Shown here: positions 1 through 54,787 of the stretch, in pieces
Layout of the letters: the number at the start of each line of letters is the position of its first letter
How positions within the stretch are numbered: the first letter of the stretch is position 1
Origin: a virus
Lineage: Duplodnaviria; Caudoviricetes
Direction: 5' to 3' (one strand)
IMG/VR virus record: IMGVR_UViG_3300037233_000021
Location: 1-54,787 of that record
DNA: 54,787 bases
Position numbers and translations under genes: made by a program
Notes under the pieces: generated by a model
Database searches by the model: none
Seen by the model: only the letters and a program-made list of their open reading frames with translations
What the model was told of the DNA's origin: nothing

Positions 1-196
1 ACGCATACGGAGTGATGTCAACCCAGCCGCCGACCTTCTGTGCAAGGCCGGATGATGGAGCGAAGCGCACGAGGTTGCCGAGCTTCCAGCGTCCCTGAGC
101 TTCGTTGTCCGCGAGTACTGACAGGATGCCAGGAGCAACCTGCATCGGCAGCATATCGTCTTCGATCTTTTGCCGTTCATAGGGCAGCTTAAGCAT
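1..196 (-). CDS. 5' part of podovirus tail nozzle / DNA stabilization-like protein (runs off the window)
   Basis: Manual translation MLKLPYERQKIEDDMLPMQVAPGILSVLADNEAQGRWKLGNLVRFAPSSGLAQKVGGW resembles the 'PG..GRW..NLVRF..KIGGW' N-terminus of nozzle proteins; ATG overlaps the upstream stop. Confidence 0.7.
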   Translation of the reverse strand, partial: MLKLPYERQKIEDDMLPMQVAPGILSVLADNEAQGRWKLGNLVRFAPSSGLAQKVGGWVDITPYA

Positions 197-1853
197 AGCG
201 CCGCGCCCTTGCAGCCCGTGCGACAGCCTGCTGTTGCGCTGTTGCTGCTGCTGCCTTTCGCTGCATCAGGTGCTGCTGAAGAGGCGTGACGGTCGCTGAT
301 TGCGGAGTCAATGCTGGTAAGCCTGCCTCTGCTGCTGTAGCTGACGCAGTGTTGTGTCCGCCCGCTGTCGGCAGACCACCGGCCAATGCTGGTACAGCGA
401 CGCCACCGATCTGCTTCAACGTGTTAAGTAGTGATCCAGGACCAGTGCTTGCGCCGCCTAGTCCCAATCCGTTACTGACTCCGCTGGAGAGTGAGCCCAG
501 TGCAGCGCTCGCGCCAGACGATATGCCGCCCTGTATAGCTCCTTGAACTCCACCTGTTACGCCACCCTTCAAGATGGAGGCACCTATCTTCGCGGTCGTT
601 GGGTTGAGTAAGCCGCCAGTCGCATCAGAGATCTCCTGCGCGCCGCCGCTATTCATGTAGCCAGATGTTGCGCCTCCGACTGCGCCAGTGAGAGCGCCAG
701 TCAATGGGTTGCCGCCGCTCAGTTCTGAGCCAGCTGCGCCTTCTCCAGCACCGATGATTGCGCCTCCAGCTGCTGCGCCACCAGCGCCTGTGCCAGCGCC
801 TACAGCAGCGCCGAGGGCTGCAGAAGCTCCGCCAGCTGTGAGGAACATGCCAGCCGCAGAGAGAGCGAACTCACCCAGGCCGATGTTGTCGTTGCGATTC
901 TGCGCCTCGTATGCCTTGTCGTTTGATGCGAATCGCGCGAGGTCAAGCGCTCCGCCTGCTCCAAAGTTTGCGTCAGCGCTAGTTGACGTGTCCTGTCCCC
1001 ACACGGTGCCCATATCTCCGCCAATCTGTCCTTGGCCGTAGGACGCCTGTCCTGCCATCTTCGCGATGTATGGAGCAGCGGCTGCATAGAATGCATCGTA
1101 CTGAGCTTCAGTCTTGACCGCGCCACCGCCGAGACTGGCAATGGTTGCGCCGTGCAACATGTAGTTGAGCCCACCGCTGGCTGCTGCGGTCTGGAACGCC
1201 TGAGTATAGTTTCCTGACTGTAGGCTGCCTGTGATGCTCTTACCAGCAGCTGAGGCATCGAACGCTTGCGCGCCGGGGAGAGCCTTTGCCCAGTTGATTG
1301 TCGCGCCGTTGCTCGGGTTAGTTGGGTCATTGAACGCTTTCGCTGCATTCGCTTCAGTGCCGTTCGACCAAGCACCGCCATTCATGATGCCAGCTGTGGG
1401 TCCTTGCATTGCCTGTAGCGCGCCAGCTGTCTGTGTGGTCATCGCATTGAATACGCCACCGGGGCCAGTCCCGGCGTCCGCGATCAGTGTCTGTGAGGAT
1501 ATAGGAGACGCAGCCTTCGGAGCGATAGTGATACCGAAGCCGTTCGTCTGCGGTGAGTTTTGCACAGCGCGTGAGACATCGATGCCCCAGCTATTCGTCT
1601 GTGGCGCTGGAGTTGCGACCTTTGGAACTGTAGATGCCACAGTCTTGGGCGCTGCCTGCGGCATTGCGACCGCTGCTTTCGGTACTGGAGTCGGCGCGGC
1701 TGGAGCTGGTTCTGATGCTGCCTGAGTAGCTTTTGGCGCGGCAATGACCTCACTGGGCTGAGGCGATGCCTGTGTCTTCACTCCATACGCATCGGTCTCA
1801 GGTGTCAGCGCTCCCTGGCCGAGCGGACCTTGTAACCCTACCAGCGCGACCAT
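189..1853 (-). CDS. Gly/Ala-rich putative virion (internal/ejection) protein
   Basis: Long ORF in the tail operon; probable ATG at 1853 (TAATG overlap); Pro/Ala linker and glycine-zipper-like hydrophobic repeats. Confidence 0.6.
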   Translation of the reverse strand: MVALVGLQGPLGQGALTPETDAYGVKTQASPQPSEVIAAPKATQAASEPAPAAPTPVPKAAVAMPQAAPKTVASTVPKVATPAPQTNSWGIDVSRAVQNSPQTNGFGITIAPKAASPISSQTLIADAGTGPGGVFNAMTTQTAGALQAMQGPTAGIMNGGAWSNGTEANAAKAFNDPTNPSNGATINWAKALPGAQAFDASAAGKSITGSLQSGNYTQAFQTAAASGGLNYMLHGATIASLGGGAVKTEAQYDAFYAAAAPYIAKMAGQASYGQGQIGGDMGTVWGQDTSTSADANFGAGGALDLARFASNDKAYEAQNRNDNIGLGEFALSAAGMFLTAGGASAALGAAVGAGTGAGGAAAGGAIIGAGEGAAGSELSGGNPLTGALTGAVGGATSGYMNSGGAQEISDATGGLLNPTTAKIGASILKGGVTGGVQGAIQGGISSGASAALGSLSSGVSNGLGLGGASTGPGSLLNTLKQIGGVAVPALAGGLPTAGGHNTASATAAEAGLPALTPQSATVTPLQQHLMQRKAAAATAQQQAVARAARARRYA

Positions 1854-2140
1854 TACCCTCTCCTTCTCAGATACTCCTTGCGCCAATTACAGTTATGGCA
1901 GAGCACCTGATAGTTTGCGGGAGAGACCAGACCCTTCACCAGCTGCTGTGCTAGATTCTTGCCGTTTTTTCTCTCGGCAGCGCCATCATCCATCCTGTGG
2001 TCTATCACGAGGATCATTGGGTCATCTATACCACAGTAGGCGCACAGAGCACCCAGGATAGCCAAGGCTGCTTTTCGGATCTTGTCATGGTGCTTCCTAC
2101 CGTGCAGCTGCGAGTAGGCTTTGGTTGGTCTGTAGGTCAT
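1853..2140 (-). CDS. HNH-type homing endonuclease
   Basis: CAYCG..LVIDH..YQVLCHNCN motif. Confidence 0.8.
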   Translation of the reverse strand: MTYRPTKAYSQLHGRKHHDKIRKAALAILGALCAYCGIDDPMILVIDHRMDDGAAERKNGKNLAQQLVKGLVSPANYQVLCHNCNWRKEYLRRRG

Positions 2141-2142
2141 AT

Positions 2143-3795
2143 TTAACTGACCGTGCCGATAGTGTGCGGCGAGCCGCCTCCAGAGATGACATTGACCGTC
2201 GAGCTATTCTTTGCGATGGCATTGCCAGCTGTGCCAGCTGCGCCGCCAGCGATCTGGAACGTACCGGCAGGGCTGCCACCAGCAGTGCCTGCAGAGCCCC
2301 AGTTGCCACCAGCGCCACCGTCGCCACCGTCCATTCCTGCGCCTGCCTCTGCGCCCGCTCCGCCGACGCCGAAGGCATTGGCTGCAGCTGTCGTGCCTAC
2401 CCGTGAGACCAAGCCGCTGATAGCTGAGTGCGTTCCTGTGTCTGCGTTGATGGCGCGTGCGCCCCTGCCGAAGCGAGGGTTGCCGCCAGCACCGCATCCG
2501 CCGCCGCCCGCATTGGCAACGAGAGATGATGCGCCTGAGTTCGCTGAGCCTACGCCACCGCCGCCACCGCCACCGCCACCGCCCCAGATATAGCCTGCAG
2601 CGTTCGTGACGTTCGTGGTCGTGCCTGAGCCTGAGCACTGGACCGCGATGCCACCGTTGCCACCATCCTGAGCGTCTTCGCCAGTCTGGTCTCCGCCGCT
2701 GCCAGTCATGATCTGCCAGCCACCGTCGCCGCCATAGCCGCCAGCGCCCTGGATATATCCCAGGTTGATGAGGTTGATGACTGAGCCGGATGGCATGCCG
2801 CTCAAGTCCATCGCGGGCAGTAGTGGCGTGAGCGAGGATACGATTGCGCCGCGCCCGACTGTGATCGTGACGTTCACCGGCGATGAGACTGTGCCGCCCA
2901 TCTGAGCAAGCAGGTTGAAGCTGTATGTGTTCTGCTCGATGTTGATCGCAAACGCTGCAGATGCCGAGTTATAGCCTGTGGTCGGAACCTTGCATATCCA
3001 GCTGGTGAAGTGCGAGCTGTACACCATGTTGATGACTGTTACGCCATTGGCGGACGTGTCAACAGTGTTGCTGCCGTTCGGGAAGGCGAATACCGCGTTC
3101 CACGATGTTATATGCCCGCCGCCTGAGTCCTGCGCGAGGATGAGCGTGATGGACTGGCCGTCGATTGGATTGGTCGGTACACCCAGCGTGAGGTTGCCGG
3201 TGAGTACAATGTACTGGCTATTACCGTTCGCAGCGTTGAGCGCGACTGAGCCCGCGTAGGTCTCAACGAAGAACGGGCTCGACATCTGGTTATAGAACTC
3301 AGCGGCTGGAGCTGTCCCCGGCGTGTCAGCGTTCACGCTTGTGTCGAGCCGAGCGTAGAAGGCTGCTACTATACCGCCCAAGGTCGATGCATCGCCGCTC
3401 GCGGAGTAGACGTTATTTGAGCCGTCGCAGTAGCAAAGGGCCACGCCGCCCTGGGGGAGTACAAGAGCAGTTGAAGGTGAGGCAGTCTGCACTGTCACAG
3501 TGAATGCGCCGGATGTGGCGTTATTGAATAGATATACCTTGTTCTCATTAGGGATGACGATAATGACATCGCCCGAGAGAGTGCCGTTGAACTGTATGAC
3601 CGCGTTTCGCGCCTGATTGCTCGCGCCGTTAGTAGTGCTCAGCGTGATTGTACCAGTGCTGATCGTCACAGCGAGATAGCCTGCAATCGCCTGCTCGATC
3701 AGTCCGAATACCACGTTCGCGACGTCGCCCCATGTGTTCGGGTTCGAGCCGTCATCCTGGAGCGTGAGACCTAATGCTGGTGAATATGTGACCAT
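2143..3795 (-). CDS. Tail fibre / receptor-binding protein with C-terminal polyglycine (gp38 adhesin-like) domain
   Basis: N-terminal TYSPALGLTLQDDGSNPNTWG anchor typical of podoviral fibres; C-terminal INLGYIQGAGGYGG..NAAGYIWGGGGGGGGGG blocks. Confidence 0.8.
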   Translation of the reverse strand: MVTYSPALGLTLQDDGSNPNTWGDVANVVFGLIEQAIAGYLAVTISTGTITLSTTNGASNQARNAVIQFNGTLSGDVIIVIPNENKVYLFNNATSGAFTVTVQTASPSTALVLPQGGVALCYCDGSNNVYSASGDASTLGGIVAAFYARLDTSVNADTPGTAPAAEFYNQMSSPFFVETYAGSVALNAANGNSQYIVLTGNLTLGVPTNPIDGQSITLILAQDSGGGHITSWNAVFAFPNGSNTVDTSANGVTVINMVYSSHFTSWICKVPTTGYNSASAAFAINIEQNTYSFNLLAQMGGTVSSPVNVTITVGRGAIVSSLTPLLPAMDLSGMPSGSVINLINLGYIQGAGGYGGDGGWQIMTGSGGDQTGEDAQDGGNGGIAVQCSGSGTTTNVTNAAGYIWGGGGGGGGGGVGSANSGASSLVANAGGGGCGAGGNPRFGRGARAINADTGTHSAISGLVSRVGTTAAANAFGVGGAGAEAGAGMDGGDGGAGGNWGSAGTAGGSPAGTFQIAGGAAGTAGNAIAKNSSTVNVISGGGSPHTIGTVS

Positions 3796-3799
3796 CTAC

Positions 3800-4495
3800 C
3801 TATTCCTGTGCCGGGTTCTGACCGGGTGTTTTGCCGTCTGGCATCTCAAGACCGTTGCCCTTGAGCGCCTGTAAGTCTGTTCTGCGGTACGCGCGCAAGC
3901 GCACCTTCTCGCCTTCGAGCTTCGTCATGTATTCCTGCATCGCCGCGTTGAGACGCGCTGAGTTCTTCAAGAGCAGCGACACTTCGATGATCATCGCCAG
4001 GAACAGAAGCTCCTGTGTCTCAGTGCTGAGCCACGTAGCCGTAGAGCCATCATTCAATGACGTAGGCTCGTATGGACCCCAGCTGCGGATCGTGTACGTG
4101 ATGTCAGGATATGGAGCGAACATCCAGTTCGATGCGTCCACTTCCGCGAAGTACTTGGGCGGGCCGACGTTGGCCGGGTTCAAGTAGTCGTGCAGCCACG
4201 CCTTATCCCGGCGCACACACGGCATCCACTGCAGTGCATTGAGCCAGCCGACCTCGTCTGTGACGATGAGGCCAGTAGGTCGCGCCACGATGGTTGTAGT
4301 CGTCGAGGCTGCTAGCGAGCTGGCAGACGACACGGTGTCGAAGATCGTGAGGTCTAAGTCTATTGTAACCCGCTTCTCAGCTAGGTAGACCAGCTGCGGA
4401 AGCACCGTCGAGTTCACCCAGTCGGCGTCCGTGTCATCGAGCCACGTCTGCACAGCGTTCGTGAGGGTCGTGTATGTCCATGCTAAGCCGGTCAT
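3800..4495 (-). CDS. Head-tail adaptor / tail tubular protein
   Basis: TYTTL..VQTWL..LAEKRV..GPPKYFA..APYPD motif pattern; position in the tail operon. Confidence 0.7.
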   Translation of the reverse strand: MTGLAWTYTTLTNAVQTWLDDTDADWVNSTVLPQLVYLAEKRVTIDLDLTIFDTVSSASSLAASTTTTIVARPTGLIVTDEVGWLNALQWMPCVRRDKAWLHDYLNPANVGPPKYFAEVDASNWMFAPYPDITYTIRSWGPYEPTSLNDGSTATWLSTETQELLFLAMIIEVSLLLKNSARLNAAMQEYMTKLEGEKVRLRAYRRTDLQALKGNGLEMPDGKTPGQNPAQE

Positions 4496-4496
4496 G

Positions 4497-5414
4497 CTAT
4501 GCCACCGTCACGTTGTAGACGCCGAGATTGGCGAATGGTGATGCGTGCGCTAGATTCCACTTCCAGGTTGCCCCCAGTCCGAAGGTCGTATAGGAAGCAG
4601 CCGAACTGAGCACCAGGACTGCGTTGCTGTTCTGGTCGGTGAACGAGAGGCTCGTGAAGAGCGCCTTTGGAGGGTACACGCCAGCGAGCTTGTTGATTGT
4701 GATGTTCAGTACTGACGGCGAGCCGGTGTCATCCGAAAACAGGGTGCCGACCGTGTGCCCGACAATCGTCGCCGGTACGAGTGAGCCGTAGCCGTCCACG
4801 AAGCCATAGTACGGGTCGAAGATGACAAAGCCAGCAGTCAACACCAATGGCGGCTGCGTGACATTGACGATGTTCGATGGAGGCGAGAGCGTCAAGCCGC
4901 TGTTCTGCCCCCACCATATGCCGGTGACGTAGTAGTTCGAGCCTGACACCCAGCTGGTGTCTGTGTACGTGAGCCCAGATACGACTGGGACTGTGCCCTC
5001 CTCGCGGCCTATCAAGTCCGGCAGCTGCACGAAGATATCGACAGGGATGATCGGATTGACCGTCGCGATTCGGATGTAGCCCATGCCTGGGAGCTGCCGC
5101 CACACATACCAGTTCTTGAGGGTGCCCCAGGGAGTGTCCTGCTGCGTCCAGTTGAGCACCGCATGCGAGCCGCTGAGTGAGCCAGTGAGCACCGGCGAGT
5201 AAGGCATGGGCTGCACGTTGTCAGGGCGAGGCTTGTAGATCGCAATACCCTCTTCAGGGTCGAACGGCTCCTCTTGCTGCTGCGGACCGTCATACCACTC
5301 AGGGTGCACCATCATGCCGCGCAGGTAGCCGTCCTCGATCATATCGGCGCGCAGCATCTTCTGTCCGCTGCGGTCGCAGATAGCTATTGCATTTTTGTCG
5401 CGTGCGTATGCCAT
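4497..5414 (-). CDS. Conserved small virion protein (AICDRSG..RPD domain) with C-terminal beta-rich extension
   Basis: N-terminal ~65 aa MAYARDKNAIAICDRSG..KPRPD followed by an FN3/Ig-like beta-rich region. Confidence 0.65.
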   Translation of the reverse strand: MAYARDKNAIAICDRSGQKMLRADMIEDGYLRGMMVHPEWYDGPQQQEEPFDPEEGIAIYKPRPDNVQPMPYSPVLTGSLSGSHAVLNWTQQDTPWGTLKNWYVWRQLPGMGYIRIATVNPIIPVDIFVQLPDLIGREEGTVPVVSGLTYTDTSWVSGSNYYVTGIWWGQNSGLTLSPPSNIVNVTQPPLVLTAGFVIFDPYYGFVDGYGSLVPATIVGHTVGTLFSDDTGSPSVLNITINKLAGVYPPKALFTSLSFTDQNSNAVLVLSSAASYTTFGLGATWKWNLAHASPFANLGVYNVTVA

Positions 5415-6118
5415 TACCGGAAGCCCCAGCCGTTCGTGCGGTGCCGGATGCGCGTGTTGGCCTTCTCGCGCGTCGAGTCCATCGCCACCTTGAACACCAT
5501 CTCAGCTTCTGCCTTCAGCGCCTCATAGCGCTCGGGTCGCCACTTCTGTGAGAACTTGGCCGCGATGCCAGCTGCTGCCGCCTCGTACCAAGCGTAGGGA
5601 ATGAAGAGCACGTTGTTCGCAGCGCCTGCATCCTGAGCACGGTTGAACACGCTGGCGTTCCAGATGTCCGTGCTGTTCTGCGACGCCTGCCATAGGTAGA
5701 CGACCGGAGATCCGTTGTTGTTGTCAGTCTGATGATTGACCCAGAACATGGTAGGACGCCCTTGCTGCGTCTTGTTCGGGATCGCCTCGTAGTCGGTACG
5801 GGCAATGGGATACATCTCAACGTCGTACCCATCCCGCGTGAGATAGGCGTGAAACACGTCGATGGCCGGGTTGATGAGAGGGATCTGGATCTGTCCCTGC
5901 GCGAGCGTGACGCTATAGGTCGTCATCCAGGGCTGCTTGAAGCCGCGTGACGTCCAGTAGGCGAACATGAAGTTGATCGAGCGTCGCACGGATGTGATGT
6001 GCTCGGAGTCCATGCTCGCCGGGTTTATACCGCAGCGTTCAACAGCCTCTGATACCAGCTCTGCAACTTCGGGAGCGAAGCCATAAGTACCACTAACGGT
6101 CGGGGTAGTCGCTGCCAC
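5414..6118 (-). CDS. Head-tail adaptor / tail tubular protein A-like
   Basis: SGTYGF..ELVSEAVERCG..RRSINFMF..IPNKTQQGRP motifs. Confidence 0.75.
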   Translation of the reverse strand: MAATTPTVSGTYGFAPEVAELVSEAVERCGINPASMDSEHITSVRRSINFMFAYWTSRGFKQPWMTTYSVTLAQGQIQIPLINPAIDVFHAYLTRDGYDVEMYPIARTDYEAIPNKTQQGRPTMFWVNHQTDNNNGSPVVYLWQASQNSTDIWNASVFNRAQDAGAANNVLFIPYAWYEAAAAGIAAKFSQKWRPERYEALKAEAEMVFKVAMDSTREKANTRIRHRTNGWGFR

Positions 6119-6119
6119 A

Positions 6120-7586
6120 CTATGCGCGCTCCACGTTCACATCGAGCTGCACTGTGGCAGTTGTCGTAATGATGCGATAGGCGAAGTGCATGGACGGTAC
6201 TGGAGACACATAGCCCACCGTGAGGGCCGTGGTGCCAGGAGCCGCGAGTGAGAGAGCATTGGACGCGAGCGTGCTGCCCGTGTACGTGCCGTCATCCTCG
6301 TAGCCGACTTGGTTGATCGAGCCAGGAAGGAGAGGCCAGATAGCACCGGACTGATACACGTCAGGCGGATATTCGATTCCGGTGTACGCATACGGGTCGA
6401 GGAAGTTCTGGTCAGTGACCGCGAGGTTGTAGTTTCCAGCCGCGAGCACGATGGCCGAGGCCGATGCACGCCGGTAGCCAGCCTGCAACCACGGTGAGTA
6501 GTTGATCGTATCCCAGCCAGCTTCGAGTGTGAACCCGCCGCCGATGACAACCTGGGGAGTGCCGGACGAGACGATGGACGGTGTCCAGGTGAAGGACGCT
6601 GTCTGCCCCGCTTCCGTGTGCCCGCCCACCTTTACGACTGTGATGATCGTAGCCGTGGAAGAAACGACCACGAACGTGCCGTTGTTGGCAGCTGTCGAGA
6701 AGCCTGTGATGACCACGGTCGAGCCGTTGAACGCGCCAGCCGCGCCACCTGTGAAGGTGCCGGTGTACGTGTTGATGCTACCCGCTGCCACGACTGCGGT
6801 CGCCGCGAGCACCAGGGGATCAGCTTCTGTGACAGCGTTGTTGTTCGCGACCACGATGTCCGTCGCTGTCGAGGTCAGGATCGTGAACGTGCCGTTGTTG
6901 CCTGGGTTGGCAAAGCCTGTGATCGTGATCGTGCCACCGTTGAATGCACCAGCCGCGCCGCCCGTGAATGTCCCGGCGTAGTCTGCTTTGCCAGCAGTAG
7001 GTGTGGCAGCTGTGACGCCAGTGACTGTGGCGAAGGTCGTCTGCGGTGTCTCGTTGACAGCGCTCGCGTTGACCACGCCGATGTGTGCCGATGTGGCAGC
7101 GGTGACCGTGAACGTGCCGTTGTTCGCGGCATTGAGGAAGCCTGAGAAGATGACAGACTCGCCTACCAAGCCTGCGAAGCCTGTGATCGTGCCGAGGTAC
7201 AGCGCCGGTGAGCCGGTCTGGACCTGGGTGAGCGCTATGGTCGCGCCAGCCGACCCGCCTGATGTGACGATGGCGGTAACCGTGTTGAAGAGCGCTTTCG
7301 TCTTGAACGCTGTAGCACCCTGAGCCGTCACCGCAGGGATGACCTCTTGGATCTTATTCCCAGAGCGGTCCGTGCCTGTGACCGTGACCGTACCGATGGT
7401 CGATACGTCATTCGGGGTGAAGAGCACAGGGTTCGCCGTGACGAAGGTCTGACCAGCGGGCTGAGGCATAATGACGCCCGCAGCTGTGACCAGGGTCATG
7501 GGCACGCCCGCAACCGGGGCGGCTCCGACCGCAATACCTGCCGCATTCACCGATATAGGTGAAGCGATTAGGTGCAGGCGACGCAT
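6120..7586 (-). CDS. Virion structural protein with three internal beta-rich repeats
   Basis: T/A/G/V-rich; three copies of (Y)xGT..G..G.T(I/V).I(T/S)GF...(A/G)NNGTF(T/V). Confidence 0.7.
   Translation of the reverse strand: MRRLHLIASPISVNAAGIAVGAAPVAGVPMTLVTAAGVIMPQPAGQTFVTANPVLFTPNDVSTIGTVTVTGTDRSGNKIQEVIPAVTAQGATAFKTKALFNTVTAIVTSGGSAGATIALTQVQTGSPALYLGTITGFAGLVGESVIFSGFLNAANNGTFTVTAATSAHIGVVNASAVNETPQTTFATVTGVTAATPTAGKADYAGTFTGGAAGAFNGGTITITGFANPGNNGTFTILTSTATDIVVANNNAVTEADPLVLAATAVVAAGSINTYTGTFTGGAAGAFNGSTVVITGFSTAANNGTFVVVSSTATIITVVKVGGHTEAGQTASFTWTPSIVSSGTPQVVIGGGFTLEAGWDTINYSPWLQAGYRRASASAIVLAAGNYNLAVTDQNFLDPYAYTGIEYPPDVYQSGAIWPLLPGSINQVGYEDDGTYTGSTLASNALSLAAPGTTALTVGYVSPVPSMHFAYRIITTTATVQLDVNVERA
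6600..7205 (-). repeat. Three ~65-75 aa coding repeats ending in NNGTF (approximate bounds)
   Basis: GTGAACGTGCCGTTGTT-like motif recurs near 6670, 6885 and 7110. Confidence 0.8.
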
Positions 7587-7837
7587 TAGATCTTGGCCTT
7601 AATCCACGCCCAGACTTTCTTCGCCTGTGCCTCGATGTCCATGCCCAAGTGCTTCTCTATCAACTCGATGCGAACCAGGAGGTTCTCAGGAGTTAGCGGC
7701 GGCGATGGCGCTGCCACTGGGTCGGGGACCACAACCACTGCGGGTGATGCCGCGACCAACTGCGCCTCGCCGAGGGTCGGCTGCGCTGCTGCCACGTAAG
7801 GAACATTTGCTGCTGCTGGGACTAATGTATCGACCAT
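7586..7837 (-). CDS. Small Pro/Ala-rich hypothetical protein
   Basis: ATG at 7837 with GGAGAG RBS; stop overlaps the next ATG. Confidence 0.65.
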   Translation of the reverse strand: MVDTLVPAAANVPYVAAAQPTLGEAQLVAASPAVVVVPDPVAAPSPPLTPENLLVRIELIEKHLGMDIEAQAKKVWAWIKAKI

Positions 7838-7873
7838 GTTTCTCTCCACTGTCAGCAATCGCTGCTGAGTTTG

Positions 7874-7886
7874 TAAGTCATTGATT
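7874..7886. promoter_or_regulatory. IHF-box-like site in an intergenic gap
   Basis: TAAGTCATTGATT; its reverse complement AATCAATGACTTA matches WATCAANNNNTTR. Confidence 0.4.
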
Positions 7887-8011
7887 CCACAGGTACATGC
7901 ACGTTTACGACTAAACCCGATATGAACGGGCACGAAACCGATACATTCCTGACTCTAACCGTCGCAAAAGTGAGCGCAATGATCTACGTATCCACTCTGC
8001 CTGTCGCTTCC

Positions 8012-8758
8012 TTATGCCTGGGTCACTCCGAACGCATTCGTGTTGAGCGGACCGCCGAGGGTCTGGTACTCCGTATAGAAGGTCGTCGTTGCCCGCGCGA
8101 GCGTGCCTGCCGGTGAGTACGTGCCACGGACGTCGCCCGTGATGTTCGTAGCCGGTGAGGTCGCATCTGCCTGGACCACTGTGCCAGCGTCAGCTGAGAC
8201 TGTGCCGGATACCATCTTGCTTCCTACCAGAAGTGAGCCTGGGAGTAAGGCGAAGCTCAAGCCAAGGACTGTGCCGAGGCTGACGCCGATGTTGCCGCTT
8301 GTGGTCGCCGTCGCTGTGACGCTGTGGACCGTGTAGAACGCTTTCTTCCCGGCGTCGATGTCTGAGCCTGTGCCGGTCAGGGTGATGAGTTCGCTCATCG
8401 CTGCGCCGTAGTAATCTGTGCCCTGGACCAGGAGGGTCGTGGTGTCCGTGCCGTCAGATGTCACTGTGACGTTGCGCGGGAAGTCGAGAGTTGCCACGCC
8501 GCCTGTGATCGTGATGCCGTTCGCCGAGGCCGCTGTCATAGGATTCGCGACGCCTGCGGTCATTACCGCTACGCCTGCCGTGATCAGCATGCTGGCTGCG
8601 ACCACTGCCGGGTTGCCGAGACCTTCGAACTGCTTGAGTGCTACCGGGACGCCGTTGAGCTGTCCGGCAGCCGAGACTGCGTTGCCCGCGCGAAGGTTGT
8701 CCGTGACGGATATACGATGCTGCGGGTACGTGAATGAACCGTTGAAGGGAGTAACCAT
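8012..8758 (-). CDS. Virion structural / capsid decoration-like protein
   Basis: LDFPRNVTVT..GTDYYG..SELIT..GKKAF motif; T/A/G-rich. Confidence 0.7.
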   Translation of the reverse strand: MVTPFNGSFTYPQHRISVTDNLRAGNAVSAAGQLNGVPVALKQFEGLGNPAVVAASMLITAGVAVMTAGVANPMTAASANGITITGGVATLDFPRNVTVTSDGTDTTTLLVQGTDYYGAAMSELITLTGTGSDIDAGKKAFYTVHSVTATATTSGNIGVSLGTVLGLSFALLPGSLLVGSKMVSGTVSADAGTVVQADATSPATNITGDVRGTYSPAGTLARATTTFYTEYQTLGGPLNTNAFGVTQA

Positions 8759-8843
8759 TTGAATTCCTTAGTATTTATGCCCGTAGACTGCCGGGGAACT
8801 GCAGCATGGAAACTACCATGATTTGGTTTGTGTTCTGCTTTCC

Positions 8844-8854
8844 ATAATACCACG
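8844..8854 (-). promoter_or_regulatory. Extended -10 promoter for the downstream structural genes
   Basis: CGTGGTATTAT (TGn-TATTAT) on the minus strand, back-to-back with the plus-strand promoter. Confidence 0.5.
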
Positions 8855-8856
8855 AT

Positions 8857-8885
8857 TTGACGCGGTGCCCGCCGCTCTGTACAAT
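8857..8885 (+). promoter_or_regulatory. sigma70 early promoter P1
   Basis: TTGACG-N17-TACAAT followed by AGGAGG RBS. Confidence 0.8.
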
Positions 8886-8908
8886 CCTCGCATCACTAGG
8901 AGGATCAC

Positions 8909-9106
8909 ATGGACCGCAACACGACAGCAACGATCACGACCCACGCCTACGACCGCGACTCGAAGTCGATGGTCCGCATCGAGGTATACCTGGAGATCGA
9001 TCTGGTGGCGCTCGCCACCCGCATGGGAAAGAAAGCCTTCGACAGCAAGTCGAAGAAGTCAATCATCTACGGCGGCACAGCAGTCGCCAAGGTCACACGC
9101 TCATGA
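8909..9106 (+). CDS. Small early hypothetical protein
   Basis: Strong RBS; ATGA coupling to the next ORF. Confidence 0.8.
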   Translation: MDRNTTATITTHAYDRDSKSMVRIEVYLEIDLVALATRMGKKAFDSKSKKSIIYGGTAVAKVTRS

Positions 9107-9237
9107 ACGTCTACACAGTATCCAAGAAGGTCCGCGCGCTCGTGTACTGGCTCGACACCAAGGGCTACTACTACACCGGCAACGTGGTCTGGAATCTCTT
9201 CTACCGCGCCCGCAAGGCCATCTACGGTGGCATATGA
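9103..9237 (+). CDS. Small early hypothetical protein (44 aa)
   Basis: MNVYTVSKKV..; ATGA overlaps on both sides. Confidence 0.7.
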   Translation: MNVYTVSKKVRALVYWLDTKGYYYTGNVVWNLFYRARKAIYGGI

Positions 9238-9353
9238 GCGCCCGCACAAAGGAAGTCCTCTACTGGGCGCTGGTAGCTGTGCTCACGGTGCTGTTCGTTC
9301 TTGCTGTGTCTGGCTCGGTGGACGGTGTCGGCGACATGGCAGTCTACGGGTAG
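9234..9353 (+). CDS. Small single-TM early protein (39 aa)
   Basis: MSARTKEVLYWALVAVLTVLFVLAV; ATGA coupling. Confidence 0.65.
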   Translation: MSARTKEVLYWALVAVLTVLFVLAVSGSVDGVGDMAVYG

Positions 9354-9354
9354 T

Positions 9355-9383
9355 TTGACACGACTCCCGAGAGCGCGTATAAT
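9355..9383 (+). promoter_or_regulatory. sigma70 early promoter P2 (perfect consensus)
   Basis: TTGACA-N17-TATAAT. Confidence 0.9.
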
Positions 9384-9406
9384 CCCGAACGTCACCTGGA
9401 GGTCAC

Positions 9407-9502
9407 ATGTCACGCAACTCCCTTCGCTCACTCAACGCCCTGGTCGCACGAATCGACGCGACCTTCTTCAAACTCATCCTTAAAATCGCAGGAGTCAAAT
9501 AA
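9407..9502 (+). CDS. 31-aa early peptide
   Basis: GGAGG RBS; MSRNSLRSLNALVARIDATFFKLILKIAGVK; TAATG overlap. Confidence 0.65.
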   Translation: MSRNSLRSLNALVARIDATFFKLILKIAGVK

Positions 9503-9825
9503 TGTCAGTCGCAGCACGCCAACTGGTAGATATGCTCGTAGTTCGTCGCTTGATCGACAGCGCAGCCAAACAGGGCTGGGCGCTCACGCACATCAGTGAC
9601 GGCGACGAGGAACACAAGGTAGACAGCACCGAGGAAGCGCTCGGGCTGATCTTCAACCTGGACGACGCGCAGCTGAGCTTCAAGCGCCTGGGTAAACGCA
9701 ACCTCGCCGATGTGATCGAGTCCATATACTCCTGGTGTAACAGGCTGGACGCTGGCCTCAAAGGCAACAGCGCGCAGCGCGACAGACAGGTGATGGAAAT
9801 TCTCAACTCACTGGAGATCAAATAA
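9502..9825 (+). CDS. Early hypothetical protein
   Basis: RBS and coupled start. Confidence 0.75.
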   Translation: MSVAARQLVDMLVVRRLIDSAAKQGWALTHISDGDEEHKVDSTEEALGLIFNLDDAQLSFKRLGKRNLADVIESIYSWCNRLDAGLKGNSAQRDRQVMEILNSLEIK

Positions 9826-9826
9826 C

Positions 9827-9889
9827 ATGGGACGCACACCCACAGCACCGTTCTACCTCAAGGTGGAACGCTTCGTGGTGCAGGCATGA
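9827..9889 (+). CDS. 20-aa early peptide
   Basis: GGAG RBS; MGRTPTAPFYLKVERFVVQA; ATGA overlap. Confidence 0.45.
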   Translation: MGRTPTAPFYLKVERFVVQA

Positions 9890-10101
9890 ACGCAGTAGAG
9901 ATGTACGGCGAGACGTTCTTCCGGGTGTACGGTAAGTACCCTGGTGCGAAGCGCTGGTCGCCGATGGACCTCCAGTCAGGCAGCTGCGTCGGCAACCTGA
10001 TATATGCGACCTTCTTCGACAGCGAGGCACAGGCTGATGCTGCGGTCGCTGAGGCAACCCGATTGAACCCCGAATGGTCATTTGAAACGAGGAAAGTATG
10101 A
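9886..10101 (+). CDS. Early hypothetical protein
   Basis: Coupled ORF chain. Confidence 0.75.
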   Translation: MNAVEMYGETFFRVYGKYPGAKRWSPMDLQSGSCVGNLIYATFFDSEAQADAAVAEATRLNPEWSFETRKV

Positions 10102-10337
10102 GCGCCAAGATCTACAACTTCGACGACTACAAGCGCAAGCGCATCCTGGAGGCTGCGGCCAAGCTCGAAGCTCGCGCGGCATACCTGCGCGCGAACAAGC
10201 GCGGCACACCCCGCACAGACGAGCAGGTGACTCTCGCCTGCACTGAGTACCAGGACGCCCTGCGCCAGTGGCAGGACAACCACATGGACGGCTCGGACTG
10301 CGGCTGCTCGAATGGGCAGAGCCGGTGGTTCCAGTGA
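10098..10337 (+). CDS. Early hypothetical protein
   Basis: Coupled ORF chain. Confidence 0.75.
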   Translation: MSAKIYNFDDYKRKRILEAAAKLEARAAYLRANKRGTPRTDEQVTLACTEYQDALRQWQDNHMDGSDCGCSNGQSRWFQ

Positions 10338-10618
10338 GCGAGTATAATGTCGGTCGCTACTTCACTCCAGGCGAGACTGGGCAGCTTGCCTGCTGCCTAT
10401 ACCGCGCGGGTCGCACCCGCCTGCACATCCTCGTGATTGAGTCATCCGGTGTGATCGTACTGACGCCGCGCCTGGACGAGGCCAAGTTCATCACGCCGCT
10501 GCTGCACAAGTCTGACCCGTACCCGCTTGACAGGGCCGTCAGGCGGTTCAGGGCTGCGGGCCGCACCCTGGGCATCACTGAGGGGGCGAAAGCCGAACTG
10601 GAGAGGGCTGCGTCATGA
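10334..10618 (+). CDS. Early hypothetical protein
   Basis: GTGA overlap start; coupled chain. Confidence 0.7.
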   Translation: MSEYNVGRYFTPGETGQLACCLYRAGRTRLHILVIESSGVIVLTPRLDEAKFITPLLHKSDPYPLDRAVRRFRAAGRTLGITEGAKAELERAAS

Positions 10619-10848
10619 AGGACCCAGGCAACCCTGACTTCTCGGACCTAGAGAACCTGGGGGATCTGCGAGGAGATCCCCTGGGGCCGGTGCATCAGGT
10701 AGCGGCTGGCAATGCCTTCTCCCCTGGTCCGCGTATGATTCCCTGCAGCCGGTGCAAAGGCACTGGCAACCATCCCTGCGGTCGCTGCTTCAAGTGCCAG
10801 GGCTCAGGGAAGATGCTGGCACCGAAGCGCGGTATGCGAATAGATTGA
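10615..10848 (+). CDS. Small protein with DnaJ-type zinc-finger repeats
   Basis: CSRCKGTG and CFKCQGSG (CxxCxGxG). Confidence 0.7.
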   Translation: MKDPGNPDFSDLENLGDLRGDPLGPVHQVAAGNAFSPGPRMIPCSRCKGTGNHPCGRCFKCQGSGKMLAPKRGMRID

Positions 10849-10873
10849 CACCCAGCAACCAACCCTGTACAAT
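10845..10873 (+). promoter_or_regulatory. sigma70 early promoter P3
   Basis: TTGACA-N17-TACAAT followed by ACTAGGAG RBS. Confidence 0.85.
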
Positions 10874-10897
10874 CCAACCTCCAACTAGGAGATCATC

Positions 10898-11104
10898 ATG
10901 CTACTCGCAATGTACGACACCAAGAAGCTCTGCAAGTCCCACACGGGCGAGCCCCTGCGCTACCGCGAAACCTCGATGTTCGGTACCGAGTACCGCTCTG
11001 ACGGCGTACTGACGGTGGCGCACCGCCCGCACATCACAGGCACGGGTCGCGAATGGTTCGCTCGCATCACGATGAAGGGCGGGTTGATCGCGAAGGTCGA
11101 ATAG
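10898..11104 (+). CDS. Early hypothetical protein
   Basis: RBS; GEPLRYRETSMFGTEY..GREWFA motif, which I recall from small phage early proteins. Confidence 0.8.
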   Translation: MLLAMYDTKKLCKSHTGEPLRYRETSMFGTEYRSDGVLTVAHRPHITGTGREWFARITMKGGLIAKVE

Positions 11105-11112
11105 AGTATAAT
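11084..11112 (+). promoter_or_regulatory. sigma70 early promoter P4
   Basis: TTGATC-N17-TATAAT. Confidence 0.6.
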
Positions 11113-11135
11113 CGAATCTCAACAGCTTGGAGGCT

Positions 11136-11405
11136 ATGCCAATGAAGAGCGCTTTTGAAACCGGGCGCAGCGAACACTGCGCCGAGCAGATGACTCAGGG
11201 TCAGGCTGCTATCGTCCTCACCGGGTTCGCCCCGGTAGGTTCCAAACTCTGGATTGAGGCCCGCGCGGTATTTAAACGCATGCGCGAGCGCTACGCTGTA
11301 CAGGACGCCTGTGCAGAGGCTTACCACTTCGGCTTAAAAGATGGCCGCAAGTCGAAGCGCCTGGAGATCAGCTGTGAACAGATCAAAGCGGGCCAGCGCT
11401 CATGA
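11136..11405 (+). CDS. Early hypothetical protein
   Basis: GGAGG RBS before the ATG at 11136. Confidence 0.7.
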   Translation: MPMKSAFETGRSEHCAEQMTQGQAAIVLTGFAPVGSKLWIEARAVFKRMRERYAVQDACAEAYHFGLKDGRKSKRLEISCEQIKAGQRS

Positions 11406-11620
11406 ACACCTTCCAAGACCTCAACGCCGGTGACCGCGTGCGCTTCATGCGGACCAACGGCATAGGGCGCAACGGAGTCGAATGGGTCGAGGCCACCGGC
11501 ACCGTGCTCAAGTACCTAGCCTTCGCGAACCACGTAGTCGTGGCGGTTGCAGGAGGAAAGGGCAACCCCTACGTAGTAGACGCCAAGAACTTCAAGGCAG
11601 TCGTGAGGAGGATCGCATGA
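11402..11620 (+). CDS. Early hypothetical protein (small beta-barrel-like)
   Basis: LNAGDRVRF start; coupled. Confidence 0.75.
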   Translation: MNTFQDLNAGDRVRFMRTNGIGRNGVEWVEATGTVLKYLAFANHVVVAVAGGKGNPYVVDAKNFKAVVRRIA

Positions 11621-11784
11621 ACACCATAGATTTTGAGGCTCCCCTGATGACCCTCGCTGACGCCTTCCGCGACCTGGATCAGGCCGAGTCAGAGTCAATC
11701 AAGTACCGCCAGGACGCTGAATCCGCACGCGAGGAGCGCGCGAGAACCGCCGCCAAGAAATACTACGACCGACAGGAGAAATAA
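11617..11784 (+). CDS. Early hypothetical protein
   Basis: GAGGAGG RBS; ATGA overlap. Confidence 0.7.
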   Translation: MNTIDFEAPLMTLADAFRDLDQAESESIKYRQDAESAREERARTAAKKYYDRQEK

Positions 11785-11785
11785 A

Positions 11786-11965
11786 ATGTTCAGCTGGATG
11801 TTCTGGAAGATCCCGATCACTGGTGTACGCATCCGTTACACCGGGCCGATCAACTCTGACCGCGCTCGCGCGTCGCTACAGGGAAAGCTCTGTGTTGCTC
11901 GGGTGTACGCTCCCCCCGCCATCCTGCAGAAGAAGCTGAAGAAGCTGAAGAAGGCCACATCATGA
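11786..11965 (+). CDS. Early hypothetical basic protein (59 aa)
   Basis: AGGAG RBS; MFSWMFWKIP..KKLKKLKK. Confidence 0.6.
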   Translation: MFSWMFWKIPITGVRIRYTGPINSDRARASLQGKLCVARVYAPPAILQKKLKKLKKATS

Positions 11966-12141
11966 AACACAAAGACACACTGCGTCGCGAAGCCATCGAG
12001 CGCCTGGAGCGCACACCTACCAGCAGCGGCAGCACGCGCCGCGAGCGCAATGGCATCTCTGAGACCGAGGACGAGGTTGTCGCCCGCCGCAACGCGGAGG
12101 CCGCGCGCCTGCGCGAGAAGTTCGGGAAGCTTATCAAGTGA
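11962..12141 (+). CDS. Early hypothetical protein (59 aa)
   Basis: MKHKDTLRREAIERLE..; coupled both sides. Confidence 0.65.
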   Translation: MKHKDTLRREAIERLERTPTSSGSTRRERNGISETEDEVVARRNAEAARLREKFGKLIK

Positions 12142-12377
12142 CAGCGCGCAACGTAACTCATGGCATGAAGGTCCAGGAGCGGCACCGTAAGAACGCCGCA
12201 GGCGATATGGTCCACTACGTCGAGATGTGGTGCCCGGTGGAGCGAGTCCTGCCGCCGCCAGTCGATCTGCCTACCAAGGTAGTGTTCGAGGAACCTCCCC
12301 CTGAGATGACGATCCGCACCCGTCTCAGGTTCGAGGCACGTACCCTGTCCGAGATGATCCTGCCCTGGAGAAAGTAA
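12138..12377 (+). CDS. Early hypothetical protein
   Basis: GTGA overlap. Confidence 0.65.
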   Translation: MTARNVTHGMKVQERHRKNAAGDMVHYVEMWCPVERVLPPPVDLPTKVVFEEPPPEMTIRTRLRFEARTLSEMILPWRK

Positions 12378-12607
12378 TGCTAACCCTAATCGTATTTGGT
12401 TCTACGGCTGATACGGAGGTCGAGACCTCCGGCAGAGGGATTGCTGTCCAGCAGTTCATCTACGACCGCCTGTGTAATTCAACCCTGTGCCTGCTCCAGG
12501 TACAGTTCCAGCCAGGACTATTCGCTGCCCTGAAGCGCTGGTACACGGACCCGTTCTCTAAGGCTCTTCCGGGCGAGCTGCTCTACTACGGGGCGGACCC
12601 TCGATGA
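12377..12607 (+). CDS. Early hypothetical protein
   Basis: TAATG overlap. Confidence 0.65.
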   Translation: MLTLIVFGSTADTEVETSGRGIAVQQFIYDRLCNSTLCLLQVQFQPGLFAALKRWYTDPFSKALPGELLYYGADPR

Positions 12608-12690
12608 CCTGGAGAGACTGGCTCACGCTCGCATCCCCGCAGCTTGCTATACTGGCTGCATGGTTTATCTATCTGGAGTACCACCTATGA
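12604..12690 (+). CDS. 28-aa hydrophobic peptide
   Basis: MTWRDWLTLASPQLAILAAWFIYLEYHL; ATGA overlaps both sides. Confidence 0.45.
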   Translation: MTWRDWLTLASPQLAILAAWFIYLEYHL

Positions 12691-13193
12691 AGCTCAGTAA
12701 CCTTCCACCCGGCGTGACCGACGCAGCTATCGAGCGGCAAGTTGCCGACGACGATGGTATGGCTATCCAGCCGGAGCTGGTAGAAGGCACGCTTGCTGAT
12801 CTGGTCCCACCCAAACCCAAGTACCCGAACGCGCTCGCGGAGATGTGGAACGAGACCCTGTTCTCACGCATCCGAGCTGGCAACTTCAAAGGCTTCCGTG
12901 GCATCCAGACGAAGCGCCATAGCGGCGTCAGCGCGCGCACCCACGGGCGAGAGATCGAACGACTGAAGGAGATGGGTATGACACCAAAGCAAGGGCGCGG
13001 TCTCGTACCGGCGCATGGACTGGGCTCGATCAACGTCGAGAGCGATGCGGTAGAGCTGGCGCGAGTCGGCAAGTACCCCGAGGCGATCAAGCTCCTGGAG
13101 AGCTGGCAGCCACACTACATGCGCCATCACGAGCGCAAGGCATACCGCCTGAACTTCTGGCGTTCACGGCTACTGCATGTGGTGCAAGCATGA
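12687..13193 (+). CDS. Hypothetical protein (alternative start 12660)
   Basis: SNLPPGVTDAAI N-terminus; GGAG RBS. Confidence 0.7.
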   Translation: MKLSNLPPGVTDAAIERQVADDDGMAIQPELVEGTLADLVPPKPKYPNALAEMWNETLFSRIRAGNFKGFRGIQTKRHSGVSARTHGREIERLKEMGMTPKQGRGLVPAHGLGSINVESDAVELARVGKYPEAIKLLESWQPHYMRHHERKAYRLNFWRSRLLHVVQA

Positions 13194-13528
13194 ACATCGC
13201 CGAAGCACAACGCAGGATGGAACAGGCCGAGCAGGCGGGGCGAGACCTGCAGGCGCTGGTCGATTCACTGACGGCTATGATAGCAATCATGGCACAGCAG
13301 GTGTCCTTGCAGCGCGCCGCGATATGGGCAATGATGTCCCAGGCAGCAATGGATGAGGTCTCTCAAGATCCTGTGAAGAATCCATGGCTCGGGCTGAAGT
13401 CTGAGTTCGCCGGGAAGATCAACCCGCTGGTGGTTGCGCTGAACAAGATGATGGGTGTGAAGGTAACGCCGATCCCTGAGGGTGCGGCCAAGTCAGTAGT
13501 GGTTGCAACTGAGATGCCGAGGAGGTAG
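13190..13528 (+). CDS. Hypothetical coiled-coil protein
   Basis: Last ORF of the plus island. Confidence 0.7.
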   Translation: MNIAEAQRRMEQAEQAGRDLQALVDSLTAMIAIMAQQVSLQRAAIWAMMSQAAMDEVSQDPVKNPWLGLKSEFAGKINPLVVALNKMMGVKVTPIPEGAAKSVVVATEMPRR

Positions 13529-13594
13529 AATACTCGCATTGCGCGATGTCGCGCAGCCCAGCCGGGTCCGCTCCTACCCCGCTGGAAGACTTAG

Positions 13595-13621
13595 GCCCTG
13601 GTCACTCCGGGGCATTTTTTT
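13595..13621 (+). terminator. Rho-independent terminator of the plus island
   Basis: GCCCTGG-TCACT-CCGGGGC followed by a T-run. Confidence 0.75.
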
Positions 13622-13680
13622 ATCTCACCACAATCACGATGATGATGATGAGTAAGATGAGTCCGATACTGATGCCCATA

Positions 13681-13842
13681 TTAGTGCGTGCCGTGAAAGG
13701 CTCCAATTCCAACCAGCCAAGCCAGTATCAAGAATGAGAAGGATGCCGTCATCCAGTTTATGCTCCACGTTGCGGGAGGCTTGATCGAGATGATCATGCA
13801 CACCAGCGCCAGGATCAGACAAATCCAGTGAGCGTCAATCAT
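13681..13842 (-). CDS. Small two-TM membrane protein
   Basis: MIDAHWICLILALVCMII..FSFLILAWLVGIG; TAATG coupling. Confidence 0.65.
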   Translation of the reverse strand: MIDAHWICLILALVCMIISIKPPATWSINWMTASFSFLILAWLVGIGAFHGTH

Positions 13843-14132
13843 TAGCGCCGATCCCCATGACTGTGTCCGCCGCGATGCCAGCCACCATGACCACGGTCGC
13901 CGTGATTCCAGTGACCATGCCCGTAGCCGCCGTGACCGTAGCCGTACCACTCTCGATCCCATCCGTTACCAGTCCAGTAGCCGCAGTCTCCATTGTAGAA
14001 ACCGACCGGGCCAACATACACACCGCACGGCAGTCCCAGGTCGATACCAACACTGACGTCTGCTACCGCAGGAGCCGCGAGGAATCCAGCAGACAGAGTC
14101 AGACCAACGAGCATAGCGAAAAAACTTTTCAT
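13842..14132 (-). CDS. Secreted Gly/His/Trp-rich protein
   Basis: Signal peptide (..APAVA/D); GHGG-rich C-terminus. Confidence 0.75.
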   Translation of the reverse strand: MKSFFAMLVGLTLSAGFLAAPAVADVSVGIDLGLPCGVYVGPVGFYNGDCGYWTGNGWDREWYGYGHGGYGHGHWNHGDRGHGGWHRGGHSHGDRR

Positions 14133-14133
14133 G

Positions 14134-14358
14134 TTACACCACCTTTGATGCTGCGACTGCCGCGAGGACTGCTGCCGGTGAGGCAACAACTGGGGCCGCA
14201 GGTACGTGAGCTGCTACGACTGCCGGAGCGAACTTCGTCACGACAGAGTTGAGGTCCGCCTGGGCAGATGCGAGCTGCTTATGCAGCCAAGTGTACCCAA
14301 CGGTTGCGCCGACGACGGAACCAACGACGAAAGATACTATGACAGAAATTAAATCCAT
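14134..14358 (-). CDS. Small single-TM protein
   Basis: N-terminal hydrophobic helix, Ala/Val/Pro tail. Confidence 0.65.
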   Translation of the reverse strand: MDLISVIVSFVVGSVVGATVGYTWLHKQLASAQADLNSVVTKFAPAVVAAHVPAAPVVASPAAVLAAVAASKVV

Positions 14359-14369
14359 AGGTGCCTCTA

Positions 14370-15089
14370 TTATTTACTCAGCTGCTTCACGAGCTGACGC
14401 TGTTCGATGTCGATCATCTCTTTGTGCGTGACGAAGTCACCAGTTGGGACCGCCACCACGTCTGGAACTACACACATGTCTTCGAGTGCCTGCCCACAGT
14501 TGTCGCCTAGAGTTTTCTTCACGAACGAGATGTCGCACGCTACTGACTGGGCAGCCAGAGGAGCATTTGACTCGCAGAAGAATTTGACTAGTTCGAGCTT
14601 CGCGCAGTCATCGTCCTTCCTGGACTTGCCGAACGATCCGCCCGCGATCAGGAGCTGTAGGCCAGCGCCGTCCGTGAACCGGCAAGACGCTGTCGTCTGA
14701 CCGTAACCTGCGATGGCCGTCATGGCGAGCCGAGGGGACGTGAAGTTCGAGCCAGTCTGGGTCACGCCGTTGTTGACCGCTGAGCCGCCTTTGCCGCCTT
14801 CAGCGACTGCCTTAGCATCGCCACCTGTACCACCCTGAGCTACACCACCCTGAGCTACAGAGCTAGACTGCGCTGCGCCGCCCTGGATGACTGCGCCGTT
14901 ACCTGATCCCAGGCCATTGACCGTGGTCGTGCTGGTGCTGGTGCTGGTAGCTGTATTGTTGTTGCCAAACACGTTGCCGCTCGCGACGTTTCCGGTGCCG
15001 GTGTTGTCCAGCGTTGGAGGAACCTGTGCGAAGGCTGACCCAGCGCACAAGAGAACTAATGCAGCGGCTATTCTGACAGTGTTTTTCAT
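14370..15089 (-). CDS. Secreted protein with G/S/T/N-rich linker and Cys-rich C-terminal domain
   Basis: Signal peptide MKNTVRIAAALVLLCAGSAFA; GAGAGG RBS. Confidence 0.75.
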   Translation of the reverse strand: MKNTVRIAAALVLLCAGSAFAQVPPTLDNTGTGNVASGNVFGNNNTATSTSTSTTTVNGLGSGNGAVIQGGAAQSSSVAQGGVAQGGTGGDAKAVAEGGKGGSAVNNGVTQTGSNFTSPRLAMTAIAGYGQTTASCRFTDGAGLQLLIAGGSFGKSRKDDDCAKLELVKFFCESNAPLAAQSVACDISFVKKTLGDNCGQALEDMCVVPDVVAVPTGDFVTHKEMIDIEQRQLVKQLSK

Positions 15090-15186
15090 TAATGTGTACC
15101 TCTCAACCAGTATGCGCTGATTGGTCTGTGGTTTACCGCACATAGCTGCAGGCCACTGATATTACTCAAACCTTAGTTGAAACTCA

Positions 15187-15651
15187 CTACACCACGGCCT
15201 TACAAACGGCAGGGGTTAGAGCGCTTTCGACGCCCAGAGAGTTGAAGGAGACCATCGCGATGCAGTGATTGCCCAGCGGGATATCGGTGAACTCGTAGAG
15301 GAGCTGGCCGAGCCCAAGGGATACCACGGTGACGGAGTCGAGATAAATCCTCACCCCGGCGAGGTTCGCGAGTGCCGAGCCGTCCGTGTTCATAGTTGGG
15401 TCCGCCCAGGCTACCGTCATGACGCCGGTCGTAGGCGCGGGCAGGGTGACTACAGGAGGGATGACGACAATGGGAACAACGACCGGAGGGATGACTACTG
15501 GTGGGATGACCACAGGAGGCACGATAACAGGCGGAAGGATAACGTGCGGGGGCGATGTTACGACCGGAGGGGCAGGCGTGGCTGGAGTGCTTGAGCCTCC
15601 ACATCCGGTGAGTACCAGGATAGTAGCCGTGCACGGCACGAACCAACGCAC
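15187..15651 (-). CDS. Lipoprotein with Pro-rich stalk and fibronectin type III-like domain
   Basis: Lipobox LTGC; (V/I)xPP repeats; VAWADPTMNTDGSALANLAGVRIY..FNSLGVES. Confidence 0.75.
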   Translation of the reverse strand: MRWFVPCTATILVLTGCGGSSTPATPAPPVVTSPPHVILPPVIVPPVVIPPVVIPPVVVPIVVIPPVVTLPAPTTGVMTVAWADPTMNTDGSALANLAGVRIYLDSVTVVSLGLGQLLYEFTDIPLGNHCIAMVSFNSLGVESALTPAVCKAVV

Positions 15652-15702
15652 GTTACCAGCCGCTCGTATCCGCCGCCAGAAACCCGTCAGCGCCCTTGCG
15701 CA

Positions 15703-15912
15703 TTACCGCTTGTCAGCTGATTGGTAATCGAGGATCTCGGAGCCACTGGTGCCCTTCTTGCCCTTGCCGCCGCCAGCGCGCGCTTCCGCCGCCGCCGAAC
15801 CTTCACCGCTGTACGACTTGCCGCCGCTCACCGAGCTGGCAGGCTTGACGCCGTTCTTGGCAGCACCGGCTGTGTTGCCGCGCCGCTCGTCTTTCATTGC
15901 TCTACCGGACAT
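15703..15912 (-). CDS. Small Gly/Lys/Ala-rich protein
   Basis: AAGGAG RBS; extended -10 upstream. Confidence 0.65.
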   Translation of the reverse strand: MSGRAMKDERRGNTAGAAKNGVKPASSVSGGKSYSGEGSAAAEARAGGGKGKKGTSGSEILDYQSADKR

Positions 15913-15938
15913 GTGTGATGGCTCCTTGGTTGATCCTT

Positions 15939-15949
15939 ATTCTAACACG
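15939..15949 (-). promoter_or_regulatory. Extended -10 promoter
   Basis: CGTGTTAGAAT. Confidence 0.5.
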
Positions 15950-16010
15950 CCCAGGAAGCCCCAGGCGCGGCGTACCCAGGTTGGGAGCGATCACCCCCAG
16001 CCAGGGAGCG

Positions 16011-16219
16011 CTAAGCCCCTGGGTAGAGCTGTGCCTTCCATCCTGCCTCGATCTCATCGAGCTTCTGGCGCAGGTATCGCAGCGCACCAGGGTCGCGGAT
16101 CACAAGCACCACTTCACTTCCTTGTGCTCAGCCCAGTCCTGAATCGTAATGGTTGATTCATCCCATCGAGGGGTAACGGTGACGCCACCGATGGCCGCTC
16201 TGAGTCTACGTGTTCTCAT
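16011..16219 (-). pseudogene. Small gene apparently split by a 5-bp tandem duplication
   Basis: Removing one GAAGT copy (16111-16120) gives a clean 67-aa ORF. Confidence 0.4.
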
Positions 16220-16472
16220 GTGCAAGGTACTCCTTTTCGAGCGCAAGGATGCGCTCCGCGAATTTACCCTTCCCGTACTTGTGCCCGCCGCGATCCTCTA
16301 TGCCAGCGTTGTAGCTGCGCAGCGCGGTCAGCTCTGCAGCCCGCTCCACCAGGGTAGCCAGGATGACTGGGGGCCGACCTACCAGGACTGGGCGCGCGCG
16401 GACGCCGACGTCCTGGGTATGGTGCTGGTCTGTGTCTTTGATTCTGGTGCGTTTAGCCATACATCCTCTCAA
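16206..16472 (-). CDS. Hypothetical protein
   Basis: Part of the coupled minus-strand chain. Confidence 0.55.
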   Translation of the reverse strand: MRGCMAKRTRIKDTDQHHTQDVGVRARPVLVGRPPVILATLVERAAELTALRSYNAGIEDRGGHKYGKGKFAERILALEKEYLAHENT

Positions 16473-16749
16473 GTAACCCGGCGCGAAAAGCGGGGTGCCG
16501 GATGGGGGTCATGTGTTTAGCGGTGGCTCCTCGCCGACGCCGCGCGTTCCTCACCTGTCCATGCCGAGCTGCCCACCGGGCGTATGCAGCCCTGAACTGC
16601 TCCGGCTTCAGCTTGCGCTGTACCGCCATCTGAGCGTTGCGCCTCGCGCGGTACGCTGGGGTGCTGCGGTATTTGCGCTGAGCCCTCAAGCGCCTGAGAG
16701 GATGCGCGGCGCGGTAGCGCGCGTCCCTGGCAGCCCTATTTCTGGTCAC
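16453..16749 (-). CDS. Arg-rich protein resembling the helical N-terminal part of HNH endonucleases, no nuclease motif
   Basis: R/A-rich YRAAHP..KPEQFRAAYARWA; GGAGG RBS. Confidence 0.5.
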   Translation of the reverse strand: MTRNRAARDARYRAAHPLRRLRAQRKYRSTPAYRARRNAQMAVQRKLKPEQFRAAYARWAARHGQVRNARRRRGATAKHMTPIRHPAFRAGLLERMYG

Positions 16750-16825
16750 GTAGACGCTCCTCCATTGTCCGCGGACGTATACGTGTCTGTCACCACCTGT
16801 ATAGAAAAGGGCCTTTTTCTATCCA

Positions 16826-17065
16826 TTATCGAGCCAACTCAATCAGTAAGGCGTCGGCGAGAGTCACGGCAGCTGCAGCGAACTTGAGTGGTGCGTCGCG
16901 CGCAGCTGCATCTGCCAAGAGCCCGATCAGAGCTTGACCAGCGATCCACTCACGCTTGGACATGAGGTTAACAGGCAAGTTGCCGTTGTCGGACCCCTGG
17001 TCAGAGAGATCTTCATCTTCATTGCGTTTGCGTAGAGCTGCCTGAGATTCAGTTATGGATGTCAT
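16826..17065 (-). CDS. Conserved small phage protein
   Basis: MSKREWIAGQALIGLLA..AVTLADALL motif. Confidence 0.75.
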   Translation of the reverse strand: MTSITESQAALRKRNEDEDLSDQGSDNGNLPVNLMSKREWIAGQALIGLLADAAARDAPLKFAAAAVTLADALLIELAR

Positions 17066-17202
17066 TTCTTCACTACCTTTGCGCCATTGCGCCAGCCGGG
17101 TTGCTCACGTTTGATTGCGGCGAGTTCCTTCGCCTCGTAGCGCTGGCCTCCTAGCTTCCAGCGGCCAACAGTCGTCTTGGGTTTGGTATCACGGTCTATC
17201 AT
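17062..17202 (-). CDS. 46-aa basic protein
   Basis: GGAGG RBS; ATGA overlaps both sides. Confidence 0.55.
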   Translation of the reverse strand: MIDRDTKPKTTVGRWKLGGQRYEAKELAAIKREQPGWRNGAKVVKK

Positions 17203-17684
17203 GACGATGTCTCCTCCATAAAGTCTTGCGGCTGCTCGTGCACATACCGAACCTTCGCGGTGCAGGTAGCTGTATCGAAGTCACGCGGTTCGAGCATGGA
17301 AGGATCTGGGCTGTCAAGCCGCGCACCTTGGCGCATCGACCAGTCTACCGGCAGCGGCCCTGGGCGTCCCAGCACACCATCCCACTCGTCTGCGTACTGG
17401 TGATCGGCGTCAGCAGGATGCTTGCCGCGATCCGCGCAGTTCGACATCTGACACGTCGGCTTCATCCAATGCGTCTTGATGCCGCGAGCCCAGCTGGCGG
17501 TGTACAGGACGCACAGCGCAATGATGCCCCACTGGGAATGCTCGATGGCAGTCCATAACCAGAACGGCTCGCTGGCGAGGCCGAAGATGGGTGCCCACTT
17601 AGGTGCTCGCCCCATCGCCAGCCAGATAGCTATCACGCCGGGGACGCAGATGCCGAGTTGCTGAAACCAGTGCAGATAGTTCAT
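17199..17684 (-). CDS. Membrane protein with ~3 N-terminal TM helices (PnuC-like short repeat) and a soluble tail
   Basis: GVIAIWL..WAPIFGLASEPFWLW..QWGII. Confidence 0.65.
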   Translation of the reverse strand: MNYLHWFQQLGICVPGVIAIWLAMGRAPKWAPIFGLASEPFWLWTAIEHSQWGIIALCVLYTASWARGIKTHWMKPTCQMSNCADRGKHPADADHQYADEWDGVLGRPGPLPVDWSMRQGARLDSPDPSMLEPRDFDTATCTAKVRYVHEQPQDFMEETSS

Positions 17685-17803
17685 AGGTGGTACACCATAA
17701 ATACCGCTATCGCGACCGGGATCAATGCGGGCCATCGCATGCAGACCCCGATCATCCCAGGAGATGATGCGAGGTTTGTGACTACATCGAGGAACATCTT
17801 CAT
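17681..17803 (-). CDS. 40-aa membrane peptide (RWP motif)
   Basis: MKMFLDVVTNLASSPGMIGVCMRWPALIPVAIAVFMVYHL. Confidence 0.55.
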   Translation of the reverse strand: MKMFLDVVTNLASSPGMIGVCMRWPALIPVAIAVFMVYHL

Positions 17804-17804
17804 G

Positions 17805-17912
17805 CTAGACCCTGAAGGCTGTGTAACACGCGCCACCGACAGCAATGACGGCGGCGAGTATCGGCCAGCGAAGGACGACGTTGACGATGAACGAGTTGAG
17901 CGGAAGGTACAT
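17805..17912 (-). CDS. 35-aa membrane peptide (RWP motif)
   Basis: MYLPLNSFIVNVVLRWPILAAVIAVGGACYTAFRV; starts 1 nt after the barrel stop. Confidence 0.55.
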   Translation of the reverse strand: MYLPLNSFIVNVVLRWPILAAVIAVGGACYTAFRV

Positions 17913-17913
17913 C

Positions 17914-18390
17914 TCAATTCCCCTTGAGGTTCCAGCCAACCCAGTAGCTAATGTACGCCTGCATGCCGAAGCCATTCATGCCTGGAGTTGAGCCGGTCAC
18001 TACGGAGCGTCCGTCCCATCCGTCACCCCAATGGTGCTCGTCCACTGCCTCAACACCTACGGTCACGATACCGTTACTGAAGTGCCGGTCGATGCGCGCG
18101 CCGAACGCCGGGATCACCTTGTCGTTGTACGACAGATGGTTTCGGTCGTCGCTGAGAGTGACGCTGCCATACGTGTCGAACGTGAAGTTATGGACCTTGA
18201 ACCAGTCAATGCCCTGGGTGATCTTGCCGATGTACAGCACGTTGCCAGTCTCGGGCGTGTTCTGCATCACGCTACTCGGAGCGATCACAGCACCCCAACT
18301 CGAACCTGGGTATGCGAGAGGGCCGTCAGCGAACGCAGCAGACGAGGCGAGGATCGCTACGACTGCAAAAGCTATCTGTTTCATGAACAT
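17914..18390 (-). CDS. Putative outer-membrane beta-barrel protein
   Basis: Signal peptide (..SSAAFA); alternating amphipathic strands; aromatic-rich last strand AYISYWVGWNL. Confidence 0.65.
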   Translation of the reverse strand: MFMKQIAFAVVAILASSAAFADGPLAYPGSSWGAVIAPSSVMQNTPETGNVLYIGKITQGIDWFKVHNFTFDTYGSVTLSDDRNHLSYNDKVIPAFGARIDRHFSNGIVTVGVEAVDEHHWGDGWDGRSVVTGSTPGMNGFGMQAYISYWVGWNLKGN

Positions 18391-18397
18391 CATTTCC

Positions 18398-19468
18398 TTA
18401 AGTTGATGGGACAATTGAATCGAAATTATAGCGCTGAACCTTATTCCATGTCAAGATGGTTTTGCGGAGCAGGATGATCTCTACAAAGCTTCTCAGGAAC
18501 GCGAACGTGTTCAGGTAAGACAGCCAGTAAAACACCGGAACTTTGCACAGCACATCCCATCGCTTGGTCTTGAGCGCGATCATCACGCCGACGCCCAGGT
18601 AGCACGCCAGATCAACCAAGACGCCCAGCGCTACCCACTTGATGGGGAACGCCCAGCAGAGAAGTGGCAGCGTAAAGAAACGATTGAGCAGCAAGGTGTC
18701 TAGCACGAGGTACATCATGTACCAGTCCACTGGGCGCTTGGGCGCTAGAGAAAACGTCTTGTGCTTGAGGACAATCTGCCAGAAGCCACGGTTCCACCGC
18801 ATGTTCTGCTTCATGAAGTCCTCGAACGTGCTCGGGTCTTGAGTGATGACCCCTGCCCCGTGGATATACTTGATCTTGCCCTGCATGCGATGCACCTGGA
18901 GGGTGAGGTCCATATCTTCAGCGAGCGTGCCCGCATCGATGTTCAGCTTCATCAGCTCTGACAGCCGGTACATCGAGGCACAGCCCGGTGAGACCGTGAT
19001 CATGTTGAAGTTGGCCTGCCCGCCCTTGATGACCTCGTGCGAGAAGGTGTACTCATACGCCCGCAGAGCGCCCCAGATGTGGTTGCTCTTGGCAGACTTC
19101 ACCTGACCGATGAGCAGCGCGGCGTCAGGGTTCTGCTCTGCCGCCTCATACATGACGTTGAGAAACTGCGACTCCACCTGGGAGTCCGCGTCCACGAACA
19201 CCACCCACTGGTAGCGGTCCTGAAGCCTGAAGTGTGCCAGCCCGTAGTTCTGAGCGTGCGCTTTGCATCCGCCCTTCTCGGGCACGGTGTAGACGGTGAC
19301 GCCCTTGGCGCGCGCGAGCGCCGCCGTAGCATCTGACGACATGTCGTCCACAACGTAGATGTCGCTGCGATTGAAGCCTGCAGCACGCAGGGATGCTATC
19401 GTGCCTTCAATGACCCGCTCTTCGTTGAACGCGGGAATAAGCACGCAGATCTTGGGCTCGGGTGTCAT
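18398..19468 (-). CDS. Processive GT2 glycosyltransferase (PgaC/IcaA/cellulose-synthase-like)
   Basis: IPAFNEE, VVDD, FVDADS, AED and QNMRW (D,D,D,QxxRW); C-terminal TM helices; start set at 19468 because the upstream extension overlaps a tRNA. Confidence 0.9.
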   Translation of the reverse strand: MTPEPKICVLIPAFNEERVIEGTIASLRAAGFNRSDIYVVDDMSSDATAALARAKGVTVYTVPEKGGCKAHAQNYGLAHFRLQDRYQWVVFVDADSQVESQFLNVMYEAAEQNPDAALLIGQVKSAKSNHIWGALRAYEYTFSHEVIKGGQANFNMITVSPGCASMYRLSELMKLNIDAGTLAEDMDLTLQVHRMQGKIKYIHGAGVITQDPSTFEDFMKQNMRWNRGFWQIVLKHKTFSLAPKRPVDWYMMYLVLDTLLLNRFFTLPLLCWAFPIKWVALGVLVDLACYLGVGVMIALKTKRWDVLCKVPVFYWLSYLNTFAFLRSFVEIILLRKTILTWNKVQRYNFDSIVPST

Positions 19469-19474
19469 GCCAGG

Positions 19475-19484
19475 AGTGTAGCAC
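19475..19484 (-). promoter_or_regulatory. Extended -10 promoter of the GT2 operon (likely leaderless)
   Basis: GTGCTACACT 6 nt upstream of the ATG, no SD. Confidence 0.5.
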
Positions 19485-19495
19485 AAAAGGTTCGG

Positions 19496-19567
19496 TGCCG
19501 GGTCTCTGAATCGAACAGAGGAATGGCAGTTTACAAAACTGCTGCTGTGCCACTGAGCCAACCCGGC
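19496..19567 (-). tRNA. tRNA-Thr(TGT), copy 2
   Basis: GCCGGGT/ACCCGGC acceptor, GCAGT-TTTGTAA-ACTGC anticodon arm, TTCGATT T-loop; CCA not fully encoded. Confidence 0.9.
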
Positions 19568-19571
19568 GAGA

Positions 19572-19597
19572 TGGAGCGGAGCCGGGGCCAGCCCCGC
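19572..19597 (-). pseudogene. tRNA-Gly acceptor-stem remnant (microhelix with U73-CCA)
   Basis: GCGGGGC-TGGCCCCG-GCTCCGC-T-CCA; ends identical to tRNA-Gly at 20155-20228. Confidence 0.75.
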
Positions 19598-19645
19598 TTG
19601 TTCAGCTACCGGCGCTGTTCACGTTACATGAACGGAGCCAGAAAA

Positions 19646-19720
19646 TGGCTCCGAGAGATGGGATCGAACCACCGACCACGCCATTAACAGGGGCGCGCTC
19701 TACCGCTGAGCTATCCCGGA
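19646..19720 (-). tRNA. tRNA-Asn(GTT)
   Basis: Cloverleaf, CTGTTAA loop, G73-CCA; C31-U39 mismatch. Confidence 0.92.
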
Positions 19721-19734
19721 ATGTACTTAAGACT

Positions 19735-19902
19735 CGGCGCGCGCACAGGTGTTGGCCGCTCTACAACACTTCGGACGCCATGCGCGAACCGTCCCGGAGT
19801 TGAGGTCCGCCCTATCTCGCCGCACAGGCGATGGGCTCCTTGGCCCAGGCAGGCTTACTTATTTCAGCCCGCTCAATGCGCAACGCCAACCGTCTCCCGG
19901 CG
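19735..19902 (-). ncRNA. Candidate structured RNA between tRNA-Ala and tRNA-Asn
   Basis: Several consecutive GC-rich hairpins in a tRNA spacer. Confidence 0.35.
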
Positions 19903-19905
19903 AAC

Positions 19906-19980
19906 TGGTGGACCGCCTCGGACTCAAACCGAGCAGGCTAACTCCGTGCAAGGGAATTCCGGGTACTCTGCCCGCAGCCC
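19906..19980 (-). tRNA. Atypical tRNA-Ala(TGC)
   Basis: G3:U70 acceptor, A73-CCA, CTTGCAC loop; degenerate D-arm; TTTGAGT T-loop. Confidence 0.75.
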
Positions 19981-19998
19981 AGTGCGTCTATCATATCA

Positions 19999-20072
19999 TG
20001 GCGGGCCGGTAAGGACTCGAACCTTAATGAACGGTTTTGGAGACCGTGATCCTACTATTGGATTACCAACCC
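19999..20072 (-). tRNA. tRNA-Trp(CCA)
   Basis: ACGGT-CTCCAAA-ACCGT, TTCGAGT, G73-CCA. Confidence 0.9.
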
Positions 20073-20074
20073 GG

Positions 20075-20146
20075 TGCCGTGTCTCTGAATCGAACAGAGG
20101 AATGGCGGCTTACAAAACCACTGCTGTACCACTGAGCCAACACGGC
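20075..20146 (-). tRNA. tRNA-Thr(TGT), copy 1
   Basis: GCCGTGT/ACACGGC acceptor, TTTGTAA loop. Confidence 0.9.
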
Positions 20147-20154
20147 GAAAAAAG

Positions 20155-20228
20155 TGGAGCGGAGCCAGGGAATCGAACCCTGATACCCAGTTTGGAAGAC
20201 TGATGCACTGCCAATATGCCAGCCCCGC
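20155..20228 (-). tRNA. tRNA-Gly(TCC)
   Basis: CTTCCAA loop, U73-CCA. Confidence 0.92.
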
Positions 20229-20240
20229 TCGCGAACAAAA

Positions 20241-20318
20241 TGGTCTGTCGGGAAGGATTTGAACCTTCGACCCTCCGGTTCCAGACCGGATACTCTAACC
20301 AGACTGAGCTACCAACAG
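20241..20318 (-). tRNA. tRNA-Pro(TGG) with unusual anticodon loop
   Basis: C1:G72, A73-CCA; loop TCTGGAA (C33, A37). Confidence 0.88.
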
Positions 20319-20327
20319 ATCTCGACC

Positions 20328-20368
20328 AGTATACGCTTCACAATATGCGCAGCGCAAGATGTGAAGCG
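20328..20368 (-). promoter_or_regulatory. Putative tRNA-cluster promoter overlapped by a 35-bp palindrome
   Basis: TTGCGC-N18-TATACT; dyad CGCTTCACA-ATA-TGCGC-A-GCGCA-AGA-TGTGAAGCG. Confidence 0.5.
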
Positions 20369-20369
20369 C

Positions 20370-20400
20370 AAAAAGAAAGGGCCGCATGTGCGGCCCCTTC
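20370..20400 (-). terminator. Rho-independent terminator after the major capsid gene
   Basis: GGGCCGCA-CA-TGCGGCCC followed by TTTCTTTTT on the minus strand. Confidence 0.85.
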
Positions 20401-20427
20401 AGCGTACTCTCCCAGGTGGAGATGAAC

Positions 20428-21336
20428 CTAGGTTCCCGCGCTTCCCCAGCAGCCCCTGTAGTCCGACCAGCCGAAGCTGTAACGCTCGCGCGCCTTGTAC
20501 CGCATGTTTCCTGTCTCGAACTCCCCTTCAAGGCCGCGCTCGACTTTCTTTCGCACGAAGTGCTTGAGACCGTCTGCCACGTCCGTCTTGATGTACCACC
20601 CAATGGGGTCCGTCAAGTAGTGGTTGACCGACACGCCGCCCGCATACGTCCCGATGGACTTGAGGGCGTTGATGTCGTTGTCGCCAGTCGCCGGACGGAA
20701 GTCGCTGAACAGCAAGCGCTGTGCAACGTACTTGTTACCGTTCGGGACGATCAGGCGCTTCGGCTTCGCCGCTATGCGAATGCCGCGCTCGTCAACCCAG
20801 AGGCCAATCGCGATGTCAGCAGCTTCCAGCGCGCTCTCGCACAGGTCGGGCTGAGTCGTGAACATGTTCGCTTGCACGCCGCCGCCCCAGATGGGGTGCG
20901 AGATGCTGAATAGTGCAACACCGTCGCCGCCCGGATAGGACGCGCTGAACCCATTGTTCAGGACGTTCGCACCAGTGACTTCCTTGGTGTTCTGCAAACC
21001 ACGGGCCAGCGACTTGCTGTACTTGCCCGCGATTGAACCGTAGAGGCCGTCCTCTTCCGCTTCCTGCGTGATGGCGAATGCCAACGCTACCGTGTTGTGT
21101 ATGTACCGAGCGACGTAGGACTCTGCGCCTTCGTCGAACGACACGCCTGCGCCTTCAGCTTTCACTGGGGCGGTGCCGAGACCGGCCATCAACACATCCT
21201 CTTCATACGCCTTGACAGACGTATTGATGTCGAATATGTCGCGCCACTCTTCGGGATAGCGGTTGTACTCCATGCCGAACACGGTGTTCAGGCCGAGCTG
21301 CAACTGCTTCTTGAATAGACTGCGGTTCATTGCCAT
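20428..21336 (-). CDS. Major capsid protein
   Basis: MAMNRSLFKKQLQLGLNTVFG..AFAITQEAEED..KARERYSFGWSD motifs. Confidence 0.92.
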   Translation of the reverse strand: MAMNRSLFKKQLQLGLNTVFGMEYNRYPEEWRDIFDINTSVKAYEEDVLMAGLGTAPVKAEGAGVSFDEGAESYVARYIHNTVALAFAITQEAEEDGLYGSIAGKYSKSLARGLQNTKEVTGANVLNNGFSASYPGGDGVALFSISHPIWGGGVQANMFTTQPDLCESALEAADIAIGLWVDERGIRIAAKPKRLIVPNGNKYVAQRLLFSDFRPATGDNDINALKSIGTYAGGVSVNHYLTDPIGWYIKTDVADGLKHFVRKKVERGLEGEFETGNMRYKARERYSFGWSDYRGCWGSAGT

Positions 21337-21369
21337 GTTAGTTTCTCTCTCTTCTTGTTGAGCTGTTAC

Positions 21370-21984
21370 TTAGACCTGGGTCTGCGTCCAAACCGCCATG
21401 AGATCGGACTGGCAGATCAAGAACTCGGCTTCTGTGTAGCCGCCGTAGTTGACCGGATCGTTGCCAGGGTTGCCCGTCAGGTTGTACAGGAACAACGCGA
21501 CGTCTTTGTTGGCTGTCTTGGTGCGGTTCGCGTAGTTCGCGTACTCAGCGGACTTGCCCGTGAGGGTCGAGCCAGATGACTGACCGAGGAAGTCGTAGTA
21601 CTCGTTGACGTTACCGGCTGAGAAGCCAGTTGCGCCGACGCCGGAGACCATACCTTTGAACACGATCAACGGGTCGTCATACACGAGTGCCGTGATGACA
21701 GTACCGGCCAAGATTGCCGTGTTTGCAGTCCACATCTTCTCGAACCGGGTGTTACCGGCTGAGTCAACGAACTGGCAGCCCATGAACACGCCGCGAATGA
21801 AGAGCGACGTGGTGGCGACAACGATGTTGCGACCAGCAGCTGTGGCAAGTGACACGAGGTCTCCTGCGAAGATGGTGGAAGCGTAGGCTGACGCGATGGT
21901 GTACGATGCCGCGCGGATCACGCCGCCATTCTGGTGACGGACGGGAACGAAGCCGTAGGGGCTATTCGGAAGTGTGCTGGTCAT
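21370..21984 (-). CDS. Minor capsid / cement protein
   Basis: PYGFVPVRH..IFAGDLV..GVFMGC..VYDDP motifs, just upstream of the major capsid gene. Confidence 0.75.
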   Translation of the reverse strand: MTSTLPNSPYGFVPVRHQNGGVIRAASYTIASAYASTIFAGDLVSLATAAGRNIVVATTSLFIRGVFMGCQFVDSAGNTRFEKMWTANTAILAGTVITALVYDDPLIVFKGMVSGVGATGFSAGNVNEYYDFLGQSSGSTLTGKSAEYANYANRTKTANKDVALFLYNLTGNPGNDPVNYGGYTEAEFLICQSDLMAVWTQTQV

Positions 21985-22024
21985 GTCTCTATCCTTTTTG
22001 TTGAAGGACGGAGACACTCAGATG

Positions 22025-22660
22025 TTAGTCTTCTGAGTCTGCTCCCCGCCCCGTTTTAACTCTGCTGCGTCGGTCGGCCACGATGGCACCGTATCCCTGA
22101 CGCTCTTCTTTGTGTATGTCACGTTCGATGGCTTCAGTCTGCACCGCAGTCTGATTCCGGTAGAACTTGGCGCGCTGTCGGGCAATACGCACCGGCATCT
22201 CGCACAGGATCAAACCCTCCACGCCTATGACACTACCCAATGTCGCGTGAGTGATGGTTGGCGGTAAGTCTTCCTTCGGCACCGAACTCATGGGCCGAGG
22301 CTGCCATCCCTCTCGCATAGCGCGTGACCAGTTCTGTGGGTCTTGACCCACGCGGAACGAGGTACGCACCAATCTCTGAACGAATCCAGGACGAGCGGCG
22401 GGCATCTCCAGGTTTCCTGGGTCGCGCCAATTCACTAAGTCCTGTTCCTGCTCGACCACGTCCACGCTACCGTGAACCTGATCGTCGCCCGTGTCAACCT
22501 CGTGAGATTGCACGGTCTGATTTACCTTTCCTGACCGCACACCTTGCGCTCGCTGGAGCTGCTTGATGCGGTTCTGCAGTTCACCGATGTCGTCCGTGTC
22601 GATCTCTTCGTTCGGACTGAATTCGGGAACCTCAACATATCCTGGACGATCTACGCTCAT
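22025..22660 (-). CDS. Conserved head-morphogenesis-region protein
   Basis: W.DP..L..P.ARPGFVQR..REGW..GLILCEMP motif. Confidence 0.7.
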   Translation of the reverse strand: MSVDRPGYVEVPEFSPNEEIDTDDIGELQNRIKQLQRAQGVRSGKVNQTVQSHEVDTGDDQVHGSVDVVEQEQDLVNWRDPGNLEMPAARPGFVQRLVRTSFRVGQDPQNWSRAMREGWQPRPMSSVPKEDLPPTITHATLGSVIGVEGLILCEMPVRIARQRAKFYRNQTAVQTEAIERDIHKEERQGYGAIVADRRSRVKTGRGADSED

Positions 22661-23679
22661 GACTGACTCCTCGTGTTGCGTGCATCTGCCTGCTTATTGC
22701 GGGCGAACTCGCGAAGCACCTTCGGATCTGTGGTGTCTTGCCCCATCGTCTGGAGCATCTTGATCTCGTCTGACGTGATGACAACCTTATTGGGGTTGCT
22801 GTTCTGTACCGTCATCGAGTTCCCACCACGAACCCCGTTGCTACCGACACCACCGGCTGCGGACTTGCCGCCGCGCCTTGACTTCAGATACTCAGGGTTA
22901 ACTTTGTCGTGGAACCGCTCGTCTAAAATCTTGCTCAGGCGGGTGTAGTACTCGTCTGAGTTTTGGTTGTGCCCCATCTTGTAGAGGAGTTGGTCAGCTG
23001 CTAGTGCAGCCTCTTTGAACAAAGGGTCTGAGCCGTATGCCGGGTGAGCCGTGATCCAGGCCTGCGCCTTCGGATTGACTACCGCAGCTTTCGCTGGGGT
23101 CTGCTTCGCCGCAGCGCGCGCTGTCTCCAGCTTGTCAGTGCGTGATTTGATGCTGGCCTTGACATCAGTGATCTGATCGTCAACGTCAACCTCAGCAGTC
23201 GTGTCCCCTTCCTCTTTGGCCTTAATCTTCCGTGCTCTCAAGGCTTCTAGCTTCGTGCGATCCTTAGAGTTCTCAGCATCCGCTGCGCGGGTCTGATCTT
23301 CCAAGTCAACTCGCTGTGTGAGCTGGCCGACCTGGGCCTCCAGTCTGCGGCTGCGCTCTTCAGCTTCTTCTCTCAGTATCCGTTCGCGTCCGAGGCGTTC
23401 CTCAAATGCATCGCCTTTTCCTTTGTCGGCGTCATCAGTGTTTCCACTGGTGTCCAACACGAAGGTATCGTTGTCTGCAGTGACTTCGTCCGGGCGATCT
23501 ACTCGCTCGATGTCGCCGAACTGGTCGGCCTTCCCTGCATTGGGATTGCGGGGTGACTCACTGATGACGGTTGCGCCGGTTGCGTCCTGACGAATGGCCT
23601 CGTTTGTGAGGTCAACAGCGGCACCTTCTACGGTGTCCGGTGTGTGCAGGTCGTTGAAAGAATGATCGTACTTGCCCAT
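22657..23679 (-). CDS. Capsid scaffolding protein
   Basis: Acidic N-terminus, coiled coil, NPKAQAW..SDEYY motif; start at 23679 (MGKYDH). Confidence 0.75.
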   Translation of the reverse strand: MGKYDHSFNDLHTPDTVEGAAVDLTNEAIRQDATGATVISESPRNPNAGKADQFGDIERVDRPDEVTADNDTFVLDTSGNTDDADKGKGDAFEERLGRERILREEAEERSRRLEAQVGQLTQRVDLEDQTRAADAENSKDRTKLEALRARKIKAKEEGDTTAEVDVDDQITDVKASIKSRTDKLETARAAAKQTPAKAAVVNPKAQAWITAHPAYGSDPLFKEAALAADQLLYKMGHNQNSDEYYTRLSKILDERFHDKVNPEYLKSRRGGKSAAGGVGSNGVRGGNSMTVQNSNPNKVVITSDEIKMLQTMGQDTTDPKVLREFARNKQADARNTRSQS

Positions 23680-23739
23680 TGGGTGTTCTGGTCCTTTGTT
23701 CTTGTTGTAACGCCGATCCCTTGGGGATCGTGAGCTTAT

Positions 23740-23750
23740 ATCATAGCACG
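23740..23750 (-). promoter_or_regulatory. Extended -10 promoter upstream of the scaffold gene
   Basis: CGTGCTATGAT. Confidence 0.5.
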
Positions 23751-23765
23751 GGCCAGGAGGGGTAC

Positions 23766-24173
23766 TTACACGCGGACGATATGGAGGTAGAGACCATGCG
23801 CCCCGGCGCGATTCATCATCGACAGCGATCCCCTGCTCTTCCCATCCCAGAAACAAATACAAGCTCCCCCTTCCGCGCGCAACGCCATCTGCTCATTGCG
23901 GTACGGGCCAGCACGCGGGCCGTACTTAGACCAGTCCGCGAGCACCTTCACAACGAGGATCTTGTTGTCTACCGCCCAGGTCTCGCCATACCTGTCCGGA
24001 CCGCGACAGCCGCCAGAGTACACTGCCTGTGGTTTGCGGATGTTCGCCAGCCGATCCAGCTCGTCCGTCAGGCGCTGGCGGTCGTGGAAGTTACGCGATC
24101 CGCACACAACCCACACGTTGGTGAGTAGGTGGACGGGCCACACCCAGTCTAGTTCCCAGCGATCCAAACCCAT
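23766..24173 (-). CDS. SLOG/YspA-family (DUF2493-like) protein
   Basis: VVCGSR..SGGCRGPD..ADWSKYGPRAGPYRNEQM..FWDGKSRG. Confidence 0.8.
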   Translation of the reverse strand: MGLDRWELDWVWPVHLLTNVWVVCGSRNFHDRQRLTDELDRLANIRKPQAVYSGGCRGPDRYGETWAVDNKILVVKVLADWSKYGPRAGPYRNEQMALRAEGGACICFWDGKSRGSLSMMNRAGAHGLYLHIVRV

Positions 24174-24622
24174 AGCCTTGAAGGATCGGTAACGATTGCG
24201 AGGACGTCGGTCTCTTTGATTGTCTTGAGCACGTCAAGCTGGGCAACCCCGTCCCCGTCTACGACCACGTCGTTCAGGGCATGCTCGGAGCCGCAGTGCT
24301 TAGGATACGTGACCCACTGGCCGACTTCTAACTGATCAGGATCTTCGGCAAACCTAAGCCCTGATGTGGTGATAGCCTTACCCACAAGTCCACCGAGAGC
24401 CAGGATCTGGCCGACGTCATTGAAGACGGACTGAGCTTGCTGGTCCGCTTGAGTGAGTGCAATACTTCCGATCTTTGTACGCGGGCGATGTGGTCTAACC
24501 AGTACGAACCACTTGATTGGTCGTAGGGCGAGCGGTAGGTCACCAAGCGTCTGCGCCAATGCCTGCGCCGGTTCGTTTTCTGGCAGCAATTCTGTCGTCA
24601 ATAGGCTCATCATCTTCTCCAC
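24149..24622 (-). CDS. GroES-like co-chaperonin
   Basis: P..WFVLVRP..GSIAL..GQILALG..VGQWV..ETDVLAIV pattern; typical position. Confidence 0.75.
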   Translation of the reverse strand: MEKMMSLLTTELLPENEPAQALAQTLGDLPLALRPIKWFVLVRPHRPRTKIGSIALTQADQQAQSVFNDVGQILALGGLVGKAITTSGLRFAEDPDQLEVGQWVTYPKHCGSEHALNDVVVDGDGVAQLDVLKTIKETDVLAIVTDPSRLWVWIAGN

Positions 24623-24788
24623 GGTTGCGCTTAAGTTCAGCTAGGAATGATTCGAGAGCTTCGATCTCGCGCCACCGGCCAAGCCAAGACGTGTACGACA
24701 ACATGTCTTCTAACCCTCCTGACCATGCGTTCACGCAGCGCGCACGCTGCTTGGAGATGTGTAGTGCCAGCTGCGCTTCTAAACTCAC
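24540..24788 (-). CDS. Small protein upstream of GroES
   Basis: GTGA overlap start; Y...LG....E pattern. Confidence 0.55.
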   Translation of the reverse strand: MSLEAQLALHISKQRARCVNAWSGGLEDMLSYTSWLGRWREIEALESFLAELKRNRGEDDEPIDDRIAARKRTGAGIGADAW

Positions 24789-25042
24789 GGACCACCTGTT
24801 GGTAATTCGCTTGCGGTCTTATCCCCGGCCTCATCCATCACACGGCTGTGGATGTCTGCTGTCTGGTTCTGTCCGCCAGCCATCTGGTTGCCCAGAAACT
24901 TCATCACACCACGGAACCCAAGGGAGGTTTCCTTGGCAGCACCGGCGAACGTCTTTGGACTGATGTCCTCTGTACGGATGCCGCGCTGACGCAGGTATGA
25001 GCGTGCTGCTCTAACCTCCGCTGGGAGTGGATGAGCCGCCAC
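24785..25042 (-). CDS. Hypothetical protein
   Basis: Coupled minus-strand ORF. Confidence 0.6.
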   Translation of the reverse strand: MAAHPLPAEVRAARSYLRQRGIRTEDISPKTFAGAAKETSLGFRGVMKFLGNQMAGGQNQTADIHSRVMDEAGDKTASELPTGGP

Positions 25043-25115
25043 TACCTGTTACCCTTAGCGGCGGCGTTTGCGTTCATCCTAAGTCTACGTGCTTCCTGTG
25101 ACGACATGGCAGACA

Positions 25116-27698
25116 TTATATCTGACTACCGGACTGCGCGGGGGAACCACCTAGAGGAGATGGTGGTGGACCCTGGGGAGTCGGCGCGAGCGCCTGACCG
25201 GTCGGGGGAGTGGCGGCAGGAGGATCTGACGGCAGCTGGATGTCATGGGCGTTCCTGATGTGTCCTTCGCGCATCAGCTTAGCGCGGAGGATGGCGTCCT
25301 CACGCTTGATCTTTGCCTTCGCTTCCGTGTTCTTGCGCTTCTCGTCGCCCTGGAACGCGAGCTGCTTCATGGCTTCTCCAGCCTGCGCCGACTTCGTAGC
25401 CTGATCTGTCTTGGCCTGTACAGCCTGCGCGTTGGCTGCATCCTCTTGCTGAGACTGCTGCTGTGGATTCTGCTGACCAGGAGGCGGAGGCTGCGGCGCT
25501 GGCGCGGGCAGCGAGTTGACCTTGATGGCAACCGCCGAAGCGATCATGTTCTGCAGGTCCGGCGAGATGGTCGTGCCGGTAGGATCATGCATGTCGAACG
25601 GCGGCAGCGGTATGCCCATCGTCTTCTCGACCTCTACCTTGTACTGGAACGCTAAATGCTCTGCGACGTGCGCAGCCATGATCATCTGGAACTGCTGCTG
25701 CAGCGGAAGCGGCAGAGCAGGCATGGTCTTCGTCATGAAGTCCTGATGTATCGCGATGTGTGCGGTGTGCAGCTGATCGTAGAACGCGCGCACCGGTGTG
25801 TTCGCCATGATCGCCATGTTCTCGCTGACAGGGTCCAGCTCAGTGTATGCGTCGCTCGACATGTAGGTATCCACGTCATGCACGCGCAGAGCCCGGAGCA
25901 TCTCGCGGTGAGCTTTGCGCTTGGCCTTCTCGGAGTACAGGCTCGGGTCTGACGTGATGAGTCCGAGTACGCTCTGTGCCTGCGCGATCCGCATCGTGCT
26001 CGACCAGATATTAGGATCACTGACAGGGCGTATTTCGTGAGTGATGGTGTTGTTGAAGTCGTCGCCGATCTTGAAGGCGTCGAACTGCTTCGACTTGATC
26101 GGGTACTTCTCGTCAGCCATGTACTCTGAATTCAGCGTGTAGAGGATGCCGAACTCTTCACCCGCACTCGTGTGCAGGCGCTTGTGGATAGCGGAGAACA
26201 CCTTACTGCCCTGCTCAATGATGGCGAGGGTTGTTCCCACCGGGCCAGTGTTCGGCGATTCGCCGGTCATAGCCTCAGTCGTCGATGAGAACGATTGAAT
26301 ACCCTCAACCAATAACTTCAGTGTACTGAACAACGCAGGCGTGGGCTCTTTGAACGGCGGAGTGTAGAAGCCCTTCGCTAGGTCTTCTGCTGATGCGTCA
26401 ACATCAACCCACTCGCCAGCCTTGTATCTAATCTCGCCCGCCTGCGACAGAGACTTAGTGCGGAAGCCTCCCTGAAGAGAGGACGTAAGTGATCCATCCA
26501 ATAGAAGCCGTAAAGCTCCGCCAGCCGCTGCCCCCAGTGAGCCGATGAGATGGAGTAATCCAAAGCCATAGAATCCAAAACCAGGGAGATATTTATAGTG
26601 GACGAACCAGATGCGCTTGCGGCGCTTCGCGTCATCGATCTTCCAGTTGCGGCGGATAGACAGGACTTCTCCTGACTCGCGCTCAAACACAATGATGTAC
26701 GGGTATGCGAATTCATTTTTCTTCTGCCCTGTCTTGTCGTAGAAACCAGTCGGCACCTTCGCCCACGGCGTAATGGTATCCTTCTGATCTATAGGTTGGG
26801 ACTCGTTGACGAAGTTGAAGTCGATATGCATCTCGCAAATTTCATAGGTGCTATCGTCTTCGTGACGCACAGCATTTCGCGTGTCAGAATGATCCAACAG
26901 CATGCGAGGATCGTCAGCGGACTGCGATGCATTGTACGGCTGCCTCCAGATGTTCTTGGGTTCAATGAATTCTCCATCAGCAATCGCTCGCTTCAGGTCG
27001 TTGCCGGTCATGTAGTAGCGGTGCGTGTAGCGGCTCGCGTCCTCAAGACTCATGGCGTCGTAAGGAACTATGAAGTCTTCGACCCGCAGGAAGCGCGCAA
27101 CGGGCATCTCTAGCTGGATGTCGTAGAAGCACTTCTTGAATGCTGACCCAGCGAACGGCAGATAGAACAGCATCTGGTCCACGTTCCAGAAGTACTGCTT
27201 ATCCAGCTTCGTCAGCTGGCGGTTCATGAAGGTCTCGATGCGATCCGCTTGGTCTTCCTGCTCCTCGTCCGAGTCATCTTCTGCGACGACCTTGACCGGA
27301 CCCTGCGGAGGGAATACTTCAGAGATGGACCGCGACTGGAACTGCACCATAGCCTCAGCGAGCGCCGGGTGCGTGACAGTAGAAGCTCCCTCGAACACAG
27401 TCTCGTCTGACGGGATGTCCTGAAGCCCTATGATTTCAAGCCCTTTCTTCAGGCGACGCATGTGATCGCGGCGCGACCCTTCATCCACCACCAAATACTC
27501 TTTCAGCTTGTCGCCGAGCAGGCGGCGATGATTCTCGTCCAGTGCGTCGGCAAGGTTGGCGTCATGCTTGCGCTGCGCCATCGACTCCTTCTTGAAGTCT
27601 GCGTCCTGGTCAGGCTCGCCAACCTCCACGCTGCCATCCTCATTGTGCTGGATGTCAGATGCTTCTTCTGTGGGTTGTTCTTGTGCTTCGAGCGCCAT
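25116..27698 (-). CDS. Portal protein
   Basis: GASTVTHPALAE, LPFAGSAFKK, FVHYKYLPGFGFYGFG, PVSDPN motifs; follows TerL. Confidence 0.92.
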   Translation of the reverse strand: MALEAQEQPTEEASDIQHNEDGSVEVGEPDQDADFKKESMAQRKHDANLADALDENHRRLLGDKLKEYLVVDEGSRRDHMRRLKKGLEIIGLQDIPSDETVFEGASTVTHPALAEAMVQFQSRSISEVFPPQGPVKVVAEDDSDEEQEDQADRIETFMNRQLTKLDKQYFWNVDQMLFYLPFAGSAFKKCFYDIQLEMPVARFLRVEDFIVPYDAMSLEDASRYTHRYYMTGNDLKRAIADGEFIEPKNIWRQPYNASQSADDPRMLLDHSDTRNAVRHEDDSTYEICEMHIDFNFVNESQPIDQKDTITPWAKVPTGFYDKTGQKKNEFAYPYIIVFERESGEVLSIRRNWKIDDAKRRKRIWFVHYKYLPGFGFYGFGLLHLIGSLGAAAGGALRLLLDGSLTSSLQGGFRTKSLSQAGEIRYKAGEWVDVDASAEDLAKGFYTPPFKEPTPALFSTLKLLVEGIQSFSSTTEAMTGESPNTGPVGTTLAIIEQGSKVFSAIHKRLHTSAGEEFGILYTLNSEYMADEKYPIKSKQFDAFKIGDDFNNTITHEIRPVSDPNIWSSTMRIAQAQSVLGLITSDPSLYSEKAKRKAHREMLRALRVHDVDTYMSSDAYTELDPVSENMAIMANTPVRAFYDQLHTAHIAIHQDFMTKTMPALPLPLQQQFQMIMAAHVAEHLAFQYKVEVEKTMGIPLPPFDMHDPTGTTISPDLQNMIASAVAIKVNSLPAPAPQPPPPGQQNPQQQSQQEDAANAQAVQAKTDQATKSAQAGEAMKQLAFQGDEKRKNTEAKAKIKREDAILRAKLMREGHIRNAHDIQLPSDPPAATPPTGQALAPTPQGPPPSPLGGSPAQSGSQI

Positions 27699-29317
27699 TA
27701 ACCTGTGCCTATGCCTTTTACTTGACGGGGCCTGAATAGCCTGATTGTTCCCGCTTCTTCCTCAAACTGTACGCCGTCGCGCTTACGAAGCCACATCAAA
27801 CCCATGAGCAAGCAATCGACCCAGTCGTCGTTCTTTCCTTTCGGAAAGTTCGCGCACTCGTCAATGACCGGCTTCGAGAACAGCTCCTGCGGCAGGTAGA
27901 ACAGGCAGCCCTTCTCCAAGGAGAGGCTGGCCGTGTGCGCCCGCGCGATCTTGTCCCCGTCCCCGTCGATCTTCACCGCCAGAACCGGGAGGTTTGCGCG
28001 ACGCAGTTCCTGGATCAACGAGTGGCCGCTGGCCTTCTTCTCGATCAGAATCCAGTCGGGATTTGCCTTATCATTCGAGACCTTAGCGAGCTTTCGTAGA
28101 ACCGGGAACGACACTTTGTCCTTCCAGGCACCCAGCAACATCGCACAATTTCGGGTCGGCTTCTTAATTGGTCTATCGACCATTCTACCATCTGGCAGAC
28201 GTACCTTGGACATTACCTCCGGCGTGTATCGGAAGATGCCGAGCGTCAGGCGAGCGCTGAAGTCATTCTCCTCCCCCTCCTCGAACGCCGTATCGTACAG
28301 CTGGATCTTCTCAAAGAACTCAGGCAGCTCGGCCTGAGCACCTGGGTTCGGAGCCCATGGCGGGTTGACCCACGCCTGCCAGTAATTGCGCTTGAGGATG
28401 TAGCCACCCTCCTTGGTCGGGTCTTGCTGGAACTGGGCGGAGTAGTCGGCCTCAGTCATGCCTTCCATGTACTCATCGGTGGCTTCTTGAGTCAGCCGGT
28501 GCGGGCTCAGCAGCTCGCCGTCATTCTTACGCGGGTCCATGTAGATCAGTCTGCCCTGGCTGCCGTCCTTCGTGGGGAGTCTGGTAGTGCAGCGCGTCAG
28601 CCGCTTGAACTGGTTCGGTAAACACAGGTGAACGTACTTCTTGCCTTCTGTGTCCAGCAGGTGACCAGTCAGATCCAGGGAGTGCGAGCGCTGTGCGATC
28701 AGCACCCGGCGTGTCTGAGATGGATTGTTGACGCGCGTGCGCAGCGGGCCGGTGTACCAACGGATTGCCTTCTCTCGGGTGACGTCGCTGTTGATGTCCT
28801 GAAGGTTGTGCGGATCGTCAACGATATGGTAGTCGCCGCCGAACCCAGTCAAGCGTCCAGCGACCGACACGGCCATGCGCTGACCACCGGCGTTGTTGAC
28901 GAACAGGTTCTTCTCGTTCTGGTCTAGCTTCAGGATGATGTCTGAGCCGAAGCGGGCACGATACCAGGGGCTCTGAATCAGATCTCGCATGCGCAGAGCG
29001 TCGCGAGTCGCGAGCCCTATTTCGTAGGAGCCGGTGAGGAACTTGATCTTTGGATTGTTGGCCCAGATCCAGCTCGGCCAGAGCACGGACACCAGCGTTG
29101 ACTTGAGGAAGCGCGGCGGGATGGATACGATGAGATTCTTGATGTCGCCCAGGTACGTGTAGACCAGATGGTCACACAGGGCATCGAGATATGGCTCCCA
29201 CTGCAGCTCTTCGTTCTCGATGACGTGCCATGCGTCTTTGGAGAACCTGCGGAGGTTCCTGCGGCACAGCTCCGCGCCCATCTCGGTGAACGTGATCTCC
29301 GGGGTCTTGAAGTCCAC
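27698..29317 (-). CDS. terL: Terminase large subunit
   Basis: IPPRFLKS Walker A variant, IVDDPH Walker B, YDTA and DDWVD nuclease motifs. Confidence 0.95.
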   Translation of the reverse strand: MDFKTPEITFTEMGAELCRRNLRRFSKDAWHVIENEELQWEPYLDALCDHLVYTYLGDIKNLIVSIPPRFLKSTLVSVLWPSWIWANNPKIKFLTGSYEIGLATRDALRMRDLIQSPWYRARFGSDIILKLDQNEKNLFVNNAGGQRMAVSVAGRLTGFGGDYHIVDDPHNLQDINSDVTREKAIRWYTGPLRTRVNNPSQTRRVLIAQRSHSLDLTGHLLDTEGKKYVHLCLPNQFKRLTRCTTRLPTKDGSQGRLIYMDPRKNDGELLSPHRLTQEATDEYMEGMTEADYSAQFQQDPTKEGGYILKRNYWQAWVNPPWAPNPGAQAELPEFFEKIQLYDTAFEEGEENDFSARLTLGIFRYTPEVMSKVRLPDGRMVDRPIKKPTRNCAMLLGAWKDKVSFPVLRKLAKVSNDKANPDWILIEKKASGHSLIQELRRANLPVLAVKIDGDGDKIARAHTASLSLEKGCLFYLPQELFSKPVIDECANFPKGKNDDWVDCLLMGLMWLRKRDGVQFEEEAGTIRLFRPRQVKGIGTG

Positions 29318-29320
29318 GGG

Positions 29321-29749
29321 TTACGTAGGGTCTTGGTCGTCAGCTATTCCGGTGGCTCCCTGTAATCCCTGGGCATTACCGGCTGAGCCGAGCTGCTTGT
29401 TTACCTTCGACTTCTGTGTGCTGAGAGCCGCCGCCGCGCGCGCGAGCTTGGGTCCGCCGAGTGCCGGTCCTTGGTTCGAGACGCTGGGCATGGGGGCCTT
29501 GAACGCCCCAGGGCGGGCAGACTTCACTGTGGGGGTGATCTTCTTACCAGACAGGATAGGATTGGCTGGGACGCCCAGACCCTGGAGGGCCGGTGCCTTG
29601 GGCATGCTGCCAGGAGCGAAGCCCTTGGGGGCCTTCGGAGGCTGCTTGGGGGCACCCATGACGAACTGGTTCAGGCTCTTGCGCGGCCCCTTACTGGGTC
29701 CGCCAGGGGCGACCGGCATGTTCATTGATTTTCTGGCACGAGACTGCAT
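29321..29749 (-). CDS. Basic Pro/Lys/Ala-rich protein
   Basis: Low-complexity ORF directly upstream of terL. Confidence 0.6.
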   Translation of the reverse strand: MQSRARKSMNMPVAPGGPSKGPRKSLNQFVMGAPKQPPKAPKGFAPGSMPKAPALQGLGVPANPILSGKKITPTVKSARPGAFKAPMPSVSNQGPALGGPKLARAAAALSTQKSKVNKQLGSAGNAQGLQGATGIADDQDPT

Positions 29750-29752
29750 ACA

Positions 29753-30172
29753 TCACCACCTATTGCTTTTTGCTGCATTCTGCATGGGAGTCAAGTACTG
29801 TAAGTTCCACGACACATGTAGACCTGATACCATCTTTCCCTGCATCGGTACAATATGGTCTACCTCGAAACCAGAGGGACACCCCTCGTAAAACAACCGA
29901 GTCACCCAACCTATAGCAAACGCGGGAGTTCGCTGCATCTTTGCTGCCGTCCTATTTGCGGAATACTCGCGCAACCGCTGTGGGTTGTTCAGTCTCCAGC
30001 GCCGAATACCAGCAAGCTCGCGCGGTGTTGGCCCCGGCCTACGCTCAGATCCATATTTTAACGCACACGGCCTACAAGAGCCCAGCTTATCCCCTTTCGG
30101 CTTACGAGGATACCGATCCCAGCTTCCGCATTTAACGCACTGTTTTGTCCAAAACTTTCTTGCGCCGATAAG
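29753..30172 (-). CDS. HNH endonuclease (start uncertain; frame open to 30172 with a CxxC..CxxC finger)
   Basis: [23 protein letters not shown] motif. Confidence 0.7.
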
Positions 30173-30275
30173 TCACCTTTGGTGCAGCCTTACTAAGAGC
30201 CGCCCCCTTGGCAGGAATCACTTCCTGAAATGCGGGCTGCTTGATCGGACGGGGCTGCTTCGGCTGGTTTGCCAT
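30132..30275 (-). CDS. 47-aa basic peptide, possibly leaderless
   Basis: [16 protein letters not shown]..; TGTTATAAT 5 nt upstream of the ATG. Confidence 0.5.
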
Positions 30276-30408
30276 TCACTATTATAACATCGAAGTACCT
30301 GAGCGCATTCAGTATACCGTCCGGCGCTCTACCGCAGCACTCGCACAAGTCTGGACGTGGGCGCGTTGGCTCTGGCGCTCCACGACTCTTGTGCAGAGCA
30401 CGAACCAT
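30193..30408 (-). pseudogene. Endonuclease VII-like remnant lacking the catalytic core
   Basis: PEPTRPRPDLCECCG joined directly to DGILNALRY; no DH..RG.LC..CN. Confidence 0.5.
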
Positions 30409-30415
30409 GCAGTCG

Positions 30416-30994
30416 TTAAACCTTTGAGGGTTCGACTGAGCCTATCGCTTGTTCTGTTGGGCTATCCGGCGCGGGTGTCGCTTTCCGTATGCGCGCCGTC
30501 TTGCGTTGTGCTGAAGCCGTTGTGTTTCGCTTTGCATTGAGTTTCATCGTATGAATGGGCGGTGCGCTGTACGGGTCAATCAGACATGATACCTCAACTG
30601 CCTTGGCTGCACCAGCCCCCATATACATCGCGCCCATCGCCGCCTTCGCGCCGGACCCTATAGCGTAGAACTCGTTGAGAACCTTCTCCCCCCTGCACCA
30701 TTTGTCCCACTCATAGAGTCCGTCAGCCTGCAACACCAGAACGGAAAAGTCAGCATCGCCGTGGATCAGATTATCTGGCGGGTCTTTACCGGAGCCAAGC
30801 CAATCAACGAAGACTAGCCCGCTGAACGTCTCTCCTGCAGTAGCCAAGATTACTTCTTGCTGAACCCCGTTGACCAGGATGGACTTCCGAAACAGCTTCT
30901 CGCAGATGAACACTCGCGCACCACCGGCATCGGTGTGTGTTGTGGTGCGGCTGTCCGCAGCTAGGATACCTGCCCGGTACGCAATAGTTGTCAT
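30416..30994 (-). CDS. Ntn-hydrolase, HslV/proteasome beta-like peptidase
   Basis: N-terminal TTIAY..LAADS, conserved K, AIGSG..A.GA..G, D..S motifs. Confidence 0.85.
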   Translation of the reverse strand: MTTIAYRAGILAADSRTTTHTDAGGARVFICEKLFRKSILVNGVQQEVILATAGETFSGLVFVDWLGSGKDPPDNLIHGDADFSVLVLQADGLYEWDKWCRGEKVLNEFYAIGSGAKAAMGAMYMGAGAAKAVEVSCLIDPYSAPPIHTMKLNAKRNTTASAQRKTARIRKATPAPDSPTEQAIGSVEPSKV

Positions 30995-31530
30995 GCGCGC
31001 AGCTCGTTGTAGCGCTGCAGGAAGATGTCCACAATCTGGTTCTCGTTCATCACTGGGAAGATTTGCGGGATGTAGATGTCGCGGTCGAACGGAATGAACC
31101 GCGTGATGTTCGGGTGCATGAGGTCGCGCGCCTCTGCGATCAACGCAAGGTGATCAGCTTCCTTGACATACTCCCACTCTGAGGCGGTGCAGGTCACACC
31201 GTGCGAGCGCCAGATGACCTGACGAATCTTGTCGCCAGCCTCGATGACTGCCGGTGCCAAATGCTTGGCCGGTGTCGGGATGTCACCGAACACGGCTTCC
31301 TCGATGTCGTGCATCAGTGCCGGGAGAGCGAGCCTGTACGGTACATTGAGACTGACCCACACGCTGTGCTCAGCGACTGAGTACGTGACCCCCTTCTTCG
31401 TGTGACCGGCGAACCGATTCACTCGCGCCAGTGACAGCGCAAGCTCCTCGATCCCAACCTCGTCTGCCGTATCGAACGAGTTGAGGTCTACCGTGACCCC
31501 GTTGCTGAACGTCATGAACTTAGGTGTCAT
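30991..31530 (-). CDS. HD-domain 5'-deoxynucleotidase (YfbR-like)
   Basis: RFAGH..YSVAEHS..LMHDIEE..GDIPTP..ADH. Confidence 0.88.
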   Translation of the reverse strand: MTPKFMTFSNGVTVDLNSFDTADEVGIEELALSLARVNRFAGHTKKGVTYSVAEHSVWVSLNVPYRLALPALMHDIEEAVFGDIPTPAKHLAPAVIEAGDKIRQVIWRSHGVTCTASEWEYVKEADHLALIAEARDLMHPNITRFIPFDRDIYIPQIFPVMNENQIVDIFLQRYNELRA

Positions 31531-31590
31531 TGCACTCTTCCTGGTGTAGGGGAAAGGATTCGCTCTGCGATATTCATCTCACCCTGCGCC

Positions 31591-32055
31591 TCACACTGGT
31601 AGCAAGGCGTAGCCTTTATTGAGTTCGCCGAGGGAATGCCGAACGTCGGCGATAGACTGCAGGAACGCCTCTTCAGGAGACAAGGCTGAATCAAGCTCCG
31701 CCTCAATCTCCCGGCGCACCGCGTCCTCGCGTAACTCAGAGATGATCTCTTCGCGCTCCTCTTGCTCGATGTCGAGCTGGAGCTGCGCCGACAGCCGCCA
31801 GATGGCTTTGGCAAGGTGCCACTGACCGTCAGTGTCCTTCTTAATGCCCATGCCATAATCGAACTGGTGACGCCACGCGGTGTTCATCTGGTCGGTAGAT
31901 TTCTCGCGCGCCCAGTGCAGCTGCTCTCCGGGGTTGTGCTGGTTGTTGCCAACCACCGCGACATTACACACCGCCAGCCACGCCTTGACGAAGTAGCCGA
32001 ACATGAACGTGTAGAGCGGGATGGCCTTACGATCTTTGTCTGTGGTCGGAAGCAT
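31591..32055 (-). CDS. DUF5664-type dATP/dGTP diphosphohydrolase domain protein
   Basis: RKAIP..YF..GNNQHNPGEQLHW..RH..DTDG.WHLAK..WR. Confidence 0.8.
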   Translation of the reverse strand: MLPTTDKDRKAIPLYTFMFGYFVKAWLAVCNVAVVGNNQHNPGEQLHWAREKSTDQMNTAWRHQFDYGMGIKKDTDGQWHLAKAIWRLSAQLQLDIEQEEREEIISELREDAVRREIEAELDSALSPEEAFLQSIADVRHSLGELNKGYALLPV

Positions 32056-32879
32056 TACTCTTGCTCTATATTGAAGTGCTCGTACATCTTGTGCTTGCCG
32101 GTGAACTGTCCGACGATGCGACCCTTGGTGATCCACACGTTATGGATCTGCTCGAAGTCAGGCTTGTCACCGAGTTCAAACTTATGCACGTTTCCTGTGC
32201 AGAAGTCACCCATGAAAGTAGCCTCGTCGTGTCCAAAGATCACGCTGAACAAGTCAGGAGGAGAGAAGAACTCAACGTCATGCTTTGTAAGGCATGGGTG
32301 CGTGTGGTAGTTGGCAACGAAGTCGACACCACGCGGAACCGTGTGCGGCATGGACGTGTTGTCTCCAGCATACTCGGTGGACGGAGGAAAATAAACATAC
32401 TTGCCGCTTGGAAGCCTGCCAATCGCTCCGCCCCACTCGTACACGTCGCCGTACTCAGTGTCAATATTCTTGAGCGCTGCGATTGCAGCCTCGTCTGCCG
32501 TATCGAACGGAATGACCTTAGCCTCTTGAGGAATCGACATCACGTCCATCTTGACGAGCGAAGGAGCGACAGCGACCGGCTGCGCGATGCCGCCGTATAC
32601 CGTGGCGTCTCCGAAGCACAGGCTCATACCGATGTGCGCGTGTTCGCCAATTTGCTGACTGGCAGTTGCCGCCAATGCAATCGTGGCCTCTGTGCAGGAG
32701 TCCTTATCAGGAAAGCCGTTGACAAACCATTTCACAACTTCGCCGTTCGAGTCATCGAACGCAGCGGTGAGTAGCATCACGCGCGTATGTAGCGGGTCGG
32801 CCTTATCTTCTGCGTGAGCACCTGCTGAAAGCGCGATGCCAAGAGCTAAGGCTACAAGGTACGTGATCCAATTTTTCAT
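32055..32879 (-). CDS. Secreted protein with JAB/MPN-like (DUF4329-like) domain
   Basis: Signal peptide (..AGAHA); EWGG..YHTHP..FS..D. Confidence 0.75.
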   Translation of the reverse strand: MKNWITYLVALALGIALSAGAHAEDKADPLHTRVMLLTAAFDDSNGEVVKWFVNGFPDKDSCTEATIALAATASQQIGEHAHIGMSLCFGDATVYGGIAQPVAVAPSLVKMDVMSIPQEAKVIPFDTADEAAIAALKNIDTEYGDVYEWGGAIGRLPSGKYVYFPPSTEYAGDNTSMPHTVPRGVDFVANYHTHPCLTKHDVEFFSPPDLFSVIFGHDEATFMGDFCTGNVHKFELGDKPDFEQIHNVWITKGRIVGQFTGKHKMYEHFNIEQE

Positions 32880-32903
32880 TTGCTTCTCCGTAAGGTAAGG
32901 GGG

Positions 32904-32912
32904 AGTATATCA
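32904..32912 (-). promoter_or_regulatory. Extended -10 promoter
   Basis: TGATATACT upstream of 32879. Confidence 0.45.
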
Positions 32913-33821
32913 GGTCTTGCGGCGCTTGGAGGTTAAATGTCCGTACCGGCGCTTCAAGTAACTCAGAGAGACCGTCATCAGGTCAAAATAGCCCTCGTGC
33001 ACCTCGTGGAACACCAGGATGCCGCGCCAGTGCGTGTTGCCCTGTGGGCTCAGGTACTTCTCGAAATGAGGGTACGCGCTGCCCGCGATGATGCCCCACT
33101 GCAGGACCCCACCGAGCGGCATACAGGCGATGTCCAGCCCCTGCTGGTGCCCGCTCACCGCGCTGCGGCCCTCGCGGATCAGCTGCGCGCGAGCATTCGG
33201 TGCGCCGCGCTTGGTCTGCCCGACCGTGCCGGACGCCGACCGTGGGAAGTAGTGACAGTACGCGACCCCGTCGATCACCACCGGCTGTAGGAACGGGTAG
33301 ACCTCGAAACCGAACTGCTCGTAGTTCAGATCCTTGATGGAGAGTGCGCCCTCCAGCTTGGCGTCGGACTCGACAGCTCGATCTATGCGGTCCTCGTGAT
33401 TGCCGAGCGTCAGCACTTTACGGGTTGACTGCGGCACGTACTGCATCAGGCGCTCCATAGCGAGATTGGAGGTCGCGATATCAGCCATGTACCTCTTGCC
33501 TTCGTGTGCCTTTTTGCCAACGTCGTAGGAGCTGAGAGAGTTCATGTCCGCGAAGTCCCCGATTTGCACCAGGACGTCTGGCTTTCTGTCCGCGATATAG
33601 TGACTAACCCAGGTCAAAAAGTCGGTAGAGACCCCTGGGCGGATCTGACAGTCAGGCACCATGATGTGGCTGACAGTGGTTTTTTTGGCACCAGACTCGG
33701 TCTTGACCTGACGGATAAGTCTACGAGCACTCCCTCCGTCTATCCCCAGCGCGCGACCGATCTCCTCGCCGGACTTCCCTTTGGCTACCAGCTTCTCTAT
33801 CCTGTCGCGTCGCTTGGTCAT
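32910..33821 (-). CDS. Calcineurin-like metallophosphoesterase with N-terminal HTH
   Basis: PDCQ, GDFAD, GNHE, GHQQ motifs; GKSGEEIGRALGI HTH. Confidence 0.88.
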   Translation of the reverse strand: MTKRRDRIEKLVAKGKSGEEIGRALGIDGGSARRLIRQVKTESGAKKTTVSHIMVPDCQIRPGVSTDFLTWVSHYIADRKPDVLVQIGDFADMNSLSSYDVGKKAHEGKRYMADIATSNLAMERLMQYVPQSTRKVLTLGNHEDRIDRAVESDAKLEGALSIKDLNYEQFGFEVYPFLQPVVIDGVAYCHYFPRSASGTVGQTKRGAPNARAQLIREGRSAVSGHQQGLDIACMPLGGVLQWGIIAGSAYPHFEKYLSPQGNTHWRGILVFHEVHEGYFDLMTVSLSYLKRRYGHLTSKRRKT

Positions 33822-34618
33822 TCTGTTTCCTTGTCTGTAGAGGGTTGCCTGGGAGCGGGAGCTTGGGCTGCCGGAGACCCTGCAGGAATAATCTCCGACC
33901 TTATGCCCGTAGCTCCCGCCACCAGGACTTCAGAGTGTACAGGAATCGCGTTCGCATCGCGAGCTTTAGATACAAGATCTGCAGCTTTTCGCATCATCGA
34001 TTCGAGTAACATTAAATCAGCAGTCGGGAGCTTAGATAGCATAGCATGCCCGACCGAGTCTCCGACCTTAGATCCAGCGGGCAGCAGCGGCGTGTTGGCG
34101 AACATACCGATGGTCTTCCCAAGCATCTGTTTCGCCTTGAGCTTGTCGATCAGCTTGACCTCGCCAAGCACTGCGATCATCGGGCACGTCTCGTTAGGCT
34201 TACTGGGGTCTGGCTTCCAGTCCCAGTCCGGTATATAGTTCAGCTCGAACTCCTGGATCGCGGATGCTTCCTCGTCGGTAATCTCTGACATCTTCTTCGG
34301 CCTGCTTGCGCCGGTCTCAGGGTCTGAGACGATGAAATTCTTGAACGTGATATCAGTCATCACGGCGATGGATGTCTGGATGGACGACACACTCACGAGA
34401 GCGCTGCGCCTGATCGACGCCTCAAGCTGAGCGATGTACTCCAGGCACAGGGAGCGTACCCTGCGCGCGCTACCAGTGTGTTCTCCGGCCAGTGAGTACC
34501 CACCTGCTTCCAGCGCCTTGCGTGGCGAGCGGGACTTCACCCACTCCACCGCGAACGCGCGCTGCTGCTCGTTCAGGTCTTCAAGGCCGGTGCCTCGACT
34601 GCGGATCATGGACACCAT
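33818..34618 (-). CDS. terS: Terminase small subunit
   Basis: LNEQQRAF..KA...GYS HTH; VKLIDKLKAKQMLGKTIGMF tail. Confidence 0.8.
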   Translation of the reverse strand: MVSMIRSRGTGLEDLNEQQRAFAVEWVKSRSPRKALEAGGYSLAGEHTGSARRVRSLCLEYIAQLEASIRRSALVSVSSIQTSIAVMTDITFKNFIVSDPETGASRPKKMSEITDEEASAIQEFELNYIPDWDWKPDPSKPNETCPMIAVLGEVKLIDKLKAKQMLGKTIGMFANTPLLPAGSKVGDSVGHAMLSKLPTADLMLLESMMRKAADLVSKARDANAIPVHSEVLVAGATGIRSEIIPAGSPAAQAPAPRQPSTDKETE

Positions 34619-35019
34619 AGCCACTCCCCGTCCTGCATGTAGCGCTGGAAGCTGTCGACGCCCTCTGCCAGTCCGCTGCAAACGTCTGCCCAGTATCCGT
34701 AGGTTCTCATGTTCATCGTGAACGCCAGCTGGTCAGGACTAACCCGTCCGCCTTTCAAGCGCTTCATCTCAAAAAAAGCTCCGTGGTATCCGTGCATGGG
34801 CCACGCGAAAAACAAGTCAGACGCGCCGGGGAGCAGCCCCTGCTTCTTCAAAAAGTTTGAGTACATGGCGCGGTGCTTCGCGTCGCCTGGAAGTTGAGTG
34901 CCGTTCGGAATCAGCATAATCCTATTTCCGAATCCCAGAGCACGGATGTGCTCTACGAGCGCAGCCTGAGCATCCGCCTCGACATCCGGGGTGATCTTTG
35001 GCATATACAGGAAGCGCAT
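34606..35019 (-). CDS. VRR-NUC (PD-(D/E)xK) nuclease / resolvase
   Basis: IPNG..GLLPGASDL..FEMK..GRVSPDQ. Confidence 0.85.
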   Translation of the reverse strand: MRFLYMPKITPDVEADAQAALVEHIRALGFGNRIMLIPNGTQLPGDAKHRAMYSNFLKKQGLLPGASDLFFAWPMHGYHGAFFEMKRLKGGRVSPDQLAFTMNMRTYGYWADVCSGLAEGVDSFQRYMQDGEWLWCP

Positions 35020-35307
35020 TTAATCTATGTCCGCGTCAATCATCTCGATGGCCTCTGCCTTGAACATTTCGATCCAGCCTATAACCGTGATGTCGTCAGA
35101 GATGCCGCGCTGCGCAACGTAGGTATCGCGAAGTTCACCGTCCTTGCTCTCGATGCACACCATGACGATCACGCGCGCAGTATTGCCACGCAGCACTTCT
35201 TTCTCAACCAACTGCTTCGTCTTGTCCAACAGGTCAGCCGGAGTCCAGAGCTTCGGATCATCGAGTCGAGCTGCATCGAGCTTGTCCCTTATTCCTATAA
35301 TCGACAT
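35020..35307 (-). CDS. Hypothetical protein
   Basis: AAGGAG RBS. Confidence 0.65.
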   Translation of the reverse strand: MSIIGIRDKLDAARLDDPKLWTPADLLDKTKQLVEKEVLRGNTARVIVMVCIESKDGELRDTYVAQRGISDDITVIGWIEMFKAEAIEMIDADID

Positions 35308-35678
35308 TCTGCTTTCTCCTTGGAGCTTTTCGGATAGTGCATCCACGCTGGGATGACCTGCAGATTCTCATGAACATGCAGGCCGCTCACGGTTGCCCCA
35401 CAGTACGGTGCTATGTGGTCAACGTGCATCTTCACGCCAGTCTCGTGCTGTAGGTAGGCGGCAAAACGATACGCTAGTTTTATCTTACCACGGTCCGCCC
35501 ACGGTGGCATCCTGTCTAGGCTTCGAGCGCGCTGCACGGACACATTAAACGCGAGGAGCCACGGATGGTCCATCAACCACTTCTGGTTGTATGCTATGTA
35601 CTTGGCGCGATTCAGACGACGCCACTCTACATCCATGACCTTCTTGCGTGCCTTCTGCTCTGGCGTCCAAACCCTCAT
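35295..35678 (-). CDS. HNH endonuclease
   Basis: PPWAD..HVDHIAP..VSGLHVHENLQVI. Confidence 0.8.
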   Translation of the reverse strand: MRVWTPEQKARKKVMDVEWRRLNRAKYIAYNQKWLMDHPWLLAFNVSVQRARSLDRMPPWADRGKIKLAYRFAAYLQHETGVKMHVDHIAPYCGATVSGLHVHENLQVIPAWMHYPKSSKEKAECRL

Positions 35679-36058
35679 AGTCTAACTACCCCCTCAAGCA
35701 ACGGGACAGTTTCAACGTGACATCCTGGGATGGCGATGCGCGTGCGGAGCTGGTACATCTTGATGTTCTGCTCGAAGCAGGTAAAGAGATCAATCGTGAT
35801 TCTGTCACCAGTGCGCCAGTACAGAGTCGCAGGCTTCTGGGATGCCTTGCGGAACAGGACCATCTGCTCGTAGAAGAGCCGGAACATGTCATCGAAGTTC
35901 GCGCCGGGTTCACCCTCGTGCTTCTCGATCCGCAGCTCGAAGTATGGCGTGCGGCTGCACGTTGTCCGGTCGCTGGGCCACTCCGCGATTCGGGTCATGG
36001 CTCCCAGGCGGTCCTCATCGAAGAGCCCGCCGATTGCGTCTACGTGGTACTTGTTCAC
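35675..36058 (-). CDS. Hypothetical protein
   Basis: GTG start overlapping the upstream stop. Confidence 0.6.
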   Translation of the reverse strand: MNKYHVDAIGGLFDEDRLGAMTRIAEWPSDRTTCSRTPYFELRIEKHEGEPGANFDDMFRLFYEQMVLFRKASQKPATLYWRTGDRITIDLFTCFEQNIKMYQLRTRIAIPGCHVETVPLLEGVVRL

Positions 36059-36399
36059 TTGAAGCTCACCTTGTGATCGAGACCGGCGAGCGCGAACACA
36101 TCCACGCCAAGCCGCCGACACACCATCTCCAGGAACTCAAGCTGGGTGCCGTACTTTTCTTCCCACTCGCGCACCGTGATCCCGCCGCCGTCGATGGCGT
36201 CAGGTCCGTCGTAGTGATAACGCGGGTGCAGCGGTATAACCAACCAGTCGGAAGTCTTCTGCCCGAGCCCTTTGTGCAGCTTGATGTCGCGCATCGATCC
36301 GCCATGCACATGATGGATGGACGGATTCGGTTGGTTCGAGATGCAGCAGTTCAGCGCAGCAACCCGACTCCAGTGACGCTTCAGTTCAGCTGTTGCCAT
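36055..36399 (-). CDS. Ref/DUF968-like recombination-enhancement nuclease
   Basis: RVAALNCC..IHH..VIPL..H..WEEKYGTQLE. Confidence 0.75.
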   Translation of the reverse strand: MATAELKRHWSRVAALNCCISNQPNPSIHHVHGGSMRDIKLHKGLGQKTSDWLVIPLHPRYHYDGPDAIDGGGITVREWEEKYGTQLEFLEMVCRRLGVDVFALAGLDHKVSFK

Positions 36400-36703
36400 A
36401 AAACACCGGGTCAGTTGGGTTGGAGGAATGCAGGCCATCTGTACGACCCTGCAGAAACCAATCTTTGCCGCAGGTGTCGCAGCGAGCAAACACCTTCAGG
36501 TACTTGTACCCATAGTCAAGACCTCGCCGGGAGTTCATGATGTGAGCATCCACGATCTCAACATGCTCGTGAGCACATCTGGACATTATAGTGTCCACCA
36601 ATGTCTCTGTCCTGTATACCAAGATATCCAGGCGGCGAGTAAAGAGCCGATACCATGTGATGGGCCAAGTCACCCTACTCCAAAAGTCTTTAAGGACGTT
36701 CAT
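36386..36703 (-). CDS. Hypothetical protein with Zn-ribbon-like motif
   Basis: CAH..CDTCG. Confidence 0.6.
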   Translation of the reverse strand: MNVLKDFWSRVTWPITWYRLFTRRLDILVYRTETLVDTIMSRCAHEHVEIVDAHIMNSRRGLDYGYKYLKVFARCDTCGKDWFLQGRTDGLHSSNPTDPVFYGNS

Positions 36704-37382
36704 AGGTCTCTCCGGTCCACTCCCTGAATTGGGCGTGGAGTGTAGTAAATTTCTGAATAGCCAGTGTGTTTCGTGGGTCGTCCAGCTCCGAGCGGCTGTC
36801 TACCCCAATGTGAGACTTGAGCCATGTGGTGGCTGTGGTCTCGTTCCACCCGCCTTCCTGAATCGTCTCGCGCAACCATTCCCAAAACTGGGGGTTCTTG
36901 CCGAGGATAGCTGCGGTGCCGCTCAGCTTCTTGTCGGCCTTGCGGCCCGCAGTCATGTCCCGCTCTACCTTCTCTCGGCGCTCCTGGTTGATAACGGTAT
37001 TGTCATGATCCAGCTCAACTGCCGCTACCATGTAGCGAGTCCCAGCACGATCAGATGTCCGTCGCAAACACCCCGCAAACGCTACTGGCTCCTCAGGGAA
37101 CTCAAACGACACAACCCACCCGCGAGTCGAGTCTCCCCAAGCAGCAAGCATGACATCTCCCTCATATGGCTTTCCGAAAGCCACCGGGTGAGCTGACACA
37201 ACGAACATTGTGCCTGCTCTGTCGCCGGATCTTTTGGTGTACTGTTTAAAAGGATTTGCCTTCTCTGCGCTACCGGGAAGTTGGATTAAGCGAAACCTAA
37301 CTCGCCAGCCATTTCGGTCGCCCCATGATGCGCCGTCAAATTCAACCTCCCCGCTCCACGCGACAATCCTAGAGTTTTCCAT
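36690..37382 (-). CDS. Hypothetical protein
   Basis: GGAGG RBS; NPQFWEWL..GVDSRSEL motif. Confidence 0.7.
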   Translation of the reverse strand: MENSRIVAWSGEVEFDGASWGDRNGWRVRFRLIQLPGSAEKANPFKQYTKRSGDRAGTMFVVSAHPVAFGKPYEGDVMLAAWGDSTRGWVVSFEFPEEPVAFAGCLRRTSDRAGTRYMVAAVELDHDNTVINQERREKVERDMTAGRKADKKLSGTAAILGKNPQFWEWLRETIQEGGWNETTATTWLKSHIGVDSRSELDDPRNTLAIQKFTTLHAQFREWTGETYERP

Positions 37383-37824
37383 GAAGAGCCTCCACCACAA
37401 CCTTAAGAGTGTCGTCGCCCCACGTACCGAGCGCCGCATTAACGCACCACACCACCACCCTGGTGTTTTCAGGAGTGTATCCAAGCTCTGCAATTTTTCT
37501 ATCCAGACTTGGAGTATACGGAGAGCGCCCGCCGCGTGCATGAAGATCAAAAGCCAAACCGGATAACTCACAGTGTCCGGCTAAAATCTTTCGCAACACC
37601 CACTCAACATTAATAGTCACGAGGTCATGCCTGCGACCGCAATACTTAATCAGGCTGACGGCGCGGCCTCGGGCTGTTTCCCGCCATTTCCTCATAGAGG
37701 CTTTATTTGCATCAGGAAAGCTCACCCTTGACTGTTTGGCTGCGGCATTCAGGCACGCAGCACACCACGACCTGTGGCGGTTTACCCCTTTCTGTCCGCC
37801 ACACTTAGTGCATGCGCTTCTCAT
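37369..37824 (-). CDS. HNH-like homing endonuclease
   Basis: CELSG..PSLDRK..GYTPENTRVV..VN. Confidence 0.75.
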   Translation of the reverse strand: MRSACTKCGGQKGVNRHRSWCAACLNAAAKQSRVSFPDANKASMRKWRETARGRAVSLIKYCGRRHDLVTINVEWVLRKILAGHCELSGLAFDLHARGGRSPYTPSLDRKIAELGYTPENTRVVVWCVNAALGTWGDDTLKVVVEALHGKL

Positions 37825-39641
37825 AAGTACCTCGCGACTTGACCGTTGCGCTCAGACAGGAATTGGTGAGACTGTGTATGAAACCACAGGCGCTGATAGG
37901 GCTCGGTGCCGTCACCGTTCCGCTGCTTGTGAACCTCGCACGTTGCATCAGGCTTGTTCTTCAGCTCCTCCATGAGGATCGCGATCTGCTCGGGAGGCAG
38001 CGTCTGGTTCGGGCTCAGGTACTCGCGGAGCTTCTGCTCTTTACCTTTGTCGCGGAACCACAGGATGACGTTGTCAACTAAGTCCGTGATCGCGCCGGTC
38101 CCTTTGATGGACCACTTGCCGCCCTTCTCTTCGCTCTTGCCTTCGCCCTTGCGCATGTGCGCGACGATCAGCATGTGGACGTTGTGTTCGATACCGAACG
38201 CTGTCGCCATCTCTATGAATCTCTTCTGTCCGTTGTAGTCGTCTTCATCGAGTCCGCACTTGGACATGTTGTCAATGACAAAGAACTTAACTCCGTAGCG
38301 ACGATATGCATACAGGAACACGTCGAGCATTTCTTCCATGCGAGCCTTACCAACGACGTCGAAGACCCAGAGTCTGTCAGCATACCAGTCATGGAGCGCT
38401 CGTAGACGGCTAGGTTCTGGGGACACTGTGCAGAGCGCTTGGCGAGCAATGCGAGCAAGCCAGCGTCGTGGCTTGAATTCAAGGGAAGCGACGCAGGTCC
38501 GAACGTCCTGAGCCAAAGCGCAGAGAGCGATATGTCCAACTCCCTCAGATTTTCCGTGGCCGTTGATGCCAGCCAGTACTGTCGTCTCACCGTATCGAAA
38601 CTGGAATCCTTTTCCCAGCCAGGGCCACGGAGGAGCGAATCCAATATTGCCTTTGTCTTTGGGGTAGAACTCATCGTGAACCTCTTCGTAGTATCCGTCG
38701 GCCTGTCTCAGTTGGGCGGGATCGAGAGCTGTTGCCTCCTCCACCGCTCGTCTAATAACGTCTGTAGGAATGCCGTCTGTGAGGCAATCATTCGCATCCT
38801 TGCGTGGTAGCGTGACCAAGCGGCATCGATGGCGTCCGAGACGATTGATAACTTCTCCGACAGCCTGTTGTCCGGCTTCGTCTTGGTCGAAGGCGATGTA
38901 AAGGATATCGAAACGCTCCAGATTATCCCACTCTGTTGCGATCCAGTCGTGATGACCCTTGCCTGCCCCGTATGGAATACTGAGAGCTGGAAAACCGTAA
39001 ACCCACATTGCCATTGCATCGAGTTGACCCTCAGTTAAGACGACACTGGTGGCGTCGTCAGGTATCGCTTGCCACCCGAACAGGGAAGGCCGCGTGTCTT
39101 TACTGGTCCAGAACTTTTTCGTTGCCGCATCACGGTAGCCAATATGCACCAGCTCCCCTTGTGCGTCAAGGTACGGAAATACAATCGTCTTGCCGTCATC
39201 TGCCATCGCAATTTTGTAGGGTTCAATTGCCTTCTCCAGTCCGCGCTTCACCAACAGCTGGTGAGCGATGTCGAGTTTTGATACAGCAGAGAGCGACGTC
39301 GGACGCTCAGGCTTCTTGTATACCTTTTCCGCGTGCTTCAATGAGAGCGGTGTGTCGGCCACGCCCAGGTATCTCTTCGCTGCCTTGATGCCATCTGAGA
39401 TAGACAGACCCTGACTCTCACGAATCAGGTCAATCAGGTCTCCGCCTATTTCGTTGTTCGCAAAGTCCTTCCAGAGGCCCCGGCGCTCACCAACGAGCTG
39501 AACCTTCAGACTCTGGCCATCCTCTCCAGCTAGAGATCCGACCACCCACTCGTGCCCAACCTTCCTACCGTTCGGAAGGAATTGTCGGCAGATGCTTTCT
39601 ACTTGCCCAGCCAGCGCCTCACGTAGTTGACGCGGCATCAT
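37821..39641 (-). CDS. DNA primase-helicase (TOPRIM + SF4, T7 gp4-like)
   Basis: TEGQLDAM, FDQDEAG, KDAND; Walker A AGINGHGKS; VIDN; KGTGAITD. Confidence 0.92.
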   Translation of the reverse strand: MMPRQLREALAGQVESICRQFLPNGRKVGHEWVVGSLAGEDGQSLKVQLVGERRGLWKDFANNEIGGDLIDLIRESQGLSISDGIKAAKRYLGVADTPLSLKHAEKVYKKPERPTSLSAVSKLDIAHQLLVKRGLEKAIEPYKIAMADDGKTIVFPYLDAQGELVHIGYRDAATKKFWTSKDTRPSLFGWQAIPDDATSVVLTEGQLDAMAMWVYGFPALSIPYGAGKGHHDWIATEWDNLERFDILYIAFDQDEAGQQAVGEVINRLGRHRCRLVTLPRKDANDCLTDGIPTDVIRRAVEEATALDPAQLRQADGYYEEVHDEFYPKDKGNIGFAPPWPWLGKGFQFRYGETTVLAGINGHGKSEGVGHIALCALAQDVRTCVASLEFKPRRWLARIARQALCTVSPEPSRLRALHDWYADRLWVFDVVGKARMEEMLDVFLYAYRRYGVKFFVIDNMSKCGLDEDDYNGQKRFIEMATAFGIEHNVHMLIVAHMRKGEGKSEEKGGKWSIKGTGAITDLVDNVILWFRDKGKEQKLREYLSPNQTLPPEQIAILMEELKNKPDATCEVHKQRNGDGTEPYQRLWFHTQSHQFLSERNGQVARYL

Positions 39642-39721
39642 ACAGGCCTCTCCATCTTACTTTTCATTTTGTGCTGCGATTTGGTCAGTAGCTGTAGTAA
39701 AAACTGAATGTAGCTCATACG

Positions 39722-40090
39722 TTACAGGTCAAACCTCGACATTTCTTTCGGCACACACGCATCGAGCCAACGCCTCTGGTTGAGGTAGGTCGTGGGGTGT
39801 AAAATGTACTGCATGCCGGTGGCGTCAGGTTTCCACTCTTCGGAGGCCAACCTTGATGCCACATTGGTCTGGATGAGGTTGAAGTGCTTATCGCCATCTG
39901 CTCGTCTCCATGCGTTTGCGGCGGCAGGCTTGCCGACCTTTCGTGGGTACAGAAGCCAGAACTCGTTGAAGCGCTGGGGTGAGTCTGCGGCGTCCAGGAT
40001 CTCCTGCGCGCGCATGCACAGGTTCACCACCAGCTGCAGGCCGACTTCTGCACTGGCTTGTTTAATGGCATCGAGTACGCGGTCTCTCAT
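39722..40090 (-). CDS. Short replication-initiator / replisome-organizer-like protein
   Basis: FNEFWLLYPRKVGK..QYILHPTTYLNQRRW. Confidence 0.75.
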   Translation of the reverse strand: MRDRVLDAIKQASAEVGLQLVVNLCMRAQEILDAADSPQRFNEFWLLYPRKVGKPAAANAWRRADGDKHFNLIQTNVASRLASEEWKPDATGMQYILHPTTYLNQRRWLDACVPKEMSRFDL

Positions 40091-40271
40091 AGGCTCAGCT
40101 CCCTCAGTATTGCAGCATCAGCAGCCCGGTGCTGCAACTCAGCGCGGCAGGTCACTCGGGTCTAGGCTGAACCGCACCGCGCTTTCAATCGCCGCAAGTC
40201 CGGCGTCGCCGATCAAGTCGAACGTATGCAGGTGGTTTTTGCTCATGCGGGGGAGTGTACCACAGTTTTTG

Positions 40272-40301
40272 AATAAAAAAAGGCCCATGTGAATCTGGGC
40301 C
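40272..40301 (-). terminator. Rho-independent terminator
   Basis: GGCCCA-N8-TGGGCC followed by T7 on the minus strand. Confidence 0.7.
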
Positions 40302-40361
40302 GAGGGGTTGCTTGACCTTGAGTTGGAGTTATCACGAGCCGGTCAACCGCGCGCCGGGGTA

Positions 40362-40577
40362 TCAGCCCGATTTTGTCAGATCCTGTGCGTGTGCGAGAGC
40401 GAGTAGGTACGGTGCCATCAGGTCTGCCGAGGGAGCGAGCACAAAGCTCATTCGAGTGAAGACCTCAACTGCGCGCTCGAACTCAGCGACGCGCTGTGTC
40501 GGGACGTTCATCTGATCCATGAGCGCATTACGCGCCAGATGTAACTTGAACTGAGCTTCTATCTGGTTCACTGGCAC
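40362..40577 (-). CDS. Hypothetical protein
   Basis: AAGGA RBS, GTG start. Confidence 0.55.
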   Translation of the reverse strand: MPVNQIEAQFKLHLARNALMDQMNVPTQRVAEFERAVEVFTRMSFVLAPSADLMAPYLLALAHAQDLTKSG

Positions 40578-40797
40578 GTTCCTTGGTTAGGTTTTTCCAT
40601 CGGAGAAGGCGCGCACCTGAGTACACGCTCTCGTCCTTCTGTCCGCACTGCAAGCAAGATTCTGTCAGGTAGACCAGCCTGCCACCCTCTAGGGTTCTGC
40701 GAGTCATATCCACACCGCAATGGGTGCGCGTCAATCCGATGCGTAGCTCGAACATACCTATGAGCATAACATATCCCGGAGCATCGTGTGCTGTCAA
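40528..40797 (-). CDS. Hypothetical protein with Zn-ribbon (start uncertain)
   Basis: HCG..CLQCG. Confidence 0.5.
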   Translation of the reverse strand: MTAHDAPGYVMLIGMFELRIGLTRTHCGVDMTRRTLEGGRLVYLTESCLQCGQKDESVYSGARLLRWKNLTKERASEPDRSSVQVTSGA

Positions 40798-41024
40798 ACT
40801 AAAAGCTGTCGGCAGTCCAGGAACCGTGTTAAGATAAGGGAACCTACGGAGGGTTCTACCTCCTACTCTTGGAGTACCGAAGGTACGAAGGGCTAACAGT
40901 TCGATCCGAATCTAATCTCTACTGTAGAGATAGCATCAGGAATAGGATTCGAACTTTAAGTGTTTTTTTTCTGCAGTCTGATTCGGAAGTCTATACCAGT
41001 AATTATCTAAGAGGGATATGTCAA

Positions 41025-41183
41025 ATGGCTAGAGTTGACCTGGATTCCCTCACCGAAACTGAACGCCGGGATGAGCTGCGATTCCGCACAGTCCTGATGA
41101 ACCTCCAGCGCGCCTGGAAAAAAAATGATCTTCCACCTACCTTAACTCCAGAAGAGTGTGCTATCATCTGGTCAGATGATTGA
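41025..41183 (+). CDS. Hypothetical protein
   Basis: First ORF of the plus operon. Confidence 0.6.
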   Translation: MARVDLDSLTETERRDELRFRTVLMNLQRAWKKNDLPPTLTPEECAIIWSDD

Positions 41184-41196
41184 ACTGAGGTAGCCA

Positions 41197-41499
41197 ATGG
41201 ACATGTCGATCCCCACACAGACTCTCGCTGACGGCTCGCAGTACCGTATCACTCCGCAGGTAATGACGATCCTGACGATTCTGATGTCCATGTCTCTCGA
41301 AGAGTACACTCAGGCGCGGCTGTTTCTGTCGCCCTGGCAGTTCTTCTACTCGTTCATGCGTCGTAACGATCTGGCGTTAGAGTCATTCGAGGCTCTCGTC
41401 CAGCGCGACTACTGGCGGTGGCAGACCCAGGTGCTCGGCACGAACATCGGCAAGTCAGCCGCAGACGTCCCCATCCCCCCCAAGAAGTCGCAAAATTAA
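41197..41499 (+). CDS. Hypothetical protein
   Basis: GAGGT RBS. Confidence 0.7.
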   Translation: MDMSIPTQTLADGSQYRITPQVMTILTILMSMSLEEYTQARLFLSPWQFFYSFMRRNDLALESFEALVQRDYWRWQTQVLGTNIGKSAADVPIPPKKSQN

Positions 41500-41509
41500 A
41501 GGAACTGAT

Positions 41510-42088
41510 ATGGCATTCGGACCCAACATTGCGAAAGCTCTACTTAGCCTTCAAGCGAAGGCCCCGCAGATCATCAAAAACCAGGAAGCTGACGCGGTCA
41601 AGTTCAAGTACATGTACGCGAGCTTGCCGGACATCTTCGCGATTTTCAAGCCGCTACTGACAGAGATGGGTATTCTGATCATGCAGCCCACGGCAACCAA
41701 GGTGCACGGCGGCGTCGCGTTCGTTGGCGTGTCAACTCAGATGGTGCACGTCGAGTCGATGGAAGACGTTTGCACGGACTCACTCAGCACACCGGCGAAA
41801 GACCCGCAAGACCTGGGCAAGGTCATCACGTACCTGCGCCGCTACCAGTTCAACTCCCTGCTCGGGATAGCCCCTGCCGGTGAGGACGACGACTGTGTGT
41901 TGATCACGAAGGATGCAGACCCGGTCTTGTCGATCAAGCTCGCAGAGATCAAGCGACTCGTGACACTGACCAAGACCGACCCTGATGCGGTGAAGCTCTA
42001 CTTCGGCGTGAAGTACTTCGATGAACTCACAGACGTCCAGCAGGACGACTGCATCGCGACCCTCCTGGTCAAGTCTGGTGCCAAGTGA
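41510..42088 (+). CDS. erf: ERF-family single-strand annealing protein
   Basis: YMYASLPDI..QDLGKVITYLRRYQ..GI..EDDD. Confidence 0.88.
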   Translation: MAFGPNIAKALLSLQAKAPQIIKNQEADAVKFKYMYASLPDIFAIFKPLLTEMGILIMQPTATKVHGGVAFVGVSTQMVHVESMEDVCTDSLSTPAKDPQDLGKVITYLRRYQFNSLLGIAPAGEDDDCVLITKDADPVLSIKLAEIKRLVTLTKTDPDAVKLYFGVKYFDELTDVQQDDCIATLLVKSGAK

Positions 42089-42528
42089 TACCCACCAGCA
42101 AAATTGAAGCGATTCTCGGGCGCAGCCGCAATGGCCGGTGGGTCCGTCATCCCGACACGTACCTTGGTAAATTGCAGATGGCGCGCGCTCTCCTGACGCG
42201 CGAGAACTGGATTCAGGGCGCATACGCTGTTGATCGCCAGGGCCGCGAGCTGAAGACTGCGCGCACCAAGCAGGCAGTGAAGTTCTGCATGCTCGGAGCC
42301 ACCGAGAACGTCAGCGCCGACTACCAGCAGTACTGGCTCTTGAAGAGCCTGCTCGCTGCCGCTGCCGACGTACCAGTTGGAGATCTGTCCAAGCTCAACG
42401 ACTCGAAGCCAGCGCCGAAGGTTGAGGAGAAAGACACCGGCAAAGAACATCCTGATCTGGCCTACGCTCTGGTGCTCGCGATCTACGACGTGGCTATCAA
42501 GTCTCTGCAGCTCTTGGTGACGGAATGA
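42085..42528 (+). CDS. Hypothetical protein (WIQG..FCMLGA family)
   Basis: Recognisable small phage family motif. Confidence 0.7.
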   Translation: MIPTSKIEAILGRSRNGRWVRHPDTYLGKLQMARALLTRENWIQGAYAVDRQGRELKTARTKQAVKFCMLGATENVSADYQQYWLLKSLLAAAADVPVGDLSKLNDSKPAPKVEEKDTGKEHPDLAYALVLAIYDVAIKSLQLLVTE

Positions 42529-42809
42529 AATACCCAGACGTACCGGGGCACGAGGATGCAGCAACCTCAAAAGCTGCTGCTGCCTCTGTTGCTCGGACTG
42601 CAGCATCGATGCGGACAAAAGTGTTTCGAGCGATCCTCGAAGCCGGATATGCTGGGATGACGTGCAATGAAATCGAGATCGCACTTGGCATGCGCCACCA
42701 GACAGCGTCCGCTCGCGTGAGAGAGTTGTTCCTGCTGGCTGACATCAATGACTGGCACTTGGTACGTAAGACGCGCTCGGGGCGCAACGCCACGGTGTGG
42801 TTTGCATGA
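42525..42809 (+). CDS. Winged-HTH DNA-binding protein
   Basis: TSKAAA..GMTCNEIE..HQTASARVREL..TRSGR.A.VW. Confidence 0.8.
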   Translation: MKYPDVPGHEDAATSKAAAASVARTAASMRTKVFRAILEAGYAGMTCNEIEIALGMRHQTASARVRELFLLADINDWHLVRKTRSGRNATVWFA

Positions 42810-43558
42810 GGGTTCCCCTGCACGATCTGCTGTCTGACGCTTCTGTGAGAGAGTTCGCAGAAGCATACGCAGCTGATGTCTTGAATGACACTAAACCCCC
42901 TGAATCGGTGGGTTATGTGAAGCCTTATTCTGACCTGTGGTGGAACTCCCGGCGCGGCAAGGTCACTTCCTCGAAGCGCCTGTACACCGTCCTGTACGGC
43001 ACGGTAGCCGCCAAGAACAAGATGCTGGATGATCTTGAGGCTGAGCTGGCCGATGGCTTCACATGGCCCGCAGAGGCTCAGGGCGCGGCGCTCTCCTGGG
43101 GCAAGGACCACGAGACGCAGGCGCGAAACCTGATCGAGCTGATGCACGACGTCAAGACTTACGAGCCTGGATTCCTGTGTCACACGGATGTTCCGATTCT
43201 CGCCTGCACGCCGGACTATGCCATCGTCGGCGCGGACATCACCGGCGAGATCAAGTGCCCCTACAAGCCAGAGAACCACCAGAAGCTCTTCCTGCAGGGG
43301 CTGAAGAGCAATGAAAAGTATGTCGTCCAGGTGCAGGGCCAGATGCTCATTACGTCCTCCGCCTGCGGATGGTTCAGTTCCTTCGATCCGCGCGCGACGC
43401 ACGCCATGCGCCTATCTCGGGAGACCATTCTGCCTGACGACGAGATGCAGACATCGATGCTGCATGGTTGCGAAAAGATCGCGAGTATGTTACATTCTGG
43501 ATCACGGTTCGGCAAAGGCCTAGTTACCACCCCAACCGGAGTGAGAAAATGCTTCTGA
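42806..43558 (+). CDS. YqaJ / lambda-exonuclease-family protein
   Basis: W..RRGKVTSS..WGKDHE..TPD..EIKCP..QVQGQM. Confidence 0.9.
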   Translation: MRVPLHDLLSDASVREFAEAYAADVLNDTKPPESVGYVKPYSDLWWNSRRGKVTSSKRLYTVLYGTVAAKNKMLDDLEAELADGFTWPAEAQGAALSWGKDHETQARNLIELMHDVKTYEPGFLCHTDVPILACTPDYAIVGADITGEIKCPYKPENHQKLFLQGLKSNEKYVVQVQGQMLITSSACGWFSSFDPRATHAMRLSRETILPDDEMQTSMLHGCEKIASMLHSGSRFGKGLVTTPTGVRKCF

Positions 43559-43692
43559 GAATCCGAAAGTACCTGTGTCCTGGCTGCGGCGGCGTCGTCA
43601 AGGTCAAAGCAAAGACCAAGTCCGTCCCGAGCTGGTGCGACCGGAGCCAGAAGGACGTCCGTCTCAAACTGATCTCGAAGGTGAAGTCATGA
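43549..43692 (+). CDS. Small Zn-ribbon protein
   Basis: CPGCG; coupled. Confidence 0.55.
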   Translation: MLLRIRKYLCPGCGGVVKVKAKTKSVPSWCDRSQKDVRLKLISKVKS

Positions 43693-44480
43693 CCGTCCGC
43701 ATCGTAGACGCTGTAGATCCGAACGCCACGAACGCTTCTGGCAAGCAGCTCGCGGTAGTAACGCTGGCGGTCGGAAAGATCGCCCGCTCGGTTCAGCCTG
43801 GAGAACTAGGCGCGATTATGCGCCAGCTCGACATCGACACCCTCGAAGTTGAGGACCAGCTCACCCGTGTGGTGATTAAGGACCAGCAGTCCTACGGTCT
43901 CGCCGGTGCGCTCGCGAAGGAAGTCTCTGGCCTTATTAAGTCCGCAGACATGCTGCGTATGAACATCGGCAAGCCGCTGCGCGACATGACGACCGAGCTG
44001 AACAAGCTGTTCAAAATCTACACAGACCGGCTCGACATCGTCAAGGAAGATTTGAACGCCAAGAGCGTTGTATACGGGCGCGTGCTCGCGGAAGAGGCGC
44101 GCATCAAGGCAGCCGCTGAACGCAAGCGTATCGAGGACGAAGCCTTGGCTCTAGCCGCCGCCGCCATCGGTATCGCAGGTGCAGAAGAGATCATGCAGGC
44201 AGGTGTTGAGGTCGCGGCCCAGGTCAGTGCGAAGGTTGAGCTGGTGGAAGCCTATGGCGTGAAGACCGGGCTCGTGAAGGTGAAGTCAGGGCTCGTGGTA
44301 GACGCTGTCGCGTTCCTGAAATTCCTGGTTGAAAACCCAGGAATGATACCGTCCGTGATAGAATTCAAGAAGTCAGGACTCAATCAGCTGGCTAAAGACT
44401 TCGGAACAGCTGGTGTACTGGTCAACGGCGTGTATGCCGGTGTTCAATTGGTCGAAACAGATTCATCGAGGAACTACTAA
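43689..44480 (+). CDS. Coiled-coil hypothetical protein of recombination modules
   Basis: ATGA overlap; helical heptads. Confidence 0.75.
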   Translation: MTVRIVDAVDPNATNASGKQLAVVTLAVGKIARSVQPGELGAIMRQLDIDTLEVEDQLTRVVIKDQQSYGLAGALAKEVSGLIKSADMLRMNIGKPLRDMTTELNKLFKIYTDRLDIVKEDLNAKSVVYGRVLAEEARIKAAAERKRIEDEALALAAAAIGIAGAEEIMQAGVEVAAQVSAKVELVEAYGVKTGLVKVKSGLVVDAVAFLKFLVENPGMIPSVIEFKKSGLNQLAKDFGTAGVLVNGVYAGVQLVETDSSRNY

Positions 44481-44936
44481 ATGTCAGTCAACAAAGTCAT
44501 GCTGCTCGGACATCTCGGGAAAGATCCCGAGAAGCGCCAAGTAGGCGACACGGTCGTCACAGCGTTCTCTCTCGCCACCAGCGAGAAGTGGACGGACAAA
44601 CGGTCAGGCGAGATCCACGAGAAGACTCAGTGGCACAATGTCGAAGCCTGGGGTCGCACCGGCGAGATCGCTGCTGAGTACCTCTTCAAGGGCTCAGAGG
44701 TTTTCATCGAGGGCACGCTCGACTACCAGACCTGGGACAAGAAGGACGGCGGCAAAGGCTACAAGACGATTGTCAAGGCACTCAGCCTGCAGTTCGTAGG
44801 TAGCGGCGGTCAGCGCGGCGAAGACAGCGACGACCAGGGTGCAGACTCAGGTCAGGAGCCTGAGCGTCCTGGTAGGGCTGCGCCGACAGCGGCTGCCAAG
44901 CAGTCCGCCCCGAGGGCAGGCAAGCTGCCATTCTGA
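44481..44936 (+). CDS. ssb: Single-stranded DNA-binding protein
   Basis: SVNKVMLLGHLGKDPE..TQWH..KGSEVFIEG; C-terminal LPF. Confidence 0.95.
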   Translation: MSVNKVMLLGHLGKDPEKRQVGDTVVTAFSLATSEKWTDKRSGEIHEKTQWHNVEAWGRTGEIAAEYLFKGSEVFIEGTLDYQTWDKKDGGKGYKTIVKALSLQFVGSGGQRGEDSDDQGADSGQEPERPGRAAPTAAAKQSAPRAGKLPF

Positions 44937-45583
44937 TGCGCTCCATAAGCATCGACATCGAGACCAAGGGCACGGACAAGAATTCGTTCGTGCTCGCAAT
45001 CGGGGCCTGCGCGTTTGACGACAGCGGCTTCAACAAGAACATCGACAAGTGTAAGGTCGCGGTGTTCTACGGTCAGGTGCCCTGGGACGACCCTGCTCAG
45101 GCCGAGCGAGTCGTCGATGCATCCACCCTGCAATGGTGGGACGGTCAAGCGGAGGCGCGCAGGCTGCTGCAGTCTCCGAACTCCCAGGAGATCGTGTACC
45201 AGTACAAAGGGCTCGTCCCTCTCCTGGAAGCATACCTGATGTTCGTGCGCGAGGAGCGCTCGAAAGACGGCAAGATCATTGCGCAGGGTACGGACTTCGA
45301 CTGCGCCATCCTTGATCAGGCGATCAAATACTTCGACCTCGAAGTGTCCAAGTCGTGGAAGTTCTGGGATCACCAGTGCCTGCGCGCGTTCGCGGACGCC
45401 GCCCACCGCGCCGGGGTGTCGCAGATCCGCGCCACGATTCCTGTCGGTGATAAGAAGAAATTCGTCAAGCATCACGCCGCCGACGACGCGATGCAGCAGG
45501 CTGCCAAGTACCAAGCCTACTCCCACGAGCTATGGAAGCTCTCTCAACGCACCGCCCAGAAAGGGCTGGAGTTCATTTCTTGA
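44936..45583 (+). CDS. 3'-5' exonuclease (DEDDh, DUF5051-like)
   Basis: IDIET..IGA..TLQWW..GTDFDC..HHAADDA. Confidence 0.85.
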   Translation: MRSISIDIETKGTDKNSFVLAIGACAFDDSGFNKNIDKCKVAVFYGQVPWDDPAQAERVVDASTLQWWDGQAEARRLLQSPNSQEIVYQYKGLVPLLEAYLMFVREERSKDGKIIAQGTDFDCAILDQAIKYFDLEVSKSWKFWDHQCLRAFADAAHRAGVSQIRATIPVGDKKKFVKHHAADDAMQQAAKYQAYSHELWKLSQRTAQKGLEFIS

Positions 45584-45924
45584 AGAAGATCACCACCGCA
45601 TTGAAGTTCGAGCGCTGGCTGAAACGCCAGCCTCTGCGCACGGAGTTCTCTCAGTGCAGAGCCGGGAAGTGCCCGCTCGCGAAATACTCAGCGTCATACA
45701 TTGACTTCGGGCAGCAGTACACTGAGTACCGCAACCCAAAAGACGGAGACTCGCGTCGCAAAATCTCCCTCCCCCGTTGGGCAAAGAGTTACGTTTACCG
45801 CTTCGACAACCTGGGAGACGGTGACCCTGGGTTCATAAAGAACATCAAGTCCCCTTATCCAACCATGAAGAATCACGTCTTCAATAAGAATGGCGCTCTG
45901 TTCGCGCTGAGGTACTTACGATGA
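45580..45924 (+). CDS. Hypothetical protein
   Basis: TTG start with GGAG RBS; CPLAKY..LPRWA motif. Confidence 0.6.
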   Translation: MKKITTALKFERWLKRQPLRTEFSQCRAGKCPLAKYSASYIDFGQQYTEYRNPKDGDSRRKISLPRWAKSYVYRFDNLGDGDPGFIKNIKSPYPTMKNHVFNKNGALFALRYLR

Positions 45925-46427
45925 GAGGTTATGCAAGCCGCGAGCCGCAGAAGCGTCCAGACGAATTGACGGTGAGCCGTGAGACGACCATGTCTTTATT
46001 CAGCGTCGTCGAGCAGATTCAGCTGCTCGGTAAGCTCAGCGAGAAGACAGGGAACAAATACGAGCGCCTTAACAGCGCGTGGTCCGGCGTGACCTGGGTT
46101 GCTACAGTTAAACGGGCTCCTGGAATCTGGGTGCCTATCAGCCTGATCAGCGTCATAGGTCTGCGCTACAATTTCAAGGACCATGACACTCACCCCATCC
46201 CGGTAGAGCAGTTCCTGGCTGTGCCGCTCGTCATGCAGGGCGCGCTTAAGGTAGGCCTCATAGTTCAGTTCCACGACTGCGTGGCCGCGCGCGTCATCAG
46301 CGAGAAGCTCGGGGATATCACCGAGATCATGACGAATGCCAGGATCGGAGACACGCTGGATATGTCTGACACCAGCTCCCTGGTCAATGACTTCGACGCA
46401 GCCAGCTTCGTACTGCTCGATCTATGA
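45921..46427 (+). CDS. Hypothetical protein
   Basis: Coupled ORF. Confidence 0.65.
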   Translation: MRGYASREPQKRPDELTVSRETTMSLFSVVEQIQLLGKLSEKTGNKYERLNSAWSGVTWVATVKRAPGIWVPISLISVIGLRYNFKDHDTHPIPVEQFLAVPLVMQGALKVGLIVQFHDCVAARVISEKLGDITEIMTNARIGDTLDMSDTSSLVNDFDAASFVLLDL

Positions 46428-46612
46428 ACATTACGCGCTGGATCATCGTCGGTGCCATGACTGCTGACCTTCGTGCTAAGATCAGGTCGCTCCCTCTATG
46501 GGAGTACAGAGATCCGGTCGAGTTCAGTCGTGCAGTGGCAGAAATTTACAGGCTAGAGAGAGAAGAAGAAAATATGAAAACCCCAGTGGCTACCAATGAA
46601 TCCCCAGCATGA
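46424..46612 (+). CDS. Hypothetical protein
   Basis: ATGA overlap. Confidence 0.55.
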   Translation: MNITRWIIVGAMTADLRAKIRSLPLWEYRDPVEFSRAVAEIYRLEREEENMKTPVATNESPA

Positions 46613-47105
46613 CCGCAAGACGTACATCGCCAATTCTGGCCGCAGTGCTCAGGAATCTGTCACGCGCCACCGAGCGGGAGAGCATCCTCCCTGCTTTGAG
46701 ACTCTTAGTCAATATCGGCGGTGGCTTGCCCAGAATAAGCTCGCCCCTGTCCCGGCGCGCGACGTCTTCCCGCGAGAACCCAATTATTGCCACGATTGCA
46801 CGGCTGGATTCCAGGCTGATGCAATTAAGCGACGAGTCTGTCTCTTTCCTGCTGTCGGGTTTGAAGAGCGAACCGAGCCGTCCTTTGGACGAGAGCCCGC
46901 AGCCCTCAAAGAAATCCTCCCACCACGTAGCACGGAGATCGTAGGTTATGAAGCACGAGAAGGTTCCAGTAGGCGAAGAGATAATCCATCGCTGGCAAAA
47001 ACTGTGCTGCGCCGTGTTGATGCGGTCCCTGCTCGACTACCACAAGTGGAATCGAATGACGGGCAGGCAGATAGCGGTTGGGATATCCCTGGGAAAGGAA
47101 GCTGA
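46596..47105 (+). CDS. Cys-containing hypothetical protein
   Basis: PPCF..YCHDCT..C motif. Confidence 0.6.
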   Translation: MNPQHDRKTYIANSGRSAQESVTRHRAGEHPPCFETLSQYRRWLAQNKLAPVPARDVFPREPNYCHDCTAGFQADAIKRRVCLFPAVGFEERTEPSFGREPAALKEILPPRSTEIVGYEAREGSSRRRDNPSLAKTVLRRVDAVPARLPQVESNDGQADSGWDIPGKGS

Positions 47106-47382
47106 TTCCTGGATCAGGCAGCAGGTCGTGTCCTCAGTCAACATCCAGCATTGTATGGACGCCGTTCACTTCAAGGGTACGCTCACGCAGTTCCAGGAGA
47201 AGTGCATGTGCGCTGCCACAGGTGACCAGCTGCAGGAGACTAATGCGTGGCGGGATTCGTTTTACCAGGAGGAGTCTGCTGCAGAGAGCGAATCTTCGCC
47301 ATCCGACCGTCACACTCTACCAGAGCTTCATGAGATGAAACAGCCCAGTCAAACACACCGGGAAGCATCATCGGCCCAGTAG
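46948..47382 (+). CDS. Hypothetical protein
   Basis: KL..AVL...L.D..A..W pattern; overlaps neighbours. Confidence 0.5.
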   Translation: MKHEKVPVGEEIIHRWQKLCCAVLMRSLLDYHKWNRMTGRQIAVGISLGKEADSWIRQQVVSSVNIQHCMDAVHFKGTLTQFQEKCMCAATGDQLQETNAWRDSFYQEESAAESESSPSDRHTLPELHEMKQPSQTHREASSAQ

Positions 47383-47554
47383 TAGGCAATGGCTCAACGG
47401 TGTCGCAAGGTGCGGTTAAGGCCGGGTCCAGGGGAACCAGGACCAGCTTCGGGATCGTGACCGTATTCGTCTTAACGATTTGCGTCGGCGCTGCGCAGGA
47501 CGCTAGCAACGTCAGGATACTGAGAATTAAGGTCGATTGTAAGAAGTGGTGCAT
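47240..47554 (-). CDS. o-spanin (Rz1-like lipoprotein)
   Basis: Lipobox LASC, Pro-rich, L..C..RMAKIR; overlaps the i-spanin 3' end. Confidence 0.8.
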   Translation of the reverse strand: MHHFLQSTLILSILTLLASCAAPTQIVKTNTVTIPKLVLVPLDPALTAPCDTVEPLPTTGPMMLPGVFDWAVSSHEALVECDGRMAKIRSLQQTPPGKTNPATH

Positions 47555-47909
47555 CTGATGGTTTTCCTTGAAAAGACTTTAGAGCTGAACGAGACACCGC
47601 AAGACCCTGAGTCAGGCGGGTCCGAGTCTGCTCTGCTTCAGTGGCGGCTTGAGCAGACGCGACTCCTGCAGCAGCAAATTGCTGAGTGCAGGTTGCCAGA
47701 CCTGCTTGTATTTCGAGAATCGATCTCTCGTCAGTTCGGTTCGCATCTTGAGCTGTGGATAGCTGCGATTTTATGGCGGTCACTTCCATCGACAGCGCGT
47801 GATTTGTTTTGTGCTGCACGTAGGCAGTCAGAAGTAGTCCCGCAAGCGCTGCGACTAACGCCATCGTGACGTAGGAGCCACCGAAGAACTTAAGAATTGT
47901 TGCCCACAT
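47472..47909 (-). CDS. i-spanin (Rz-like)
   Basis: N-terminal TM plus periplasmic coiled coil. Confidence 0.75.
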   Translation of the reverse strand: MWATILKFFGGSYVTMALVAALAGLLLTAYVQHKTNHALSMEVTAIKSQLSTAQDANRTDERSILEIQAGLATCTQQFAAAGVASAQAATEAEQTRTRLTQGLAVSRSALKSFQGKPSDAPLLTIDLNSQYPDVASVLRSADANR

Positions 47910-47910
47910 T

Positions 47911-48351
47911 TTACAGCCCCCTGTCTCTTGATTCGACGTTATCCACTCGATCCCTGTCGCCACCCTGGCTCTGATCGTCATCATCTTTGCTCGGATCACA
48001 TGGAGCTTGGTCCCAGTTTCTCCCGCCGCCAATGTACACTTTGAAGGCGTAGCCTAAGACAGTGCATATCGGGGCAGTGATGACGCCTGCAAACGCAGTG
48101 ACGTTTCCGGTGCGCTCCGCTGGCTGCAGCACCATGTACCAGTGTAACATGACCCCCAGCTTCCACGCCGACCAGACGAACATAGGAACTATGATCAGCC
48201 TGGGCACGATCCGCAGAGAGTCTATAACCTCCGACCAATGCATCCATTTGACCTTACCTGGGATGTCAGGGGTCTTGGCTACCGGCGCGGGCGTCGGTAC
48301 AGCAGACGCAGGCGGCGCGGTAGCTGTTGCTGTGATGCTTAAGCCTGTCAT
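47911..48351 (-). CDS. Putative holin (2 TM)
   Basis: IDSLRIVPRL motif, two TMs, between endolysin and spanins. Confidence 0.6.
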   Translation of the reverse strand: MTGLSITATATAPPASAVPTPAPVAKTPDIPGKVKWMHWSEVIDSLRIVPRLIIVPMFVWSAWKLGVMLHWYMVLQPAERTGNVTAFAGVITAPICTVLGYAFKVYIGGGRNWDQAPCDPSKDDDDQSQGGDRDRVDNVESRDRGL

Positions 48352-48959
48352 GGGCCACCCACGCATTCGAGGAATTTCAAGATCCAGCTCGTCCGTAGAG
48401 CTAGTCCGTCCAGCCCGCCGTTGATGCGCCGGGTGACTCCCTGCCAGTCCTGGGCGTCTGCCAGCTCGTTACAGCCATGAGCCGACCAGAACCAAGCCGC
48501 ACTGGAAGCCCCAGGAGCGGTTTGGAGGAGTAACTCGGGTGAGGACAGCAGGTCCAAGGCGAGCGCCCTGCCACAGAGCCCGTACTCGGCCCTGCCGGTA
48601 ATCTGGATGGGACCGCGCCCGTGGTAGAGGTAGCCGTCGCCGGAGGATGAGTTCCCCATCCTGTTGCCGTACACGAGGTAGGCAAGCGCCGGTGGGTTGT
48701 AAGCGTACCCCGTGGTCTTGTCCAGGGTCGGGAAACGGTTGGGCCACACTCGCATCAGGTCTTGAGGGGAATAACTGAGATTCTCCTCAAAGTCTGTGAA
48801 CTGGGTTGACTCATAGCACGTCTGTCCCAGGAACCCGGCGATGCGCAGGCGTGTGTTGATACCCCAGGGGTCGAGGTCGCACATGCCGAGGACCGCTAGA
48901 AACCAGTTGTCATCCGCCAGGGGGATGATGTCGATGAACTGGTCAAGGTTCATGTCCAT
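48348..48959 (-). CDS. Endolysin, glycoside hydrolase family 19
   Basis: FLGQ..ES..ENLSYS..GDGY.YHGRGPIQITG..NY-like..TRRINGG..GL..R. Confidence 0.92.
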   Translation of the reverse strand: MDMNLDQFIDIIPLADDNWFLAVLGMCDLDPWGINTRLRIAGFLGQTCYESTQFTDFEENLSYSPQDLMRVWPNRFPTLDKTTGYAYNPPALAYLVYGNRMGNSSSGDGYLYHGRGPIQITGRAEYGLCGRALALDLLSSPELLLQTAPGASSAAWFWSAHGCNELADAQDWQGVTRRINGGLDGLALRTSWILKFLECVGGP

Positions 48960-49303
48960 TACTTGTTCTCTGTCTTCTGCGCATTCAAGGCATGACCTGC
49001 GGCTCGATCTGACGCAGACTGGGTGGCGTCTGCAATATCACGGGTAGCCTTGGATGACGCGGTGACGGCAGCCTCACGCGCGTGGTCAGCGATATCCTCT
49101 GCAGCCGTGCGCTCCTCTTTCAGTAGGGAAAACATCTTATCGAGCCTGCTGTTCGTGCTGACGTGGATCTCTGCGAGCACCTGGTCTTGTCCAGTGAGTG
49201 ACCTCTTATTGTGTAAGCCGATGATCACAGCAACGCAGCCGATGATGGCTGTGGCGCAGGTGCCTATGGCTTCAATGAGCGGCAGCAGGTTCGGGTCTAT
49301 CAT
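48959..49303 (-). CDS. Single-TM lysis-region protein
   Basis: N-terminal TM, EIHVSTNSRL, coiled coil. Confidence 0.65.
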   Translation of the reverse strand: MIDPNLLPLIEAIGTCATAIIGCVAVIIGLHNKRSLTGQDQVLAEIHVSTNSRLDKMFSLLKEERTAAEDIADHAREAAVTASSKATRDIADATQSASDRAAGHALNAQKTENK

Positions 49304-49647
49304 AAATGTGTATCCTCTAGTCGTTTGCGAACTGCGTCTTTTTCGGTGCTCAGAGCTACCCTCACATCCTTAGCCTCAGTCCTGGCGTCGTCCTTCGATG
49401 CAAGCATGAGTGTCATGATCTCACGGTGACTGGCGTGCATCTGCTCGCCAACCACTTCGATTTTATCATACAGCCTGGACACGTCAGACCGAGTGGCCTG
49501 CGTGGTTTCAAGCGCAGTCAAGCGTGTGATGGTTGCGAGATGGTTCTCCTTGTCAGCCTGAATGTGCCCACGGCCCAGCCATGCCACAACCGTTACCGCG
49601 ACCATCCAGCCCTTAGTTGTCAAACTGTTGAAATCGAAATCCATCAC
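49300..49647 (-). CDS. Single-TM coiled-coil lysis-region protein
   Basis: TM followed by TRSDV..L..KIE pattern. Confidence 0.65.
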   Translation of the reverse strand: MMDFDFNSLTTKGWMVAVTVVAWLGRGHIQADKENHLATITRLTALETTQATRSDVSRLYDKIEVVGEQMHASHREIMTLMLASKDDARTEAKDVRVALSTEKDAVRKRLEDTHL

Positions 49648-52600
49648 GCTACCTCTTCAATTGCGGCCCGAACGGATGCGGGCATTCGTTTACTAAGCTG
49701 AGCGAACAGGCTCGCGGTGTGCGGCATGTCGTTGGCGCGCAGGATTGCCGCCTTGTCGTTCATCGTTGTGGCCTTACTGAGTTCGAGCATGACTTTCTTG
49801 TTTTCGATACCACCAGGGCGGTACTCGTAGGTTTCGTGCGCGGACTCGTTGATGCCTTTCTGTAGTTCGTCCACAGATTCTTTCTTCTCTGCGGCAGACA
49901 TGTCTGGATCAGCCATGATCTGGCGCTGCATCTTCTGAGACGCGTGAATCTGCTTCGCTACTGGTCCCATTGATTGCTCTGCAACCCATTCCGATGGGTC
50001 AGCATCCTGCATGGCCTGCGCTCGCTGCTGAGCCTCTTCGTCGTGCTGTGCCTCAAGCTCACGTATGGTGGCCTCAATCGGCGCGGCTGCCTTCATCACG
50101 CGGTTCAGTTCCTGCAGTGATCGCGTCGTGTGCGGCTCACCTTCCTGTCCAGGTATCAAGCTCCCGATGACAGGGAGCTGCCTCCAAATGCTGTCAGTTG
50201 ACTTTGGTGCCATATGTGCGGCACGCATCATTATGTCTGTAGTCTGCAGCACGTAGTTTCCGAGCATACCGCTGTACGCACGCACCAGGAAGTCCAGCTG
50301 CTTCGGGCTCTGCATCCATCCGCCGAACGGCATGTGGCGAGCGATAGCGGTGATAGTCGGGCTCGTGCGAGGGCCTACCTGTTCACTTGGTGCCAGCTCT
50401 TGGTCGAACGATGTGAGGATTGGGTTTCCGTTGTTGGTCCAGTCGCTGTTGCCGTACACTTCAGCCAACGGCTTCACCAGCTGCGGAGTAGGGTTCAGGT
50501 TGAGCCCGTTCATCACAGAATGAAACATAAAGAGCGCCTGCTCTTTTGCGATGGTTCCTTTGTTGCTCGATAAGGCTGCTGTCGCTATAGCTTCAGGGAA
50601 TGTACCAAATATCTGGCCGCTCTCGAATTGCTTCGGCACATGGAACCTGTGGTCTCCGATGTACACGTTGAACGATGTCTCGCGCTGCAGATCCGGCAGC
50701 TCTTGGTACGCCGGGTTGTTGAGGTTATGGAACAGCGCAGCGGAAGCAAGGAACGCAATCGCGCCACCCTTGATCAGGGTAGCTGCATACGCAGCATCGA
50801 GCGAGTGCAGGACAGTTCGCGCAACAATCTTCTTGCCGATAGTCGGCGCGTAGGCTCCAGAGTTGCTGACCATCGAGCGCCCTGTCTTGTACATGCCCTG
50901 TGAGTGCGCGCCCCAGAACGGCACGGTCTCAACTATCGCGTGCACGAGCGGTGAGGCTCCGCGCATAGCGTAGTCCATGATGTCGCGCGCCTCGAAGGCC
51001 GCGAGCTTGTGGCTGGCCGTAGTCTTGAGGGTCTTCTCGTAGACGGTGACGCGGCTGGCGTTCTCCGAACTCGATGTGAGGTTCAGGTAGTTCTGCCACT
51101 GCCGACCGACCCACGAGGACTTGGTCAGGTACTTCTTGCGCCCAACATTCAGGTCGGACGGGTCATTGCGTCCCTGGTTGAAAGATGCGCCAGCGGCAGA
51201 CATCCTGCGGAACGAATCGCTTGCTGTCACAGCCTTGATGGTTCCAGTGATCGCGCTGACGATAGGGGTCACCGGCATGATGCCGCGCGAGACGACCCAG
51301 GCGTTGATGTTGTCCTTGTACAGGGTGCGCAGCCAGAATACCGGCGTGTGCACGATAGCTGCGGTGAGCCCACGCTTCGCTCCACCGAAGAGCCCCATAG
51401 CTGTCTTGAGCCCACGGACCTGCGAGAGGGACGCCAGCGGGCTATTCTTGAGCGCGGCGAACGATTGGGCCAGCATTGGGTCGAACAGCTTATGGATCTC
51501 TTTCTTGCCGTTGCGCCAGATTGTGATCGTGTCATCTCCTCTGGAAGCCTGATGCATGCTGAGCAGCTGCCGGACGCCAGCCATCGAGGATGCGCCAACA
51601 GGCTCTACGCCCATCTTCTCAAGAGCAGCGTTGATACCTTCGGGCGACATGACAGCGTCCACGATGTCGGGCTGACGAATCGCGAGACCGTGCGGAGTGA
51701 TATTGTCGATGGCGACTCGCGCCGCGTGCGCCTTGGTAGCCGCGCTGATGAGCGCCTTCCAGTTCTGCACCATATTGCCGGTGATGTCCCTGACGTTCTG
51801 GGTGCCACCCTTCAGGCGCGTGATCGGGTTCTTGACGCTGCCGAGCGCGCCGGATGCGAACGGGCCGACATTGGTATCTTCTGCCACCCTGTACAGGGGC
51901 GTGTAGTTCTCGGACTCCCACATCGGGCGAGTCTCACCGTCGATGATTCCAGCAGCCTGAGCGAAGTCCAGGACATTCTTGTTGAGCTTGGCGACGTCCT
52001 TCTGCATCTGCACGAAGTGCGGATACCTCACAGCCATCGACAGCGCGTCCGCGATGTCTTCCTGCGTCAGAGAGTTCTCACGGCCTTCCTTCATCAGGTC
52101 GTTCGAGCGCAGCCCGTACTGATACCACTCGAAGTTGCGCAGCATCTGCGGATCGTTACCGAGCGGCGCGTGGATCTGGTTGAGGGGTTTCACGCTCGTA
52201 TCGATATCTGGAGCCATCGACTTGTCAGGGTCGAAGCCAGCGGTGGCCGTCCACTTGATTCCGCCCCACTCCATCAGGGTACGGATCTGCGGCATGACGT
52301 TGGTAGACAGGCGCGCGGAGATGTAGCCGCTCTCTGCCGGTGGAACCTTGCCGTCCTCTTCGTACTGCTTGATGCGGTACAGCTGGTCGGCGCTGTCGAT
52401 CAGCCATTTGGAGCGCACATCGTTCATGGTGCGCGTCATGCGGGTTTTGTAGCCTTCGGTGTTCGGTCCTTTTGGCTGCTCACCCATCTTGGCGTTCTGG
52501 CGCTTGATGGACTCGGCATCTGGCGGCACCACGGCGAACTTCACGCTCGCGGCTTCCTTGGCGTCACGAGCCTCAGATACGCGATGCGCCCAGCTTCCGT

Positions 52601-54787
52601 TCTTCACGTAGTCGTGCGCGCGGCGCAGGGCGGTCAGCGCGTCGTCGCGGTCCAGCGTGATCGGTAAGCCTTTGGATGCGGCCCACACCTTGACCCTGGA
52701 GATGACGCTGCCGACAGCTCCTCGCAAGCCTGTTGGGGTCGCAGCGCCACGCAACTCTGAGCCAGCGCCGTGAGCCAGCCACTCTTCAGCGGCGGCGCGT
52801 AGAGCTTCCATGCGCGTCACCGGGTCCATTGCGCCCTGAAGGTTAATTCCTTCGCGGGCAGCCATGCGCAAAATTGACGGCATCAAGGAGCCGTTGCGCA
52901 GGAAGCCGTCCATGAGGTTGCCGACGTCAGCGCCGAACGTGCGAGCGATACCGTCGTGACCGACGTTCTCCTGCACCAGGGTGTCCAGCGCTTCCTCGAC
53001 GCTCGTCATGTTGTTCTGAATCATGTAGATGTGGGTGCCGTCCGGCTCGCGCACATAGGCTGCCATGATCTTGTCTGTGAGACCTCGAAGCCCTGCCTCA
53101 GCCTGAACAGCGTGCGGTGTGTCCTCTATGGACTTCGCAAGGTGATGTTGTGCGGTAGGGAACATGGCCTGCGCATGCTTTAGTACCTCAGCGGACTTTT
53201 CGTCAGATAGTCCTTTACCGGCGTTTGTGGCAAACGGAGTTACCGCAAACTTTGTTGTGTCTAATGGCTCTCGGCGCATGAGCATGCTGTCGCGCGTGGA
53301 GCCGTCATCGACTTCTTTGAACCCCAGGCTCTCGTACCAGCGAACCAGCGGCTCGAAGCGGATGCCGTTGCGATCCATCGGGACTGCATTCAACTCAAGG
53401 GCAACACCGTGCTTGTCAGCCAGGCCGACGATGTCGGCCATTGCTTTTGTCCCGGCTCCTTCGCCAGGGTATATGGAGCGCACGCTTGACACGTACATGG
53501 TTCCACCATCGTAGGGATCAGAGACGACCCCGACCATGACGTTACCGTTGACCAATCTCTCCCCGATAGATCCTGGTATCTCGGGATACTTGGATTCAAG
53601 CTCCGCACGCATTGCGGAGGATGGTGCCTTACCGTCCTTTGCTCGCGGGGTGTTTCGGAACGGGTTTCTACTGATAGGGGCAACCACAAAGTGACTGGCC
53701 CCTGGTGGTAGCTCGGTGTTATCGACGTAGTCATGTGCATCCTCGTTTGAGCCGAATGTTAGCTCGCTGTGTGGACCTTCTACCTCGTCGCCTGCCTTGG
53801 TGTGAGCCACGACGTTGTAGTCGTAGTCCTCGCCTGGGCGCGAGGCGAACTTGACGGTCGATCCGCCAGACATCCGGTTCTCCAGGGCCGCTTTAATGTC
53901 CGCATCAGATATTGGCTGCCAGCTGTCTAGGTTTATCCCAGAAGTAGGCTCTCGCCCCTGGGACTTAGCGAGTGTTCCTTCGGCGTCCTCTAGGAGCTGC
54001 AGTACGCCCTGCAGGTCCGGTAGTTTGTCAGATGGCGTCAGACCGTCCATGTCAGTGAAGTCGCCGGTCAGAACGCGGTACACCGCGTCAGAGATATTCG
54101 TGTTGTACTCACGCGCGAAGTCCTGGTCTGGGATCGACACGCCGTTCTTTTCCAGGACCGCGCGCTGCATGCGGAACGCGACGTCCTCCCACTCCACGGC
54201 GCGCTGAGCTTCTGCCAGCGTGAGCGGACGTTGGTTGACCATCTTCTGCTTGCCAGCGCCACCGCGCTCGACCTGCATGGTCTGCCCGAGCCGACCGTAG
54301 CGGAAGCTGTCTCCGTACTTCGCCTGCATGAAGTGCTCTGTCAGTGCGTGTCCCAGCTCGTGACTGGTTCTCCACGCGCGCGTGTAGTCAGCGTCATGGA
54401 ACGAAGCCGCGCCGACGCGCGGATCGTAGAGCCACAGCTTGCCGCCCGTGTAGCCGTTCTTGCCGAGCTTCGGTAGGCGGAACTCGACGCCCTTACTTGG
54501 GTCGCTCGTGAAGCTGAACAGCTCTACCTCAAACCCCAATCGTTTCGCGAAGTCCGCGATCTGCGCGGGATTCTCCACAAGGCTCTTGAGGTCATACAGT
54601 TTCCCAGCTGGCCGGAGATCCGTTCCCAGCTTGCCGAATCTGCCGCGCACATCCTTCTGCAAGCCGCCCTTGTCGCCGGTTAACCGATCCAGGGATATTG
54701 GTGGTCCGAGTTTCCCATCTGAATCGGCAGACCCCTCAACGCTTCCCCGTTTGCCATGTTCGGTGCCAAGGCGCTCGGCGTACTTGG
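49644..54787 (-). CDS. Large polyvalent internal virion protein with C-terminal LPD38-like domain (5' end outside the window)
   Basis: Frame open to the window end; HELGH zincin motif, GNAT-like segment, YQELPD..VPKQFE..LVKPLAE LPD38-like motifs. Confidence 0.85.
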   Translation of the reverse strand, partial: KYAERLGTEHGKRGSVEGSADSDGKLGPPISLDRLTGDKGGLQKDVRGRFGKLGTDLRPAGKLYDLKSLVENPAQIADFAKRLGFEVELFSFTSDPSKGVEFRLPKLGKNGYTGGKLWLYDPRVGAASFHDADYTRAWRTSHELGHALTEHFMQAKYGDSFRYGRLGQTMQVERGGAGKQKMVNQRPLTLAEAQRAVEWEDVAFRMQRAVLEKNGVSIPDQDFAREYNTNISDAVYRVLTGDFTDMDGLTPSDKLPDLQGVLQLLEDAEGTLAKSQGREPTSGINLDSWQPISDADIKAALENRMSGGSTVKFASRPGEDYDYNVVAHTKAGDEVEGPHSELTFGSNEDAHDYVDNTELPPGASHFVVAPISRNPFRNTPRAKDGKAPSSAMRAELESKYPEIPGSIGERLVNGNVMVGVVSDPYDGGTMYVSSVRSIYPGEGAGTKAMADIVGLADKHGVALELNAVPMDRNGIRFEPLVRWYESLGFKEVDDGSTRDSMLMRREPLDTTKFAVTPFATNAGKGLSDEKSAEVLKHAQAMFPTAQHHLAKSIEDTPHAVQAEAGLRGLTDKIMAAYVREPDGTHIYMIQNNMTSVEEALDTLVQENVGHDGIARTFGADVGNLMDGFLRNGSLMPSILRMAAREGINLQGAMDPVTRMEALRAAAEEWLAHGAGSELRGAATPTGLRGAVGSVISRVKVWAASKGLPITLDRDDALTALRRAHDYVKNGSWAHRVSEARDAKEAASVKFAVVPPDAESIKRQNAKMGEQPKGPNTEGYKTRMTRTMNDVRSKWLIDSADQLYRIKQYEEDGKVPPAESGYISARLSTNVMPQIRTLMEWGGIKWTATAGFDPDKSMAPDIDTSVKPLNQIHAPLGNDPQMLRNFEWYQYGLRSNDLMKEGRENSLTQEDIADALSMAVRYPHFVQMQKDVAKLNKNVLDFAQAAGIIDGETRPMWESENYTPLYRVAEDTNVGPFASGALGSVKNPITRLKGGTQNVRDITGNMVQNWKALISAATKAHAARVAIDNITPHGLAIRQPDIVDAVMSPEGINAALEKMGVEPVGASSMAGVRQLLSMHQASRGDDTITIWRNGKKEIHKLFDPMLAQSFAALKNSPLASLSQVRGLKTAMGLFGGAKRGLTAAIVHTPVFWLRTLYKDNINAWVVSRGIMPVTPIVSAITGTIKAVTASDSFRRMSAAGASFNQGRNDPSDLNVGRKKYLTKSSWVGRQWQNYLNLTSSSENASRVTVYEKTLKTTASHKLAAFEARDIMDYAMRGASPLVHAIVETVPFWGAHSQGMYKTGRSMVSNSGAYAPTIGKKIVARTVLHSLDAAYAATLIKGGAIAFLASAALFHNLNNPAYQELPDLQRETSFNVYIGDHRFHVPKQFESGQIFGTFPEAIATAALSSNKGTIAKEQALFMFHSVMNGLNLNPTPQLVKPLAEVYGNSDWTNNGNPILTSFDQELAPSEQVGPRTSPTITAIARHMPFGGWMQSPKQLDFLVRAYSGMLGNYVLQTTDIMMRAAHMAPKSTDSIWRQLPVIGSLIPGQEGEPHTTRSLQELNRVMKAAAPIEATIRELEAQHDEEAQQRAQAMQDADPSEWVAEQSMGPVAKQIHASQKMQRQIMADPDMSAAEKKESVDELQKGINESAHETYEYRPGGIENKKVMLELSKATTMNDKAAILRANDMPHTASLFAQLSKRMPASVRAAIEEVA

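Follow-up and report, generated by a model that had tools for sequence, protein, structure and literature searches.

Phages alter host surface glycans by side-group addition, and viruses of algae cover the cells they infect with hyaluronan or chitin. In gtrABC serotype conversion, the cell surface is altered by a phage-borne family 2 glycosyltransferase (GT2). The chlorovirus hyaluronan and chitin synthases are virus-encoded processive GT2s that coat the infected cell, but they belong to a eukaryotic virus, act at a single membrane, and have no exit pore or peptide partner. In BcsA–BcsC and NfrB–NfrA, an inner-membrane GT2 is genetically paired with an outer-membrane β-barrel; barrels of the BcsC/NfrA type are single chains joined to a long TPR region in the periplasm, and regulatory domains of the PilZ or MshEN type are part of the synthases. 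The PgaABCD system of E. coli and the IcaADBC system of staphylococci, which are those of poly-β-1,6-GlcNAc, are resembled by extended relatives of the locus described here in having a GT2, a small membrane partner, CE4, and a candidate outer-membrane exit.

The DNA analyzed here (54,787 nucleotides, referred to as the window) is from a soil (peat) phage and encodes terminase, portal, capsid, tail-fibre, and primase proteins. The best relatives of its terminase are from Roseobacter phages (41%), and a megablast search found no close DNA relatives among deposited phages. A very large ORF at the end of the window prompted an N4-like idea for the identity of the phage. On the minus strand, the phage carries a cassette of three conserved parts (Table 1) that is probably, judged from sequence comparisons and models, a minimal system for synthase-dependent glycan secretion. 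GT2 family membership, catalytic residues, gene linkage, predicted folds, and a predicted dimer were computed in this work, and the synthase-export core proposed in an earlier, sequence-only reading of this DNA is supported by the barrel models and by the linkage of the GT2 and barrel genes.

Table 1. Features at and around the GT2 unit of the window
Feature	Coordinates	Strand	Remarks
GT2	18398..19468	minus	356 aa, membrane, processive-synthase type
Signal-peptide half-barrel protein	17914..18384	minus	156 aa, ~137 aa mature
pep1, single-pass membrane peptide	17805..17912	minus	35 aa
pep2, second M-R-W-P peptide	17681..17803	minus	40 aa
Adjacent membrane protein	17199..17684	minus	161 aa, Cys/His-rich C-terminal motif
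Perfect sigma-70 consensus (TTGACA, 18 nt, TATAAT)	18425..18454	minus	inside GT2 3' end
Six tRNA genes (Pro, Gly, Thr, Trp, Asn, Thr)	19494..20318	minus	upstream context
Terminator-like site, strong	20400-20375		behind capsid gene, ahead of tRNA array

The five minus-strand ORFs at the GT2 unit are real. From the GT2 on, they are separated by a 13-nt gap and two 1-nt gaps and then joined by an ATGA overlap, a spacing that agrees with the tight coupling claimed for the unit. The ATGA overlaps carry on into two further small genes (17202-17062 and 17065-16826), so position 17199 is not the unit boundary. The tRNA-Thr that ends the six-tRNA array lies 25 nt ahead of the GT2 start, and the array and the GT2 may share a transcript. 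A promoter scan of 4 kb returned 2 sites when 1.4 were expected, with none ahead of the GT2, where the sequence-only reading had placed a promoter-like motif belonging to the unit. One of the two sites scores 12/12; this site (18454-18425) is the sole strong promoter-like site, and the start codon of the half-barrel gene follows it after 40 nt. We considered this perfect internal promoter as a conserved element and dropped it, as the two closest relatives (L001 and L002) carry non-consensus hexamers there. A weak RNA signal was found in one library, in which a 190-nt contig maps with zero differences to 18145-18334 in the half-barrel gene; the same library holds two short tRNA-like pieces with mismatches, and it does not cover the other genes, an absence that carries no weight.

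By its sequence, the product of the first gene belongs to glycosyltransferase family 2 with a GT-A fold. In Pfam, it matches PF13641 (3.8e-24, 86.4 bits, cut-off 27), PF00535 (1.1e-21, 77.9 bits, cut-off 23.3), PF13632 (1.1e-17, 64.9 bits, cut-off 27), and Chitin_synth_2 (7.4e-12, 45.1 bits, cut-off 27). The motifs D, DxD, (T)ED, and QxxRW are the set found in membrane-integrated processive GT2 synthases, and residues D42, D93, D95, E184, D185, Q221, R224, and W225 show no variation across 39 relatives of the GT2. The cytoplasmic GT-A domain begins at residue ~5 and is followed by a C-terminal interfacial/TM region; there is no N-terminal TM helix, and hydrophobic segments occur only past residue ~248. 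Both the catalytic signature and the C-terminal position of the membrane segments had been read correctly from the sequence.

Comparison of the GT2 family profile with solved structures gave its longest match to the chlorovirus hyaluronan synthase 7sp7, where positions 45-322 of the 354-position profile pair with residues 155-436 at a similarity that is remote (E 1.2e-10). BcsA is matched in its GT domain and QxxRW region, by profile positions 5-234 and by residues 179-297 in a single-sequence search; among chitin synthases, chitin synthase 1 aligns over 68-283. Lipid-phosphate GT2s (GtrB-like 5ekp, DPMS, and ArnC) are matched by only the first ~130 profile positions. The homology to processive synthases reaches into the membrane region, and by sequence the GT2 is of their type. 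The closest NCBIfam/curated family is PgaC_IcaA (residues 4-266), at 87.5 bits where the cut-off is 422.3, which means that the protein is not a PgaC/IcaA equivalog (TIGR03937). It also differs from the Pga/Ica synthases in lacking N-terminal TM helices, and the phage lacks a deacetylase.

Some of the GT2 matches would fit a non-processive lipid or carrier glycosyltransferase whose product is either a glycolipid or a sugar on bactoprenol that serves to modify the O-antigen or cell wall, with the small proteins as unrelated morons or flippase-type helpers. Lipid glycosyltransferases are also found among QxxRW-type GT2s, and this GT2 is a short protein that lacks an N-terminal TM helix. The N-terminal GT-A half (residues 6-117, 112 residues) matches a GtrB-like PHROG (8.4e-9), and there are weak matches to Glyco_transf_21 (5.9e-9) and, full-length, to CruG (5.1e-6). 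Matches by tblastn to deposited phages are remote (<30% identity) and restricted to the GT domain, and the distant matches include GT2s of jumbo staphylococcal phages, some of them annotated as glycolipid synthases. We consider such a role improbable, since the strongest and longest homologies of the GT2, membrane region included, are to polymer synthases. Neither Pfam nor PHROG gave a GtrA- or GtrC-like family for any neighbor of the GT2, and the locus differs from gtrABC in the QxxRW motif and synthase-type membrane homology of its GT2 and in the partners of this enzyme, one of them barrel-like and the other a mini peptide. The obligatory secreted, barrel-like partner, and the CE4, GH16, and acyltransferase genes that are frequent in relatives, suit a secreted polymer better than a lipid head group. 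DNA glycosylation, considered in view of the Carin-5 paper, was rejected as a role because this GT2 lies in the membrane and has secreted partners.

Related loci were collected by a search with the GT2 alignment. Of the 39 distinct loci whose GT2 is close, 37 have the half-barrel gene as the next gene after the GT2, a result of the neighborhood search that had been set beforehand as a refutation test of GT2-barrel linkage. The two exceptions are a locus with only 30 nt of room (L086) and one with no half-barrel gene within 3.9 kb (L103). Beside GT2s of ~30% identity, the half-barrel gene was found in 0 of 129 loci. Directly after the half-barrel gene, a mini membrane protein with the motif M-R-[W/F/Y]-P is encoded in every locus having room for it (34/34). 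Since the order of the GT2 and barrel genes is repeated in dozens of independent contigs, it is beyond chance. The cassette is present on 25 IMG/VR contigs of up to 358 kb, and the 358-kb record has terminal repeats and a terminase match. When species-representative genomes were scanned, 2 close relatives were found among the best 80 of 272 GT2 relatives.

Many related loci also carry a CE4 deacetylase and a GH16 protein, and sometimes an acyltransferase, after the core genes; Pfam confirmed CE4 in all 4 proteins checked for it and GH16 in both of 2. This pga/ica-like gene content strengthens the polymer reading. With local models, no CE4, GH16, or YkuD-like gene was found at any point of the window, and this phage has the core only. 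That CE4 is a family including peptidoglycan deacetylases, that relatives have a weak L,D-transpeptidase-like gene, and that distant relatives contain an apparent LysM-like segment (read from sequence) would also be expected if the cassette remodeled peptidoglycan or the envelope for the phage cycle, for example in lysis timing or cell-wall protection. We judge this very improbable: the extra genes are missing from this phage, the YkuD match (E 0.0084) is under the Pfam threshold, and we know of no role in peptidoglycan synthesis for a membrane GT2 with QxxRW.

Both small peptides of the unit consist of R-W-P followed by a hydrophobic helix. In pep1, the M/L-R-W-P motif ahead of the helix is conserved, and the pep1 type is the conserved third component of the cassette. 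Its paralogue-like neighbor, pep2, is lineage-specific, the second copy being present only in the window, in L001, and in duplicates of L001. Of the twin RWP peptides described from the sequence alone, both exist as ORFs and one is conserved. No Pfam or NCBIfam match was found for pep1, pep2, or a 98-aa relative, in searches for which peptides of 35-40 aa are hard targets. Compared with PgaD/IcaD, the peptide has one helix, and similarity is undetectable.

The 161-aa membrane protein is translationally coupled to the unit yet lies outside the conserved cassette. It has a weak match to phrog_2421 (9e-5); its homologue in L001 lies past an inserted gene and differs in the N-terminal half, and it is missing from L002 and from all more distant loci. 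The protein of ~3 TM segments that the sequence-only reading had counted in the module thus exists as a coupled ORF and drops out of the conserved set.

The half-barrel protein has a signal peptide with an A-F-A cleavage-type site and belongs to a family of 87 representatives, every one unannotated. It had zero matches in Pfam, PHROG, and NCBIfam and no tblastn match in deposited phages. Among 47 family members, Pfam gave a single DUF481 match (3.3e-5) and nothing recurring, and comparison of the family profile with PDB sequences gave chance-level matches alone (E >= 0.27). The AF2 model (pLDDT 91.6) has six amphipathic strands of 8-15 residues that are hydrophobic on one face and polar on the other over 13-15 residues. 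The folds closest to this monomer are OmpA, OprF, NspA, and PagL (Z 8.3-9.5), scores that equal or slightly exceed what is common when a model has no clear match. Its top Foldseek match, the BcsC barrel, is weak (E 0.059), and PgaA (4y25) is a low-ranking structural match. PagL-like, OMP_b-brl, and Phage_OMP clusters are its language-model neighbors.

A relative with two tandem repeats (P0140) was modeled as a closed barrel of 12 strands (pLDDT 91.8). Foldseek returned 98 matches to it at E<=1e-3, of which those listed are all membrane β-barrels, the best being BrkA (1.2e-7). By VIA, this model matches BrkA (Z 13.1), PcoB (Z 12.6, 190/198 residues aligned), VhGalP (Z 11.2, 199/210), and KdgM (Z 11.3, 164/171). 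The two-repeat relative superposes on nearly the full length of 12-strand barrels, namely the oligosaccharide porins KdgM, NanC, and VhGalP, and PcoB. These differ from the proteins studied here in being single-chain uptake barrels, some of which pass acidic oligosaccharides, that are unlinked to a synthase and have 5-12% identity.

Prediction of a homodimer of the half-barrel protein gave a score of 0.72 in 3 of 3 runs, compared with 0.00 for the best of 3 controls. In the calibration of the tool, 20 of 30 proteins whose structures are pairs of one chain attained this mark, as did 1 of 23 solved as single chains; the calibration applies only roughly to a run on a custom alignment. The runs have at least 91% of contacts in common, with a partner pLDDT of at least 82. 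Residues 27-35 contact residues 142-151 reciprocally, so that first-to-last-strand pairing closes the ring, and the half-barrel protein is predicted to form a two-chain 12-strand barrel. These models, together with the signal peptide, give the protein the predicted character of an outer-membrane β-barrel. They uphold the barrel assignment made from the sequence for 17914-18390, and the predicted two-chain barrel answers the caveat that the protein would be too small for a monomeric pore. The amphipathic strands are also as described; the aromatic terminal strand is so in part, for the last strand is aromatic-rich and is then followed by an N-L-K-G-N tail (C terminus W-N-L-K-G-N). Barrel-assembly signals usually end in a terminal aromatic residue.

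This exit candidate differs from described export barrels. The mature protein is a 137-aa six-strand half-barrel with no TPR domain rather than a large porin of the PgaA type, and the TPR, PilZ, and MshEN-type domains of BcsA–BcsC and NfrB–NfrA are all lacking from the cassette. The nearest phage parallel is the cyanophage family Phage_OMP (PF24653/IPR056410), a cluster of which is among the language-model neighbors of the half-barrel (0.93). The accessible part of the report on that family describes a six-strand incomplete barrel that is predicted to form a two-subunit 12-strand barrel (10.64898/2026.10.24.761521), and the contexts it gives are phosphate acquisition and virion assembly, not a GT2 synthase (10.64898/2026.10.24.761521). 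Assignment of the half-barrel to PF24653 was rejected, since at E<=1 none of 47 family members matched, nor did any of 5 phage records, the window included.

The half-barrel domain also adjoins GT2s in small genomes of the class to which a MAG with the title Candidatus Adlerbacteria belongs, in 5 of 301 genomes (3 of them strong). In one of these genomes, the domain lies behind a GT2 in a single reading frame. Another protein of the class has an N-terminal membrane anchor, an apparent LysM-like segment, a Pro-rich linker, and two half-barrel repeats; the LysM-like label (proteins P0171 and P0190) was read off the sequence by eye and not from a family scan. To our knowledge, bacteria of the candidate-phyla-radiation type are generally considered to be without an outer membrane. 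The outer-membrane location predicted from the half-barrel models assumes a host envelope with two membranes, and a classical location of this kind is questioned by the presence of the domain next to GT2s in a class of the candidate-phyla-radiation type. Either an outer membrane is perhaps not required, or the contigs are mis-binned.

These occurrences bear on an explanation in which a polymer is made and the signal-peptide protein is something other than a pore of the outer membrane, such as a surface or periplasmic β-sheet protein that binds, anchors, or organizes the glycan, or one that inserts elsewhere. The Adlerbacteria-class neighbors and the in-frame fusion speak for it, as do the anchored LysM-like protein that ends in the domain, the non-canonical C-terminal signal of the half-barrel, and the middling fold matches of the monomer. 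However, the strands are two-faced over a length of 13-15 residues, the two-repeat relatives close as 12-strand barrels whose listed matches are all membrane barrels, the predicted half-barrel dimer closes likewise, and the binning of the Adlerbacteria-class contigs is uncertain. On balance, we regard a protein that is not a pore as unlikely.

In the synthase-dependent secretion that we favor, the GT2 would polymerize a β-linked sugar from a nucleotide sugar in the inner membrane and, like BcsA, hyaluronan synthase, chitin synthase, and PgaC, pass the growing chain across that membrane by a channel of its own. The M-R-W-P peptide of 35 aa, of which this phage has two versions, would bind the synthase as an accessory subunit with a role like that of PgaD/IcaD, and it may provide in trans the N-terminal helix that is missing from the GT2. 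In the outer membrane, two copies of the exported half-barrel would pair head-to-tail, and the resulting 12-strand barrel would be the exit by which the polymer passes across this membrane. The production of a polymer and its identity are inferred; the CE4, GH16, and acyltransferase genes of related cassettes suggest one that is acetylated, possibly contains GlcNAc, and is trimmed outside the cytoplasm. For the phage, the benefit may be receptor masking against superinfection, or the clumping or protection of infected cells.

A bolder proposal, which we hold only tentatively, is that these loci represent an undescribed and largely phage-specific family of exopolysaccharide machines, carried by phages of ~50 kb to 358 kb, with a two-chain half-barrel pore, a peptide-completed synthase, and glycan-coated cells as the outcome. 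Within such a family, the single-chain two-repeat barrels would be duplicated descendants or ancestors of the half-barrel, and the synthase would have lost its N-terminal helices.

In our literature searches, we found no description of a self-contained cassette of a bacterial virus that both polymerizes and exports a polysaccharide. If the reading is true, this would be the smallest synthase-dependent secretion system yet described, of appeal to structural and synthetic studies, and its pore would be a natural two-chain transmembrane β-barrel with a bearing on barrel growth by duplication. The peptides would be a new class of micro-protein partners for glycan synthases, and peat and soil phages could change the aggregation, biofilm matrix, and receptor access of the cells they infect.

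We scanned three sequence collections with an alignment of the membrane glycosyltransferase (GT2) of the window and searched each fetched locus with local HMMs, calling a GT2 close when its HMM score was >380 bits (∼41% identity or more). The close-GT2 loci collapse to 39 distinct sequences, the window not counted, and in 37 of these the gene for the signal-peptide protein, here called the half-barrel protein, lies downstream of GT2, usually <100 nt away; in two loci (L181 and L189) it is 1.8 kb from GT2, with an acyltransferase gene between them. One of the exceptions (L086) is a contig that stops 30 nt past GT2, and in the other (L103) there is no half-barrel gene within 3.9 kb. The half-barrel gene was found in none of 129 loci with distant GT2s (∼30% identity), which come mostly from MAGs of Gemmatimonadota and other bacteria.

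In all 34 loci that have sequence at that position, the next gene after the half-barrel gene encodes a small single-pass membrane protein (35-140 aa), the N-terminal part of which closes with M/L-R/K-W/F/Y-P immediately ahead of the helix. From these results, we conclude that pep1, the first of the M-R-W-P membrane peptides in the window, is the conserved third component of the cassette. The sequence-only reading had proposed a five-gene unit, of which GT2, the half-barrel gene, and pep1 are conserved across loci and the other two genes recur only in L001, one of the two closest relatives of the window. There, the second peptide copy (pep2) is present, and the 161-aa, ∼3-TM membrane protein follows an inserted gene and has a different N-terminal half. 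These two membrane proteins (window 17199-17684, minus strand, and L001:2495-2911) have in common a Cys/His-rich C-terminal motif, C-x3-C-A-D-R-G-K-H-P-A-D-A-D-H, next to N-terminal halves that look unrelated, and their sole match, a weak one, is phrog_2421.

The operon in many loci of ∼50% identity runs on with three more genes, which encode a ∼115-aa protein, a CE4 deacetylase, and a GH16 hydrolase. The ∼115-aa protein has a G-C-I-N-V motif and a weak likeness to L,D-transpeptidases (E 0.0084, which misses the Pfam threshold); its gene lies between the peptide and CE4 genes in many relatives (L091/L175, L089, L102, and others) and directly after GT2 in L103. The CE4 polysaccharide deacetylase domain (PF01522) was found in each of four proteins tested and the GH16 domain in both of two. 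None of these three genes occurs anywhere in the window.

The window is a phage contig (see table), with an estimated completeness of 69% for the 54,787-base IMG/VR virus record and a terminase that has ≤41% identity to that of any deposited phage. Between the capsid gene and GT2 is a tRNA array in which tRNA-Thr(TGT) occurs twice; the 278 nt between tRNA-Trp and tRNA-Asn (19721-19998) contain no tRNA and no Rfam match. A very large open reading frame (49644-54785, minus strand; ≥1713 aa, open at the window end) matches only phrog_18222 and phrog_9854, both of unknown function, and might encode a virion-associated giant protein.

Coordinates of features in the window and in two related loci
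Feature	Coordinates	Strand	Remark
Tail-fibre-like gene	2143-3795
Membrane protein, 161 aa	17684-17199	-
pep2, 40 aa	17803-17681	-
pep1, 35 aa	17912-17805	-
Signal-peptide (half-barrel) protein, 156 aa	18384-17914	-
12/12 sigma-70 consensus, TTGACA-18-TATAAT	18425-18454	-	within the last, conserved C-terminal codons of GT2
GT2, 356 aa	19468-18398	-
Six tRNA genes: Pro-TGG, Gly-TCC, Thr-TGT, Trp-CCA, Asn-GTT, Thr-TGT	20318-19494	-	between hairpin and GT2
Terminator-like hairpin	20400-20375	-	after capsid gene
Major capsid protein	20428-21336
Portal	25116-27698
Large terminase	27698-29317
Primase/helicase	37821-39641
Two domain forms in Adlerbacteria-class genomes	L165:19-1926 and L166:832-2232

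The GT2, half-barrel, pep1, and pep2 genes are separated by 13, 1, and 1 nt, respectively, and pep2 and the gene for the 161-aa membrane protein share an ATGA overlap. Identical ATGA overlaps run on into two more small genes, so the coupled block extends past 17199, the position at which the unit had been taken to end. The unit had also been credited with its own promoter-like motif, and a promoter scan upstream of GT2 gave no such site. The observation is otherwise real. A perfect sigma-70 site lies inside GT2, ending 40 nt before the half-barrel gene; it is not conserved, as L001 and L002, the closest relatives of the window, have non-consensus hexamers at this position. Further downstream on the minus strand, exported proteins are encoded at 15187-15651 (lipoprotein-like, with a P-P-V-V repeat region and a clear counterpart in L001, 4107-4526) and 14370-15143 (a Gly/Ser/Thr-rich signal-peptide protein).

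The D, D, D, QxxRW signature initially read in GT2 was confirmed, as D42, D93, D95, E184, D185, Q221, R224, and Trp-225 (W225) are invariant in the alignment of 39 relatives. GT2 scores above the cut-offs of four Pfam GT2 models and of Chitin_synth_2, and its top curated family is PgaC_IcaA at 87.5 bits, far under the equivalog threshold of 422.3 bits. When the GT2 family profile (354 positions) was searched against PDB sequences, positions 45-322 matched chlorovirus hyaluronan synthase (E 1.2e-10), positions 5-234 matched BcsA, and positions 59-283 matched chitin synthases; polyprenyl-phosphate GT2s (GtrB-like, DPMS, and ArnC) align with only about the first 130 positions. The reach of the profile into solved synthases shows that the homology of GT2 covers their polymer-channel-forming region. 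GT2 has no N-terminal hydrophobic segment, its glycosyltransferase domain beginning at the very start of the protein.

The half-barrel protein has no match in Pfam, PHROG, or NCBIfam, and every relative in a large protein collection is labelled "hypothetical." An exhaustive search gave 87 representative relatives, many of ∼145-160 aa and others of 250-300 aa or longer; the longer ones match twice and are thus tandem repeats. An AlphaFold2 model of the monomer, made with a 47-sequence alignment, reaches a pLDDT of 91.6 and contains six strands, each 8-15 residues long, along which hydrophobic and polar residues alternate in the sequence. In fold comparison, the OmpA, OprF, NspA, and PagL barrels rank highest (Z 8.3-9.5), and the top Foldseek match is the BcsC barrel (E 0.059), scores that, taken alone, are at or just modestly above the background of the tools. 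Its neighbours according to a protein language model include clusters of PagL-like, OMP_b-brl, and cyanophage Phage_OMP proteins.

The model of a two-repeat relative, P0140 (25-sequence alignment; pLDDT 91.8), has 12 strands and 98 Foldseek matches at E ≤1e-3; among the matches listed, all are membrane beta-barrels, and the 12-strand domains of autotransporters and intimin come first. By VIA-align, P0140 matched BrkA (Z 13.1), PcoB (Z 12.6, 190 of 198 residues), and KdgM/VhGalP (∼11.2-11.3). For two copies of residues 20-156 of the half-barrel protein, homodimer prediction gave a score of 0.72 in all three runs, compared with 0.00 for the best of three controls. Of the proteins used to calibrate the tool, 20 of 30 with structures solved as pairs of one chain attained this mark, as did 1 of 23 solved as single chains; the calibration holds only roughly here since a custom alignment was used. 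The runs agree (≥91% of contacts in common; partner pLDDT ≥82), and the first strand (27-35) of each copy contacts the last strand (142-151) of the other, a reciprocal geometry that predicts a closed 12-strand ring.

A dimer of half-barrels has already been proposed for a different family. A preprint of October 2026 reports phage outer-membrane proteins with six strands, from the cyanophage family IPR056410, and states that two subunits are predicted by modelling to make a 12-strand barrel (10.64898/2026.10.24.761521). The half-barrel family of the window differs in that it does not match that Pfam model. Unlike the cassette described here, the IPR056410 family is not linked to a synthase in the text of the preprint, the supplementary tables of which might list members of the window's family (10.64898/2026.10.24.761521).

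The 25 IMG/VR contigs in which a GT2 relative was found all belong to the close type; records of 336, 358, 211, 122, and 108 kb are among them, and three of five large records gave a terminase match. The 358-kb record is one of these, has terminal repeats, and is rated 100% complete. With one genome per prokaryotic species, 272 GT2 relatives were found, and two of the best 80 of the 272 are close: one on a contig of 17 kb with 46% GC that was binned as Polaromonas and one on a 92-kb contig, flanked by housekeeping genes, of a MAG titled Candidatus Adlerbacteria. The Polaromonas-binned contig carries the half-barrel and peptide pair twice (L004:7099-12345), in near-identical copies that enclose the gene for a secreted protein of 1186 aa, galactose-oxidase-like and containing PKD domains. 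DNA near-identical to the module of the window is present in peat and soil metagenome runs from several studies. One metatranscriptome library contained a 190-nt contig that matches positions 18145-18334, within the half-barrel gene, without a single difference; as it may stem from DNA carry-over, it hints only weakly at transcription. This sole matching RNA-library contig lies downstream of the promoter-like site within GT2.

A search of 301 genomes (0.5-1.2 Mb each) from the class of the Adlerbacteria-titled MAG found the half-barrel domain in five, three of them clear, and in two of the three it adjoins a QxxRW-type GT2. In one form, a GT2 with N-terminal helices and, behind it, the domain share a single open frame, and no M-R-W-P gene comes after this fusion. 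The other, a 466-aa protein resembled by the half-barrel relatives P0171 and P0190, combines a membrane anchor with a segment that appears LysM-like (labelled by eye), a Pro-rich linker, and two repeats. Extension of the partnership to a second GT2 lineage strengthens the functional link. Bacteria of this type are generally regarded as having no outer membrane, and the presence of the domain in them weakens the narrower proposal of a pore in that membrane. Possibly the domain needs no classical outer membrane or acts elsewhere, or the contigs are mis-binned.

The core interpretation survives the computed tests, with three conserved components rather than five, and the simplest account of the locus is a minimal cassette for synthase-dependent secretion. 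It would consist of a synthase, a micro-protein as its partner, and an exit barrel made of two chains; some relatives also have enzymes that would modify or trim the polymer. The peptide may take the place of the N-terminal helix missing from GT2, as in one case there is no peptide where GT2 has helices. Associations with CE4, with an acyltransferase, and with the apparent LysM-like segment are hints of a polymer that is acetylated and possibly contains GlcNAc; given the GH16 association, a beta-glucan would fit equally well. On balance, we favour the view that the cassette makes and exports a glycan roughly as proposed, and candidate benefits to the phage would be receptor masking, aggregation, and protection. 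Full-text literature searches gave no account of such a cassette in a phage. The cassette, a probable variant of synthase-dependent polysaccharide secretion, is carried mostly by phages and has two unannotated components.
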